64,000 nt of DNA from contig JAHPZA010000010.1 in assembly GCA_019058445.1 (NCBI GenBank), positions 288,001-352,000 of the forward strand. Direction: 5' to 3'. The notes beneath the pieces were generated by a model, which was not told the DNA's origin, made no database searches, and worked only from the letters and a program-made list of their open reading frames with translations. The stretch's first letter is position 1. Each line of letters begins with the position of its first letter. This DNA comes from Promethearchaeota archaeon (GTDB taxonomy: Archaea; Asgardarchaeota; Lokiarchaeia; Sigyniarchaeales; SOKP01). Shown piece by piece: positions 1 to 64,000 of this stretch. The position numbers were made by a program, and so were the translations under genes.

Positions 1-96
1 TGCAATAATAATGCTTAAAACTAGACTCCAGAAAAGGACAAGAAGGACATCCATTAAATCTATTTCAGTCCCTAAATTACGGAAAGATTGTTCCAT
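1..96 (-). CDS. 5' part of a membrane protein running off the window, probably DUF4956 family
   Basis: Hand translation from ATG at 96: MEQSFRNLGTEIDLMDVLLVLFWSLVLSIIIA, open to the edge, with a hydrophobic helix. Lies directly downstream of the VTC gene, where DUF4956 genes usually sit. Not in the ORF track. Confidence 0.55.
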   Translation of the reverse strand, partial: MEQSFRNLGTEIDLMDVLLVLFWSLVLSIIIA

Positions 97-163
97 AAAG
101 ATCGTAAAAAAATCTTGAAATATCATATAAAAAACACCAATTTTGTATTATAAAAAAACTTTA

Positions 164-904
164 TTAAACAATACTCAGTATTATTCCACGCTCTAAACCA
201 CTGGCAAATTTGCTCATTTTTTGTTGGAGAATATTATTTCTTTGAAGCATTTTAACTGCCCAATGAGGGATAAAACTATTGAATTTAATTTCCATTATGG
301 ATACATTAGGAGAAACTACATACTTAGAACCATTTCCAACATGAAGATCAAAGTTAAAATATCGGACTCTAACATTTGTATCAAATGTTATCCTAAATCT
401 ATTCTCCAATCTATCCATATATGGTTGCCTATCATAGCAGACAACACAAACGGGTTGTAAACTATATCTCTTATATAGATACCAAATTTCATCTAAATTT
501 ACTTTATCTTCCTTACTAGCGTTCTCATAGAAGTTTTGTGCTTCAGGAGTTGTGTTATCAATAATTTTGAAAGCATCATTAAATGGAACAAGAACTCTAT
601 TTTTAGATACATTTTCATTATTTTTTTTTTTTAGCTCGATAAAAACCAATTCATCATCCCCGTTTTGAAAATCGGGGTAGAACCGTATCCTTAATTTTAT
701 TCTCGTCTTAATTCCATTAGTTTTTTCAAAAAAAGATTTTTTGAATGGTGAGTCAAAATATACACTTCTCACTTCATAATGATGATTGTTAGTAACATGT
801 GTATCTAATTTCATAAAAGGTTGGATTTGTCTAATTACATTATTTTGCTGTATCATTGAAAGTTGATACTTAATCTCAAATCGATTGAAATATTTTTGCT
901 GCAA
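164..904 (-). CDS. VTC/CYTH-like polyphosphate polymerase domain protein
   Basis: RFEIKY, SVYFDS, KLRIRFY, FIELKKK, RITFD, MEIKF and MSKF motifs typical of VTC domains. Confidence 0.9.
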   Translation of the reverse strand: MQQKYFNRFEIKYQLSMIQQNNVIRQIQPFMKLDTHVTNNHHYEVRSVYFDSPFKKSFFEKTNGIKTRIKLRIRFYPDFQNGDDELVFIELKKKNNENVSKNRVLVPFNDAFKIIDNTTPEAQNFYENASKEDKVNLDEIWYLYKRYSLQPVCVVCYDRQPYMDRLENRFRITFDTNVRVRYFNFDLHVGNGSKYVVSPNVSIMEIKFNSFIPHWAVKMLQRNNILQQKMSKFASGLERGIILSIV

Positions 905-1189
905 TTTTATCTTACACTCTATACTCTTTAATACAACAATTTAAGTAATTAATAGTGTAATAAAAATTTCTTTTTTTATATTTAATCCATTTAATTAAAA
1001 GTCTGAAGTGTTTAGGATATATCGCTCAAAAGTCGTTAATTTCGATTATTTTAATAAAAATCAAATGAGATAATAAGGATTTTAACCAAAACACTCTAAT
1101 TATAATTTAGGAGGCATAAAGTTAAAAGTGTGCATTATTTATGAAAATTTAAGATATATGATAATGATGAAACTTGGTTCAAAATCTTC

Positions 1190-2473
1190 ATGATTAAATC
1201 AAAGATCTTAATAACCAAATTACCAATGCACCGACGGAAAAAGGAAGTATTGGTGCTATTTACTACAGGAATTCTCGCGTTTTCAGCAATTTTTTTTTAT
1301 TCCTATATCTTGTATTCCCAATTAAGTCTTTTGGAATTTCCTAGAATAAATATTACATGTGATGATGAAAGCCTTACTAATGAAGAGTATATAAATTGTA
1401 CCTTTGAACTAGAAAATGAGGAGGATTCTGAAAGAATCCTACTCTTAAATTCTAAGATTCGAATTAGGGGATCAGGATCAGGCGGAGGAGTTCATCGATG
1501 GCCAAAAAAGGGATATCGTATTGAATTATCTCAGCAAGTGTCATTATTAGGAATGAGAAAGGAAGATGATTGGATTTTATTTGCTTTATATACAGATTAT
1601 CCGAGGATGAGAATTAAGCACTCCATGGATATTTGGCGGAGTTTAGAGTCGAGTGATCCAACTGCTATTTTACCAGAATCCGAATACGTTATTTTATATC
1701 TTAACGGTGAATTTCAGGGGCTTTATTTACTTGCAGAAAAAAATAATAGAAGACTATTCGGACTTGATGATGCAACAAATAATATTAATTCTAGTCTCAT
1801 CATTCAAGCGGGACCGAATGCTTTTTTTACGGAATATGATGAAACTGAATGGGAACAAGACTGGCCAAATGAGGATGACGATATATTTATTAAAGATAAA
1901 ATTATGACTGAATTAATAGATTTTATTAACAATTCTAAAGATGAAGAATTTTTTAATGACAAAAAGGGTATTTATAGTATTTTTGATAAGCAAAATTTAA
2001 TTGATTTTTATGTATATAATTACTTCATACTCCATGAAGATTTTTGGAGGAAAAATTATTTTATCGTCAGAAATAGCGAACCAAGCAAATTTTTTTTAGT
2101 TCCATGGGATTTTGATCACGCACTAGGACAGTATATGGATAAAACATATCCTTTTTATATGGATCCTGAATCTGAACTTAGAAAAAACAATGAATTATAT
2201 AATCGTCTTTTAGATAATAAAGAATTCAGAATGGAATGTAAGCTACGTTGGTTTCAATTAAGAGAAGAACTGTGGACTGAAGAGTTTTTCTTAGAGATGT
2301 GTGAAGATTATTATGAAACAATAAAGCCTATTTTGGAATATGATACAAGTGTATGGAATCCTTTTTTGATAAAAGAAAGTTGGAATAATGATGTGGATGA
2401 ATCTGTCTCAGAATTGATTGAGTGGATTCCTAACAGAATTGAATTTTGTGATGATTATTTTGCTCAATTTTAG
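1190..2473 (+). CDS. cotH: CotH-family kinase with N-terminal membrane anchor
   Basis: IRIRG...PKKGYRIEL, DDWIL, LYLNGEFQGLYLLAE, HEDFWRKNYF, PWDFD; N-terminal hydrophobic helix. Confidence 0.88.
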   Translation: MIKSKILITKLPMHRRKKEVLVLFTTGILAFSAIFFYSYILYSQLSLLEFPRINITCDDESLTNEEYINCTFELENEEDSERILLLNSKIRIRGSGSGGGVHRWPKKGYRIELSQQVSLLGMRKEDDWILFALYTDYPRMRIKHSMDIWRSLESSDPTAILPESEYVILYLNGEFQGLYLLAEKNNRRLFGLDDATNNINSSLIIQAGPNAFFTEYDETEWEQDWPNEDDDIFIKDKIMTELIDFINNSKDEEFFNDKKGIYSIFDKQNLIDFYVYNYFILHEDFWRKNYFIVRNSEPSKFFLVPWDFDHALGQYMDKTYPFYMDPESELRKNNELYNRLLDNKEFRMECKLRWFQLREELWTEEFFLEMCEDYYETIKPILEYDTSVWNPFLIKESWNNDVDESVSELIEWIPNRIEFCDDYFAQF

Positions 2474-2687
2474 AAAAATAACTTAAATGATTTTTTTTAA
2501 CTTCACTATTTATAATATCCAATTTCTTGCATATCAATAGCCAGAGCAAAAATAAGAATTAAGAGTTTATTTTTTTCATTTAAAGGAAATTGATTTTTTT
2601 CAAAATATATTGCTATGGGAAATATCAGAAAAGGATATATATAAGAACACACCTCTATTAATGCTAAAAACTAATAGATACATAATT

Positions 2688-2708
2688 AGTAACTAAATTA
2701 TAGTTACT
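2688..2708. promoter_or_regulatory. 8-bp perfect inverted repeat, candidate operator upstream of the maoC-PPTase unit
   Basis: AGTAACTA-aatta-TAGTTACT, between a TATA-like GATATATATAA (~2635-2644) and the MaoC start. Confidence 0.35.
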
Positions 2709-2735
2709 CAAGTTAAAAAAGTAAGTAAAATATTA

Positions 2736-3149
2736 ATGAATTGGAGAATTAAAACAATGGAGAAAAGCTTTTCAATTTCTAAAAAAATAACAAAAGAAGA
2801 TATCCAGAAGTTTATTGAAATTAGTGGTGATGACAATCCTGTTCATACAGATGAAAATTTTGCTAAGAGAACAATTTTTAGAAAACCTATAGCACACGGC
2901 TTAATTTCTGCTTCTTTAATATCCTGTGGTTTAACTAAACTTATGGGAGAAGGAAATATTTGGCTCACTCAAGATTTAAAATTTGAAAAACCAGTATATA
3001 TAGGTGATGAGATAACAGCAAATCTGAAAATTGTAAACATTGATTCGAATAAAGTATATAAAATTGAAACTACTTTGACAAACCAAAACGGAAAAGTTGT
3101 TATTAGCGGTTTTGCTGAATGCAAACTTTTCCCCGTTAAAAAGACTTAA
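2736..3149 (+). CDS. MaoC/PhaJ-family (R)-specific enoyl hydratase/dehydratase (true start may be the second Met)
   Basis: Hydratase motif SGDDNPVH...IAHG and hot-dog fold motif FEKPVYIGD. Confidence 0.9.
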   Translation: MNWRIKTMEKSFSISKKITKEDIQKFIEISGDDNPVHTDENFAKRTIFRKPIAHGLISASLISCGLTKLMGEGNIWLTQDLKFEKPVYIGDEITANLKIVNIDSNKVYKIETTLTNQNGKVVISGFAECKLFPVKKT

Positions 3150-3179
3150 TTTGTTAGTTTAATTATAAAAATTGAAGAA

Positions 3180-3989
3180 TTGATGCAAAATATTAAATTA
3201 CCTTATTATCTTTCTTTCGATAAATTGCTATACTCAACAAACCTATATGGTTATGAATATAATTTTTATACTGCTATGATAAGCAATAACTTCATTTTAA
3301 TTGGTCATAGCTCAAAAAACCCTAAAAAAGGAAATAGGCAGAAAGCAATCAATAAAATATTAAAAAGTAGGTTAATTTGGAATAAATCTGAATTAAAAGC
3401 TCTCAATTTAATCTTAGGGGAGAAGCAATTATATAAAATTACCGAATGGATTTTAACTAGAATATTATTAAAGTTAGGATTAATTTTATTCTGGAAGGAA
3501 TGCGATACTAATATAAAATGTTCCATAAAAGAGATCTCACTAGAGAAAAATCACTTGAATAAGCCAAATATTAAAATTATTTCAAATAACAATACTTTAT
3601 CAAACCATAAATCTTTCGTATCAATTTCACACTCTAAAAAAGAAGTTTTTGTAGCTCTATGCAATAATCCCATTGGAATTGATACTGAACTAATAGATAA
3701 TCATTCGGAATCCTGGGAAAACAAAATCGTTTCAGAACTAGAAATTATAAATCTAAGTTATTTGCTAAAAAAATGCTGTGATTTATCGAAAGAAACAATA
3801 CTTACGATCATATGGGCTCTAAAAGAATCAACATTAAAGATCCAAGATGAGATTTCAATAGGTTCTTTACCAGAAATAGTTATTAGTATAGATAATAATA
3901 GAATAATAACTAGAGCTCCCACAAACAATAGAATCTATTATAACTATATTTCATTTAATAATGATTCTGTCTTAGTACTAACGATTTAA
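3180..3989 (+). CDS. 4'-phosphopantetheinyl transferase (Sfp-like)
   Basis: SISHS, IGIDTE and WALKES PPTase motifs. Confidence 0.85.
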   Translation: MMQNIKLPYYLSFDKLLYSTNLYGYEYNFYTAMISNNFILIGHSSKNPKKGNRQKAINKILKSRLIWNKSELKALNLILGEKQLYKITEWILTRILLKLGLILFWKECDTNIKCSIKEISLEKNHLNKPNIKIISNNNTLSNHKSFVSISHSKKEVFVALCNNPIGIDTELIDNHSESWENKIVSELEIINLSYLLKKCCDLSKETILTIIWALKESTLKIQDEISIGSLPEIVISIDNNRIITRAPTNNRIYYNYISFNNDSVLVLTI

Positions 3990-4004
3990 AGATTCTAATT
4001 AAAT

Positions 4005-5291
4005 TTACCTTCCAATATAGACTGTAACCCAGTTAACTAATCTTGACAAGAATAGCATTCCATCCCATGGGGAATCAAATAAATGCATTTGTCCCAGATT
4101 TACACACCGAGATACTCCCCGCATTGTAACTTGATTCGCGAAATCAAGTAATTTAGATTTGTTTTCTATAGCGCAACCTATAGTTTGGACTTTTTTAGTA
4201 ATTAAAGGGATAAGTTGCTGTATGGAATCTATCTGCTTAATAAATATTGTTCTAGATTCAACAGGTTCCTCTAATGTCAAATCATTATTTATTAAAATTG
4301 TCCAATCATTTTCCCAAGGACAAATTACCGATTTTGAGGGACTCAGAGCGTAATCTGCTCTTACATTTATGATTTTTGTGGTTATATATTGATCAATCTC
4401 GGTTTTAGGATATCTTCTTGCTGCTTTTTTGAATTCTTCAGCTATGATTTGCGCTATTTCGTTTAAAGATTTGTTACTTCTTTCAAAAAATACAGTATGT
4501 GGTGATGTGCATGCTGCTTGATCGAATAAAAGTATATTGTTAATTAGAAAACGGATCTGTCTTGCAAAACTATCTAATTGAATTGCCTCAGTATCAAACA
4601 CAGAAAAGGAATATTTAGGTCCAAAAATAATATCTTCGCAATGTGTTCTTTTAGGTAACCCGGTTATTGCATTAACTGCCTCTTCACCTCCCCACACAAT
4701 TCTTGCATCGGCAATCTCAGAGAGCTCCAGATTAGCTTTATTATTGGTTCTCTCATAGTAGATAATACCCACCGATTTCAGAAGTTCTAACCCGGTAAGT
4801 CCTGTTTCAGTTTTGGTATTTGAAAAAACCTTTAACAACTTTATTATTGCTTCATGGCTATTCGGGGGAATTCTTAAGATATTTGCATTTCCAACAAATA
4901 AAGACTGTAATAATGAAAATAATCCTAAAGTGGGTACATTGCCAGCAATCCAATGACATGCTATACCACGTGGTTGGGCTTTAATACGCTTTTTATCTCC
5001 AACAAAGTTTTCCAAATATTCAAGATTGAAAAAATTTTTCTCAACTATTTGCATAAAATTACTTCGTCTTAACCAGGCTGACAGAAAAATTGCTCCTTCT
5101 AATCGATTAACTTCTCTATTTTTTCTAAGATTCTCGCTATACCCTTGAAAAAGGTCAATGATATCACTTTTCTCAACCTTATTTAAATTTAAAAAGCCTT
5201 CTTGTATTGTGTTTAATAGCGGTCTAATAGAAGCCACTTTTTTACATTGAGGATAATAAAATTCTCCTCCAAACATGGCTAAATCGATCAT
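4005..5291 (-). CDS. luxC: LuxC-family acyl-CoA/acyl-protein reductase
   Basis: PRGIACHWIAGNVP, WGGEEAV, FGPKYS, catalytic DQAACTSP, SPWDG. Confidence 0.9.
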   Translation of the reverse strand: MIDLAMFGGEFYYPQCKKVASIRPLLNTIQEGFLNLNKVEKSDIIDLFQGYSENLRKNREVNRLEGAIFLSAWLRRSNFMQIVEKNFFNLEYLENFVGDKKRIKAQPRGIACHWIAGNVPTLGLFSLLQSLFVGNANILRIPPNSHEAIIKLLKVFSNTKTETGLTGLELLKSVGIIYYERTNNKANLELSEIADARIVWGGEEAVNAITGLPKRTHCEDIIFGPKYSFSVFDTEAIQLDSFARQIRFLINNILLFDQAACTSPHTVFFERSNKSLNEIAQIIAEEFKKAARRYPKTEIDQYITTKIINVRADYALSPSKSVICPWENDWTILINNDLTLEEPVESRTIFIKQIDSIQQLIPLITKKVQTIGCAIENKSKLLDFANQVTMRGVSRCVNLGQMHLFDSPWDGMLFLSRLVNWVTVYIGR

Positions 5292-7496
5292 TTAATTGCC
5301 CCCTCCCAACTCTGCGAATGTGTCTCCACAGCCCCGAGTTTCAGTTTTCTCAACTCTAGAACGAAACTTAAAATATTTCCCTTTTCTGCCACAAGCACAA
5401 TCATCTATACCGCATAACTCACCTATATCTTCTGTTATAATTGCTAATCCGGGATAACTGGAAGGAATCAAACTTAAAATTTCGATTAATCCTGGTTTAC
5501 CAATAGGATTTTCTTTCATAGTGTAAAAATCGCGAATTATTACATCAGCAAAATCGGGTACATGTTTATAACCTTGCTCACAGTCAAGAAAGACTACCCC
5601 TAATTGTTCAACCATTCCATAAAAATCTATCACATTCTCAGGTACAGTGCCAAAAATTTCAGCAAGAGTTTGTGAAAAGATTTTCTTATCGACAGACTGC
5701 GCAGTTAATTTTTTCCATCCGCCGCTATGAATTAATTTCATATTAGGAAAGTTAAGTTTTATGTCAAACTTTAATACTTGGTCAACAAATCGAGTCCAAA
5801 TGATATATGTAAACCCTGATACTAAAATATCGTGTCCAGCATATTTTTCACAAAATTCGTTCAATCTATCGAAATTGAGAACCAATTCACCATTTTCCTC
5901 ATCCATCACATAGACGATACCTTTTGCAAAATTGGATATTCCTCTTACAGCAGCTCCCCGCGCAGATAATGTATCCATATTTGGTATATTTATATTTTCG
6001 GTATCAATTACAAGCAGAGGGCGTCTTTTCCCTCCAAGATAGTTTTTTAAGGTTGAGATCAATGCTTTAGATTGACGAAATGAAGTTTCTTTATTAATGT
6101 AAATTTTGCTTGGAATTCCAGTAGTTGTAGCACTTGATTTTAGAATTCGAAATATTTCTTCGTCAGGACATGTCTTTAAATCAAATTTTTTAAACATGGA
6201 TACAGGAATAGGAGGAATTTGACTTAATGAAAAATAATAGTCCGGATTTCGTCCTATCGATAAATAGAATTCTCTCAATATGGGAGAAAATTCTATATGT
6301 TCCCTAATCCTCTCTGCAATTAAGGGAAGAAGCAATTTATGTTTAGTCTTCTGATTCATTGTAAATTGCTCGTTTGCAAAAAATTCATCAATATTTGATT
6401 TAAGGACATGTCCTGATTTTTGTTCAAGGATCCAATTGATTAAATCGATTAAATTTTCTCTTTTCATTCGGACAGGACTCGTTTTAATAGATGGATCGAT
6501 TAAAGCTATATCTGCCCATTGCTCTGGATTAATATCTTTAAGAACATCTGTGTTCCGAAATTTGTCAAATCCAATGTCCTCATAGAGTTCTAAAAATTCA
6601 TCATATACAACTTGATTGCGCATATTTTTGAGCCATTGAAGAGTTGGCTTTAACACAGTTAAAATCGAACTTGAGTGGGATGTTTTAAATTGTTGTTCTA
6701 GAGCATGTGCTAAGGCATGAACGGCTCCTACGTATGCATTACCTTGCACAACACCGCCAAGATACCCGGCATACATGATTTCTGATAAACCATTTGTATC
6801 GTCTAAATTTTCTTTTATTTTAGAAAATCCTAGTTTCAATAATTCTAAACAACTCCTACTAATAGCTTTTATTAAAGGTGAGCTCGCCATTGAAACTTGT
6901 CCTTCAGAGGCATGAGAGAAGATATCTGCTCCAAAAATAAAAAGATCTTTAATTTCAATTGTCTCGAGAAAAGTATGGTCTAAAATTGCCAAATCGGGTA
7001 AGAAACCCTTATTAATGAATGGTAACTTTTTTCCTTCATTATTATTTAAGACAGCAATAGCAGTAGCTTCAGAACCCGTGCCTGGTGTAGTTGGAATTGC
7101 CACTAATTTTATTGCATTATATTCACAGAATTGTTGATTTTCTAGATCTAAAAATGTCAAATTTGGATTATCTAACAAAACTTTCAACACTTTGGCTGAA
7201 TCAATTACTTTTCCACCTCCAATTGCGACAATAACTTCTGGTTTATTAGTAGAATATCTCTTTTTTAAATTTAGAATAGTTTTTTGATTTGGTGCCTGAA
7301 TGATTTCTTCGTCGATTGACTTTTCTGAAAAATATGTCTTAATTTTTTCATAATATTCAGAATTTTTTATCGTATTCGAAATTAGAATTAAAAATTTTGT
7401 ATATTCTATATGTTTTAAAACAGATACTGCACCTTTTCGATAATATACCTCAGGACTGTTATATATTTTTTTTACCATTAAGTTTTTATTTATCAT
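5292..7496 (-). CDS. luxE: Fusion of an iron-containing alcohol dehydrogenase (N-terminal ~360 aa) and a LuxE acyl-protein synthetase (C-terminal)
   Basis: N-terminal: IGGGKVIDSAK, AIPTTPGTGSE, DIFSHASE, VHALAHAL...H. C-terminal: SSATTTG, HSGGWKK, DFYGMVE, SYPG, CACGRKG, RGCGD. Confidence 0.88.
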   Translation of the reverse strand: MINKNLMVKKIYNSPEVYYRKGAVSVLKHIEYTKFLILISNTIKNSEYYEKIKTYFSEKSIDEEIIQAPNQKTILNLKKRYSTNKPEVIVAIGGGKVIDSAKVLKVLLDNPNLTFLDLENQQFCEYNAIKLVAIPTTPGTGSEATAIAVLNNNEGKKLPFINKGFLPDLAILDHTFLETIEIKDLFIFGADIFSHASEGQVSMASSPLIKAISRSCLELLKLGFSKIKENLDDTNGLSEIMYAGYLGGVVQGNAYVGAVHALAHALEQQFKTSHSSSILTVLKPTLQWLKNMRNQVVYDEFLELYEDIGFDKFRNTDVLKDINPEQWADIALIDPSIKTSPVRMKRENLIDLINWILEQKSGHVLKSNIDEFFANEQFTMNQKTKHKLLLPLIAERIREHIEFSPILREFYLSIGRNPDYYFSLSQIPPIPVSMFKKFDLKTCPDEEIFRILKSSATTTGIPSKIYINKETSFRQSKALISTLKNYLGGKRRPLLVIDTENINIPNMDTLSARGAAVRGISNFAKGIVYVMDEENGELVLNFDRLNEFCEKYAGHDILVSGFTYIIWTRFVDQVLKFDIKLNFPNMKLIHSGGWKKLTAQSVDKKIFSQTLAEIFGTVPENVIDFYGMVEQLGVVFLDCEQGYKHVPDFADVIIRDFYTMKENPIGKPGLIEILSLIPSSYPGLAIITEDIGELCGIDDCACGRKGKYFKFRSRVEKTETRGCGDTFAELGGGN

Positions 7497-7497
7497 A

Positions 7498-9009
7498 TTA
7501 TATTTTCGAATTTTTTTGCTCCATTTTCTTTAAAAATACTTTATCAATCTTCCTTGATATATTTTTAGGAAGTGATTTCATGAATTCTACTTGTTTGGGT
7601 ACTTTATGAATTGGAAAATATTGTTGACAGTGGGAGATAATATCCTTTTCTATAATTTTTGAGTTATCTGATAACGAAACAAACACCTTTAGAGCTTCAC
7701 CTAAAAGATCATCTTTGATTCCAATGATTGCTACTTCTACAACATCTTTAAGCTTCGAAATATGATTTTCTATTTCTTTTGGACCGACACGATGGCCTCC
7801 AACTTTAATGAAATCTGAAGCTCTATCTGTTAAATAGACATATCCCTCATCATCAACAATTCCAAGATCTCCAGTATAAAGTTTGCCTCCTTTCAAAATT
7901 TTTTTAGTTTCTTCAGGATCTTTCCAATAGCCCATCATAATATTACCTCCTGAAGCAACTATCTCACCAACCTCCCCAGGCTTAACGGGGAGACCCTGTT
8001 TGTTTAAAACTTCAATGTTTGTTCCAGGAATACCTTTTCCAATTGAACCTAACTTTGAATCTAACAGTTCTGGGGGTAAATATGATAACCTCGCCGTTGC
8101 TTCAGTTTGTCCATACATAACAAAGATTTTCGTTGTAGGTAAATAATTTTTTAATTCTTCGATATAGGTATTTGTCAATTTACCCCCTGCTTGTTGGATT
8201 AATCTGAGTGTTGGAAATTCCATTTTTTTCAAAGGGGATCTCCTTAATAGTATAGAAAAAACACTAGGAACACCAGCAAAATTCGTACATTCCTTTTCAT
8301 TAATCTCATTCAGAACTTTTCCTGGAAACATGAACATATTATTTAATACAATCTGACCTCCTACTCTTAGATGCGTATGTAATAGCGATGCCCCAAAGCA
8401 ATATGAAAATGGAAGTATTACCATTATTCGATCGAAGTCCTGTAATTGGAGATATTCTATGATTGAATTAGTATTATAACGGAGATTATAATGGCTCAAC
8501 ATAACTCCTTTAGGAGTGCCCGTTGAGCCAGATGTAAAGAATATAATTGCTAGATCATTTTTCTCTCCAATTTCTTTAATGAATCCCTCATTATTTTCCA
8601 AGGTGAAAATATTTACATTAGTATTTTTATCAGTATCAGAAAAAACTACTTTTGTATGAATCCCATAGCTAGTAAATCTTTTCCAGTATTTAGTTTGAAT
8701 GAAAAAAGTATTTATATCACAGCTTTGACATACAAATCGAAAATTTTCCCTACCAAAATCTGGATGGATGGGAACAACAACTCTACCGCTTCCAATAATT
8801 GCTAAATAGGAGGCAATAAAAAAGAAAGAATTATCTCCCATTAAAATTATATTTTCATCAGCTTTAGTTTTTAAAGAGTCTAATTTACCAATAATTTTCA
8901 CTACAAGTGAATAGAGTTCTGAATATGAAAGTACTTTATCTTTATGAAAAATTGCTATCTTATCATTCAAATCTCGCGATTTTTCAAAGAGATATTGTGT
9001 AAAATTCAT
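7498..9009 (-). CDS. AMP-forming acyl-CoA/acyl-ACP ligase (ANL superfamily)
   Basis: FTSGSTGTPKGV, MYGQTEAT, YTGDLG, LPKNISRKIDK. Confidence 0.93.
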   Translation of the reverse strand: MNFTQYLFEKSRDLNDKIAIFHKDKVLSYSELYSLVVKIIGKLDSLKTKADENIILMGDNSFFFIASYLAIIGSGRVVVPIHPDFGRENFRFVCQSCDINTFFIQTKYWKRFTSYGIHTKVVFSDTDKNTNVNIFTLENNEGFIKEIGEKNDLAIIFFTSGSTGTPKGVMLSHYNLRYNTNSIIEYLQLQDFDRIMVILPFSYCFGASLLHTHLRVGGQIVLNNMFMFPGKVLNEINEKECTNFAGVPSVFSILLRRSPLKKMEFPTLRLIQQAGGKLTNTYIEELKNYLPTTKIFVMYGQTEATARLSYLPPELLDSKLGSIGKGIPGTNIEVLNKQGLPVKPGEVGEIVASGGNIMMGYWKDPEETKKILKGGKLYTGDLGIVDDEGYVYLTDRASDFIKVGGHRVGPKEIENHISKLKDVVEVAIIGIKDDLLGEALKVFVSLSDNSKIIEKDIISHCQQYFPIHKVPKQVEFMKSLPKNISRKIDKVFLKKMEQKNSKI

Positions 9010-9251
9010 AACTCAACTCCATATTGTCTTAAAATTTCTTTCATAGCTCCCAGAGAGTCCATTTCAGTAATATCTTCCACATCTATCTCTATATTAAAAG
9101 TTTCTTCAAATCTACAGATTAATTCCATGTGAGATATGGAACTCCAAGTTTCAATATCATCTGGAGTTAGCTCATCTCCATCAATCACCGTATCTCGGTC
9201 GACTTCGAAAACTTCAGTAAGAATATCAATGAATTCTTCAAGTAGACTCAT
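9006..9251 (-). CDS. Acyl carrier protein
   Basis: 81 aa and highly acidic; DDIETWSSISHMELICRFEETFNIEI matches the WDSLxH...EExFxI ACP pattern; ATGA overlap with the ligase. Confidence 0.85.
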   Translation of the reverse strand: MSLLEEFIDILTEVFEVDRDTVIDGDELTPDDIETWSSISHMELICRFEETFNIEIDVEDITEMDSLGAMKEILRQYGVEL

Positions 9252-9443
9252 ATTAAATATATTAAATCAAAAGTTTTAAAAATTATTAATTCAATATTAG
9301 CTTTCTAATGAGGCTTTGAATTTGGTATCTTCTACTTATTGAATGGAAACCATACTGGCGTGAAAAAAAAAAAGTTTTTTTTATTTAATAGTATAATGTA
9401 AATTAATATAATTCATATTAATTCTAAAAAGGATGTACATTCT

Positions 9444-19639: not shown

Positions 19640-19771
19640 AGTTAATAATGATATGTAATAAATCTGTCGTCAGACTATTTAATAATTTAATGACCTTTAT
19701 AAAAATAAAAATATTTAATCATTAAATAACATTTTTTCAATTAATCAGATAAATCGAAGCATAAAAAAATA

Positions 19772-21772
19772 ATGGATATTAGCAGCAATTATGTATTTAA
19801 CTTTTTGTTAGTAGGTTTAATATTTTTTTTATTTTTTTTCATAATTACGATATTTGGTTATTTTTTTTTATTTTTCATTAAAAAATTCAACAAAAACAAG
19901 GAAGGTATAGATAATAAATCGATTTTAGAGGAGCTCTTTATATCATTTGGGATTGGAGTATCTGTATATATTAGCTTAGGATACTTTTTAGATTTGTTCT
20001 CTCTCTTCAATTTTTATACAGCTTATCTGTCAATTATAGTATTTAATTTTTTATTCTTAATTTATTATTATTTTAAGAATAAAGAAATACTGAAAAAGAA
20101 ATGGAATAGTAATGTTCTTTATAACTTCTTAAAAGCTTATTTTTCAAGAAGAGACAATATTTTCCTTTTAGGAGTCATTATTTTAACAATTACAATCATT
20201 TCTATTATACAATGGTTTGTTATTATAGAATCAACCTCTTTAAATTATTCAGATCCATTTAAATGGTATTCTGACACATTTTATTTAATAGATAATGGAC
20301 ATATTAATTATAAGCATTTGGATTATAATTATCCCTCAGGATACACATATTTTAATGCAGGGGTCCTCTTAATTTATCCCGATTACCTTTTTGGATATTA
20401 TTATTTTAAATTTATTCCATTATACTTTATTTCACTTTATTTAATTATAGCATTCTCGATAATTAGAAAATTATTTAATGAGAGATATATAATTCTATTA
20501 GCAGGTTTATTAATTTTAACATCGAGATATTTTTTATCACGTACATTACTCTATTTATCTTCAGCATTAGCTTCTGGAATCCTCATTATTTCGCTAATAA
20601 TAATCATTAAGAAATATCCAGATTATATTATGGGTTTTTTTATAGCTGGTATGTATTTTATTCATAATTTAACTACTTTTTATTATCTTTTTGTACTGAT
20701 TGGTTTCTATTTGTACAGGCTTTTTTATATCCGAGAAAATCGCAAAGAGTTAATGAAACAAGTACGATTTTTAACGCTATCAATTTTAATAATAACTATA
20801 CTACTAATCCCTTATATTGTAGGGATTTATACTATTTATGGAGATAGCCTCCTTGATTTTATCGGACATTTTTTCTATAGATTTGAAGAGACTGACTACG
20901 GTTATATTCTATTCGATCCAAATGTGTCTGATCAAGGATTAGCCAAATTAATTTATCCATTAGATTTTTTTACACCTCTCATTGAAATTGAATTGTTAAA
21001 GTTATTTGATGAATTATTTGAAAGATCGATATATCTTTTCTTTATTTTACCGCTTATAGGTTTATTAATAAATATTAAACAGCCAGTAAATAACAATGAA
21101 GATCAGGAAAAATTGATATTTTTTAAGCTATTTATTATTATAATCTTAATTTTTTTCTTTTTACCTTACATTTTTCTCAATTTAAATTTATTCATCAAAT
21201 TTAGGAAAAGGATACTCCAGAGTTTCAGTTTACCAATCATCATAATGTCCTTATATTCTATTAAATGGATCGTGAAGCTTGCTAATAAGTTAACTCAATT
21301 TTTAGTATTAAAGTTCAATCTTTACAGAAAAATAGTAAATTCGAATGCTTTTTACAGTAGAATATTCAAAATAGAGTCTTTGTTTATTTTCATGTTGATG
21401 ATATCAACAAGTTCATCATTTGTGATGCATAGATATCCAGATTATTATTATTATTATGATGATGAGTTGGTGGAAGTTGTACTTTATTTGCGAACTCATG
21501 CGGAATCCGGATCTAAAATTCTTCGAGAGGATTTTGATTCTGCTGTAATTTTTAGGATGCTCTATGATATGGAAATTAAGAAATATGATGTAAATGAAAC
21601 GTCCTCATATGAAGATCTTATTAACGAGGTGCATGAAAGACATATAGATTATCTAATTTTCTCTAAAGATTTTTTTGATAACGCAACAATAGAAGATAGG
21701 CTCTGTGGTAATTCAAGATTTAAGGTACTATTAGAAAATGATGAATTTATTTTATTTAAATATAAAAATTGA
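19772..21772 (+). CDS. Polytopic membrane protein, GT-C-like glycosyltransferase
   Basis: More than 10 hydrophobic segments; first large loop SDPFKWY...YPSGY; soluble C-terminal tail with IDYLI, as in archaeal GT-C/PMT-like proteins. Confidence 0.6.
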   Translation: MDISSNYVFNFLLVGLIFFLFFFIITIFGYFFLFFIKKFNKNKEGIDNKSILEELFISFGIGVSVYISLGYFLDLFSLFNFYTAYLSIIVFNFLFLIYYYFKNKEILKKKWNSNVLYNFLKAYFSRRDNIFLLGVIILTITIISIIQWFVIIESTSLNYSDPFKWYSDTFYLIDNGHINYKHLDYNYPSGYTYFNAGVLLIYPDYLFGYYYFKFIPLYFISLYLIIAFSIIRKLFNERYIILLAGLLILTSRYFLSRTLLYLSSALASGILIISLIIIIKKYPDYIMGFFIAGMYFIHNLTTFYYLFVLIGFYLYRLFYIRENRKELMKQVRFLTLSILIITILLIPYIVGIYTIYGDSLLDFIGHFFYRFEETDYGYILFDPNVSDQGLAKLIYPLDFFTPLIEIELLKLFDELFERSIYLFFILPLIGLLINIKQPVNNNEDQEKLIFFKLFIIIILIFFFLPYIFLNLNLFIKFRKRILQSFSLPIIIMSLYSIKWIVKLANKLTQFLVLKFNLYRKIVNSNAFYSRIFKIESLFIFMLMISTSSSFVMHRYPDYYYYYDDELVEVVLYLRTHAESGSKILREDFDSAVIFRMLYDMEIKKYDVNETSSYEDLINEVHERHIDYLIFSKDFFDNATIEDRLCGNSRFKVLLENDEFILFKYKN

Positions 21773-21784
21773 TTGTGCTAACAT

Positions 21785-22975
21785 TTGAATATAATTAGAC
21801 TTACAACTAGAATCTTCCCTGATAAAGCAGGTCCAGCTGTTTATGCTTATTCGCTATCTGAACATACTTCAAACAAAGATTTCACTTTTTTTAATATTAC
21901 TTGTCAACCTCAAGAAGTCAAGGAAAAATATAAATACGTTAATCCAAATTTTAAAATATATTATTTACCGATGTATACTCCTAGATGGGATGCAAAGCTT
22001 TATGAACACCTCCTATTTTTAATTAAATTTGGAATATATTCTATTAAGAAAATAGTACGCTTACATAGGGAAAATCGAATTGATCTAATTCATTGTGACA
22101 ATCCTGCAATAACGGGGTTAATTGCGGTATTAATAAACAGAATATTTAAAATCCCATTTATTTATACTCACCATGGACTTGATTCACATTTTAAACTAAA
22201 TTTTTTAATTGAATTAAAATTGATTTATCGTTTTTCAAAATATCATATTATTGTTAGTAGACGTATGAAATATTTTTTTGAAAAAAATAAACTAGATACT
22301 CAAAAATTAAAATGGATCCCAGTTGGAATTGATCTAAATAAATTTTTTCATGTAAGTACTGAGAGTGAGAAAAAAGGTTTAATTAAAGAACTAGAATTGG
22401 AGAAAATTCTTAATATGGATGACCTAATTATACTTTATGTAGGATATATGGATCTAAAGCAGAAAGTATTCGGTATGATTGATTTTTTAAATGGATTTAA
22501 TAATTTTATAAATATTTTACCTGAGAATGAGAAAAAAAAAATAAAGTTATTATATTTGGGGGAAGGAAAATATAAACATTTATTGGAAAATGAAATAAAC
22601 AAGTTAAAACTAAAAAAAAATGCCTATTTATTAGGGACTACTTCCGAAATAGAGAAATTTTATGCTATTTCGGATTTTAGTGCTTTAACGTCATATATGG
22701 AGGGCTTTCCTATTACAGTTTTAGAAGCAATTGCCTCTAATGTTCCATGTATCTGTACTGATGTGGGAGAAATTCAAGAAATAGTTGATGAAAAAGCAAT
22801 TGTTCCTTGTGGAAAAAGAGAAGAAATTACCGCGAAGCTTAAAGATTTCTATGAAAGTAAAGAAGTATGTAATGAAATAAGCGAAAGATCATTTAAAAAA
22901 ATTGAAAGATTTGAATGGAAAAATATAGCTAAACAAATTAAATTAATCTATAAGAAAGCGCTTTTAAATAATTAG
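21785..22975 (+). CDS. GT4 glycosyltransferase
   Basis: PVGIDL, SYMEGFPITVLEA, TDVG. Confidence 0.9.
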   Translation: MNIIRLTTRIFPDKAGPAVYAYSLSEHTSNKDFTFFNITCQPQEVKEKYKYVNPNFKIYYLPMYTPRWDAKLYEHLLFLIKFGIYSIKKIVRLHRENRIDLIHCDNPAITGLIAVLINRIFKIPFIYTHHGLDSHFKLNFLIELKLIYRFSKYHIIVSRRMKYFFEKNKLDTQKLKWIPVGIDLNKFFHVSTESEKKGLIKELELEKILNMDDLIILYVGYMDLKQKVFGMIDFLNGFNNFINILPENEKKKIKLLYLGEGKYKHLLENEINKLKLKKNAYLLGTTSEIEKFYAISDFSALTSYMEGFPITVLEAIASNVPCICTDVGEIQEIVDEKAIVPCGKREEITAKLKDFYESKEVCNEISERSFKKIERFEWKNIAKQIKLIYKKALLNN

Positions 22976-22981
22976 ATTAAC

Positions 22982-23956
22982 ATGATAAAAAATAAAAAAA
23001 TTTTAATAACTGGTGGAGCTGGATTTATTGGCTCTCATCTTTTTGAAAATCTAATCCAAGAAGGTAATAATACAATAATTATTGATAATTTTAATGATTA
23101 CTACCCCGGAAAGGAGGAGCAAATAGAGGAAATTATAAAGAAATGCTCAAAATCAACAGAATATAGTATAATTAAAGGTGATCTTACACAAGAATCCATT
23201 TTTAATAAAATAGACCGTGATATTGATATTATATTCCATCTTGCTGCCCAAGCAGGTGTAAGATATTCAATTGAGCATGCTTCTGAGGTTACTAAAAATA
23301 ATATAGTAAGTACAGTTAACATTTATGAATTTGCCTTAAAAAATGAGATAAAAAAAGTAGTCTATGCTTCCTCATCTTCTGTATATGGGAATCCAATTTA
23401 TACTCCTCTTGATGAAGAACACCCAAAAAATCCAATATCTCCTTATGCGGTCTCAAAATTATGTGGAGAATTCTATGCTGATCTATATTTCAAGGAATAT
23501 AATTTACCAGTCACCTCACTTAGGTTTTACACCGTCTATGGACCTAGGGGAAGACCTGATATGGCCATAAGAAAATTCTTTGAGCTTATTTTGGGAGATA
23601 AAGAAATTTCTATTTATGGCGACGGAGAACAACTCAGAGATTTTACCTATGTTTCAGATATAATCGATGGACTTATCTTAGCAGGGGAGAAAAAGGAAGC
23701 AATTGGTCAAGTTTTTAATCTTGGTTGCTCAAATCCTATAAAAGTTAATGAATTGGTTGAAAAAATGTATAAGATTGTAGGGAAAAATAAAAATGTAAGG
23801 TATATAGAAAAACAGAAAGGTGATGTTGATATAACCTATTCAAATACTAAAAAAGCCAATAAAATCTTAAATTATTATCCAAAAATAGAAATTGATGAAG
23901 GATTACAAAAAACATTCAACTGGCAGAGAATATATTACAAAAAGAATATAGTGTAA
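22982..23956 (+). CDS. NAD-dependent nucleotide-sugar epimerase (UDP-glucuronate 4-epimerase-like)
   Basis: TGGAGFIG, HLAAQAGVRYS, YAVSK, GPRGRPDMA. Confidence 0.9.
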   Translation: MIKNKKILITGGAGFIGSHLFENLIQEGNNTIIIDNFNDYYPGKEEQIEEIIKKCSKSTEYSIIKGDLTQESIFNKIDRDIDIIFHLAAQAGVRYSIEHASEVTKNNIVSTVNIYEFALKNEIKKVVYASSSSVYGNPIYTPLDEEHPKNPISPYAVSKLCGEFYADLYFKEYNLPVTSLRFYTVYGPRGRPDMAIRKFFELILGDKEISIYGDGEQLRDFTYVSDIIDGLILAGEKKEAIGQVFNLGCSNPIKVNELVEKMYKIVGKNKNVRYIEKQKGDVDITYSNTKKANKILNYYPKIEIDEGLQKTFNWQRIYYKKNIV

Positions 23957-24012
23957 GGATTTTTTTAATTCAATAATCTCTTTCCTATAATAAATTATTG
24001 AGACTTAACTTC

Positions 24013-24798
24013 TTAAAATAACTCCAAATTAAATGGATGAAATTTAGATGATTTATAAAATGTATTTGTTAGCTTTTGGTATTCTATATCTGTATCTATA
24101 TCTAACCAAATTGTATTAGGAAAATCTAAATAAGCAACTTTTAAATTTAAACTAATTGCAGAAAGCACAATATCAGATACTCCGAAGTTTTGCTTTTCCT
24201 TTTCAATTTTTTTCGTAACTTTTCTAATTGTTTGAGATTTCATCATAAATACTCCCATATCAAGTCTGTTATAATTTGGTATTTTTTTTCCAATCATTTT
24301 AATATCCAAATTATTCCCATATACTTTAGTACAATCATCCAAGTCATAAATACCGTTTATTTTCATAGGATCAGTTGCTAGTATTATATCTTCGTCAGAG
24401 TAATTTTTCATCAAATGAAGATAAATATTTTCAGAAAAAACATGGTCTGCCATAGATAATATAAAATAATTTGATTCAACTTCATTTATTCCTAAAAAAA
24501 GGCTAAACCCATTTTCTCTTTCAGGATTAGAATTCTTTATAAAATTTAGGTCTGGGGGATCGATTGCCAATTTTTCAATAAATTTATTGAAAGAAGTCAT
24601 AAGATGAAAGAAATCTGCTTTTTCATCAACAATAATATTAATTTTATTAATATTTGCTTTTTGCATTGCAATAATAATATAATTCAAAATATTACTTCGC
24701 TCCAATGGAAGCATATACTTCTTAAATGCGCTATTATCAAAATTAAATCTACTACAATAACCAGCGGCAAGTATTATGCTCTCTAAAATAATCACCAA
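24013..24798 (-). CDS. Sugar/alcohol-phosphate nucleotidyltransferase (IPCT/LicC-like cytidylyltransferase)
   Basis: ILAAGYCSRF, ERENGFSL, SMADH, DMGVF, WLDIDT. Confidence 0.8.
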   Translation of the reverse strand: MVIILESIILAAGYCSRFNFDNSAFKKYMLPLERSNILNYIIIAMQKANINKINIIVDEKADFFHLMTSFNKFIEKLAIDPPDLNFIKNSNPERENGFSLFLGINEVESNYFILSMADHVFSENIYLHLMKNYSDEDIILATDPMKINGIYDLDDCTKVYGNNLDIKMIGKKIPNYNRLDMGVFMMKSQTIRKVTKKIEKEKQNFGVSDIVLSAISLNLKVAYLDFPNTIWLDIDTDIEYQKLTNTFYKSSKFHPFNLELF

Positions 24799-24968
24799 TC
24801 AAAATTTTATTTATATAAAAAATTATCGATATTTCTTTAAGTTTTCGAGCATACAGATCTTCTTAAACGTACTAAAATAGAGGATTTAAATTGCTTCTAA
24901 TTTTATCTTACATACTAATAATGTTTAAATAAGTAATAATCTGTGGAATTTGTGGGTAATTACGGTTA

Positions 24969-25859
24969 ATGAAAAATAAAAAAGTGATTGTAATTAACGG
25001 TTTTCAGAGGGGTGGTACTAATATTGTCTATAATATTTTACAATCACATCCTCAGGTTTGTTCAGCTAATGATCTCGAAATAGGTCAAATCCTTACACAA
25101 AATTATAGAATTCCCTCCCAAAAAAAAATTGGATATCTTATAAAACGTCTAAAATTAGCTTTTTATGATTTATTAAACAAAAAATTTATCTTGAATTCAT
25201 TTATAGTTAATATTTTAGGGATATTAGTTGATTATCTATTCTATATATATAAATTAAAAAACTTTCATAATCAATATAATCGCTATAAATATGAAAATAT
25301 CCCTTATTCTTTGAATGAGATAAAAGAAAGTGTATTATGTTTAAAATCAGTAAATAATGATATAAGTTTAACTCGATTTCTATCTAAAATTTATGAAAAT
25401 ATTTATTTTATTGGTTTGATTAGAAATGGATATGCTCTTTGTGAAAGTTGGATTAGAAGGGGTAAGACTGCTAGAATAAGTGGCCAAAGATATAAAAGAT
25501 TCTGTGAAATGATTATTAAAGACAGTAAAAAGATTAAGAATTATAAAATTATTAAATTTGAAGATGTTTTGAATAATCCCTTTGCTGAAGCAAAAAAATT
25601 ATTTAAATTTACTCAATTAGAACCTGCCAACCTTGAAAAATTGCGATTTAAGTCTAAAAAGGTCTTGACTAATCAAGGGATACATGAAGTAAAATACGGA
25701 AAATTGGATTCTAAATATTGGTTTAATCAAGAAAGTATTTTGAATTTATTTGATCCTAGTATAAATAATATTCAAATAGATTTACTATCAGAATTAGATA
25801 AAAAGATTTTTGAAAAGGAAGCTAATCCAATTTTGGAATATTTTGATTACTTAGGTTAG
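24969..25859 (+). CDS. Sulfotransferase family protein
   Basis: PAPS-binding loop GFQRGGTN, LQSHP, LIRNG...S, IKFEDVLNNP. Confidence 0.78.
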   Translation: MKNKKVIVINGFQRGGTNIVYNILQSHPQVCSANDLEIGQILTQNYRIPSQKKIGYLIKRLKLAFYDLLNKKFILNSFIVNILGILVDYLFYIYKLKNFHNQYNRYKYENIPYSLNEIKESVLCLKSVNNDISLTRFLSKIYENIYFIGLIRNGYALCESWIRRGKTARISGQRYKRFCEMIIKDSKKIKNYKIIKFEDVLNNPFAEAKKLFKFTQLEPANLEKLRFKSKKVLTNQGIHEVKYGKLDSKYWFNQESILNLFDPSINNIQIDLLSELDKKIFEKEANPILEYFDYLG

Positions 25860-25915
25860 AAAATTAATAAAATTATTGAATAAATCTCTATATCATCAAA
25901 AAAAAAGAATAAAAT

Positions 25916-27184
25916 ATGAATATCGCATTGATCTCTGGTAATTTTTTAAGCAAAAAAGGAGGAATTTCAACAACTTTAAAAAACTTTTACGAAAAGTTAA
26001 CAGATTTAGGAGAAACTATTCATCTTATTGATAATTCCTCGAGTGATATCCAAGGTTTAAATATTATTCATTCTAGGGAGAAATTTAAAAATTTTTTTTT
26101 TCAGAATTTGGGTTTTTACCTTTTTCTATTTTATTTATTTTTTAGAATTCTAATTATACAAAATATAAAATTTAGAGAAAAGCTGAAAGTTTCATTTTAT
26201 TATTGCTTTTATCCCAAAGATCTTGTCAACCGCATAAAATCCATAAAAAAACTTATTGTATACTTTCAAAAAGTTAAAGTAGATATTGTTTTTTGTATAA
26301 GTTCATCGTTTCCATTATTTTATGGGTTTATATTATCAAAATTTTTTAATAAACCCTTAGTTACATTAGCTCATGGTGAAGATTTTATTAAAAGATATCC
26401 TTATAGCCTAAATACTATAATATTCAGACATATTGAGAAAATAATTGTAAGTAATATCATTATGAAAAGATTATTTTTAAAAATTCATAATGTAAGAGAA
26501 GATAAAATTAAAATTATTTTTCGAGGAATTAATCTTGAAAAAATCAGTATAGACAGTTCTAAAATAGAATTAAGAGAAAAACTGAATATTTCCAAAAATG
26601 ATTTCATAATTATGACAGTTAGCCGAATTCATCCTCGAAAAGGGATTGAAAATGTAATTAATGTTATTAAGCAAATAAAAGAAGAGAATACTAATTTACC
26701 TATAAAATATTATATAATTGGAACAGGGAAAGAATTAATACGATTAAAAAAGAAAATTTCTGAATCAAGACTTACGGATACTATAAAATTTCTAGGAGAA
26801 ATTAATGATATTACGAGGAATCAATATTATAAGTTATCTGATCTATTTATTTTAGTTCCAGAAATTCAAAAAAATACTATTGAAGGATTTGGTATAGTAT
26901 ATCTTGAAGCAAATTATTTTAAATTACCTGTAATCGGTACTCGATCTGGCGGTGTTAAAATTGCAATTGAAGATGGAAAAACGGGTTTTCTTATTGACCC
27001 TAAAGACGAGAAAGGATTAAAAGAAAAAATCCTAATGCTTTATTATAATAAAGATCTTCGAGAAAAATTAGGAGAGAATGGATATAAAAGAGTTTTAAAG
27101 TTTTTCGACTGGAAAAATAAAGCAATTGAGTATAGAGATGTTTTAAAAAATACAATAAAAGATAAAAGTACCAGTATTTCATAA
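25916..27184 (+). CDS. GT4 glycosyltransferase (PimB-like)
   Basis: VSRIHPRKG, EGFGIVYLEA. Confidence 0.92.
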   Translation: MNIALISGNFLSKKGGISTTLKNFYEKLTDLGETIHLIDNSSSDIQGLNIIHSREKFKNFFFQNLGFYLFLFYLFFRILIIQNIKFREKLKVSFYYCFYPKDLVNRIKSIKKLIVYFQKVKVDIVFCISSSFPLFYGFILSKFFNKPLVTLAHGEDFIKRYPYSLNTIIFRHIEKIIVSNIIMKRLFLKIHNVREDKIKIIFRGINLEKISIDSSKIELREKLNISKNDFIIMTVSRIHPRKGIENVINVIKQIKEENTNLPIKYYIIGTGKELIRLKKKISESRLTDTIKFLGEINDITRNQYYKLSDLFILVPEIQKNTIEGFGIVYLEANYFKLPVIGTRSGGVKIAIEDGKTGFLIDPKDEKGLKEKILMLYYNKDLREKLGENGYKRVLKFFDWKNKAIEYRDVLKNTIKDKSTSIS

Positions 27185-27198
27185 AATTATATTTAAAA

Positions 27199-28482
27199 AT
27201 GAATATCGCTCTAATTACTAATGACTTTTTGCCCATAAAAGGGGGAATTACAAATGTAATGTTAAATGTTAGTAAGAATTTGACAGAGCTCGGTGATAAA
27301 GTATATGTTTTTAATAAGACATGTAATAATGAAGAAAAATTATATTTCAGGATTTTAAGTAATGATAACTCTTTGAAAGGTTTTGTAAGTCATAATATCA
27401 AATTTATATCCTTTTTATTCGAATTAGTATTTAGATTTTTTTTTTCATTTAAAGGAATTAATTTTAAAGATAAGTTAAAATTAGCTTTTATTTATTGCTT
27501 TTATTTAAAATTCATTGTTAGACGTGTTATATCAATTAAAAATTTAGTTGAATATTTTAAAAAATTTAAAATTGATATAATTCTTAGTGGAACTTCAAGT
27601 ATACCTTTATTATATAGTTATATCCTGTCAATATGGTTTAAAATTCCAATTATTTCCATCGCTCATGGTGATGACTTCCTTGTTAGATATCCATTTAAAA
27701 TAAAGGAATATATTTTTGAGCATATTCAGAAAATCATTGTTACTAACAAATTTATGAAAAGATTATTTTTAAAAATCTATGATAGCATTCCATCAGAGAA
27801 GATTAAAATAATCAATTTAGGTGTGGATATTCAAAATTGCGAAGTTAAAGAAACCCTTATTGATTTAAGGAATAAATTTGGATTTGATAAAAAAGACTTT
27901 ATTATATTAACTGTGAGTAGATTATATCCTAGGAAAGGTTTTGAAACGATTTTAAAAGCTTTAAGACTTATAATGGATGAACATCCCAATCTATCTATAA
28001 AATATCTAATTATCGGTGCTGGGGAAGAACAAAAAACAATCGAAAAACAAGTTTCTTCCTTGAAATTAGAAAATATGGTAAATTTATTAGGCGAAATTGA
28101 TGAATTAAAGAAAAATCAATATTATAAATTATCTAATCTTTTTATAATGGTCCCAGAGATAAAAAAAAATTCGATTGAAGGATTTGGAATTGTATATATT
28201 GAAGCCAATTATTTTCATTTACCAGTAATCGGAACGAGAACAGGAGGTGTGAAATTGGCTATTGAAGATGGAAGAACAGGTTTTCTTATTGAACCAAAAG
28301 ATGAGATTAGCTTAAAGCATAAAATCATGTTATTATATTACGATAAACCACTTCGAATCAAATTGGGAGATTATGGACATAATCGAGTTATTGAACATTT
28401 TAACTGGCAGAAATTAGGTTTAAAATATAGATCTACTCTATTAAATGTTTTAAAAGAGTATCATAAGAAAGATTTTCAATAA
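27199..28482 (+). CDS. GT4 glycosyltransferase, tandem paralog of 25916..27184
   Basis: VSRLYPRKG, EGFGIVYIEA; collinear similarity to the upstream gene. Confidence 0.92.
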   Translation: MNIALITNDFLPIKGGITNVMLNVSKNLTELGDKVYVFNKTCNNEEKLYFRILSNDNSLKGFVSHNIKFISFLFELVFRFFFSFKGINFKDKLKLAFIYCFYLKFIVRRVISIKNLVEYFKKFKIDIILSGTSSIPLLYSYILSIWFKIPIISIAHGDDFLVRYPFKIKEYIFEHIQKIIVTNKFMKRLFLKIYDSIPSEKIKIINLGVDIQNCEVKETLIDLRNKFGFDKKDFIILTVSRLYPRKGFETILKALRLIMDEHPNLSIKYLIIGAGEEQKTIEKQVSSLKLENMVNLLGEIDELKKNQYYKLSNLFIMVPEIKKNSIEGFGIVYIEANYFHLPVIGTRTGGVKLAIEDGRTGFLIEPKDEISLKHKIMLLYYDKPLRIKLGDYGHNRVIEHFNWQKLGLKYRSTLLNVLKEYHKKDFQ

Positions 28483-28656
28483 ATGATTAGATTCATTAAG
28501 ATTAATAAAAGATATTACAAAAGAGATTTGAAGTATAATTGTTGATAGGTTAGTTTGAAAAATTATCTTTAAAAAATTACAATTAAATATGCTTTACTCA
28601 ACACAATAAAAAAATCAGTGAGTCTCATAAAAATAGTAAATTTATATTTTTTATTC

Positions 28657-29712
28657 CTATAATTTGATAATTCTTTTCATAAATGAATATAATCCACTGA
28701 TTTTCGCTTTGAATTTGATAAAATTATTATCGGATAGTAATCTTTTTAATTTAAATAAATCCGTATTTGAAGTATTTAATCCGCTTATTGTGGTGACACC
28801 TGTCAGATATTCGTATTTTTTTGCAAACCTTATCGTTATATCATTAAATGCTCCAGCAGGATAGCATAAATGATTTATTTTATATCCTACATAATTTTCG
28901 ATTTCAATCTTTGCTTCATATAATTCTTTTTCAAATTCTTCCTTTTTTTTCAAACTAGGTAGATTGGGATGGCTTTTTGTATGTGATCCGATTTCTAGAA
29001 TAGTTCTGTCTAATGATGCGATTTCTTTGGATTCTGCTAAAATATACTCTTCAGGTATATTAGAGAATGAAGATAGTTTATTAGGAATTTGAAATTGCTT
29101 TAAATGTTGGATTCTTTCATCATTACCTAAAGATTTTAACCTTTCTTTGATATCATTAATGCAATACTTTATCATTTTATTAGAAAATAAAGGATATTCA
29201 ATATTTTTATCTTTGAATTTGAAATTCAAAGTAGAGTTTTTATAATTTAGAATAGTAAGTTCGATATAATCTGTCCATAATAATTGGTTACTATCTATTA
29301 AATCAGATATAACATAAAAACATCCTTTTAAATTATATTTTTTCATTAATGGATAAGCATTCTTAATAATATTTTTAAAACCATCATCAAAACTAAAGAT
29401 CACAGTTTTGGATTTGATTTTCTTTTTACTATATATTGTTTTTATCAATTCTGTTAATGTAAAGAAGCTATACCCCTTCCTTTTAAGATATTTGATTTGT
29501 TTTTCAAATTCTGATTTTGCGATATGTCTTGTCGAGAAAGAGATAAAACGATGACTTACTCCATGGTACCATAAAATAATATATTTTTTACGATTTAACA
29601 ATCTAAAAAATTCGTTAAAAAAAAAAAAATCTAAAGTTTTTAGTAGTATATCCCTTATTATAAAAATTTTATAATCTGGTATACACTGAATGATATTTCT
29701 ATAAAACCTCAA
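28657..29712 (-). CDS. Polysaccharide deacetylase (NodB/CE4)
   Basis: WYHGV, SFDDGF, IGSHTKSHP, CYPAG. Confidence 0.9.
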   Translation of the reverse strand: MRFYRNIIQCIPDYKIFIIRDILLKTLDFFFFNEFFRLLNRKKYIILWYHGVSHRFISFSTRHIAKSEFEKQIKYLKRKGYSFFTLTELIKTIYSKKKIKSKTVIFSFDDGFKNIIKNAYPLMKKYNLKGCFYVISDLIDSNQLLWTDYIELTILNYKNSTLNFKFKDKNIEYPLFSNKMIKYCINDIKERLKSLGNDERIQHLKQFQIPNKLSSFSNIPEEYILAESKEIASLDRTILEIGSHTKSHPNLPSLKKKEEFEKELYEAKIEIENYVGYKINHLCYPAGAFNDITIRFAKKYEYLTGVTTISGLNTSNTDLFKLKRLLSDNNFIKFKAKISGLYSFMKRIIKL

Positions 29713-29924
29713 CGAAGTTAATCCACTTAATGAAATTTTTAATATCTAAGTAAATATTAATAGTCTTTATTAGTATTTTTATGTTTTTTTTTTAAGCCAT
29801 CACGGAACATTACAATTTTCCAGTAATCTTAAGTTTTTTGTTGAATGTAGTAGAAAATTTTTAACAGATATTATTAGATTTTAATAATTTTTGTTCTTTA
29901 TTCTATAAATACGCAATATTATAG

Positions 29925-29967
29925 GAGGATAAAATTTTGCTATTAAAAAAAAATAAAATTTATCCTC
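29925..29967. promoter_or_regulatory. Inverted repeat in a divergent intergenic region
   Basis: GAGGATAAA (29925-29933) ... TTTATCCTC (29959-29967), extendable with a one-base bulge. Confidence 0.35.
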
Positions 29968-30047
29968 TCTTTACTTATATTGAACTTAATTAATGAGATT
30001 TTTTATCAATGATTTATTGATAATATCGAACATATAGCATTTTCACG

Positions 30048-31235
30048 GTGATTTTTATTCACATTTGTATAATCTTATTTGCAACCCATTCGAATGAAAG
30101 TTTAAATCAGAAAGTCGGAGGAATCGCAAATCAGGTTTTACAACTACTTCCTGCTTATGAAAAGATTAAGGATCTCAAAGTTTCAGTATTTTCTAAATAT
30201 TCAAAATATAAACCAAATACCACGAGAGTTAAAATCTATAATATACAAAAATTTAGTAATATTCAGAAATTCGCTCTTCGAACAGTCAATACAATCTATT
30301 TTTATCTTAGATTTTTTATAACAGTTAAAAAGCTAGCTAAAGAAAATCCAATACACGTAATTCATCAGCAAAATTATGGTTTTTATTTAATGGGACCATT
30401 AATTGTAGCTAAAATTTTACATATTCCAATTTTAGTCAAAACCCCTGCTGATATAAGAAGTCATATGATACACGCATATCTAACAAGGCGTCATGGAATA
30501 ATAACAAAGATGTTGATTTATGGTTGGTTTAATTTTTTTAAAAAAATCATTATTAAAAAAATTGATTTTATACAAGCTTTAAATGATCGAATTTATCAAG
30601 ATTTAATTTCTTTAAATTTTCCAAGAGAAAATATTTTAAAATTACCAAATGGAATTTCTCTTGATTATTTCCAAAATATTAAGAAAATAAATAAGAAATT
30701 TACTGCTTTTGGGTATATAGGGAGGCTGGAAAAACATAAAAATGTCAATTTTTTATTGCATACATTTAAGGAATATTTAAAAATATATCCATCCGATAAA
30801 TTATATATTTTTGGAAAAGGACCCGAGTACAAAAATATAACCACTATTATCAGTGAGAATGCCTTAGATCAAAATGTAGTAGTCTTTGGATTTGAAAATG
30901 ATAAAAATAAGATGTATTCCAATATTGATGTGCTAATAAATCCTTCTTATGGTGAAGGTATTTCCAATGTGATTTTGGAAGCAATGAGCACAGATACGTT
31001 TGTCATTGCTTCTAATGTTCATGGGAATAATGATATTATTGTACATAAATTCTCTGGTTTACTTTTTAATCCACATATGCAAAAAGAGTTATTAGAGCAA
31101 TTATTTTTTTATAAAGAAAATTCTAAAGCTGTTCAAAATATTCTCTTGAATGCTAAAAATGAAATATTAATTAAATATGAGATCAACGCAATTGCAAAAA
31201 GTATATTTGAGTTTTTAAAAACCAAATTGCATTAA
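30048..31235 (+). CDS. GT4 glycosyltransferase
   Basis: PNGIS, YIGRLEKHKN, SYGEGISNVILEAM. Confidence 0.9.
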   Translation: MIFIHICIILFATHSNESLNQKVGGIANQVLQLLPAYEKIKDLKVSVFSKYSKYKPNTTRVKIYNIQKFSNIQKFALRTVNTIYFYLRFFITVKKLAKENPIHVIHQQNYGFYLMGPLIVAKILHIPILVKTPADIRSHMIHAYLTRRHGIITKMLIYGWFNFFKKIIIKKIDFIQALNDRIYQDLISLNFPRENILKLPNGISLDYFQNIKKINKKFTAFGYIGRLEKHKNVNFLLHTFKEYLKIYPSDKLYIFGKGPEYKNITTIISENALDQNVVVFGFENDKNKMYSNIDVLINPSYGEGISNVILEAMSTDTFVIASNVHGNNDIIVHKFSGLLFNPHMQKELLEQLFFYKENSKAVQNILLNAKNEILIKYEINAIAKSIFEFLKTKLH

Positions 31236-31311
31236 TGCTGTTAATGAATTTCTAACAAATTCCTTGATAAAAATTTATAATTTGATATCCAGATTAATTA
31301 TAATTGGAGTT

Positions 31312-32814
31312 TTAAAAACTTTTATTAGAGTTCTTATTTTTTATGGCTAAATTTTCATATAACAACTTTATTAATGCTTTAATATTTAACATCAACTTAA
31401 AATATTTAATATCATCACGTTTTATAGCTTTTAGAAGATATAAAATTCCAAAATAGAATGTTAAATTAACAACAATAAAAATAGGAATTAAATAAATATA
31501 TTCAATTAAATTTAATGAGAATGGAAAAATGAAGTTTAGTGCCAAGACTACTAATATAGCGAATAGATATAAAAAAATTTGAAAGTTAAAACCATAACCA
31601 TACTTTTTCCATAAAATAAAACGATATATGGGGGAATATGTTGCATAACCAAACAATACTGCTAAAGCAACACCGTTAATTCCTAAATTCAAGCCATTAG
31701 GTGCAATAAAAAGTACTGTAAGAAAAATGGTATAGAGATCACCTATAATTTTTATTGAAGAATATAATTTAGTTAATCCTTTAGCATTTAATTCAGCAAA
31801 AACAGGAATATCATTTATCCAAATAAAATAAGATAAGATTAAAATATTAAAGACAAAAATGGATGGCTTATATATGTCCCCAATCAATAAAATAATTAAT
31901 TCATCCGAATACAAAAACGATAAGAGAACGACTGCTCCCCATAATATACAAGAATATTTTGATATTTTTTTTATTAATTCCTTATTCTTTTCCAACTTAT
32001 TATTAGCAATGTTTTTCGAAAAAATTGATATCATTATTAGCGTTATTATATTAGGAATAATTGTTCTAAACACAGCAAGATGATCTCCTGCATAATAAAA
32101 AGCTACTGCTTCTGATGAGATCCAAAATTCTATAAGAATGATACCAATATTGTCACTAATAAATGTAACAATAGTTGACAAAGTTAATGGATAAGTAAGA
32201 TTTAGATATTTTTTTAAAAAGACTTTTGTTGGTTTTCCTATTTTATATGGTATGCAATATATTAATAATGAAATTGTATTTATTGATGTCCCAATCAAAT
32301 AAATGAAAGCTAAGGAGAGTTCATTTCTTTGGAAAACAAATTGCGATAGTATTAAAACTATTATTTTAGAAGTTGTAGACACAATCCAAGGAAAAGAACC
32401 TTTTATCATTTCGTTATCTGCAACTAAGATATGCCTTAATGAAGTATTGATACTTTGAATAATTTGCTCAAACATAAAAATTAATACAAGAATAATCACA
32501 ATTGGCTCGAGAGTTATGAAACTTAGTAATAAAAAATAAAAAATCAATGAGAAAGAGATGAAAAGACCCTTAAAAAACATCAGAGTACCTATGCTTACTG
32601 CTTTATCCTCTGTTTCTGGATATATCTTCAAATGTGCTACATCAAATTTCAAATTAAAAACAAAACTAAAAATCGCAACAAATGATATAGCAAATTGAAC
32701 TTTACCAATCGCATATGGGTCATAAAAAAAAACCATAAGATAAAAAAAAATAAATGCTAAGACCGTATCGATTAATTTAAATGCTAAAACAAACAGAATT
32801 TTCTGAGATTCCAT
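31312..32814 (-). CDS. Oligosaccharide flippase (Wzx/RfbX, MOP superfamily)
   Basis: About 14 hydrophobic helices; AVAFYYAG and LGINGVALA motifs typical of polysaccharide biosynthesis transporters. Confidence 0.8.
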   Translation of the reverse strand: MESQKILFVLAFKLIDTVLAFIFFYLMVFFYDPYAIGKVQFAISFVAIFSFVFNLKFDVAHLKIYPETEDKAVSIGTLMFFKGLFISFSLIFYFLLLSFITLEPIVIILVLIFMFEQIIQSINTSLRHILVADNEMIKGSFPWIVSTTSKIIVLILSQFVFQRNELSLAFIYLIGTSINTISLLIYCIPYKIGKPTKVFLKKYLNLTYPLTLSTIVTFISDNIGIILIEFWISSEAVAFYYAGDHLAVFRTIIPNIITLIMISIFSKNIANNKLEKNKELIKKISKYSCILWGAVVLLSFLYSDELIILLIGDIYKPSIFVFNILILSYFIWINDIPVFAELNAKGLTKLYSSIKIIGDLYTIFLTVLFIAPNGLNLGINGVALAVLFGYATYSPIYRFILWKKYGYGFNFQIFLYLFAILVVLALNFIFPFSLNLIEYIYLIPIFIVVNLTFYFGILYLLKAIKRDDIKYFKLMLNIKALIKLLYENLAIKNKNSNKSF

Positions 32815-33131
32815 AATATAGTAGCATACATTTGTTAATTTGTTTATTATTAAGTAAAAATCATAAAAGAATATTAAATCAATGAATTGTAATATTTTAA
32901 ATCGAATAGTTGATAATATTTAAAAAATATTTCAAGATTTTAGATTTTAACGAATTAATTTAAAAAATTAAAAAATAACACCTTTATGTAAAATAATTAG
33001 GCAAAATGAGAAAAATTTCAATGAAAATATAATTAAAAAAACAAAAAGATAATAAAACTTAATTAATTAATCAATTATATTTAAAAGTCAGCTATAGAAT
33101 TTTAAAACTATTAAAACTGATATTAACACGT

Positions 33132-34112
33132 GTGAATATGTTTTACGAAAATAAGAAAGTAATAGTAACTGGAGCAGCTGGTTTTATAGGGAGTAATCTA
33201 ACAGATAAACTATTAGAATTAGGAGCAGGAGTTATAGGAATTGATAATTTATTTAATGGAAGAATAGAAAACTTGGATGATGCCATGAAGAATAAAAATT
33301 TTCAGTTTCACAAAGCGGATGTTAGAGATTTAAATTTTCTTTTAGAGATTTGTGAAGACGTTGATATTATTTTTCATGAAGCTGCATTTGCAAGTGTACC
33401 CCAATCAGTAAAAATGCCAGAAAACTGCAATGATGTTAATGTGAATGGAATTTTAAATGTATTAAATGCTGCTCGACGCATGGATGTTAAAAAAGTAGTC
33501 TTTGCTTCTAGTTCTTCTGTATATGGTGAAACTCCTGGACTAAAAAAAAATGAAGAAATGCGTAGAGTACCAATCTCTCCCTATGGTGCTGCTAAATTAG
33601 CATGTGAAGCATATATGTATGTATATTATCATGTTTATGGTTTAAAGACTACTTCACTAAGATATTTTAATGTATTTGGCCCAAGACAAAGAGATGATTC
33701 CCCCTATACGGGCGTAATAGCAATTTGGTTTAATAGAGCCCGCAATGATCAAAATTTAATAGTATTTGGAGATGGTGAACAGTCAAGAGATTTTACATAT
33801 GTAAAGGATGTGGTACAAGCTAATATATTGGTGGGTGAAAAGGATGCTGCTGGTGAGATTATTAATATTGGTGCTGGAAATCCTATTACTTTAAATAATC
33901 TTGGAAAATTAATTTTAAAACTTACTGGCAAAGAAAATTTAAAACTTGAATATACAGATCCAAGACCAGGAGATATTAAACATAGTTTTGCTGACCTTTC
34001 AAAAGCTAAAAATATGCTTGGTTTTCAACCAAAGTATAAACAGGAAGAAGGCTTGCGGGAATATTTTAAATGGTACGTTAAGATACACAACCTTAATCTG
34101 AAAATTAATTAA
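33132..34112 (+). CDS. NAD-dependent UDP-hexose/HexNAc 4-epimerase (WbpP/GalE-like SDR)
   Basis: TGAAGFIGS, HEAAFASVPQS, YGAAK, YFNVFGPRQ. Confidence 0.92.
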   Translation: MNMFYENKKVIVTGAAGFIGSNLTDKLLELGAGVIGIDNLFNGRIENLDDAMKNKNFQFHKADVRDLNFLLEICEDVDIIFHEAAFASVPQSVKMPENCNDVNVNGILNVLNAARRMDVKKVVFASSSSVYGETPGLKKNEEMRRVPISPYGAAKLACEAYMYVYYHVYGLKTTSLRYFNVFGPRQRDDSPYTGVIAIWFNRARNDQNLIVFGDGEQSRDFTYVKDVVQANILVGEKDAAGEIINIGAGNPITLNNLGKLILKLTGKENLKLEYTDPRPGDIKHSFADLSKAKNMLGFQPKYKQEEGLREYFKWYVKIHNLNLKIN

Positions 34113-34206
34113 GTTATTTAAAAAAATTCAGTAGACTGAATTAATCTTTTATATTTATTATGCCAATTTATGAAATTTATATTAATTTTAGGATATTCAA
34201 TAAAAA

Positions 34207-35403
34207 ATGAATATTTTATATATTGTAAATTATTTTCCTCCGAGTACTGGGGCAGCAGCTTTAAACGCTTTGGAAATTTCCAAATATCTAATTAAATTTG
34301 GTCATAACATAAATATATTGGCACCTGGTGATATGGGAAAAACTTTAAATTTAAAAAATTCATTGAATTTACAAAATAGTTACGGTTTAAATATTAGTTA
34401 TTCAAATTCTTATATTAAAACTCCTCTAAGTTGGGTTGTTTCACATTTTGAGAATTTTTTAAGATTTTTAATTCGAAAACAAAATTTTTTCAAACCAGAC
34501 TTAATTCTATCTCAATATCACCCCTTTCATTTTGCGAGTGTTTTTGGGGGATATTTATCTAAATTTTTAAATATTCCACATATAATTAGATCTCATGATA
34601 TTTTTCTTGATTTAGATTCACATTCTCGCTTATTTAATTCATATATTAAGCTAAATTATCCTCTTGTATATCGTTCCATCCAAAACTGTCATACTTTTTA
34701 CGTGACGGCATCAGAAATGATCGATTATTTCCATAATTTTAAAAATTTACATAACGTTAATTTCAAAATCCATCATAATGGGATAGATACTGATCTTTTT
34801 TTTCCTTTTAAAAACCAAGAAAAATTAAAAGATTTGTACGGATGCGAAATAATAATCTCGTTCATAGGATTAATGGCTCCTGATATAGGAATCCATAATT
34901 TAATCAACATATTTCCTGAAATTCTTAAAAAAACTAAAAAAGAAGTTCATATTGTGCTAATTGGAGAAGGAAGATCTAAAAATTATATCCTTAATCTAAT
35001 AAATAAATGGAATCTACATAAGTACATACATTTTTTAGGTATTATGCCTCATAATCAAATACCTTATTTTATCAATAATAGCGATCTTGGAATAGGAAGA
35101 ATAACTCATAAAAAAATGTGGAGATATATGGTTCCAATTAAATGTTTGGAATACATGGCTTGTCAAAAACCATTTATTTCCACCCCGATATCAATGGATG
35201 TTCTTAAAGATAATGATGTAGGATTATTATTACAAAAAGATTTTACTAATAAAGATCTTATCGATAAAATGTTGATGTTAATCGAAGATAAAAAACTCAG
35301 AAACAAACTTGGAGAACAAGGATTAAAAAAAGTCCATCAAGAATTTCGCTGGGAACTAATAATGAAAAATTTTAATCAAGATTTAAGAAATATTAAAAAA
35401 TAA
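34207..35403 (+). CDS. GT4 glycosyltransferase
   Basis: NYFPPSTGAA, HNGID, PIKCLEYMAC. Confidence 0.9.
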   Translation: MNILYIVNYFPPSTGAAALNALEISKYLIKFGHNINILAPGDMGKTLNLKNSLNLQNSYGLNISYSNSYIKTPLSWVVSHFENFLRFLIRKQNFFKPDLILSQYHPFHFASVFGGYLSKFLNIPHIIRSHDIFLDLDSHSRLFNSYIKLNYPLVYRSIQNCHTFYVTASEMIDYFHNFKNLHNVNFKIHHNGIDTDLFFPFKNQEKLKDLYGCEIIISFIGLMAPDIGIHNLINIFPEILKKTKKEVHIVLIGEGRSKNYILNLINKWNLHKYIHFLGIMPHNQIPYFINNSDLGIGRITHKKMWRYMVPIKCLEYMACQKPFISTPISMDVLKDNDVGLLLQKDFTNKDLIDKMLMLIEDKKLRNKLGEQGLKKVHQEFRWELIMKNFNQDLRNIKK

Positions 35404-35581
35404 ACTAGTTTACCTTAAAATTGATTAAAAAGAATATTAGGATTTTTCTTAGCTTTATAATATTGAAAACCTTTACGAGATTCTTTTTAATTCAAAGAAG
35501 ATTGTTATTATAATCATGACACATTTTAAATTCTTATTAAAGAATTTCTGTACTCAATAGATAATTAGAAAAAAAGTTGGA

Positions 35582-36508
35582 TCACAAAAATTTCTTAGGC
35601 ATAATATCTTCACTATATATATTATCTAAAGAGAATTTTTCTACTATTTCTAATATCTGATTAATTTCGTCAGTCGATAATATATCTCTCCATGCTTTAA
35701 TCGGATTAGTCTTTTTTAATAAAGTACTATCTTTTTTTACCGTAAAGGAAAGGGTATTTTTAATCAGATTTTGGTTAAAATCAATATCAAACTTTAACTC
35801 TCTAAATATTTTTTTTAGTTCCATTTCTGGATTTAAATATAAATTCTCATAAGTGGTTATACACCAATCATTGTGTTCCATTGTATTTAAAGCTACTAAA
35901 TTTTCTGCTGCCCAAATACACGCATTTCTTTCTATTTGAGTTTTAGCTTGAGAAATAATATGATTTAATGAAGAGAGATGATCTTTCATTAGATTTTCTT
36001 GTTTTAATATAATATCAATGTCAGTTGTAGCCCAATTCAATCTTGTTCTGGATTCAACTACTGCACAAGGATGCCTCAAAATATATATAATCGGTATTTT
36101 GGGAAAATTATTTTTTAACCACTTTAAGAAAAAGCTAGCTCTTATTGTTTTAATAATACGACCTTGAGGTCTAAAATATTTATTGTCTTGATCCACCCAT
36201 AGACTTCTTATCTCTCCTTTAAGAATTTTGTTAAATAATTGGGAATAAGTAGAATTTATGCTATCTGGAGGGATATATTGTTTATTCAACAAGTTTTTAC
36301 AAATTTTAACTTTCCTAGGATTAAAAGGTTCAAAAATTATTCGATATTTGAAAATTTGAGTTAATAACTCTGCTAACCAAGTCGTCCCACTTCTACCAGT
36401 TCCTGAAACTAAAATAGTATTATTAAGAGAATGATTTTTCTCAAAGAAAAATATGTTGAATATTCTATTTTTATTTACTATTTTTGAAAATTTAGTTCCT
36501 TTTAACAT
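35582..36508 (-). CDS. Sulfotransferase family protein
   Basis: SGTGRSGTTWLAELL, FEP, LRHPCAVVES, YENLYLNP. Confidence 0.85.
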   Translation of the reverse strand: MLKGTKFSKIVNKNRIFNIFFFEKNHSLNNTILVSGTGRSGTTWLAELLTQIFKYRIIFEPFNPRKVKICKNLLNKQYIPPDSINSTYSQLFNKILKGEIRSLWVDQDNKYFRPQGRIIKTIRASFFLKWLKNNFPKIPIIYILRHPCAVVESRTRLNWATTDIDIILKQENLMKDHLSSLNHIISQAKTQIERNACIWAAENLVALNTMEHNDWCITTYENLYLNPEMELKKIFRELKFDIDFNQNLIKNTLSFTVKKDSTLLKKTNPIKAWRDILSTDEINQILEIVEKFSLDNIYSEDIMPKKFL

Positions 36509-36653
36509 CAGTAATATAAAATTTTTAATTAAAAATCTTAATATAGAAGGTATTGATTATTAGAATGGTTTTGTTTGTATTATTTTTTTTTAAAAATTGA
36601 ATTTATATTAAATTTAAAGAAAGTGCTTAAATTTATCCATCTATATTCAACAT

Positions 36654-36782
36654 TATTCAGGATTTAATGTAAAGGTTGAGAATTATGCAAACTCTCTGAA
36701 ATCTGAAATAATTAAGAATTAGAGATTAAATACAGAAGAAGATATCTATTTTTGTACTAAACCAAAAGAATTTTCAATTTAG
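36654..36782 (+). pseudogene. 3' remnant of a class I methyltransferase-like gene with an internal stop
   Basis: Hand translation YSGFNVKVENYANSLKSEIIKN*RLNTEEDIYFCTKPKEFSI*. Resembles the GFxV...Y.L..E.IY.CxK C-terminus of glycan-cluster methyltransferases; no 5' part. Confidence 0.5.
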
Positions 36783-36841
36783 GATTTACATTTTATAGCT
36801 TTATATTGTTTTATAATAGCACAAATTTTTAATTTTTAATA

Positions 36842-38887
36842 TTACTGGATAAAACCATAGAAATCTTCAGTTTTGCCATTTATGATATTAAGCATATTTT
36901 GAATTCTGTCGATATAATTATGCTTTTCTCGTGCTAATTTCTCTGCGTTATTTCTTATTTTTTCCCTTAAATCATGATTAGGGATATATTTCTTTAAGAG
37001 ATTAAGGAGTTCTTCATGGCTATTAAACCATAATAGATGTTGCTCATTTTTAGCTAATTTTTCTAATCCCTCAAAATAATTTGTGATGAAACAACAACCA
37101 GATCCAAGAGCAATATACGGTCGATTTGAAGCATATAATTCTAAATCTTTTAATGCTGGTGTGCCACCAAAAATGATCTTACATTTAGAATAATATTCTG
37201 GAAGATTATTATAAATCCTTTTGAAAATCTTCACCTTAAAATGTTTACTTATCATTTGGAGTGCCTGTCTTCTCTCTTGATAATAAGGATAATCCTTTGT
37301 ATTAACCAATTGTCCAGCAAAGCCAACATCATACACTTCTTTTATAAATCTATTTCGATGAATGATCTCTGGCATTATAGCAACAGGCATATAATAGACT
37401 TTGTCTAAATTAAATTTTTTTTTATATAGAGGAACTTCTCCCTTACTTGTTATAAACATATAATCAATTAAATCCTTGAAATCATAGGATTCGAAAGTTG
37501 TAATATCCCACATCCAGTAGATAATCTTTATAGAAGATGATCTAAAATAATCTGCATTTTTTATTAAAAAATCATAAACTACTTTTCCCCCAATCCATAA
37601 AATATCTGGTTTAAATATCTTTATATACTTTAGAATATAATTAAATGAGTTATCCTTGATATCTAAAATCTGAGTGTTATAACCAAGTTTTTTAAAAGCC
37701 CGTGCTTGACTATCCCATCTCGCGTTAGCGAGAGATACATATCTAAGTGAATAAACTCCCAATAATAATACCCTTATATTATTTTTATTTACTGGAAAGC
37801 TAATTTGATTTTGAATTAAAACCTGAATCATTTTAAAAGATGAGCTTAAATTAATCCACTCAAAATTAAGATTATTATCATCTAATATTTTTACTATTAT
37901 TCCCTTTTCAAAAAGTTGAGCTACATCTTTAGTAAGATAGTTTTTACTTTCAGGAATAATAAGCAATATTTGTGAATCTTTTTTTACTATTTGTTTTAAG
38001 ATATTAAATAACTTTTGATTATCTGAATAATTTCTGAATTCTAGGAAATTAGCAATAATAGCCATATCAAATGAATTTTCGGAAATATTAGAAAGAGATT
38101 CAATAGAGTTGAAGTTTTGAACAGCTCTAATATAGGGATTTAACTGTTTTATAGCTTGTGCTAAAATTTCTATATGATGACCGATTATACATAAATTTCT
38201 GATATCAAAAAAGAGATTTTCATTTTGCTTTAAAATATTTAAAATATCATTTATTTTTTCTTGTGAAGTCTTGTCTGATAATGGTTTTATAATTTTAGAT
38301 TTTACAGCTGTTATGGTTATAGTTCCATTAATCTTTAAATCAGAATAATTTATATCTTTAATAAAGAATTGATTTTTACTTAATGAGATCTTTATTTTTT
38401 CTAATTTATCATTATTATTCCCAAATTTTATCTGAATCTTAAGGATACCACCGGGAATTAATTTCTTTTTCCAAGCTTTTAATATTTTATCGTATTTTTT
38501 ATTGGGAATGTATTTTAAAAAATGCTTAATATGAATCATTTGACATGATTCATTTTTTAAGGGTAAATTTTTTAAATTGGAACAGCAGAATGGATTGTTA
38601 GAGATATATGGATCTATTTTAATAAATAGTGTAAATTTAGACTTTCTAATAAACCCAATATGAATAGTCCAAAATTGATCCATTAATTTAAGAGAACTAC
38701 TTTTGTTTAAAAAGTAAAAAATTTGAAAATTAAGTTTAAATCTAAAGTAAATTCGCATAAGTGAAGAAAAAAATGAATTAGATATCTTGTATGTATGATT
38801 TCTCTTTAAAGCTTTGCTCCTTGCTTTTTTTATTGATCTGAATAAGAGTGATTTTCGTAATTTTTCAAATTTCACTTTAGATAACAT
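36842..38887 (-). CDS. Multidomain protein: two degenerate methyltransferase-like domains + CgeB/Glyco_trans_1_2 glycosyltransferase
   Basis: LPLKNESCQMIHIKHFLKYI...LIPGGIL; SFDMAIIANFLEF...ILLIIP; C-terminal YDVGFAG, SNRPYIALGSG, HNYIDRI. Confidence 0.75.
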   Translation of the reverse strand: MLSKVKFEKLRKSLLFRSIKKARSKALKRNHTYKISNSFFSSLMRIYFRFKLNFQIFYFLNKSSSLKLMDQFWTIHIGFIRKSKFTLFIKIDPYISNNPFCCSNLKNLPLKNESCQMIHIKHFLKYIPNKKYDKILKAWKKKLIPGGILKIQIKFGNNNDKLEKIKISLSKNQFFIKDINYSDLKINGTITITAVKSKIIKPLSDKTSQEKINDILNILKQNENLFFDIRNLCIIGHHIEILAQAIKQLNPYIRAVQNFNSIESLSNISENSFDMAIIANFLEFRNYSDNQKLFNILKQIVKKDSQILLIIPESKNYLTKDVAQLFEKGIIVKILDDNNLNFEWINLSSSFKMIQVLIQNQISFPVNKNNIRVLLLGVYSLRYVSLANARWDSQARAFKKLGYNTQILDIKDNSFNYILKYIKIFKPDILWIGGKVVYDFLIKNADYFRSSSIKIIYWMWDITTFESYDFKDLIDYMFITSKGEVPLYKKKFNLDKVYYMPVAIMPEIIHRNRFIKEVYDVGFAGQLVNTKDYPYYQERRQALQMISKHFKVKIFKRIYNNLPEYYSKCKIIFGGTPALKDLELYASNRPYIALGSGCCFITNYFEGLEKLAKNEQHLLWFNSHEELLNLLKKYIPNHDLREKIRNNAEKLAREKHNYIDRIQNMLNIINGKTEDFYGFIQ

Positions 38888-39182
38888 ATATATCTTAATA
38901 TATCTTAATTTTTCAAATTGAATGAATTTAAAATTATTGATTGTATTGGTTAAAATAGAGTTATTAATTTAATAATTTGTAAAATACTTAATTTACTAGT
39001 ATACTTATAAAAAAGAAATTTTAAGTTTAAAATAAATTTAATTACAGCAAGAAAACACATAAATTTCAAAAACATCCAATGCAAATTATATCATAAAAAC
39101 CTTAAGTTATTAAATACTAGATAAAAAATAAATGAATGAATATAATATTTTATCATAACCAATATAGGATCTATTAAAATTT

Positions 39183-41630
39183 ATGCTTAAGTTAACTTTA
39201 ACCTTTAACCGATTGTTGGACTTCATTTCAGACAAAATTGGAATGAATATTCGACATTTGTTTTCCTTTGGTTTGTCTAAATTATACTCAAATAAGGTAG
39301 ACGAAAACCTACTAGTTTTTGGGAGTACAAATGGAAATGCTTTTTCAGGAAATAGCAGAGATTTATTTCTTTACTTAACGAAAAATACTAATTATAAATG
39401 TGTATGGTTTACATCTTCAGAAAAGATTTTTAAAGATTTAAAAGAGAAAAATTATCATGTCGTCTCAAATAAAAAACTCTTTAAACCTGTAAAAATTCTT
39501 AAATCAGCTAAATATATTTTTATTACACATGGTTTTGGTGATATTTTACTTATCGACTTCTCTCCTAAAACAGAATTAATTCATCTGGATCATGGTAGCG
39601 CATTAAAATTAATTGGAAGAGGGCTTAAAGGTTCCTATTTGAATTTTTTCCAGAAAAAAGTAAATCAATATTTAAATAAATGTATTAGTTATTTAACAGT
39701 GACTTCAGAAGAAACCAAACGTACTAAAAGATTCAGCTATAATTTACCTCCCGAAAAAGTTATTATCACAGGCTATCCCAGAAATGAAATCCTTGTTAAC
39801 TATACTAATGAAATTAAAAATCAAATAAGACATAATTTAAATATAAAAAATAATCATGAAATAATTTTATATGCTCCTACTTTTCGAGAGTATAAACAAG
39901 AAAATCCTTTGAATAAGAGATTTCTAGAAGATTTAGACAATTATTTAATCAAAGAAAACAAAATATTACTATATAAGCCTCATCCTTTTGAAGAAAAAAT
40001 AGATTTGAGTAAATTTCAAAAGATAAAATCCATAGATCCAAATGTAGATATAAGTGATTTATTGGTGATTTCCGAGGTTTTAATTACTGATTATTCCGGA
40101 GTGTTTTATGATTATTTACTTACAATGAGACCAATAATCTTTTTTCCATATGATTTAGATAGATATACTGAAGGGCGAGATTTTTTCTATAATTATGAAA
40201 ATTTTGTCCCGGGGCCAATTGTAGAAAATGGAGAGGATTTAATCGAGAAATTAAAAACCATCCCAGTATGGAATCAAGATTTCTTGGAAGTAAGAAGAAG
40301 AGCACGGGATAAATTTAATAAATACAATGATGCTAATGCTACAAGGAGAATTGTCGATTTCTTCGATTTAAAATATAAAGAAATAGTAACTCCTCCAATA
40401 ACACATCCAAAGATTATATTAGAAAAACCAATAGGAATAATTAATAAAACATTCAATAGAGTTTTAGAATACATTTCAACAAAAATGGGAATGAACCTAA
40501 AACACATATTTTCCTATCTATTATCGAAATTGTATAGTGATAGTACCAATGAGAATTTACTAGTCTTCGGTAGTACGAATGGACAGGCATTTGCCGGTAA
40601 TAGTAAAGTACTCTTTGAATATCTTACCAAAAACTCATCATATCATTGTGTTTGGATAACTGCCTCAGAAAAAGTGTTTAATGATCTTAAGAAAAAAAAT
40701 TATCAAGTTGTTTTAAATAAAAATTTGATTCAAACAATCAAAATATTAAAAGCAGCAAAATTTATTTTCATCACTCATGGTTTTGGGGATATTTTCTTTA
40801 TTGATTTTTCATCAAATACGAAATTAATTCATTTAGGTCATGGTATTTCATTTAAAAAGGGTGGTCATGACTTAACAGACACTTTTATGCCTTTTACCGA
40901 AAAAATGATGAATCAAAGATTAGTTGAAAGCATGAACTTACTTATCGATTCTTCAGATGAAACAAAGAGACATAAAATGACAAGATTTGGTATAGAATCA
41001 AATAAAGTCGCTGTGACAGGATATCCTAGAAATGATATTTTAGCAAATCATACTCGAGAATTAGAATATCAAATTAAGGCGAGCTTAAATATAGAGAATT
41101 ATTCGGAAGTCATCCTTTACGCACCAACATTTAGAGATTATGAGTATCAATTTCCATTGAGAGAGGACTTTCTGAAAAAATTAGATAAATTTTTGATCGA
41201 AGAAAATAAAATATTAATTTATAAACCACATCCATTTACAGAAGATATTAACCTAAGACAATATAGAAATATAAGATCTGTCAAAAGAAATGTAGATATC
41301 AATGATTTATTAATTATTGCGGATATTTTGATAACTGATTATTCGAGTGTATTTTATGATTATTTATTGACTCTACGCCCGATAATATTTTTTGCTGATG
41401 ATTTAGAAAGATATACAGAAGTCAGAGATTTTTATTATGACTATAAAACTTTTGTGCCTGGTCCGTTAGTTTCAACGGGAGGTGAATTAATTCAAAAACT
41501 AAAAAAATTAAAAGAATGGAATTTGGAATATGTTGAAAAGAGAAAATTAATGCGCGATAAATTTAACAAATATGCTGATGGGAGGGCAACTGAAAGAATA
41601 ATTGAACTTCTTAATTTGAGTGTATACTAA
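39183..41630 (+). CDS. Tandem double-domain CDP-glycerol glycerophosphotransferase (TagF/TagB-like)
   Basis: Two copies of FGSTNG.AF.GNS, ITHGFGD, HG, TGYPRN, LYAPTFR, KPHP, ITDYS, PGP. Confidence 0.9.
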   Translation: MLKLTLTFNRLLDFISDKIGMNIRHLFSFGLSKLYSNKVDENLLVFGSTNGNAFSGNSRDLFLYLTKNTNYKCVWFTSSEKIFKDLKEKNYHVVSNKKLFKPVKILKSAKYIFITHGFGDILLIDFSPKTELIHLDHGSALKLIGRGLKGSYLNFFQKKVNQYLNKCISYLTVTSEETKRTKRFSYNLPPEKVIITGYPRNEILVNYTNEIKNQIRHNLNIKNNHEIILYAPTFREYKQENPLNKRFLEDLDNYLIKENKILLYKPHPFEEKIDLSKFQKIKSIDPNVDISDLLVISEVLITDYSGVFYDYLLTMRPIIFFPYDLDRYTEGRDFFYNYENFVPGPIVENGEDLIEKLKTIPVWNQDFLEVRRRARDKFNKYNDANATRRIVDFFDLKYKEIVTPPITHPKIILEKPIGIINKTFNRVLEYISTKMGMNLKHIFSYLLSKLYSDSTNENLLVFGSTNGQAFAGNSKVLFEYLTKNSSYHCVWITASEKVFNDLKKKNYQVVLNKNLIQTIKILKAAKFIFITHGFGDIFFIDFSSNTKLIHLGHGISFKKGGHDLTDTFMPFTEKMMNQRLVESMNLLIDSSDETKRHKMTRFGIESNKVAVTGYPRNDILANHTRELEYQIKASLNIENYSEVILYAPTFRDYEYQFPLREDFLKKLDKFLIEENKILIYKPHPFTEDINLRQYRNIRSVKRNVDINDLLIIADILITDYSSVFYDYLLTLRPIIFFADDLERYTEVRDFYYDYKTFVPGPLVSTGGELIQKLKKLKEWNLEYVEKRKLMRDKFNKYADGRATERIIELLNLSVY

Positions 41631-42769
41631 ATTTTTCGTTTTATTTTCTTTTCAAATAAATAAATGAAAATCTTTTTCCATTTTATAATGGATTTTTCAA
41701 TATTCATTTCATTGTACACGTAGTTATAAGCATTCTTACTACAACTATTCCATAATTCTCGGTTATTAAGAAGTTGAGCTAAGTTCTTTTTTAATTCCTC
41801 AAAATCATTATGGCAGTAAAGCCCCACTTGATTCTTAGTAATAAAATTATCTGGATTTATATTTAAGCTTAAAAGTGGTGTCGAAGAATTCATAGCTTGG
41901 TTAAAAGAATTTGGAAATCCTTCTGCCAATGAAGTGTTTACAAAAACTTTAGCATCTTTATAATACTCTCCAACATCAGAAAAAGGGACACCAGGAATAA
42001 ATTTGAGATTATTGACCTTCTTCGCTTCCTTTTTTATCTTCTCAAAAAAGCGCTTATTTTTAGCTAAGGGCATTATCATCATAAATTTTTCATCAGGAAA
42101 TTCCCTTGCCAATTTAATAAAAATTTCTGGTCGTTTCCATACCTCACTTCTTGCAACCCATAGAATAGAATCTCTTTTGTTGTTATTTATTTTCTGTAAA
42201 AAGTATGAATTCCGAATGACTGTCGAGGGATAATTAAAAGTTTTTTTTAACATATCCCGGTCTTCTTCATTTTGTACTACAATATGGTCAACGTTTATAT
42301 ACCCTAATAAAAATAGCAAATATCTACTACTCAATCTTTTTATTATATGTTCTAAAATTATTTTTTTATTTACTTGATGCTGATGTTCAGTTCGGTGTAT
42401 ATGTATTTTTCCAGTTAATTTACAATAGAGATTTGTAAATCCAACGTATTTTGATAGATTAGCGGTAAAATAAATATCAGCATTAATCTGTACTAATCTA
42501 CGATAAAATTTTATAAAAGCATTAAAATAATTAACAAAAGATTTCTCTTGCGAATGTCCTTTAACTACTTTTATGTTATTATAAATTTCCAAGTCATCTT
42601 GACCGAAATCTGCAACTAAAAAATACACATCAAACTTTCTATCTTTGGATAATTCTATAGCAATATTACATAGATCTACTTCCGCGCCTCCTATTTTCGC
42701 GGAAGAATTTGGATTAAAAACCGCGTAGGCAAATGCTTGTACAAAACATATTTTTATTTTTCTTATCAT
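41627..42769 (-). CDS. GT4 glycosyltransferase
   Basis: GGAEV, ILWVAR...KRPE, NTSLAEGFPNSF. Confidence 0.9.
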   Translation of the reverse strand: MIRKIKICFVQAFAYAVFNPNSSAKIGGAEVDLCNIAIELSKDRKFDVYFLVADFGQDDLEIYNNIKVVKGHSQEKSFVNYFNAFIKFYRRLVQINADIYFTANLSKYVGFTNLYCKLTGKIHIHRTEHQHQVNKKIILEHIIKRLSSRYLLFLLGYINVDHIVVQNEEDRDMLKKTFNYPSTVIRNSYFLQKINNNKRDSILWVARSEVWKRPEIFIKLAREFPDEKFMMIMPLAKNKRFFEKIKKEAKKVNNLKFIPGVPFSDVGEYYKDAKVFVNTSLAEGFPNSFNQAMNSSTPLLSLNINPDNFITKNQVGLYCHNDFEELKKNLAQLLNNRELWNSCSKNAYNYVYNEMNIEKSIIKWKKIFIYLFEKKIKRKI

Positions 42770-42799
42770 GGTCTTACGATATAAGTATTTATAATTTAA

Positions 42800-43600
42800 T
42801 CATCTTTTTTTAAAGACAGCTTCAAAAGAATCAACATTATTCTTAAAGTATGTTTCGTAGAAAATGAGATCTAAGAGCATATTATCATCAATAAATTTGA
42901 ATGTTTCCCCCTTTTTATTTGCTAAAATTAACTCACTATCATCCACATAGATATCGAATTTATGCATCCCTGCCCATGAAGTTCTAGTTCCCTCTTTTAT
43001 ATTACTACAAACAAACAATAATCCTCCTTTTTTCAAAACAGAATAAGCATTTCTAAAACATTTAAGTGGGTCTTCTGTATGATCTAAAGAATTTTGAGCA
43101 AAAACAACATGAAATGTCTCTTCTTTGAATATATCTAAAAGATCTTCACCTTTTTGTTTTATTGGGGTAATAGGATATGTATAGTTCAATTGTTTCATAA
43201 TTTTTTTGTAAACATCCGCTAAGGGATCGATTGCGATAACTTCAAGTAATTTTTTATCAACCCAATACGATAGATTAGAATTGGGTCCAGATCCGATTTC
43301 TAAGGTATATAAAGAGTTTACTTTGAATACTTCATCTCTTAATTTATAGACCTCGTCTCTTATTCCTTCTGGGAAAACACTTTCATTTCTTCTACATGAT
43401 TCTAGAAACGCAACTGGATCCTCTAATTTTATAAAAAATAAGCTTTCGTAGCTATAAATCTCTGATGCTATATTTCTCTCTCTTCTAATATAAGCTTTAA
43501 TACTATAAAATAGAGATTTTAATAGTAGTTTGAAATTAATCAAACTTATTCTATTTTCCTTAAACGCAAATATAATAAATCGCTTTATCTTTTTTGACAT
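42800..43600 (-). CDS. Class I SAM-dependent methyltransferase
   Basis: LEIGSGP, IDPLAD, NSLDH, LKKGG. Confidence 0.85.
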   Translation of the reverse strand: MSKKIKRFIIFAFKENRISLINFKLLLKSLFYSIKAYIRRERNIASEIYSYESLFFIKLEDPVAFLESCRRNESVFPEGIRDEVYKLRDEVFKVNSLYTLEIGSGPNSNLSYWVDKKLLEVIAIDPLADVYKKIMKQLNYTYPITPIKQKGEDLLDIFKEETFHVVFAQNSLDHTEDPLKCFRNAYSVLKKGGLLFVCSNIKEGTRTSWAGMHKFDIYVDDSELILANKKGETFKFIDDNMLLDLIFYETYFKNNVDSFEAVFKKR

Positions 43601-43614
43601 CTTATTTTTTGCTA

Positions 43615-44274
43615 TTATATAAGACCTATTTTATAAATTAAATTAAAAATATTGGCTCTGAATTTAAAAATAAATCCACGTTGTTTATATAAGCGAACAC
43701 GTTTTTTAATTGAGATTTCATATTCTTTTTTTAATTTATGCTTATTTAATACACCATATCCTAAAAAAAATCCTTTAGAACATAGTTCATATTTATAATA
43801 ATACCAGGGCCTTTTTAATTTATATAAATTTAGAGTTAACTTCATAGATACTAAATCATGAATATGATCTCTTTCATTGAAAAATGGAACGTCTGCGAAA
43901 AAAAACGTCTCATTTTTATAAATTACATCATGCACTTCAAGGTGACTATGAGAAAACCCTTTTTCATGAAAGATTCTTAATTTTTTTCCAAATTCATAAT
44001 ATACTTTTGGATCTAAAATATCAACCAACTTTTTACCATCAATGTATCTGCTAACAATAAATTGTTTGTTTTTTGAAAAATAGATTGGCTCTATAAGTTG
44101 GAAATTATCAACTTCTAATTTATTCCAATATCTTTTTAGGTAATTAAATTCCTTTTCCATCCATTCTTCTTTTCCTTTACAAACTTTAATGAAATAATTT
44201 TTATCTGCTGTGATATAATAGCTATTGGTTCCTCCGAACAAAGATCTCTTGATTTTTTTTAATGAACTCTTCAT
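43615..44274 (-). CDS. Protein-kinase-fold (Kdo/WaaP/RIO/APH-like) protein with an atypical catalytic loop
   Basis: YFIK, EKEF, RYIDG, G..L..FH..G and HSHLEVHD in place of HxDxxxxN; ADVP in place of DFG. Confidence 0.6.
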   Translation of the reverse strand: MKSSLKKIKRSLFGGTNSYYITADKNYFIKVCKGKEEWMEKEFNYLKRYWNKLEVDNFQLIEPIYFSKNKQFIVSRYIDGKKLVDILDPKVYYEFGKKLRIFHEKGFSHSHLEVHDVIYKNETFFFADVPFFNERDHIHDLVSMKLTLNLYKLKRPWYYYKYELCSKGFFLGYGVLNKHKLKKEYEISIKKRVRLYKQRGFIFKFRANIFNLIYKIGLI

Positions 44275-44414
44275 TTTATTTTTAAATTTTTATAATCAAA
44301 TTTAGAAGTGATTATTCTTAGAATTATGGATGAAAAAAGAAATTTTCATATTATATTTATTAAAAAATCTTAATTTTTAATAGATTTATCATTTTGGCTA
44401 AATCAAGGTAAATC

Positions 44415-44975
44415 TCAAATTAGTTCATAATCATGCCAAAATTTCCAATAATAATTTATAATAAGACCATCTTTAATTACTGGTTTTTTACGAGGATTTT
44501 TGGTATAATCATAAATCCATTTGATTCCATATTTCTTGGCAAGTTCTATAGTATAATCATTGTATTGCCGCCATCCGGGAGCGCATTTTGTTGGATTAAT
44601 TCCCAACGAATTCAAAAACTTCATCGATTCTTCAAATTTTTCATCCTGAAGTTTATTATCAAAAAATGCCGGAACATTACATAAATGGATATGTAACTGT
44701 ATTTCTTCATTGTATTTTTTTAAAATTTCAATTCTTTTAGCTAAAATGTGGGTGAATTGAGCTTTATCTTGTTTTATATTGAAATAGCTCTTACAATATT
44801 CATAATTAGCAGGAGTTACAACAAACCATATATAACCCTTTCCAAGTAAATTTTGAAGTTTTTTCCACATGTCATCTCTTACTAGAGCTTCAGCATGAAG
44901 TGTTTTTTCTTTAACTTTTGCGAATTTCCGTAAAATCTTGAACATAAATTCGTCTAAAGATTTTTTTAATTTCAT
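44415..44975 (-). CDS. Short NodB/DUF2334-like carbohydrate esterase-fold protein
   Basis: WFVVTP, EIQLHIH, APGW, WHDY. Confidence 0.55.
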   Translation of the reverse strand: MKLKKSLDEFMFKILRKFAKVKEKTLHAEALVRDDMWKKLQNLLGKGYIWFVVTPANYEYCKSYFNIKQDKAQFTHILAKRIEILKKYNEEIQLHIHLCNVPAFFDNKLQDEKFEESMKFLNSLGINPTKCAPGWRQYNDYTIELAKKYGIKWIYDYTKNPRKKPVIKDGLIINYYWKFWHDYELI

Positions 44976-45534
44976 AGCCGGGAAAATATTCTTTAATTTA
45001 ATATGTCTAGTAATATTTGAGTTATTAAGTTAATTATATTTTAACCAAATAAAGAGATCCACTTCTCTTTAGGAAGTACTCAAATAAAAATTAACATTAA
45101 CCAAGTTTAATCTGCTTTAAATTACCTTAAATTTTTTTTAACCTTGTATATGCTTAAAATTCCATAGTTTTTGACGAAGAAAATTTGTTAGTTAAACGGA
45201 CTTTTCTAAAAGGATGAAATTGAAGATTCTAAGCCAAATATTATGTAAAATTAAAATAACTGGAATTGTAAGAATTTTAAGAATAAATCCGGATTTTTTC
45301 TTCTATTAAAGAAATTAATCTATTGATATTTAATCACTCCATAGGACATTTAAAAGTATGATATAAGATTTTAGAATTAATTTAACAAGGTCTATTCGAT
45401 AAACTCAAATTATTTCAGAATGTAAATTAGATAGAAATTGATAAGAATGAAATACTAATCAGATCTAAAGAAAATATTTATCCTAAAAGAAAAGTTAAAG
45501 AAAAATATAATTAAACAAAATAAATAGAATATCA

Positions 45535-46773
45535 ATGATAACAAAATTTTTTGAAAAAATTTTATCCAAAGTTAAGTTCTATACAATAGCAAGGCTCTTA
45601 AGAATCCATCCACATTTCTTTTTTGACCTCGTGGTATATCACTTTTCAAAATTTTTTAGAGGAAATGTAGATGACAAGTTGATTATTTTAGGTGGTAATT
45701 ATGCCAAATATTTTGGAGGAAATACAAAATATCTTTATATATATTTAAAAGAAAACACAGATTATCAATTATTTTGGATGTCTAAATCTCTGGAGTTAAA
45801 CAAGAAATTAGAAAAACAAGGAATTAAAACTATATACGCATATACTTTAAAAGCAATCAAAATGTTGAGAAGAGCTCGAGCTGTTTTTGTTACGCATGGA
45901 ACTATTGATGTTCTTCCTATAAAATTCTCCCCAAGAACCGTACATGTTCAAACTTGGCATGGAGGAGATATTAAAATTATAGGCAATAATCCTTATGCTG
46001 CAAAATATATTTATTCTAAATGGGCAAAATTATTAAGATTAAAACTTCGAGATCATGAGTATGTTGATTTTCTCGTATCACAATCAAGAGCAAAAAGACC
46101 ATTAGAGATCTTATCAGAAGCATTTAGATATCCTTTAGAAAGGATAATACCTACTGGATATCCCAGAAATGATATATTTTTTTCTAAGGAAAAAGATTTA
46201 AAAGTTAAATTAAGAATGAAATATAATATTCCAAGTTACATAAATAAAATTCTCTTATATGCACCTACATTTCGACCAGATTTTGAAGCTAAATTTCCGC
46301 TTAATAATGAAAATTTAGTTAAATTAAATCAATATTTATTAGAAACGAAATATCTATTTTTAATGAAAGGGCATATCAAGGAGAGAACTATTTCATTTAA
46401 AGATTTAGAGAATATAAAGACTATAGGATTAGAAGCAGATACTCAAGAATTATTATATATCACGGATATCTTAATTACTGATTATTCCTCGATATACTGT
46501 GATTTTTTATTACTAAATCGACCAGTCCTTTTATTTACCTATGATTATAAAAAATATGAAAAAGAGCGAGGATTTTATTATGATCATTTAGAAGAAATTG
46601 CTCCTGGACCATTAATTTATACGGGAGAAGAATTAATTAATACTATCAAAAATATTCAAGTTTTAGAGAAACAATACGAATCAAAACGATTAGAATTAAG
46701 AGATTATTTTAATGCATACAATGATGGAAAATCTTCAGAAAGATTGTTAAGATTTCTTAAATTAATAGAATAA
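45535..46773 (+). CDS. TagF-like CDP-alcohol/CMP-phosphonate phosphotransferase
   Basis: FGGNTK, VTHG, QTWHG, TGYPRND, LYAPTFR, ITDYSS, PGP. Confidence 0.9.
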   Translation: MITKFFEKILSKVKFYTIARLLRIHPHFFFDLVVYHFSKFFRGNVDDKLIILGGNYAKYFGGNTKYLYIYLKENTDYQLFWMSKSLELNKKLEKQGIKTIYAYTLKAIKMLRRARAVFVTHGTIDVLPIKFSPRTVHVQTWHGGDIKIIGNNPYAAKYIYSKWAKLLRLKLRDHEYVDFLVSQSRAKRPLEILSEAFRYPLERIIPTGYPRNDIFFSKEKDLKVKLRMKYNIPSYINKILLYAPTFRPDFEAKFPLNNENLVKLNQYLLETKYLFLMKGHIKERTISFKDLENIKTIGLEADTQELLYITDILITDYSSIYCDFLLLNRPVLLFTYDYKKYEKERGFYYDHLEEIAPGPLIYTGEELINTIKNIQVLEKQYESKRLELRDYFNAYNDGKSSERLLRFLKLIE

Positions 46774-47198
46774 TTTATTTTAATTATAATGTGACATTAG
46801 TATATTAAAATGCTAAGGTCTACGATTCATCCTATTGTAAAGGAACTTTTGATCTGTAAAGTAACCGATAATTAATTGAAAGATTATCGTGGCAAGAGAA
46901 TTAAAGGCAAATATCAAACCTGTTTGAAACCAATTTAAGTTAAATTCAAAATACAAACTTGCTATTCATACAGGCAAAACAAATGTTATAGGATCATTAT
47001 TAAAATAATAAACATATAACCTCTTTTGAATGTAAGAACTCTTTTCTTTAGGATTATTCAACAATATTTTAAGTATTTCATTTAATAAAAAAATCTTCTA
47101 TTACCTGAAAATAAGATTTTAATAATGAAAGTTAAAACGTTCTAAATATAATTTATAAGCCTGCTTTTTTAGGCTTGAGAATTAAAAGAGAACAAATT

Positions 47199-47206
47199 TT
47201 TATATA
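47199..47206 (+). promoter_or_regulatory. Candidate archaeal TATA box for pepM
   Basis: TTTATATA 26-33 nt upstream of the TTG start at 47232, with a small hairpin AAGCCT-N8-AGGCTT at 47157-47176; weak evidence in such AT-rich DNA. Confidence 0.3.
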
Positions 47207-47231
47207 ACATGAAAATTTCTTATAATATGAT

Positions 47232-48926
47232 TTGACGCTTAAGAATAGAATTTCTCCAGAAAAAAGAAGAAAAAAATTAAAAGAATTATTAATTAGAAAA
47301 AATCCCCTACGATTTTTAGAAGCTCATGATGGAATTAGCGCGATAATTTCAAATAATACTAAAATTACAATAAATAATGGAGAAGTTCTTGAATTTGATG
47401 GACTTTGGGAAAGTAGTTTTACCGATAGCGCATCAAAAGGATATCCAGATGCTGATATTATAAGTTTTGATTCTAGATGTGAATCATTGAAATACATTTT
47501 AGATGCTACCAATAAGCCAATAATTTTTGATGGGGATACTGGAGGAGATCCTACTAATTTCGAATATCAAGTTAAGCGCTTAGAAGATCTGGGAGTATCA
47601 ATGATTATTATAGAAGACAAAGTTTATCCTAAACGAAATAGTTTAGATGAGACCGCTTCTCAGATACAAGAGGATCCTCAGATTTTTGCAATTAAATTAA
47701 AACGGGGTAAAGAAGCATTACACTCAGATGGCTTAATGATTGCTGCAAGAATTGAAAGCTTAATAACAGGGTCTGGATTAAAAGATGCCCTTTTAAGAGC
47801 CAAAATATATTTAAATGCGGGGGCAGATGCTATCATGATTCATTCAAAAGAAGAGGATCCGAAGGAAATTTTTGAATTTGCTAAAGAATATAATGAATTA
47901 TCTAAAAACATCAGTTTTCGAAAACCATTAATATGCGTTCCTACAACATATAATACTGTTACAGTAGACGAATTTGAAAAAGCAGGATTTAATATTATAA
48001 TCTATGCGAATCATCTAATAAGAGCTTCATTTAAAGCAATGAAAAAAGCTGCTGAACTAATTTTAAGAAATGGAAGAAGCTTTGAGGTTGAATCGATATG
48101 CACTCCAGTTAAAAAAATTTTTTCAGTAGTAGGATTTGAAGAGATCAAAAAGAAAGATAAAAAATTTCAAAAGGCACAAAGAGTTATTATACCCGCTGCT
48201 GGGTTTGATAATAATTTTGATATTCCTAAAGCAATGATAAAAATTAAAGGAAAACCAATTATTAAAAGGCAAATTGAGGTTTTAAAGAAATTTGGTTTTG
48301 CAAAAATAACAGTAATTAGAGGATGGAAGAAAGAGTTAGTAACTTTGGAGGGTATTAAATATTTCGATAATGATTTTTATGATAAAACTTACATAGCTCA
48401 TTCTTTATTTCATGCAGAGGAAGATTTTAAAAATGGATTCTTATACATTAATTCTGATATCCTTTTTACCGAAGAAGTCATCAATAAAATCATAAACACA
48501 CCATATGATATTGTATTAGCTGTAGATAGAACTTACCAATACCATAAACACGAAATTGATAAAAAACTTGATATGGTTTTAACTAAAAACAAACCTACAA
48601 ATCGAATTTGGAAATTAGGAAGGGAAGAAAATGAAGTTATAAGAATCGGTAAAAATATCAAGATTGAAATGGCTGATTATGAATATATCGGAATTGCTAA
48701 TTTCTCTGAGAATGGAGCAGAGATTTTAAGAAAAGTATATCATGATTGTAAAATGAATTGGCAAGGCAAATTTCATGAAGCTGATGATTTTTCTAAAGCT
48801 GATTTTATGGATTTAATACAAGAAATAATTAATCGAGGTTTTAAAGTAAATATTGTTGAGATTCATCAGGGTTGGATCGAAATTAATGATGAAAGGGACG
48901 TAAAATTAGCAGAAATGATGATTTAA
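47232..48926 (+). CDS. pepM: Phosphoenolpyruvate mutase fused to a C-terminal nucleotidyltransferase domain
   Basis: Diagnostic EDKxxxxxNS motif (IEDKVYPKRNS), DGDTGG, ARIESL, IYANH; C-terminal IIPAAG...PKAM, SDILF, WIEI. Confidence 0.96.
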   Translation: MTLKNRISPEKRRKKLKELLIRKNPLRFLEAHDGISAIISNNTKITINNGEVLEFDGLWESSFTDSASKGYPDADIISFDSRCESLKYILDATNKPIIFDGDTGGDPTNFEYQVKRLEDLGVSMIIIEDKVYPKRNSLDETASQIQEDPQIFAIKLKRGKEALHSDGLMIAARIESLITGSGLKDALLRAKIYLNAGADAIMIHSKEEDPKEIFEFAKEYNELSKNISFRKPLICVPTTYNTVTVDEFEKAGFNIIIYANHLIRASFKAMKKAAELILRNGRSFEVESICTPVKKIFSVVGFEEIKKKDKKFQKAQRVIIPAAGFDNNFDIPKAMIKIKGKPIIKRQIEVLKKFGFAKITVIRGWKKELVTLEGIKYFDNDFYDKTYIAHSLFHAEEDFKNGFLYINSDILFTEEVINKIINTPYDIVLAVDRTYQYHKHEIDKKLDMVLTKNKPTNRIWKLGREENEVIRIGKNIKIEMADYEYIGIANFSENGAEILRKVYHDCKMNWQGKFHEADDFSKADFMDLIQEIINRGFKVNIVEIHQGWIEINDERDVKLAEMMI

Positions 48927-48928
48927 TT

Positions 48929-50065
48929 ATGATATCTTGCCAAGAATTTTTTACTATTTTAAAAGAAAAGGGATTTACTTTTTTTACAGGAATCCCTGAT
49001 TCGACTTTTAAACATTTTATAAAATTTATATCAGATAATAATGGAGAATTATTACAAAATATCGTTGCTTCTAATGAGTGTGAATCTATAGCAATAAGCG
49101 CTGGATATTATTTAGCGACAAGTAAGATAGGTGTTGTTTATATGCAAAATTCTGGTCTTGGTAAAACCGTCAATCCTTTAACTTCTTTGTGCGATCCTGA
49201 AATATATGCAATTCCGATATTACTTCTTATAGGTTGGCGTGGAGAACCTGGGAAAATTGATGCTCCTCAACATAGAAAAATGGGCAGAATTATGCTATCA
49301 TTATTAGATACTCTTGAAATACCATATAGTATACTTAAACCAGAAATAGAGGATATTAGATTAAACCTTAATTCTGCTATTAAATATTTCAATAAAATGA
49401 AAGGTCCCTACGCTTTTATTATCAAAAGAAATTTTTTTAAAGACTATAAATCGAATAATAAAGAAATCGTTAGTTATGAGCTTTCTCGTCAGCAAGCAAT
49501 AGATTTAATAATGGATAATCTTAACGAAAATAATATAGTAATTTCAACAACCGGATTTACTTCACGAGAGGTATATGAATATAGAGAAAAAACGAAAAAG
49601 GCCCATAACAGAAGTTTTTATAATATCGGAAGTATGGGGTGTGCTTCTTCAATTGGATTAACCATAGCTCTGCATAATTCAAATAAAAAAATATTCATTT
49701 TTGATGGAGATGGAGCCGCTATAATGCAAATGGGAGCTTTTACCACAATAGGTAAAAACTCTCCAAAAAATTTTATACATATAGTATTTGATAATCATAT
49801 GCATGAAACAACAGGAGGACAGCCTACTAATTCTAGTTCAGTTGATTTTGTTAAATTAGCTTTTGCTTGTAACTATAAATATGGTAAAGTTGTTATAACT
49901 AAAAATGAGCTGATTGAAACGATTTCAGATATTAAAAATAGAGACGGACCGATAATTATTGTTATTAAGGTAAAACCAAGTTTTAATGCTGAGCTAAAGA
50001 GACCTGAGAAAGAGCCAAAATATTATAAAGAAATTTTTCAAAATTATCTAATTAATTCAAAATGA
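48929..50065 (+). CDS. aepY: Phosphonopyruvate decarboxylase
   Basis: FFTGIPDS, YMQNSGLG, GWRGEPG, GSMGCASS, TPP motif DGDGA...N, TGGQPT; directly follows pepM. Confidence 0.95.
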   Translation: MISCQEFFTILKEKGFTFFTGIPDSTFKHFIKFISDNNGELLQNIVASNECESIAISAGYYLATSKIGVVYMQNSGLGKTVNPLTSLCDPEIYAIPILLLIGWRGEPGKIDAPQHRKMGRIMLSLLDTLEIPYSILKPEIEDIRLNLNSAIKYFNKMKGPYAFIIKRNFFKDYKSNNKEIVSYELSRQQAIDLIMDNLNENNIVISTTGFTSREVYEYREKTKKAHNRSFYNIGSMGCASSIGLTIALHNSNKKIFIFDGDGAAIMQMGAFTTIGKNSPKNFIHIVFDNHMHETTGGQPTNSSSVDFVKLAFACNYKYGKVVITKNELIETISDIKNRDGPIIIVIKVKPSFNAELKRPEKEPKYYKEIFQNYLINSK

Positions 50066-50805
50066 AAGCTGTAATATTAGCTGCTGGAATGGGTACGCGT
50101 CTTAAACCATTGACGGATGATATGCCAAAATCCTTTTTAAATATAGATGGTAAACCTTTAATCATTAGATCACTCGATAATTTAAACCAAGTAGGAATTC
50201 AAGACGTTATAATTGTAATAGGGTATTTACAAAATTTTTTTAAAAAGAACATAGGAAGTTATTATAAAAATCTAAAAATAACATTTGTATTTAATCCCTA
50301 TTATTCATATACCGGAAGTATGTATTCTCTATCTCAAACTGAGGGGATTGTAGATAATGATATACTTTTACTAGAGGGAGATTTACTGTATGAAAAAAGA
50401 GCTTTGGAATATTTAATTGATTCAATTGAACCAAATGAGATATTGATTGCTCCACTTAGTGGCTCGGGGGATGAGGTTTATATTTGTGTTAATGAACATA
50501 ATGAACTTATTAATTTAGGAAAAAATATTGTTAATAAATCTGAAGCGATAGGTGAATTGGTTGGAATATCTAAGCTTTCAATGGATTTCCTTCCTAAACT
50601 CTATCAGAAAGCTAAAGAAGATTATAATAATAAAGAATGCTTATATCACTACGAAGAAGTTATTTTTAAAGTATCTAAATCTTATCCTATTAAATGTAAG
50701 TTAATTTCGGATTTAAATTGGATAGAAATTGATAATGATAATGACCTGCGCAGAGCTATTGAATTAGTATATCCAAAAATAAAAAATAAAGAAAACACTA
50801 TATAG
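50062..50805 (+). CDS. Phosphonate/phosphocholine cytidylyltransferase (PntC/LicC-like)
   Basis: ILAAGMGTRL, TGSMYSL, LLEGDL, GELVGISK, WIEID; ATGA-coupled to ppd. Confidence 0.88.
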   Translation: MKAVILAAGMGTRLKPLTDDMPKSFLNIDGKPLIIRSLDNLNQVGIQDVIIVIGYLQNFFKKNIGSYYKNLKITFVFNPYYSYTGSMYSLSQTEGIVDNDILLLEGDLLYEKRALEYLIDSIEPNEILIAPLSGSGDEVYICVNEHNELINLGKNIVNKSEAIGELVGISKLSMDFLPKLYQKAKEDYNNKECLYHYEEVIFKVSKSYPIKCKLISDLNWIEIDNDNDLRRAIELVYPKIKNKENTI

Positions 50806-51001
50806 ATAAGTTCTTGATTTGATTAAAGTACTCCTTGTCTTTTAATTTTTTAGGAGAAGATTTTTTTCATATGAAAGAATAATATCAAAGAATTAGATAA
50901 GAATTATCCTTTTAAAAAACAATGGAATTAAAAGATTATTAAAATAATTAAAGGAAGATGAAGAATCATAACAAAGAAATTATAGTAAAATAATAATAAT
51001 T

Positions 51002-52117
51002 TTGATCAAAATGACAAGAAGAAATATACTATTAAATCCTGGTCCAGCAACTACGACTGATTCAGTGAAGAAAGCATTAATTGTTCCCGATATATGTCCA
51101 AGAGAAAAAGAATTTGGGGATTTGATGCAAGAAATAAGAAAAGACCTTGTTGAGATTGCTGGAGGTGATAAAAATTATACATCTGTGTTATTTGCTGGAT
51201 CTGGAACTGCCGTAATGGAAAGTACCATTAGTTCAGTTGTACCTCCAAACAAAAAAATTCTAATTTTAATTAATGGTGCTTATGGAATTCGTTTTGCAGA
51301 GATTGCACGAACATATAATATCGAAGTTGTCGAGCTTAATTTTGAATTTGGGAAAAGAATTGAATTAAAGCAAATAGAGTCTATTTTAAGGGCTGATGAA
51401 GAAATTGCGTGTGTGGCTGTTATCCATCATGAAACTACAGTGGGAATTTTAAATCCCATAAAAGAGATCGGAGAAATCACAAAAGCTTATCGAAAAACCT
51501 TTATAGTTGACACTATCTCTAGTTTTGCTGGGGTTCCTATTAATATAAAGGACTTTAATATTGACTTCATGATGTCTACCTCAAATAAATGTATCCAAGG
51601 AATGGCCGGAGTGGCTTTTATTATCTGTAAAAAATCTGCTTTGGAAAAGTTAAGATCATTTAAAGCAAGGAATTATTATCTCGATCTATTTAAGCAATAT
51701 GAATATCTTGAGAAAAATAATCAAACAAGATTTACCCCACCTGTACAGATTATATATGCTCTTAAACAAGCAATTTTAGAATTATATGAGGAAGGTGTGG
51801 AAAATAGAATTAATAGATATAAGGAAAATTATCGAATTTTGAAAGATGGGTTGAAGAAGTTGAATTTTAAATTTTTGATGAAAGTTGATGTAGAAGAATC
51901 TAACATTTTGACTACAATTCATTATTTAGATCATCCTAATTTTAATTTTGATATTTTACATGATAAATTATATAAGAAAGGATTTACAATTTATCCCGGT
52001 AAAATTACTGATCTTAATACTTTCAGAATTGCGGTTATGGGAGCAATTTACCCTGCTGATATTAAAAATTTCATAAAGACTCTAGGAAATGTTTTAAAGG
52101 AAATGGGCATAAATTAG
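51002..52117 (+). CDS. phnW: 2-aminoethylphosphonate aminotransferase (PhnW/AepZ); likely start ATG 51011
   Basis: LLNPGPATT, GSGTAVME, HHETTVG, DTISSF, STSNKCIQG, RFTPP, IYPGK. Confidence 0.93.
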   Translation: MIKMTRRNILLNPGPATTTDSVKKALIVPDICPREKEFGDLMQEIRKDLVEIAGGDKNYTSVLFAGSGTAVMESTISSVVPPNKKILILINGAYGIRFAEIARTYNIEVVELNFEFGKRIELKQIESILRADEEIACVAVIHHETTVGILNPIKEIGEITKAYRKTFIVDTISSFAGVPINIKDFNIDFMMSTSNKCIQGMAGVAFIICKKSALEKLRSFKARNYYLDLFKQYEYLEKNNQTRFTPPVQIIYALKQAILELYEEGVENRINRYKENYRILKDGLKKLNFKFLMKVDVEESNILTTIHYLDHPNFNFDILHDKLYKKGFTIYPGKITDLNTFRIAVMGAIYPADIKNFIKTLGNVLKEMGIN

Positions 52118-52170
52118 ACAAAAAAAAATCTTATTTATTATTCATTAAAAAACTTAAAAGATCGATAAAA

Positions 52171-53406
52171 ATGCTTCAAAGAATTTTAAATAAAATGTTA
52201 ATGCATGTTAAGATTTTCAAATTAGCAAAAGTTTTAAAAATTAACCCTCGATTTTTTTTCGATTTAATAATATTTCATCTTTCTAAGTTATTTAGAGGAA
52301 ATGTAGATGATAAATTGATTGTTCTGGGGGGGGCAAGCGGGAAAGCATTTATGGGCAATACTAAATACTTGTATTATTATTTAAGAGATAATACAGATTA
52401 TAAAATACTTTACTATGTAAAATCTTATGAATTAAAACAAAAGTTAGAGAGGAATGGAATAAACACTATTTACGCATATAGTTTGGAAGCAATTAAAATT
52501 TTAAGAAAAGCGAGAGCTGTTTTTGTAACTCATGGCTATATTGATGTACTTCCTATAAAATTTTCATCTAGAACTATATTTGTTCAAACATGGCATGGAG
52601 CAGATATTAAAATTCTAAATTCCTCTCCCTATTTTAATAAGTATATCTATTCTAAATGGACAAAAATATTTAGATTAAAACTTCGAAATCATGAATTATA
52701 TGATTATGTTTTAAATCCTTCAGGAGAGAAAAAACCATTACAAATTTTATCTAATGCATTTAAATATCCAATTGAAAGAATTATTACAACAGGTTATCCA
52801 AGAAATGATATTTTTTTTTCAAAAGATCCCTACTTATCCCAGAAACTAAAAAAAAAATATGGAATTTCGAACAGTATCAAGACCATAGTATTATATGCAC
52901 CAACTTTTAGAGAGAAATTTTCTACAAAAAATCCCTTTTCTATGGAAGCTCAACATAAATTAAACGAGTTAGGTAAAAAATTAAAAACGATTTTTTTAAT
53001 GAAAACACATATAAGCGAAAGTCTGATTAAAATAGAAGAATCATCAAATATTAAATCAATCAGGAAAGATGATGACATCCAAGAGCTTTTATTTATTACT
53101 GATTTATTGATAACAGATTATTCGTCAGTATTTTGCGACTTTTTATTATTAAATAGACCGATTATATTATATGTTTATGATTATGAAGAATATATCAATA
53201 ACCGCGGAATTTATTATGATTCATTAGAAGACATAACTCCGGGACCAATTTTTTATTCTTCAGAAGACTTGTTAAATGCTATTGAAAATATTGAGGAATA
53301 TTATCAAAAATATGAATCAAAGCATGAAAAAATAAAAAAATATTTTAATAAATATAAGGATGGAAAATCTTCAGAAAGATTATTAAGGTTTTTAAAGCTA
53401 ATTTGA
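52171..53406 (+). CDS. TagF-like phosphotransferase, close paralog of 45535..46773
   Basis: VTHG, QTWHG, TGYPRND, LYAPTFR, ITDYSS. Confidence 0.9.
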   Translation: MLQRILNKMLMHVKIFKLAKVLKINPRFFFDLIIFHLSKLFRGNVDDKLIVLGGASGKAFMGNTKYLYYYLRDNTDYKILYYVKSYELKQKLERNGINTIYAYSLEAIKILRKARAVFVTHGYIDVLPIKFSSRTIFVQTWHGADIKILNSSPYFNKYIYSKWTKIFRLKLRNHELYDYVLNPSGEKKPLQILSNAFKYPIERIITTGYPRNDIFFSKDPYLSQKLKKKYGISNSIKTIVLYAPTFREKFSTKNPFSMEAQHKLNELGKKLKTIFLMKTHISESLIKIEESSNIKSIRKDDDIQELLFITDLLITDYSSVFCDFLLLNRPIILYVYDYEEYINNRGIYYDSLEDITPGPIFYSSEDLLNAIENIEEYYQKYESKHEKIKKYFNKYKDGKSSERLLRFLKLI

Positions 53407-53518
53407 ATTAAAAATTTAAATTCAAATTAAATTAATTACTTTAAGAAGTAAGAATTATTGAAAAAACTAATATTACTAAACGTATTTACTAGAAAAAATA
53501 GTGTGAATCATAAAAAGG

Positions 53519-54658
53519 GTGCAGTTTATCAAAAATTTTATTAAGAGTTTCTGTAATATTTTCAATAGAAATATTTACCGGGGATTTACATTAATTAAAA
53601 GATTAACAGGTCGTAAATTCAACGCTGAGTTTTATGCTGATAAAATTACGATGAGGATTAATAGATTATTGCGAAATGAGTATATTCCAAATCCAAAAGA
53701 ACATTTATATGTGGAAGTTACAAATATATGTAATTTAAGATGCAGATTTTGTGCGTATAGCAAAGCTATTAATAAAAAAGTAATAATGTCTAATGAAATG
53801 TTTTATAATATAATAAATAATGCAACTAATTTTGGATATGACAAATTTGGATTAACTCCTATTACGGGTGAAGTTTTTATTGATAAAAATTTCATTAAAA
53901 AATTAAAATTTTTAGAAGACCATCCAAAAGTTAAAAGCTATAGCTTTTTTTCAAATTTTACACTTGCTGATGCAGAAATTATTAATTTTTTAATTAACGC
54001 GAAAAAGTTAAATGAATTATATATTAGTCTTTATGGACATGATTATGAATCATTTTCAAAATTTACGGGGGGGAATAAAAAAACATACCAAAAGCTATTA
54101 TCTAATCTAAGATATTTATGTGAACATAGCAATAACATACTTTTTAATCTAAGCTTTGGATTGAGAACATACATCTCTTTTGAGTCATTAACAAAATGCA
54201 ATAGTGATTTATGCCATACTGTCAAAGCAATTTTAAAAAATCCAAAAAGTAAAATCACAATAAATAAAGCCTATTATAATTGGGGCGGTTATATTACACA
54301 AAATGATGTAAAAGGGCTTGATATCATCATTAATGATCCTTCCAATTACTATAAATATGGTGCGTGTTCTTTAATTTTCTATAAAAATCAAGTTATGGCA
54401 GACGGCAGAGTTAACGCATGTGCTTGTAGAGATGTAAATGCTACCCTTCAGATTGGTGATTTAAAAAGACAAACTTTTGAAGAAATATATACATCTCAAA
54501 ATGTCAAGTATAGTAACATTGTTAAAAGCCACCAAAAGGGTGATTTCAATCCAGTATGCCAAAGCTGTGACTTTTACAGAAGTATCTATAAGAATTATAG
54601 AGTTTATAGGAAATATAAAAAAAACCCATTTACACTCAAAAAATTCTTCCAGAAGTAA
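53519..54658 (+). CDS. Radical SAM enzyme with SPASM/Twitch domain
   Basis: CNLRCRFC motif; C-terminal GACS...DGRVNACACRD...CQSC. Confidence 0.9.
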   Translation: MQFIKNFIKSFCNIFNRNIYRGFTLIKRLTGRKFNAEFYADKITMRINRLLRNEYIPNPKEHLYVEVTNICNLRCRFCAYSKAINKKVIMSNEMFYNIINNATNFGYDKFGLTPITGEVFIDKNFIKKLKFLEDHPKVKSYSFFSNFTLADAEIINFLINAKKLNELYISLYGHDYESFSKFTGGNKKTYQKLLSNLRYLCEHSNNILFNLSFGLRTYISFESLTKCNSDLCHTVKAILKNPKSKITINKAYYNWGGYITQNDVKGLDIIINDPSNYYKYGACSLIFYKNQVMADGRVNACACRDVNATLQIGDLKRQTFEEIYTSQNVKYSNIVKSHQKGDFNPVCQSCDFYRSIYKNYRVYRKYKKNPFTLKKFFQK

Positions 54659-54759
54659 GTAAATAATCAGGTTAATTTATGATCATTGTTTAATTTAATC
54701 TACAATCAATTAAGAATAAAGTTCTAAATTTAATTTAAATTTAAATACTTATTAATAAA

Positions 54760-55557
54760 TTGAATTTTTTAATATTAGGAATGATTATTAAGATTATTAT
54801 TAGAGTCGATGATATCTGTGATCAATATGATTTTTATAATCTAAGAGACTGGTTCATAGAGAAGTTTCCTAAAATACCTATTTCATTTTATGCGATGGAT
54901 ACTCAATATCCTTATAGATGGGGAAAGAGAGCATGGAATCAAATTAAAAATGCAGTTATTAATTTTAATTGGGAGATAGGAGGTCATACAAGAAATCATT
55001 ATCATTTACCAGATTTATCTCAAACAATACTTTTTAATGAGATCGTGGGAAATATTGAAGATATTGAGAAAGGACTACAATCTGTAAAGTTAGAATATCA
55101 AATTACTAGTTTTGCATATCCCTATGGTGAATTCGATGAAAGAGTAAAAAAAATTCTCAAAGAATATGGAGTAAATTATGGATTAACCTATGATCCTAGC
55201 AAAAATTATAAAACTCAAATAACACTACCAACAGATAATTTTTATGAGATCGGAATAAGCTGCAATGCCACAAACTCTCTTGATGATTGGAATTTAAGAT
55301 TTAAAGAAGTATATGAAAGTGGTGATTGTTATATTTTATGTTTGCATACCTCTCATTGGATAAGAGGTAGCAATAGAGAAAATTTGAAAAGAATTTTTAA
55401 ATCAAGATCCTATAAAGAATTATATTGGGCAATAAAACGCTTTTGTATATTTATATTTAAAAAAAATTCATTGGAAATGTGGGATAAATTAAAGCAACAT
55501 TTAGAATTTATTTTGAAACATCAACATATTCAATTTATTACCTTTAAAGATTTATAA
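54760..55557 (+). CDS. Polysaccharide deacetylase (NodB/CE4); likely start ATG 54781
   Basis: IRVDD, EIGGHTRNH, SFAYPYG. Confidence 0.85.
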   Translation: MNFLILGMIIKIIIRVDDICDQYDFYNLRDWFIEKFPKIPISFYAMDTQYPYRWGKRAWNQIKNAVINFNWEIGGHTRNHYHLPDLSQTILFNEIVGNIEDIEKGLQSVKLEYQITSFAYPYGEFDERVKKILKEYGVNYGLTYDPSKNYKTQITLPTDNFYEIGISCNATNSLDDWNLRFKEVYESGDCYILCLHTSHWIRGSNRENLKRIFKSRSYKELYWAIKRFCIFIFKKNSLEMWDKLKQHLEFILKHQHIQFITFKDL

Positions 55558-55647
55558 GAATAATTTTTTTAAGACAATCCCTTGAAAATATTAAAAATTT
55601 AACAAGATAATTTATTTATTATAATATAGAAAAAAATAAATGATTAA

Positions 55648-56679
55648 ATGAAAATTTTATTTGTTGGGGTCTTTAAGGAACCTTGGTCAACACATCATCC
55701 TATTGTAAAGGAATTCAAAAGGAAAAATCATGAAGTTATAAAATTTGATTTCCGCCAATTATCTTTAAAAAATATGCGAATTACTTTTCCTTTCTACAGG
55801 AATTTCTTAAAAGAGAAGTTTGAAAAATTCATTAGATATAGGCCCTACTTGCCTGAAAAAATCAGGAATCTAAAATTTTACTTATTTGGTAATTGGCTGA
55901 TGAATAGACAGCTTTTATATTTAATTAAGAAAAATTCATTCGATTTAGTGTTCCTTGCTAAATGCGATACTATAAATTACAATCTAATAAAGAAATTTAA
56001 CAAATACACAAAAACCTGGTTTTACTTCATGGATCCTCTTTATATTTCTTATGAAATGAGAGCTTATAAATATGCTCAGGAGAGTTCATGGAGTAGCGCG
56101 AGTACAATGGTTAACAATTTATGGTTTAAAAAAAATGGTGCAAATAGCTATTATATAACTCAAGGAGTTAATCTCGCAGTGTTTAATAATAGAGAAAGAA
56201 AACCTAATCATGAAATAGATGTTATTTTTGCTGGAACAAACACAATAAAGCGAAAGAACTATATTGAATACTTATTAAAAAATAATATTAATATTCGATG
56301 TTATGGAGAAGGATGGGATAATGGTCCTATTTATTTGGAGAAACTAGCTAAGGAATATAAAAATTCAAAAATTATTTTGAATTTCCATAAAGAAGATTCG
56401 GGATTCTCTATTAGAATTTTTCAGGCACTTGCTACACAATCATTTGTATTAAGTGAATATTGCTCAGATTTAGAGAGAATTTTTAAAAAGGGAGTTCATT
56501 TAGACTGGTTCAAAACTCCGGAAGAATGTGTGGTATTAATTAAAAAATATTTAGATAATCAAGAAAGCAGAGAAAAAATAGCTCAAGAGGGTTATATTTT
56601 TGTCTCTAAATATTATTCCTGGAAAAATATAATTGAGAAAATAATGCAAATTGTTGAAGTTCCAAAAAATAAGATATAA
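55648..56679 (+). CDS. CgeB/Glyco_trans_1_2 glycosyltransferase
   Basis: DVIFAGT, YGEGW, SKIILN, SIRIFQ, IAQEG. Confidence 0.85.
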   Translation: MKILFVGVFKEPWSTHHPIVKEFKRKNHEVIKFDFRQLSLKNMRITFPFYRNFLKEKFEKFIRYRPYLPEKIRNLKFYLFGNWLMNRQLLYLIKKNSFDLVFLAKCDTINYNLIKKFNKYTKTWFYFMDPLYISYEMRAYKYAQESSWSSASTMVNNLWFKKNGANSYYITQGVNLAVFNNRERKPNHEIDVIFAGTNTIKRKNYIEYLLKNNINIRCYGEGWDNGPIYLEKLAKEYKNSKIILNFHKEDSGFSIRIFQALATQSFVLSEYCSDLERIFKKGVHLDWFKTPEECVVLIKKYLDNQESREKIAQEGYIFVSKYYSWKNIIEKIMQIVEVPKNKI

Positions 56680-56787
56680 AATAGAAATGAAAAAAAAATC
56701 CATCATTATTTAAAACTTCATATAATAAAAAACAGACATAAAATATTGCTTTTTGTAGGAAATAAGGATAAGTATTAGAATTTGTAT

Positions 56788-57711
56788 TCAAATTTTTGAG
56801 AGTTCTATAAAAATATCACCCAAAGTAGGTTCTACTTCTTGAATTTTCGTAATAGGATAAGTAGATAGAAGATGTAAAAGATCTGGATAATTATTTTTTG
56901 AATTCATATGAATAATACCCCCACGCTTCTCATCAAGAAATTCAATTATATAATCCAATGTGCTCAATTCTTGTTTTAATTTATTCAAATGCTCAAGAGG
57001 TAACTCTATACGAATATAAATAGTTTCCCTCATGAGTTTTTGAAAGTTTTCTTGAGTATCTACTTTTATAACATTTCCCTTATTTAAAAATGCCACACGA
57101 TCGCATACTTGTTGTATTACATGCATTTGGTGTGAGGTAATTAAAATCGTTTGATTTAAATCTAATAAAATATCAATCATTTGCTTAATTGTATTAGGAT
57201 CCAATCCCAACAAAGGTTCATCCAAAAATAAAATCTCAGGTTCAATTAACAAAACTCTACATAACGCTAACTTTAATTTCATTCCCCGAGAATACTTCTC
57301 AACATATTCTTCCAACCAATTTTCTATACCAAAAATAGTTGCAAGTTCTACAATTTTTTTATTAAAATTCTTAATGTTATAGATTCTAGCAAAAAATTTT
57401 AGATTATCCTTACCTGTCAATCTATAGTATATTATTTCGTGACCTAACATCAAACCTAATTTGTTTTTAATCTTATTTGCCTGTTTTAATACATTATAAC
57501 CTAAAATTTCAGCGTAACCGCTCGTCGGTTGTAATAGGGTTGTTAATATTTCTACTAAAGTTGTTTTACCTGCACCATTCGGTCCTAATAAACCAAAAAT
57601 CTCTCCCTCTTTAATCGAAATATTAACCTTATTCAGAGCTTGAACATATCCTCCTTTTTTCAACTTATATTTCTTCGATAGATCAAAAGTTTGAATTGCG
57701 AAGTCACTCAT
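56788..57711 (-). CDS. ABC-2/DrrA-type exporter ATP-binding protein
   Basis: Walker A GPNGAGKT, signature YSRGM, Walker B LFLDEP, TSH; C-terminal EPTLGDIF. Confidence 0.95.
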   Translation of the reverse strand: MSDFAIQTFDLSKKYKLKKGGYVQALNKVNISIKEGEIFGLLGPNGAGKTTLVEILTTLLQPTSGYAEILGYNVLKQANKIKNKLGLMLGHEIIYYRLTGKDNLKFFARIYNIKNFNKKIVELATIFGIENWLEEYVEKYSRGMKLKLALCRVLLIEPEILFLDEPLLGLDPNTIKQMIDILLDLNQTILITSHQMHVIQQVCDRVAFLNKGNVIKVDTQENFQKLMRETIYIRIELPLEHLNKLKQELSTLDYIIEFLDEKRGGIIHMNSKNNYPDLLHLLSTYPITKIQEVEPTLGDIFIELSKI

Positions 57712-57712
57712 T

Positions 57713-58567
57713 TTAATACCCCGTTATACCATATCGATTATAAATTCTCTCAAATGAACATAGAGCTATTATAGGAATTCCAATCGCCATCGTAAATAAC
57801 ACAAAATAATGTTGCCAAGAAATATATTTATACGCGTCAATTGGATCAATTCCCGCCCACCAGCTTAATTTTAATAGATCGAAAATATAATAAAAAGGAT
57901 TTAGTCTTATAAAAAATTGTAATATCCTTGGAAACAGTTTCAATGGATAGGTAACACAACTTAACCAAGATATAAATTTAGCTGAATACGATAATAAATT
58001 TGAGATATCTTCATTAACTATGTCAATAACACCAATAAGAACACCAATTCCCATGAATATAATAATAATCGCTAAAAATATTGAGCAAAAGTGTAGTAAA
58101 GAAATTAAAGGAATTGGAAATAATATATAACAAATCATAATAAAGATCGCTACTGTGGGGATAATGATAATCAATTCAGTTATCAATAACCCAACAATTA
58201 AATTGAATCTATTAAAGGGGGCTATTATTAATCCTTTTAAAGTTTGCCATATTTTTTCCCTTCGGAATGTTTCTTTATATAAGTCTAATATTCCAAACAT
58301 ATAATTTATACAATAAGCTATTAAGAGAAATAGCAAGAAATTATATTCGGTATAATAATCAAAGTAAAAAGCTTCAGAAAGAGAAAATATTTTTGCTAAA
58401 ATAATATAAGGAATGAAAATACTTACTAACGGTTTGATATATCGAAGTGCAAACTTGAATCCATATCTTAAATGTAATTTAAGCTCTTTTTCAGAAATAG
58501 CTAAAATTTGTTTAATATTAAGTTTAAGATCATTAGCTTTAAACATCACTATCAAGAAGAATGTCAA
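57713..58567 (-). CDS. ABC-2 type permease
   Basis: About 6 TM helices, EK.WQTL...AP, YP...FP...NPFYY, C-terminal YGITGY. Confidence 0.85.
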   Translation of the reverse strand: MTFFLIVMFKANDLKLNIKQILAISEKELKLHLRYGFKFALRYIKPLVSIFIPYIILAKIFSLSEAFYFDYYTEYNFLLFLLIAYCINYMFGILDLYKETFRREKIWQTLKGLIIAPFNRFNLIVGLLITELIIIIPTVAIFIMICYILFPIPLISLLHFCSIFLAIIIIFMGIGVLIGVIDIVNEDISNLLSYSAKFISWLSCVTYPLKLFPRILQFFIRLNPFYYIFDLLKLSWWAGIDPIDAYKYISWQHYFVLFTMAIGIPIIALCSFERIYNRYGITGY

Positions 58568-58681
58568 ATTTTATATAAACTTTAGGAAATCTGCAGAATT
58601 TCATACATGTTAGAACTCCTCTCTAAAAATTACTATTATATGAAAAAATTTTTAAACTTTAAAACATTTTAATGAAAAAGA

Positions 58682-59509
58682 ATGATTTTTGATCGATTAA
58701 TTAATAATTTCCAACAAACATATGCTATAGTCATTAAAAGTATTAAACTGAAATTAAGATTCAAGACGAAACTTTTTCTTAAATTAATTAGTCCCATTTG
58801 GTCTTTTGTTATGCCTTTAATAGTCTTAGGAAAAATATTTGAAATAACAAGTGGTAAATCTCTTGGGATATGGACTAGTGAAACATTATTATTTTTTATT
58901 CTGACAGGATTCTGTATTGGGCTTGCTGCTAGTTTAATCCACGAATATTATAAAATGTTGCGCGATGAAAAATACTGGAAAACACTCCCAGCAATTCTAC
59001 TCTCCCCATTTAATAGATATAACTTTTTAATGGCAGTTTTTATTGAAGAAATCATTTACTTCGCAGTTCCTATAATGATTGTATTTATAATTCTTCTATT
59101 TATTTATCCTACATCGATTATTTCTTTTTTGGTTGCTTTCTTAATTTTCTTTGCAGGATGTATCTTACTAGCTTCTTTAGGTTTAATCATAGGATCTTTC
59201 AGTCTTTCAGCAGAAAGTGCTATGACGTGGGTTGCCTTCTTAGTCCATTTTATACTAATGTTTAGTTGTTACAACTATCCACGAGAGATGTTTCCACCAG
59301 CTATAACTTTCTTTATTATAATTAATCCGTTTTACTACTATTGGGACTTGATGCGAATTGTATGGTTATTTGGTATCGAGTTTGTCTTATTCAATCCAGC
59401 TTATTTGGTTCACTTTATTATAATCATTGTCTTTTCTACTCTTTTCCCTATTATGAGTGTATATTTCTTTAACTATTTCTATAAAAAATATGGTATAGCG
59501 GGATATTAA
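58682..59509 (+). CDS. ABC-2 type permease (divergent paralog)
   Basis: EKYWKTL...SPFNR, YP..MFP...NPFYY, C-terminal YGIAGY. Confidence 0.85.
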   Translation: MIFDRLINNFQQTYAIVIKSIKLKLRFKTKLFLKLISPIWSFVMPLIVLGKIFEITSGKSLGIWTSETLLFFILTGFCIGLAASLIHEYYKMLRDEKYWKTLPAILLSPFNRYNFLMAVFIEEIIYFAVPIMIVFIILLFIYPTSIISFLVAFLIFFAGCILLASLGLIIGSFSLSAESAMTWVAFLVHFILMFSCYNYPREMFPPAITFFIIINPFYYYWDLMRIVWLFGIEFVLFNPAYLVHFIIIIVFSTLFPIMSVYFFNYFYKKYGIAGY

Positions 59510-60651
59510 TGATTCAAGTAGATTGTATATATTATGAAGGAGAAATTCCTTGTAAGTTTCATAAAAAATATCAAGTAGAATGTAATGAGTATTGCCAATA
59601 CTATAAAAAAATAGGAAAAAGAATTTTATTAATTAAGAAAGATGCACTCGGAGATGTTCTAAGAACAACTCCAATATTACATTCAATTAAAGAAAAATAT
59701 GGTGAGGATACTCATATCACTTGGTTGACGGCCCCGAATGCTGTATCTCTTTTAGAGAATAATATATTTATCCAAAAAGTGTACCAATTTGATTTTAAAT
59801 CAGTTTTACTGTTAGAAATTGAAGAATTTGATATTTTATTTAACTTAGATAAGGATAAACCCGCATTAGCATTAGCAAAAAAAGTGAAAGCAAAAGAAAA
59901 ATATGGTTTTACTTTAACTAAAATGGGAAATCTCACTACTTTTGATAAAAATGAGCAATATGCTCATAGATTGGGTATTTCTGATAAATTAAAAAAAAAG
60001 AACATTAAGTCTTATCAAGAAATAATTACCGATCTCTTAAAGTTGCCATACTCAAAAGAATATAAATATATTCTAAATATACCTCAAAAAGAAGAAATGA
60101 TTGAGTTTCTTTGTGAAAGGTATAATATAAATAGAAATTCTAAAATAATTGGGTATGTAACTGGAGCAGGTCCAAAATTTTTAACAAAAATATGGCCTAA
60201 AGATAATTTTATTGAACTTGGTTTGAGTTTAATAAAAAGTAAAAATTATACAGTCTTATTATTTGGAGCTGAGTCGGAAAGAGAGCTTAATCAAGAGATT
60301 TTCAACATATTTCAATCAAAATTAAATTCTTCATTAAAAACTAAAATAATTGATACTTGTTGTAATAATACTCTCTTAGAGTATGCAGCATTAATATCTT
60401 TATGTAATTTAATTATTACGGGCGATACCTTAGGACTTCATTTAGCGATTTCATTACAGATTCCCTCAATCTCTTTTTATGGACCAACTAGCGCTAGTGA
60501 AATTGATTTATATGAAACAGGTATTAAAATAATCGCTGATTCAGAATGTCTTTTATGTTATAAAAAAAACTGTGACAGAGAAGACTTTTGCTTATCAAGT
60601 ATCAAACCTGAAGAAGTATACAAAAAAATTTTGAAATTGCTTAAAGAATAG
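59509..60651 (+). CDS. GT9 (ADP-heptose heptosyltransferase-like) glycosyltransferase with Cys-rich termini
   Basis: ALGDVLRTTP, K.WP, ITGDTLGLHLA, FYGPT; TAATG overlap with the permease. Confidence 0.88.
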   Translation: MIQVDCIYYEGEIPCKFHKKYQVECNEYCQYYKKIGKRILLIKKDALGDVLRTTPILHSIKEKYGEDTHITWLTAPNAVSLLENNIFIQKVYQFDFKSVLLLEIEEFDILFNLDKDKPALALAKKVKAKEKYGFTLTKMGNLTTFDKNEQYAHRLGISDKLKKKNIKSYQEIITDLLKLPYSKEYKYILNIPQKEEMIEFLCERYNINRNSKIIGYVTGAGPKFLTKIWPKDNFIELGLSLIKSKNYTVLLFGAESERELNQEIFNIFQSKLNSSLKTKIIDTCCNNTLLEYAALISLCNLIITGDTLGLHLAISLQIPSISFYGPTSASEIDLYETGIKIIADSECLLCYKKNCDREDFCLSSIKPEEVYKKILKLLKE

Positions 60652-60666
60652 GACTATAAAAAGTAA

Positions 60667-61602
60667 CTAAAATGAGTAATCTTTCATATATTCAGTAAAT
60701 TCTTTCTTTTTCATATAATCTTCAATAAGGTCCAAATCATCTTTTGTCCAATTTTCCTCATATCTGCGTTTATGCGGTTTTGTATTTATTATTGCATCAC
60801 AAACTTCAAGGTAATCTAATGGGACCTCAACTCCTAAAAAAGAGCATATTTCCTTTAATATACTCTTAGGATTTTCAAGAAGAGACTCGTGTTTATAAAA
60901 ATATGTTTGATCTTTATCCAATTTATTTCTAATCAGATGGAAAACTTTAATATTACAAAAATATCTTTTTATTACAGAGTTCATGGATAATTTATGTTTC
61001 AATACACTATACATAGCTGAAATATTATCATACGGGTTTCGTAGAACACATATGATTTTTAGATTTTTTTTTAATATCTCTACTATTTTTAGGAATAATT
61101 TAGGTTCGAATCTTATAAATTGAATGTTTCCCTCTCCTTGTTTATCGCCAATTATTGTTAGCTTATCATAATTCCCAGCGAATTTATATGGGATATTATA
61201 GTTATATCCTGTTTGAAATCTACTTTTGCGTTCACTTAATTTTCGAGAATTCGATAATATCATACTATAAATGCGTTTATAATCAAAATTGAGATATTCG
61301 AAATAATGCAGAACATTTAACTCATGAGAAACAACAATATTTGGATGTGCATCTAAGATAGATCCAATCAGACTATGCCCACTTCTTGGATTACACATAA
61401 ATAAAAGGAAATATTTAATATCGTCAAATATAGTATTTTCATATTTCTTACCACCATCAGAGAAATCAAATAAGTATTTTAGCTTCGCTTTTAAACGGGG
61501 CTGAGAATCATTCCCCAACAGAAAGGAAATATACTTTTTTAAGGTACCCAAAAAATTGGTCTTTAATTCACTAACAATTCTTTTGCGATCTCTTATTAAC
61601 AT
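60667..61602 (-). CDS. Sulfotransferase family protein
   Basis: PRSGHSLIGSILDAHP, HE, IGDK, RNPYDNIS, HESLLENP. Confidence 0.82.
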   Translation of the reverse strand: MLIRDRKRIVSELKTNFLGTLKKYISFLLGNDSQPRLKAKLKYLFDFSDGGKKYENTIFDDIKYFLLFMCNPRSGHSLIGSILDAHPNIVVSHELNVLHYFEYLNFDYKRIYSMILSNSRKLSERKSRFQTGYNYNIPYKFAGNYDKLTIIGDKQGEGNIQFIRFEPKLFLKIVEILKKNLKIICVLRNPYDNISAMYSVLKHKLSMNSVIKRYFCNIKVFHLIRNKLDKDQTYFYKHESLLENPKSILKEICSFLGVEVPLDYLEVCDAIINTKPHKRRYEENWTKDDLDLIEDYMKKKEFTEYMKDYSF

Positions 61603-61696
61603 CCCACCAATGAATCTTTTTGATACTAGAAATTTAGTCTTTAAGTATTTTCTATCTAATATTATCTATCACCTCTATTTTAATGATACAACTGTT

Positions 61697-62491
61697 TTAA
61701 GGAGTCAATTGGTCCCTTACTCTCCTTATATGAAACATAATTTGTTCTTCTAAAAATTTATTTAAAATGGAAGCTAGTTTTGCTCTAATTTTGTAACTAG
61801 TAGAGATTTGTTTCCTATAGTCTTCTTTTATGATAATATTTTTACAATACCTTTCCCAGGGCGTTCCATATACTCTATTTTCAAGTTCGTCTTCTCTTTG
61901 ATAAATGAAATTACAATTTATCTTATTACTTAAAGCTACCATTGACATTAAACCAAAAAAGCCAATAAAATATTTCGAATTTTGAATAATACTAAAGGTA
62001 TCAAAAAGAGTAGTTTTATTAATCAAATTAATACAATTTTTTAAACCTTCAAACTTTTTAGATGTACCTATAAGAATTACCTTATATTTTGAGGTTTTAA
62101 TTATGTTTTCGATTACTTTAATAGGAATTTCTTTTTTCTGTTCTTCACGACCAGATTTCGGTTGAAGGACTATATAAGGAAAGTCAAAATGATAATTTGA
62201 ATTGAATTGGAAATTAGGGAAAAAATTCATTTCAATATCCTCAGGGTCTCCCGGACACCTTTTGGTAAAATGCATAAGAAATGGATATTTTTTATCACAT
62301 ATCCGATCTTTAGACCAACAAAATTTTATTTCGGATATATTTGGGATAAGTAAAAAAATTTCGCGAATTATACTATGCCATTCTGGATGACTAGTACTAT
62401 GAAGTAGTTTAATATTTTCTTTCACCGTACTAAATTTACAACAATAAATATAACTATCTCCTAATGTCCCGGTTGTATTTATTATTCTCAT
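61697..62491 (-). CDS. Divergent GT9-like (GT-B) glycosyltransferase
   Basis: GTLGDS, YIVLQP, VILIG, NLINKTTL...SKYFIG. Confidence 0.55.
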   Translation of the reverse strand: MRIINTTGTLGDSYIYCCKFSTVKENIKLLHSTSHPEWHSIIREIFLLIPNISEIKFCWSKDRICDKKYPFLMHFTKRCPGDPEDIEMNFFPNFQFNSNYHFDFPYIVLQPKSGREEQKKEIPIKVIENIIKTSKYKVILIGTSKKFEGLKNCINLINKTTLFDTFSIIQNSKYFIGFFGLMSMVALSNKINCNFIYQREDELENRVYGTPWERYCKNIIIKEDYRKQISTSYKIRAKLASILNKFLEEQIMFHIRRVRDQLTP

Positions 62492-63530
62492 AAATATTTC
62501 GTTTTTTGACTTTATTTAATAATCTTTTTAATCTCCTATTTCTATCTAAGAAAATTTTAATTTTAACAAAATATTTTTGCCATATTATAAAATCCTTAAT
62601 AGAAGTAAGAATTCTTTGTAAATTAATTTCGTTTTTTTCAGCAATTATTTGGTTTACTACTTTTAAATAAATTTTATAATTTGGTTTTTCTTTCATATAT
62701 ATTCTATAATCGGAAATCTTCTTTAAAGGACTGCTTTCAATTAAATCTGGATGTTTTTCATTATAATGGAATAAACCATGACCATTTTTTTCTATTGCAT
62801 CTTCTTTTGTAATCCAGAATCCAAAATTACCAGTTAGTTCCTGATTTTTCTGCATCCAAATTTCTTCATTCTGTGGATCATAATTATTATATATTTTCCT
62901 ATACCACATAAATTTATAAATAAAGTCATCTAACAACCAGAGAATTCCCTTTAATTGTTCTCCTGTCAACATACTATAATGAAACATAGGATTTTCATGG
63001 AGTAAGGTAATAATCTTCTTTGGTCTTGGATTTATTTTCTGTGTGGGAGTAAAATAAGGATTATCATCTGTTATTTTCAAAATTCTACCATGAGTAAAGA
63101 GAATATAATAATTTAAATTTATACAAAAAAATCTAGCTACCACTTTAATTTCATCAAAATCCTTATTACTTTCGATGTAATCCATAATCTCTTCAATAGA
63201 TTCTTTTGAATAGAATTCATCAACATCTAAAATCCATAAAAGATTTCCCTTTTTTATATTTTCGCTTGCTTTGAGCATATGATTAAAAGTTTCAGCTCGA
63301 TTTTGTTTTCTACTGAGGGCTGGATTTCTGACTATTGAAACAACTTTAATTTTTTTATGATTTAGATATTTTCTTGCAATATCATAAGTTTTATCTTCAA
63401 TTCTTTGAAAATATTTATCGTAAGCTCCAATAGCTATAATTAATTCATCTACTAAATCTAGCGCTTGTTTAATACTTATTTCAATCCAATCCTCGCAAGC
63501 CCACGCAGTTAATAAACCTATAATTTTCAT
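62454..63530 (-). CDS. GT2-family (GT-A) glycosyltransferase
   Basis: VDELII, DKT, WILDVDEF (DxD), MFHYS. Confidence 0.7.
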   Translation of the reverse strand: MKIIGLLTAWACEDWIEISIKQALDLVDELIIAIGAYDKYFQRIEDKTYDIARKYLNHKKIKVVSIVRNPALSRKQNRAETFNHMLKASENIKKGNLLWILDVDEFYSKESIEEIMDYIESNKDFDEIKVVARFFCINLNYYILFTHGRILKITDDNPYFTPTQKINPRPKKIITLLHENPMFHYSMLTGEQLKGILWLLDDFIYKFMWYRKIYNNYDPQNEEIWMQKNQELTGNFGFWITKEDAIEKNGHGLFHYNEKHPDLIESSPLKKISDYRIYMKEKPNYKIYLKVVNQIIAEKNEINLQRILTSIKDFIIWQKYFVKIKIFLDRNRRLKRLLNKVKKRNIYENNKYNRDIRR

Positions 63531-63788
63531 TCATTAAAGGAGTATTTTATTACTAAACATTAATTACAATATTATAAAAGAATTAAAACGCTCTTAAATA
63601 GATTTTTCTGAACGCTTAAAGATGATAATGGTTAAGAGACAGTCTTGTCAACGACATCTTCAGTTATGAGTAAATTCGGTTGTTTTCAATATTATTGTTC
63701 AATAATGGGATGGTTATGAATAGATATAGGATAATTTAGACCTGTTGCAATTTTTACAAAAAAAACATAAACTAAAATTTGAATAGAT

Positions 63789-64000
63789 TTATGCTAATTC
63801 TATAAAAACATCCTCTAACGTAGGTTCAATTTCGTGTATTTTATTAAATGGGTATTTTCCTAAGCATGTAAGTAATTTAGGGTAATATATGAAATCAGAA
63901 TCCTTCGAAAACGTGGGATTATTCAAAAAAACATCAAGTTTTTTTTTAAACTTAGATATTAAATTTATAACTTTTAAGGATTTAATCTGATTTATGATAA
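63789..64000 (-). CDS. 3' end of an ORF whose last ~32 aa resemble an ABC ATPase C-terminus (partial gene or remnant)
   Basis: Hand translation, open to the edge: ...YYPKLLTCLGKYPFNKIHEIEPTLEDVFIELA*, compared with NYPDLLHLLSTYPITKIQEVEPTLGDIFIELSKI of 56788..57711. Confidence 0.6.
   Translation of the reverse strand, partial: IINQIKSLKVINLISKFKKKLDVFLNNPTFSKDSDFIYYPKLLTCLGKYPFNKIHEIEPTLEDVFIELA

What the first reader, a model, noticed from the sequence alone, without database searches (positions are those of the whole stretch)
45535..53406. Complete aminoethylphosphonate pathway bracketed by TagF-like transferases: a teichoic-acid-like phosphonoglycan system
Seen: pepM (EDKVYPKRNS), ppd, a PntC/LicC-like cytidylyltransferase and an AEP transaminase in one orientation, with a TagF-family gene on each side. 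No TagD-type glycerol-3-phosphate cytidylyltransferase is in the window. Known: PepM > Ppd > AEP transaminase makes 2-AEP; PntC enzymes make CMP-AEP; TagF-family enzymes transfer alcohol-phosphates from CDP donors. Inference: these TagF-like proteins are the AEP-to-glycan transferases, giving C-P-decorated, phosphatase-resistant surface glycans. In an Asgard archaeon this would be a notable source of sediment phosphonates.
Basis: partly seen in the sequence, partly recalled or inferred. Interest (0 to 1): 0.82.

Follow-up and report, generated by a model that had tools for sequence, protein, structure and literature searches.

The report
Asgard aminoethylphosphonate cassette with TagF-type transferase
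A Loki-type Asgard archaeon from sediment carries all the genes to make and activate the carbon-phosphorus compound 2-aminoethylphosphonate inside a large surface-sugar gene island, and comparison with relatives points to a teichoic-acid-type enzyme that travels with these genes as the still-unidentified enzyme that attaches the phosphonate to the cell surface.

Summary
PepM (EDKVYPKRNS motif), Ppd and the AEP transaminase all score above their curated cut-offs. The 247-aa nucleotidyltransferase is a full-length homologue of the characterised CMP-AEP synthase Tde1415 and keeps both amine-contacting glutamates. A PF04464 (TagF-family) gene lies on each side, and the genome has no TagD.

- a degenerate NTase-like domain fused to PepM
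- a third, double-domain TagF gene
- an IPCT-like cytidylyltransferase that could supply a different donor

The host is an Asgard archaeon (six actin homologues; homologues are named Promethearchaeota).

The two TagF paralogs are not equivalent.
- TagF-A (45535-46773) is 81-82% identical to TagFs that sit inside the operon, between pntC and the transaminase, on other contigs. That is more conserved than the phosphonate genes themselves, so it is cassette-borne and the best candidate CMP-AEP:glycan transferase.
- TagF-B resembles a resident island TagF that also occurs in relatives lacking PepM.

'No TagD' carries little weight: 3 of 135 family genomes have TagD, while 40 have TagF. AEP has no hydroxyl, so it can only cap a chain, not polymerise.

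PepM occurs in 42 of 400 Asgard genomes, mostly as a hydroxyethylphosphonate-type operon. This scan has already noted AEP-plus-TagF pairs in about 21 bacterial genomes.

The parts
45535..46773 (+). TagF-A: cassette-borne TagF-family (PF04464) phosphotransferase, and the best candidate CMP-AEP:glycan aminoethylphosphonyl transferase
   Evidence: PF04464 247 bits. Both catalytic His of S. epidermidis TagF are kept. It is 81-82% identical to the in-operon TagFs P0008 and P0020. It sits in a 100%-supported subclade whose four members with known context are all AEP-linked.
47232..48926 (+). PEP mutase (PepM/Ppm) fused to a C-terminal NTase-like domain whose nucleotide-binding loop is degenerate
   Evidence: TIGR02320 336.5 bits, above the cut-off. 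EDKVYPKRNS motif present. The fused domain lacks the G-x-G-T-R-L loop in G000 and all 13 related fusions aligned, whereas stand-alone homologues keep it.
48929..50065 (+). Phosphonopyruvate decarboxylase (Ppd)
   Evidence: TIGR03297 416.7 bits against a cut-off of 312.5. It overlaps the next gene by 4 bases.
50062..50805 (+). PntC-type CTP:AEP cytidylyltransferase (makes CMP-AEP)
   Evidence: PDB 6pd1 (Tde1415 PntC domain), E 1e-37, residues 2-244 against 4-242. The counterparts of Glu104 and Glu196, which contact the AEP amine, are conserved.
51002..52117 (+). 2-aminoethylphosphonate:pyruvate aminotransferase (AEPT)
   Evidence: TIGR03301 437.3 bits against a cut-off of 360.8.
52171..53406 (+). 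TagF-B: resident-type TagF-family phosphotransferase of the glycan island. It may be a second AEP transferase, or a transferase for another CDP-activated head group.
   Evidence: PF04464 246.9 bits. It is 55-62% identical to all other clade members, including those in loci without PepM. Its closest relative with known context, P0006, is paired with an NTase fused to a CobD-like decarboxylase.
45214..45309 (+). Remnant of a TagF N-terminus, a scar of rearrangement
   Evidence: A 31-aa ORF that resembles the first ~30 residues of TagF-A and TagF-B, including the INP-FFF motif.
39183..41630 (+). Double-domain TagF (two complete PF04464 domains), a probable CDP-alcohol phosphotransferase or polymerase of the island
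   Evidence: PF04464 525 bits in two stretches. Conserved in G171 and G173 with the IPCT-like NTase nearby and without PepM.
24013..24798 (-). IPCT-like cytidylyltransferase, a candidate supplier of a non-phosphonate CDP-alcohol donor
   Evidence: NF041135 (IPCT half) 108 bits; PDB 4jd0 and 2xme. It lies next to TagF genes in G150, G155, G171, G173, G174, G241 and G266.
43615..44274 (-). Bud32/RIO-like kinase-fold protein, possibly a head-group kinase
   Evidence: Weak TIGR03724 match, 31.7 bits. Conserved beside TagF, GT4 and the NTase in G150, G171, P0024 and P0037 loci.
44415..44975 (-). Conserved 186-aa protein of unknown family that accompanies the TagF/radical-SAM pair
   Evidence: No Pfam or NCBIfam match. 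Orthologues are present in G173, G174, L099, L100, L101, L102 and L104.
53519..54658 (+). Radical SAM/SPASM enzyme, a conserved neighbour of the resident TagF whether or not PepM is present
   Evidence: PF04055 and PF13186. Orthologues are present in G173, G174, L099-L104. No PDB relative by sequence.
56788..59509 (.). ABC-2 type exporter: ATPase 56788-57711 (-), permeases 57713-58567 (-) and 58682-59509 (+)
   Evidence: PF00005 and PF01061. The same trio flanks the cassette in G174, L098, L100 and L101.

Best explanation
This is a phosphonyl-tailoring (Pnt-type) cassette set in a surface-glycan island of more than 50 kb in a Promethearchaeota (Loki-type Asgard) archaeon.

The pathway runs as follows:
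1. PepM converts PEP to phosphonopyruvate.
2. Ppd pulls the reaction forward to phosphonoacetaldehyde.
3. The class-V aminotransferase makes 2-AEP.
4. The Tde1415-like PntC condenses AEP with CTP to give CMP-AEP.

These four steps are shown by family membership. The remaining steps are inferred:
5. A TagF-family GT-B phosphotransferase attacks the phosphonyl phosphorus of CMP-AEP with a sugar hydroxyl of a lipid-linked glycan on the cytoplasmic face and releases CMP. This is the same chemistry that TagF performs on CDP-glycerol.
6. The decorated glycan is exported by the neighbouring ABC-2 transporter.

TagF-A is the cassette's own transferase. TagF-B is the island's resident paralog and may add a second AEP or a different head group. 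Because AEP has no hydroxyl, it acts as a terminal cap, not as a polymer unit. The NTase-like domain fused to PepM has lost its nucleotide-binding loop and is probably not the activating enzyme.
For: Pathway enzymes:
- PepM, Ppd and AEPT all score above their curated equivalog cut-offs.
- PntC matches PDB 6pd1 at E 1e-37 and keeps both amine-binding Glu residues.

TagF placement relative to the operon:
- On three independent metagenomic contigs the TagF gene lies between pntC and the transaminase.
- On a fourth contig it overlaps the transaminase stop codon by 4 bases.
- TagF-A is 81-82% identical to the in-operon copies. PepM is 74%, Ppd 60-63%, PntC 69-73%, AEPT 77-80% and the island flanks 57-67% identical. 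TagF-A therefore travels with the cassette.

Natural cassette swap in a sister genus:
- The flanking genes are 86-96% identical.
- [PepM, Fe-ADH, NTase, Ppd plus TagF] is replaced by [NTase, organophosphate antiporter plus TagF].
- The two TagFs are only 56-57% identical.

Recurrence and exclusivity:
- PepM-adjacent TagFs fall in at least four separate clades.
- In seven genomes the PepM-adjacent TagF is the only TagF in the genome.
- The genome has no LicD. None of the island ORFs I scanned between 14 and 64 kb belongs to another head-group phosphotransferase family.
- Both catalytic His residues are kept.

Precedent for a TagF-like enzyme moving a non-alditol head group: C. difficile CD0244 (PMC10714395).
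Against: - No TagF-family enzyme has been shown biochemically to accept a CMP-phosphonate. I found no paper that links the two.
- Members of the same TagF clade persist in loci, and in one 98%-complete genome (G173), without any PepM.
- The island has a second plausible donor line: the IPCT-like NTase and a kinase-fold protein.
- Many relatives have PepM operons but no TagF at all, for example G176, G210, G220, G234 and G138. Another transferase, or another fate for the phosphonate, must therefore exist.
- I found no sequence signature that separates phosphonate-linked TagFs from the others.
- The acceptor is unknown.
Confidence: 0.6

Rival explanations
1. The TagF-family proteins, including TagF-A and TagF-B, all use a conventional CDP-alcohol made by the IPCT-like cytidylyltransferase (24013-24798), for example CDP-inositol or CDP-glycerol. 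They build or prime a phosphodiester-linked glycan. AEP is attached by an unrecognised enzyme, or it merely shares the island.
For: - The IPCT-like NTase lies next to TagF genes in many relatives that lack PepM.
- The sister clades of TagF-A/B are adjacent to this NTase.
- G173, P0024 and P0033 keep the TagF without phosphonate genes.
- One relative, G208, pairs a related TagF with a true TagD.
Against: - This does not explain why TagF sits between pntC and the transaminase in three loci.
- It does not explain why TagF-A is more conserved with the cassette than the flanks are.
- It does not explain why TagF is exchanged together with the donor cassette.
- No other candidate transferase family is present in the island.
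Confidence: 0.25
2. CMP-AEP feeds a phosphonolipid (an archaeol-based analogue of ciliate and Bacteroides phosphonolipids) or a soluble or secreted phosphonate, and is not used for a glycan.
For: - CMP-AEP is the donor for phosphonolipids in eukaryotes (established knowledge, recalled from memory).
- HEP-type operons of the two closed relatives G138 and G143 are not next to glycan genes.
- Some operons sit beside an organophosphate antiporter.
Against: - Here the cassette is embedded among GT4/GT2/GT9 glycosyltransferases, sulfotransferases, a flippase-like protein and ABC-2 exporters.
- No CDP-alcohol phosphatidyltransferase was seen among the island ORFs I scanned.
Confidence: 0.1
3. The genes are catabolic or inactive: the transaminase works in the degradative direction, or the cassette is a decaying acquisition.
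For: - The TIGR03301 family covers both biosynthetic and catabolic AEP transaminases.
- Rearrangement scars are present.
Against: - PepM and Ppd are biosynthetic and intact.
- All the reading frames are open, and Ppd/PntC overlap by 4 bases.
- The cassette is conserved at 60-82% identity across several contigs.
- I did not search for phosphonatase or C-P lyase genes.
Confidence: 0.04

Closest known systems
Phosphonyl tailoring (Pnt) pathway of Treponema denticola, Atopobium rimae and Olsenella uli (Rice et al. 2019, PMC6697681)
   Same: Both have PepM, Ppd, AEPT and a LicC-like cytidylyltransferase that makes CMP-AEP. The PntC here is a full-length homologue of Tde1415 with the same amine-binding Glu residues. 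PepM is fused to an NTP_transf_3-type domain, as in about a third of bacterial Ppm proteins.
   Different: The host is an Asgard archaeon. PntC is not fused to the transaminase. The PepM-fused NTase-like domain is C-terminal and lacks the nucleotide-binding loop. The neighbouring candidate transferase is TagF-family, not LicD-like; that paper does not mention TagF.
TagF / TarF / TarL CDP-glycerol or CDP-ribitol phosphotransferases (S. epidermidis TagF, PDB 3l7i; TarL 8va1; Cps3D 8qoy)
   Same: Same Pfam family and the GT-B-type catalytic domain. Both catalytic histidines and the GYPRND, YAPTFR and TDYSS motifs are kept. Release of CMP from a cytidine-activated donor is the expected chemistry.
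   Different: Scores are far below the equivalog cut-offs (158-164 bits against 550 for TarF). The genome has no TagD. The proteins are single-domain and about 410 aa long. The predicted donor is a CMP-phosphonate that cannot be polymerised.
C. difficile flagellin type A glycan system, CD0242 (cytidylyltransferase) and CD0244 (TagF-like) (PMC10714395)
   Same: In both, a small amino-bearing phospho head group is activated by a LicC/CCT-like NTase and is proposed to be moved onto a sugar by a TagF-like enzyme. CD0244 is genetically required.
   Different: The head group there is phosphothreonine with a P-O-C bond, the target is flagellin GlcNAc, and the host is bacterial. CD0244 has not been shown biochemically either.
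LicC / LicD phosphocholine decoration of pneumococcal teichoic acids
   Same: The logic is the same: activate the head group with CTP, then transfer it to a glycan. Two paralogous transferases (LicD1 and LicD2) act on two acceptor positions, which is a possible analogy for TagF-A and TagF-B (recalled from memory).
   Different: The transferase family differs, and no LicD is present in this genome.
Methylphosphonate cluster of the archaeon Nitrosopumilus maritimus (recalled from memory; not re-read here)
   Same: It is an archaeal PepM/Ppd-based pathway whose product is thought to be esterified to an exopolysaccharide, and it has a nucleotidyltransferase nearby.
   Different: It uses the HEP to methylphosphonate branch (MpnS), belongs to a different phylum, and has no TagF association that I know of.

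Membership tests
PEP mutase (PepM/Ppm) | EDKxxxxxNS catalytic motif | tested here: met
   EDKVYPKRNS is present in the translation. The motif definition comes from PMC6697681.
PEP mutase (PepM/Ppm) | Score above the TIGR02320 equivalog cut-off | tested here: met
   336.5 bits against 319.55.
Phosphonopyruvate decarboxylase | Score above the TIGR03297 cut-off, with both TPP domains | tested here: met
   416.7 bits against 312.5; PF02776 and PF02775 both match.
AEP transaminase (PhnW/AepZ) | Score above the TIGR03301 cut-off | tested here: met
   437.3 bits against 360.8.
PntC (CTP:AEP cytidylyltransferase) | Full-length homology to a characterised PntC | tested here: met
   6pd1_A, E 1e-37, residues 2-244 against 4-242.
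PntC (CTP:AEP cytidylyltransferase) | Glu residues that contact the AEP amine (Tde Glu104 and Glu196) | tested here: met
   Both align to Glu in the window protein (residues named).
PntC (CTP:AEP cytidylyltransferase) | Preference for AEP over phosphocholine or phosphoethanolamine | not testable with these tools
   Needs an enzyme assay.
TagF family (PF04464) | Pfam gathering score | tested here: met
   247 bits each against 22.1.
TagF family (PF04464) | Catalytic His444 and His584 of S. epidermidis TagF | tested here: met
   QTWHG and MK(G/T)H align to both His residues. 3l7m is the His584 variant of 3l7i.
Teichoic-acid TarF/TarL/TarB orthologues | NCBIfam equivalog cut-offs | tested here: not met
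   158-164 bits against 550 (TarF), 101-110 against 1000 (TarL), 67-69 against 500 (TarB).
Wall-teichoic-acid-type system | TagD supplying CDP-glycerol | tested here: not met
   Best TIGR01518 score in the genome is 35 bits against 165.4. TagD is present in only 3 of 135 family genomes.
Wall-teichoic-acid-type system | ABC-2 exporter (TagGH-like) | tested here: met
   PF00005 and PF01061 genes at 56788-59509. Orthology to TagGH was not tested.
Wall-teichoic-acid-type system | A polymerisable donor, meaning a free hydroxyl on the transferred unit | tested here: not met
   AEP has no hydroxyl (chemistry). Only the separate IPCT-like NTase line could supply a polymerisable alcohol phosphate.
Asgard (Promethearchaeota) origin | Eukaryote-like signature proteins and named homologues | tested here: met
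   Six PF00022 actin matches of up to 441 bits. TagF homologues are named Promethearchaeota, Lokiarchaeota or Hodarchaeota by NCBI. No 16S rRNA gene was found.

The most novel reading that the evidence does not exclude
TagF-family enzymes are the long-missing phosphonyl transferases of the Pnt pathway. TagF-A uses CMP-AEP to cap surface glycans of Asgard archaea. In the more common hydroxyethylphosphonate-type relatives, where the donor keeps a free hydroxyl, the adjacent TagF could even polymerise CMP-HEP into a teichoic-acid-like chain made of C-P units. About a tenth of Asgard species would then carry phosphatase-resistant C-P surface polymers and would contribute to the sediment phosphonate pool.
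Probability: 0.35. Interest if true: 0.8.

Novelty: new variant of a known kind. Interest (0 to 1): 0.6.

Why it matters
The enzyme that moves AEP from CMP-AEP onto cell-surface glycans has not been identified; Rice et al. 2019 call the later Pnt steps enigmatic. This locus and its relatives offer a concrete candidate that can be expressed: TagF-A and its in-operon orthologues. The support from natural cassette swaps is unusually clean.

The survey also shows that true PepM genes are common in Asgard archaea. They occur in 42 of 400 species-level genomes, and in 31 of 135 in this family. A RefSeq inventory reported 1.6% for archaea (PMC8942020). Two closed genomes carry PepM, so phosphonates may be a regular part of Asgard surface or phosphorus biology in anoxic sediments. 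I found no paper describing this. The prediction is testable by 31P NMR on existing enrichments or cultures.

Tried and rejected
- Genome-collection scan with the PepM fusion. It returned only Clostridia and Selenomonadales PepMs at 42-48% identity. These told me nothing about taxonomy or synteny.
- 16S rRNA search in the own genome: no gene found. I inferred taxonomy from actins and from named homologues instead.
- Search for a sequence signature of phosphonate-linked TagFs.
  - The motif columns show no consistent difference.
  - Only five positions separate cassette-type from resident-type TagFs. P0037 follows none of the five. I make no claim about specificity determinants.
- The 'recent duplication' idea for TagF-A and TagF-B is rejected. 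They are 60% identical in protein and 75-79% in DNA only in the core, and they belong to different sublineages.
- Radical SAM/SPASM protein against PDB sequences: no match. Its role stays open.
- Rfam scan of the window at gathering thresholds: no RNA family found.
- Sequencing-run search: seven sediment-metagenome holders and no RNA holder listed. I obtained no expression evidence and did not lay reads.
- Neighbours of the HEP operons in the two closed relatives. They include a methyltransferase, PLP enzymes, LRR and MFS proteins, but no obvious transferase.
- Literature searches for AEP+TagF, phosphonate+glycerophosphotransferase+PEP mutase, phosphonate+Asgard+pepM, and phosphonate+Lokiarchaeota. 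Nothing relevant turned up.
- I did not run structure prediction or complex prediction. No protein-protein claim is made, and CMP-AEP is not an available ligand.

Full report
**What is there**

The window is G000:C10:288001-352000, from a 4.6-Mb, 10-contig genome that is 92.6% complete and has about 27% G+C. Six co-oriented genes occupy 45535-53406.

| Gene | Coordinates | Evidence |
|---|---|---|
| TagF-like A | 45535-46773, 412 aa | PF04464, 247 bits |
| PepM | 47232-48926 | TIGR02320 336.5 bits, cut-off 319.55; EDKVYPKRNS motif |
| Ppd | 48929-50065 | TIGR03297 416.7 bits, cut-off 312.5 |
| NTase (PntC) | 50062-50805, 247 aa | PDB 6pd1, E 1e-37 |
| AEP transaminase | 51002-52117 | TIGR03301 437.3 bits, cut-off 360.8 |
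| TagF-like B | 52171-53406, 411 aa | PF04464, 246.9 bits |

The NTase aligns over its whole length with the PntC domain of T. denticola Tde1415. It keeps the counterparts of Glu104 and Glu196, which Rice et al. found to contact the AEP amine. Ppd and PntC overlap by 4 bases.

1. PepM carries a C-terminal NTP_transf_3-like domain.
   - In G000 and all 13 related fusions I aligned, this domain lacks the G-x-G-T-R-L nucleotide-binding loop. It reads IIPAAG....F, then a five-residue deletion, then PK.
   - Its stand-alone homologues keep AAGPSTRLRP.
   - I infer that the fused domain is not the activating enzyme. That would explain why a separate NTase is always present.
2. A third TagF gene with two complete catalytic domains lies at 39183-41630. 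All four PF04464 domains of the genome are in this window.
3. A third NTase at 24013-24798 resembles CTP:inositol-1-phosphate cytidylyltransferases (NF041135 108 bits; PDB 4jd0 and 2xme).
   - This NTase and a Bud32/RIO-like kinase-fold protein (43615-44274) recur next to TagF genes in relatives without any phosphonate genes.
   - The island therefore has a second, Kennedy-like donor line.
4. The surroundings, from at least 14 to 63 kb, form one large glycan island. It holds:
   - GT4, GT2 and GT9 glycosyltransferases
   - three sulfotransferases
   - a DegT aminotransferase and WbqC
   - epimerases/dehydratases and deacetylases
   - a flippase-like protein
   - an ABC-2 exporter

**Taxonomy**

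- The genome has six actin-family matches of up to 441 bits.
- Close TagF homologues are labelled Promethearchaeota, Lokiarchaeota, Hodarchaeota or Hermodarchaeota by NCBI.
- Other agents' notes on this genome call it Loki-type Asgard.
- The DNA occurs in sediment metagenomes.

The Asgard assignment holds.

**Phosphonates across Asgard genomes**

PepM scores above its cut-off in 42 of 400 species-level genomes of the phylum, and in 31 of 135 genomes of the window's family, counting G000.

Most of these operons are not AEP-type.
- In this family they read PepM-NTase-like fusion, Fe-ADH, NTase, Ppd.
- In other families PepM carries an N-terminal CTP_transf_like domain instead.
- Fe-dependent alcohol dehydrogenases reduce phosphonoacetaldehyde in known pathways (recalled from memory). 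I therefore read these operons as hydroxyethylphosphonate (HEP) type.
- Among the fetched genome loci, only the window's genus (G000, G174) shows the Tde1415-like PntC plus transaminase; the related metagenomic contigs L099-L101 and L104 show them too.
- Two single-contig genomes of the same order (G138 and G143) carry the HEP type.

**Are the TagF-likes the AEP transferases?**

Evidence for:

1. Placement relative to the operon, in relatives of the window's TagF clade.
   - The TagF gene lies between pntC and the transaminase on three contigs (L099, L101, L104).
   - On a fourth contig (L100) it overlaps the end of the transaminase gene by 4 bases.
2. TagF-A is more conserved with the in-operon copies than any other gene compared.

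| Gene compared | Identity to the L099/L101 counterpart |
|---|---|
| TagF-A | 81-82% |
| AEPT | 77-80% |
| PepM | 74% |
| PntC | 69-73% |
| Ppd | 60-63% |
| Island flanks | 57-67% |

   TagF-A is therefore part of the mobile phosphonate cassette. It falls in a 100%-supported subclade whose four members with known context are all AEP-linked.
3. A natural swap in a sister genus.
   - G263 and G259/G237 are syntenic, and their flanks are 86-96% identical.
   - Between the flanks, [Ppd, NTase, Fe-ADH, PepM plus TagF] is replaced by [NTase, organophosphate:phosphate antiporter-like MFS plus TagF].
   - The two TagFs are only 56-57% identical.
   - TagF is exchanged together with its donor supply.
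4. Recurrence.
   - PepM-adjacent TagFs fall in at least four separate clades.
   - Twelve of the 42 PepM genomes have a TagF within 10 kb.
   - In seven of those twelve it is the only TagF in the genome.
5. No competing transferase family.
   - The genome has no LicD.
   - No other head-group phosphotransferase family was seen in the island.
6. Both catalytic histidines of S. epidermidis TagF are kept.
7. A TagF-like enzyme (C. difficile CD0244) is genetically required for adding phosphothreonine to GlcNAc.
8. The closest relative of TagF-B with known context (P0006) sits beside an NTase fused to a CobD-like phospho-amino-acid decarboxylase. This suggests that the clade handles small aminoalkyl-phosph(on)ate head groups.

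Evidence against:

1. The same clade includes TagFs in loci without phosphonate genes (G173, P0024, P0033). G173 is 98% complete and has no PepM.
2. TagF-B is 55-62% identical to everything else in the clade, as those resident copies are. Its link to AEP is therefore weaker. However, the L100 locus has only a resident-type TagF next to the operon.
3. 'No TagD' is the rule, not a clue. Only 3 of 135 family genomes have TagD, while 40 have TagF.
4. Many PepM genomes have no TagF at all.
5. No biochemical precedent for a CMP-phosphonate donor was found.
6. No specificity signature emerged.

**Mechanism**

The cytosolic cassette makes CMP-AEP. TagF-A, and possibly TagF-B, transfers the aminoethylphosphonyl group to a sugar hydroxyl of a lipid-linked glycan and releases CMP. 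The ABC-2 transporter exports the product.

AEP lacks a hydroxyl, so it is a cap or side decoration, not a repeat unit. Any teichoic-acid-like chain would have to come from the double TagF and the IPCT-like donor line.

I put 0.6 on this reading overall: about 0.9 for the AEP and CMP-AEP part, about 0.65 for TagF-A as the transferase, and about 0.35-0.4 for TagF-B.

**History of the locus**

TagF-A and TagF-B are direct repeats 6636 bp apart, 75-79% identical in DNA only in their cores. A 31-codon remnant of a TagF N-terminus lies at 45214-45309.

Taken with the in-operon position in relatives, this suggests two events. The cassette integrated beside the resident TagF/186-aa protein/radical-SAM module, and its own TagF was later moved upstream of pepM.

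**Novelty**

- The Pnt pathway is known in bacteria (PMC6697681).
- PepM is known in a few archaea (PMC8942020).
- Phosphonate clusters in archaeal MAGs from cold seeps have been counted (PMC11051675).
- I found no paper on phosphonates in Asgard archaea and none on TagF-type phosphonyl transferases.
- This scan has already noted AEP-plus-TagF pairs in about 21 bacterial genomes, so the pairing itself is not unique to this window.
- New here are the archaeal host, the split into cassette-borne and resident TagF lineages, and the cassette-swap evidence.

I rate it a new variant of a known kind, with interest 0.6.

Noticed in passing
window:47232-48926 (residues ~315-564) and 13 related fusions in L039-L078: The NTase-like domain fused to the C-terminus of PepM has a conserved five-residue deletion that removes the G-x-G-T-R-L nucleotide-binding loop. 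Stand-alone homologues keep the loop. The 'fused nucleotidyltransferase' may be catalytically dead or repurposed.
   Followed up: partly
window:45214-45309 (+): A 31-codon ORF resembles the N-terminus of TagF-A and TagF-B. It looks like a leftover of a rearrangement or duplication just upstream of TagF-A.
   Followed up: partly
L043 (G263) versus L074 (G237) and L080 (G259): This is a clean cassette swap at one chromosomal site. The HEP-type phosphonate operon plus its TagF is replaced by an NTase, a PgtP/UhpC/GlpT-like organophosphate antiporter and a different TagF. The flanks are 86-96% identical.
   Followed up: yes
L040-L047, L056, L057, L073, L078 (family relatives); L048 (G143), L049 (G138): Most Asgard PepM operons carry an Fe-dependent alcohol dehydrogenase instead of the transaminase, which makes them the predicted hydroxyethylphosphonate type. 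Two closed genomes have this type, with an N-terminal CTP_transf_like domain on PepM.
   Followed up: partly
window:24013-24798 (-), 43615-44274 (-), 39183-41630 (+): An IPCT-like cytidylyltransferase, a Bud32/RIO-like kinase-fold protein and a double-domain TagF recur together in relatives that lack PepM. This looks like a second, non-phosphonate Kennedy-type donor-plus-polymerase line. Its alcohol is unknown.
   Followed up: partly
L069:6924-7328 (G208); also G213 and G217: True TagD (TIGR01518 178-190 bits) exists in only 3 of 135 genomes of this Asgard family. In G208 it lies directly beside a TagF, so canonical CDP-glycerol use is the exception in this family.
   Followed up: yes
L098:7652-9454 (-): A 600-aa fusion of an NTase with a CobD-like threonine-phosphate-decarboxylase-type PLP domain is encoded divergently from a TagF that is 62% identical to TagF-B. 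It may be a route to a CDP-aminoalcohol.
   Followed up: partly
window:53519-54658 (+) and 44415-44975 (-): A radical SAM/SPASM enzyme and a 186-aa protein of no known family accompany the resident TagF in every related locus, with or without phosphonate genes. Their function is unknown.
   Followed up: partly
window:24969-25859 (+), 35582-36508 (-), 60667-61602 (-): The island holds three sulfotransferase-family genes, so the glycans are probably sulfated as well.
   Followed up: no
G000:C8:59528-60310 (outside the window): A second PepM/isocitrate-lyase-superfamily gene scores 142 bits, well below the PepM cut-off. It is probably a methylisocitrate-lyase-like enzyme and not a second PepM.
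   Followed up: no
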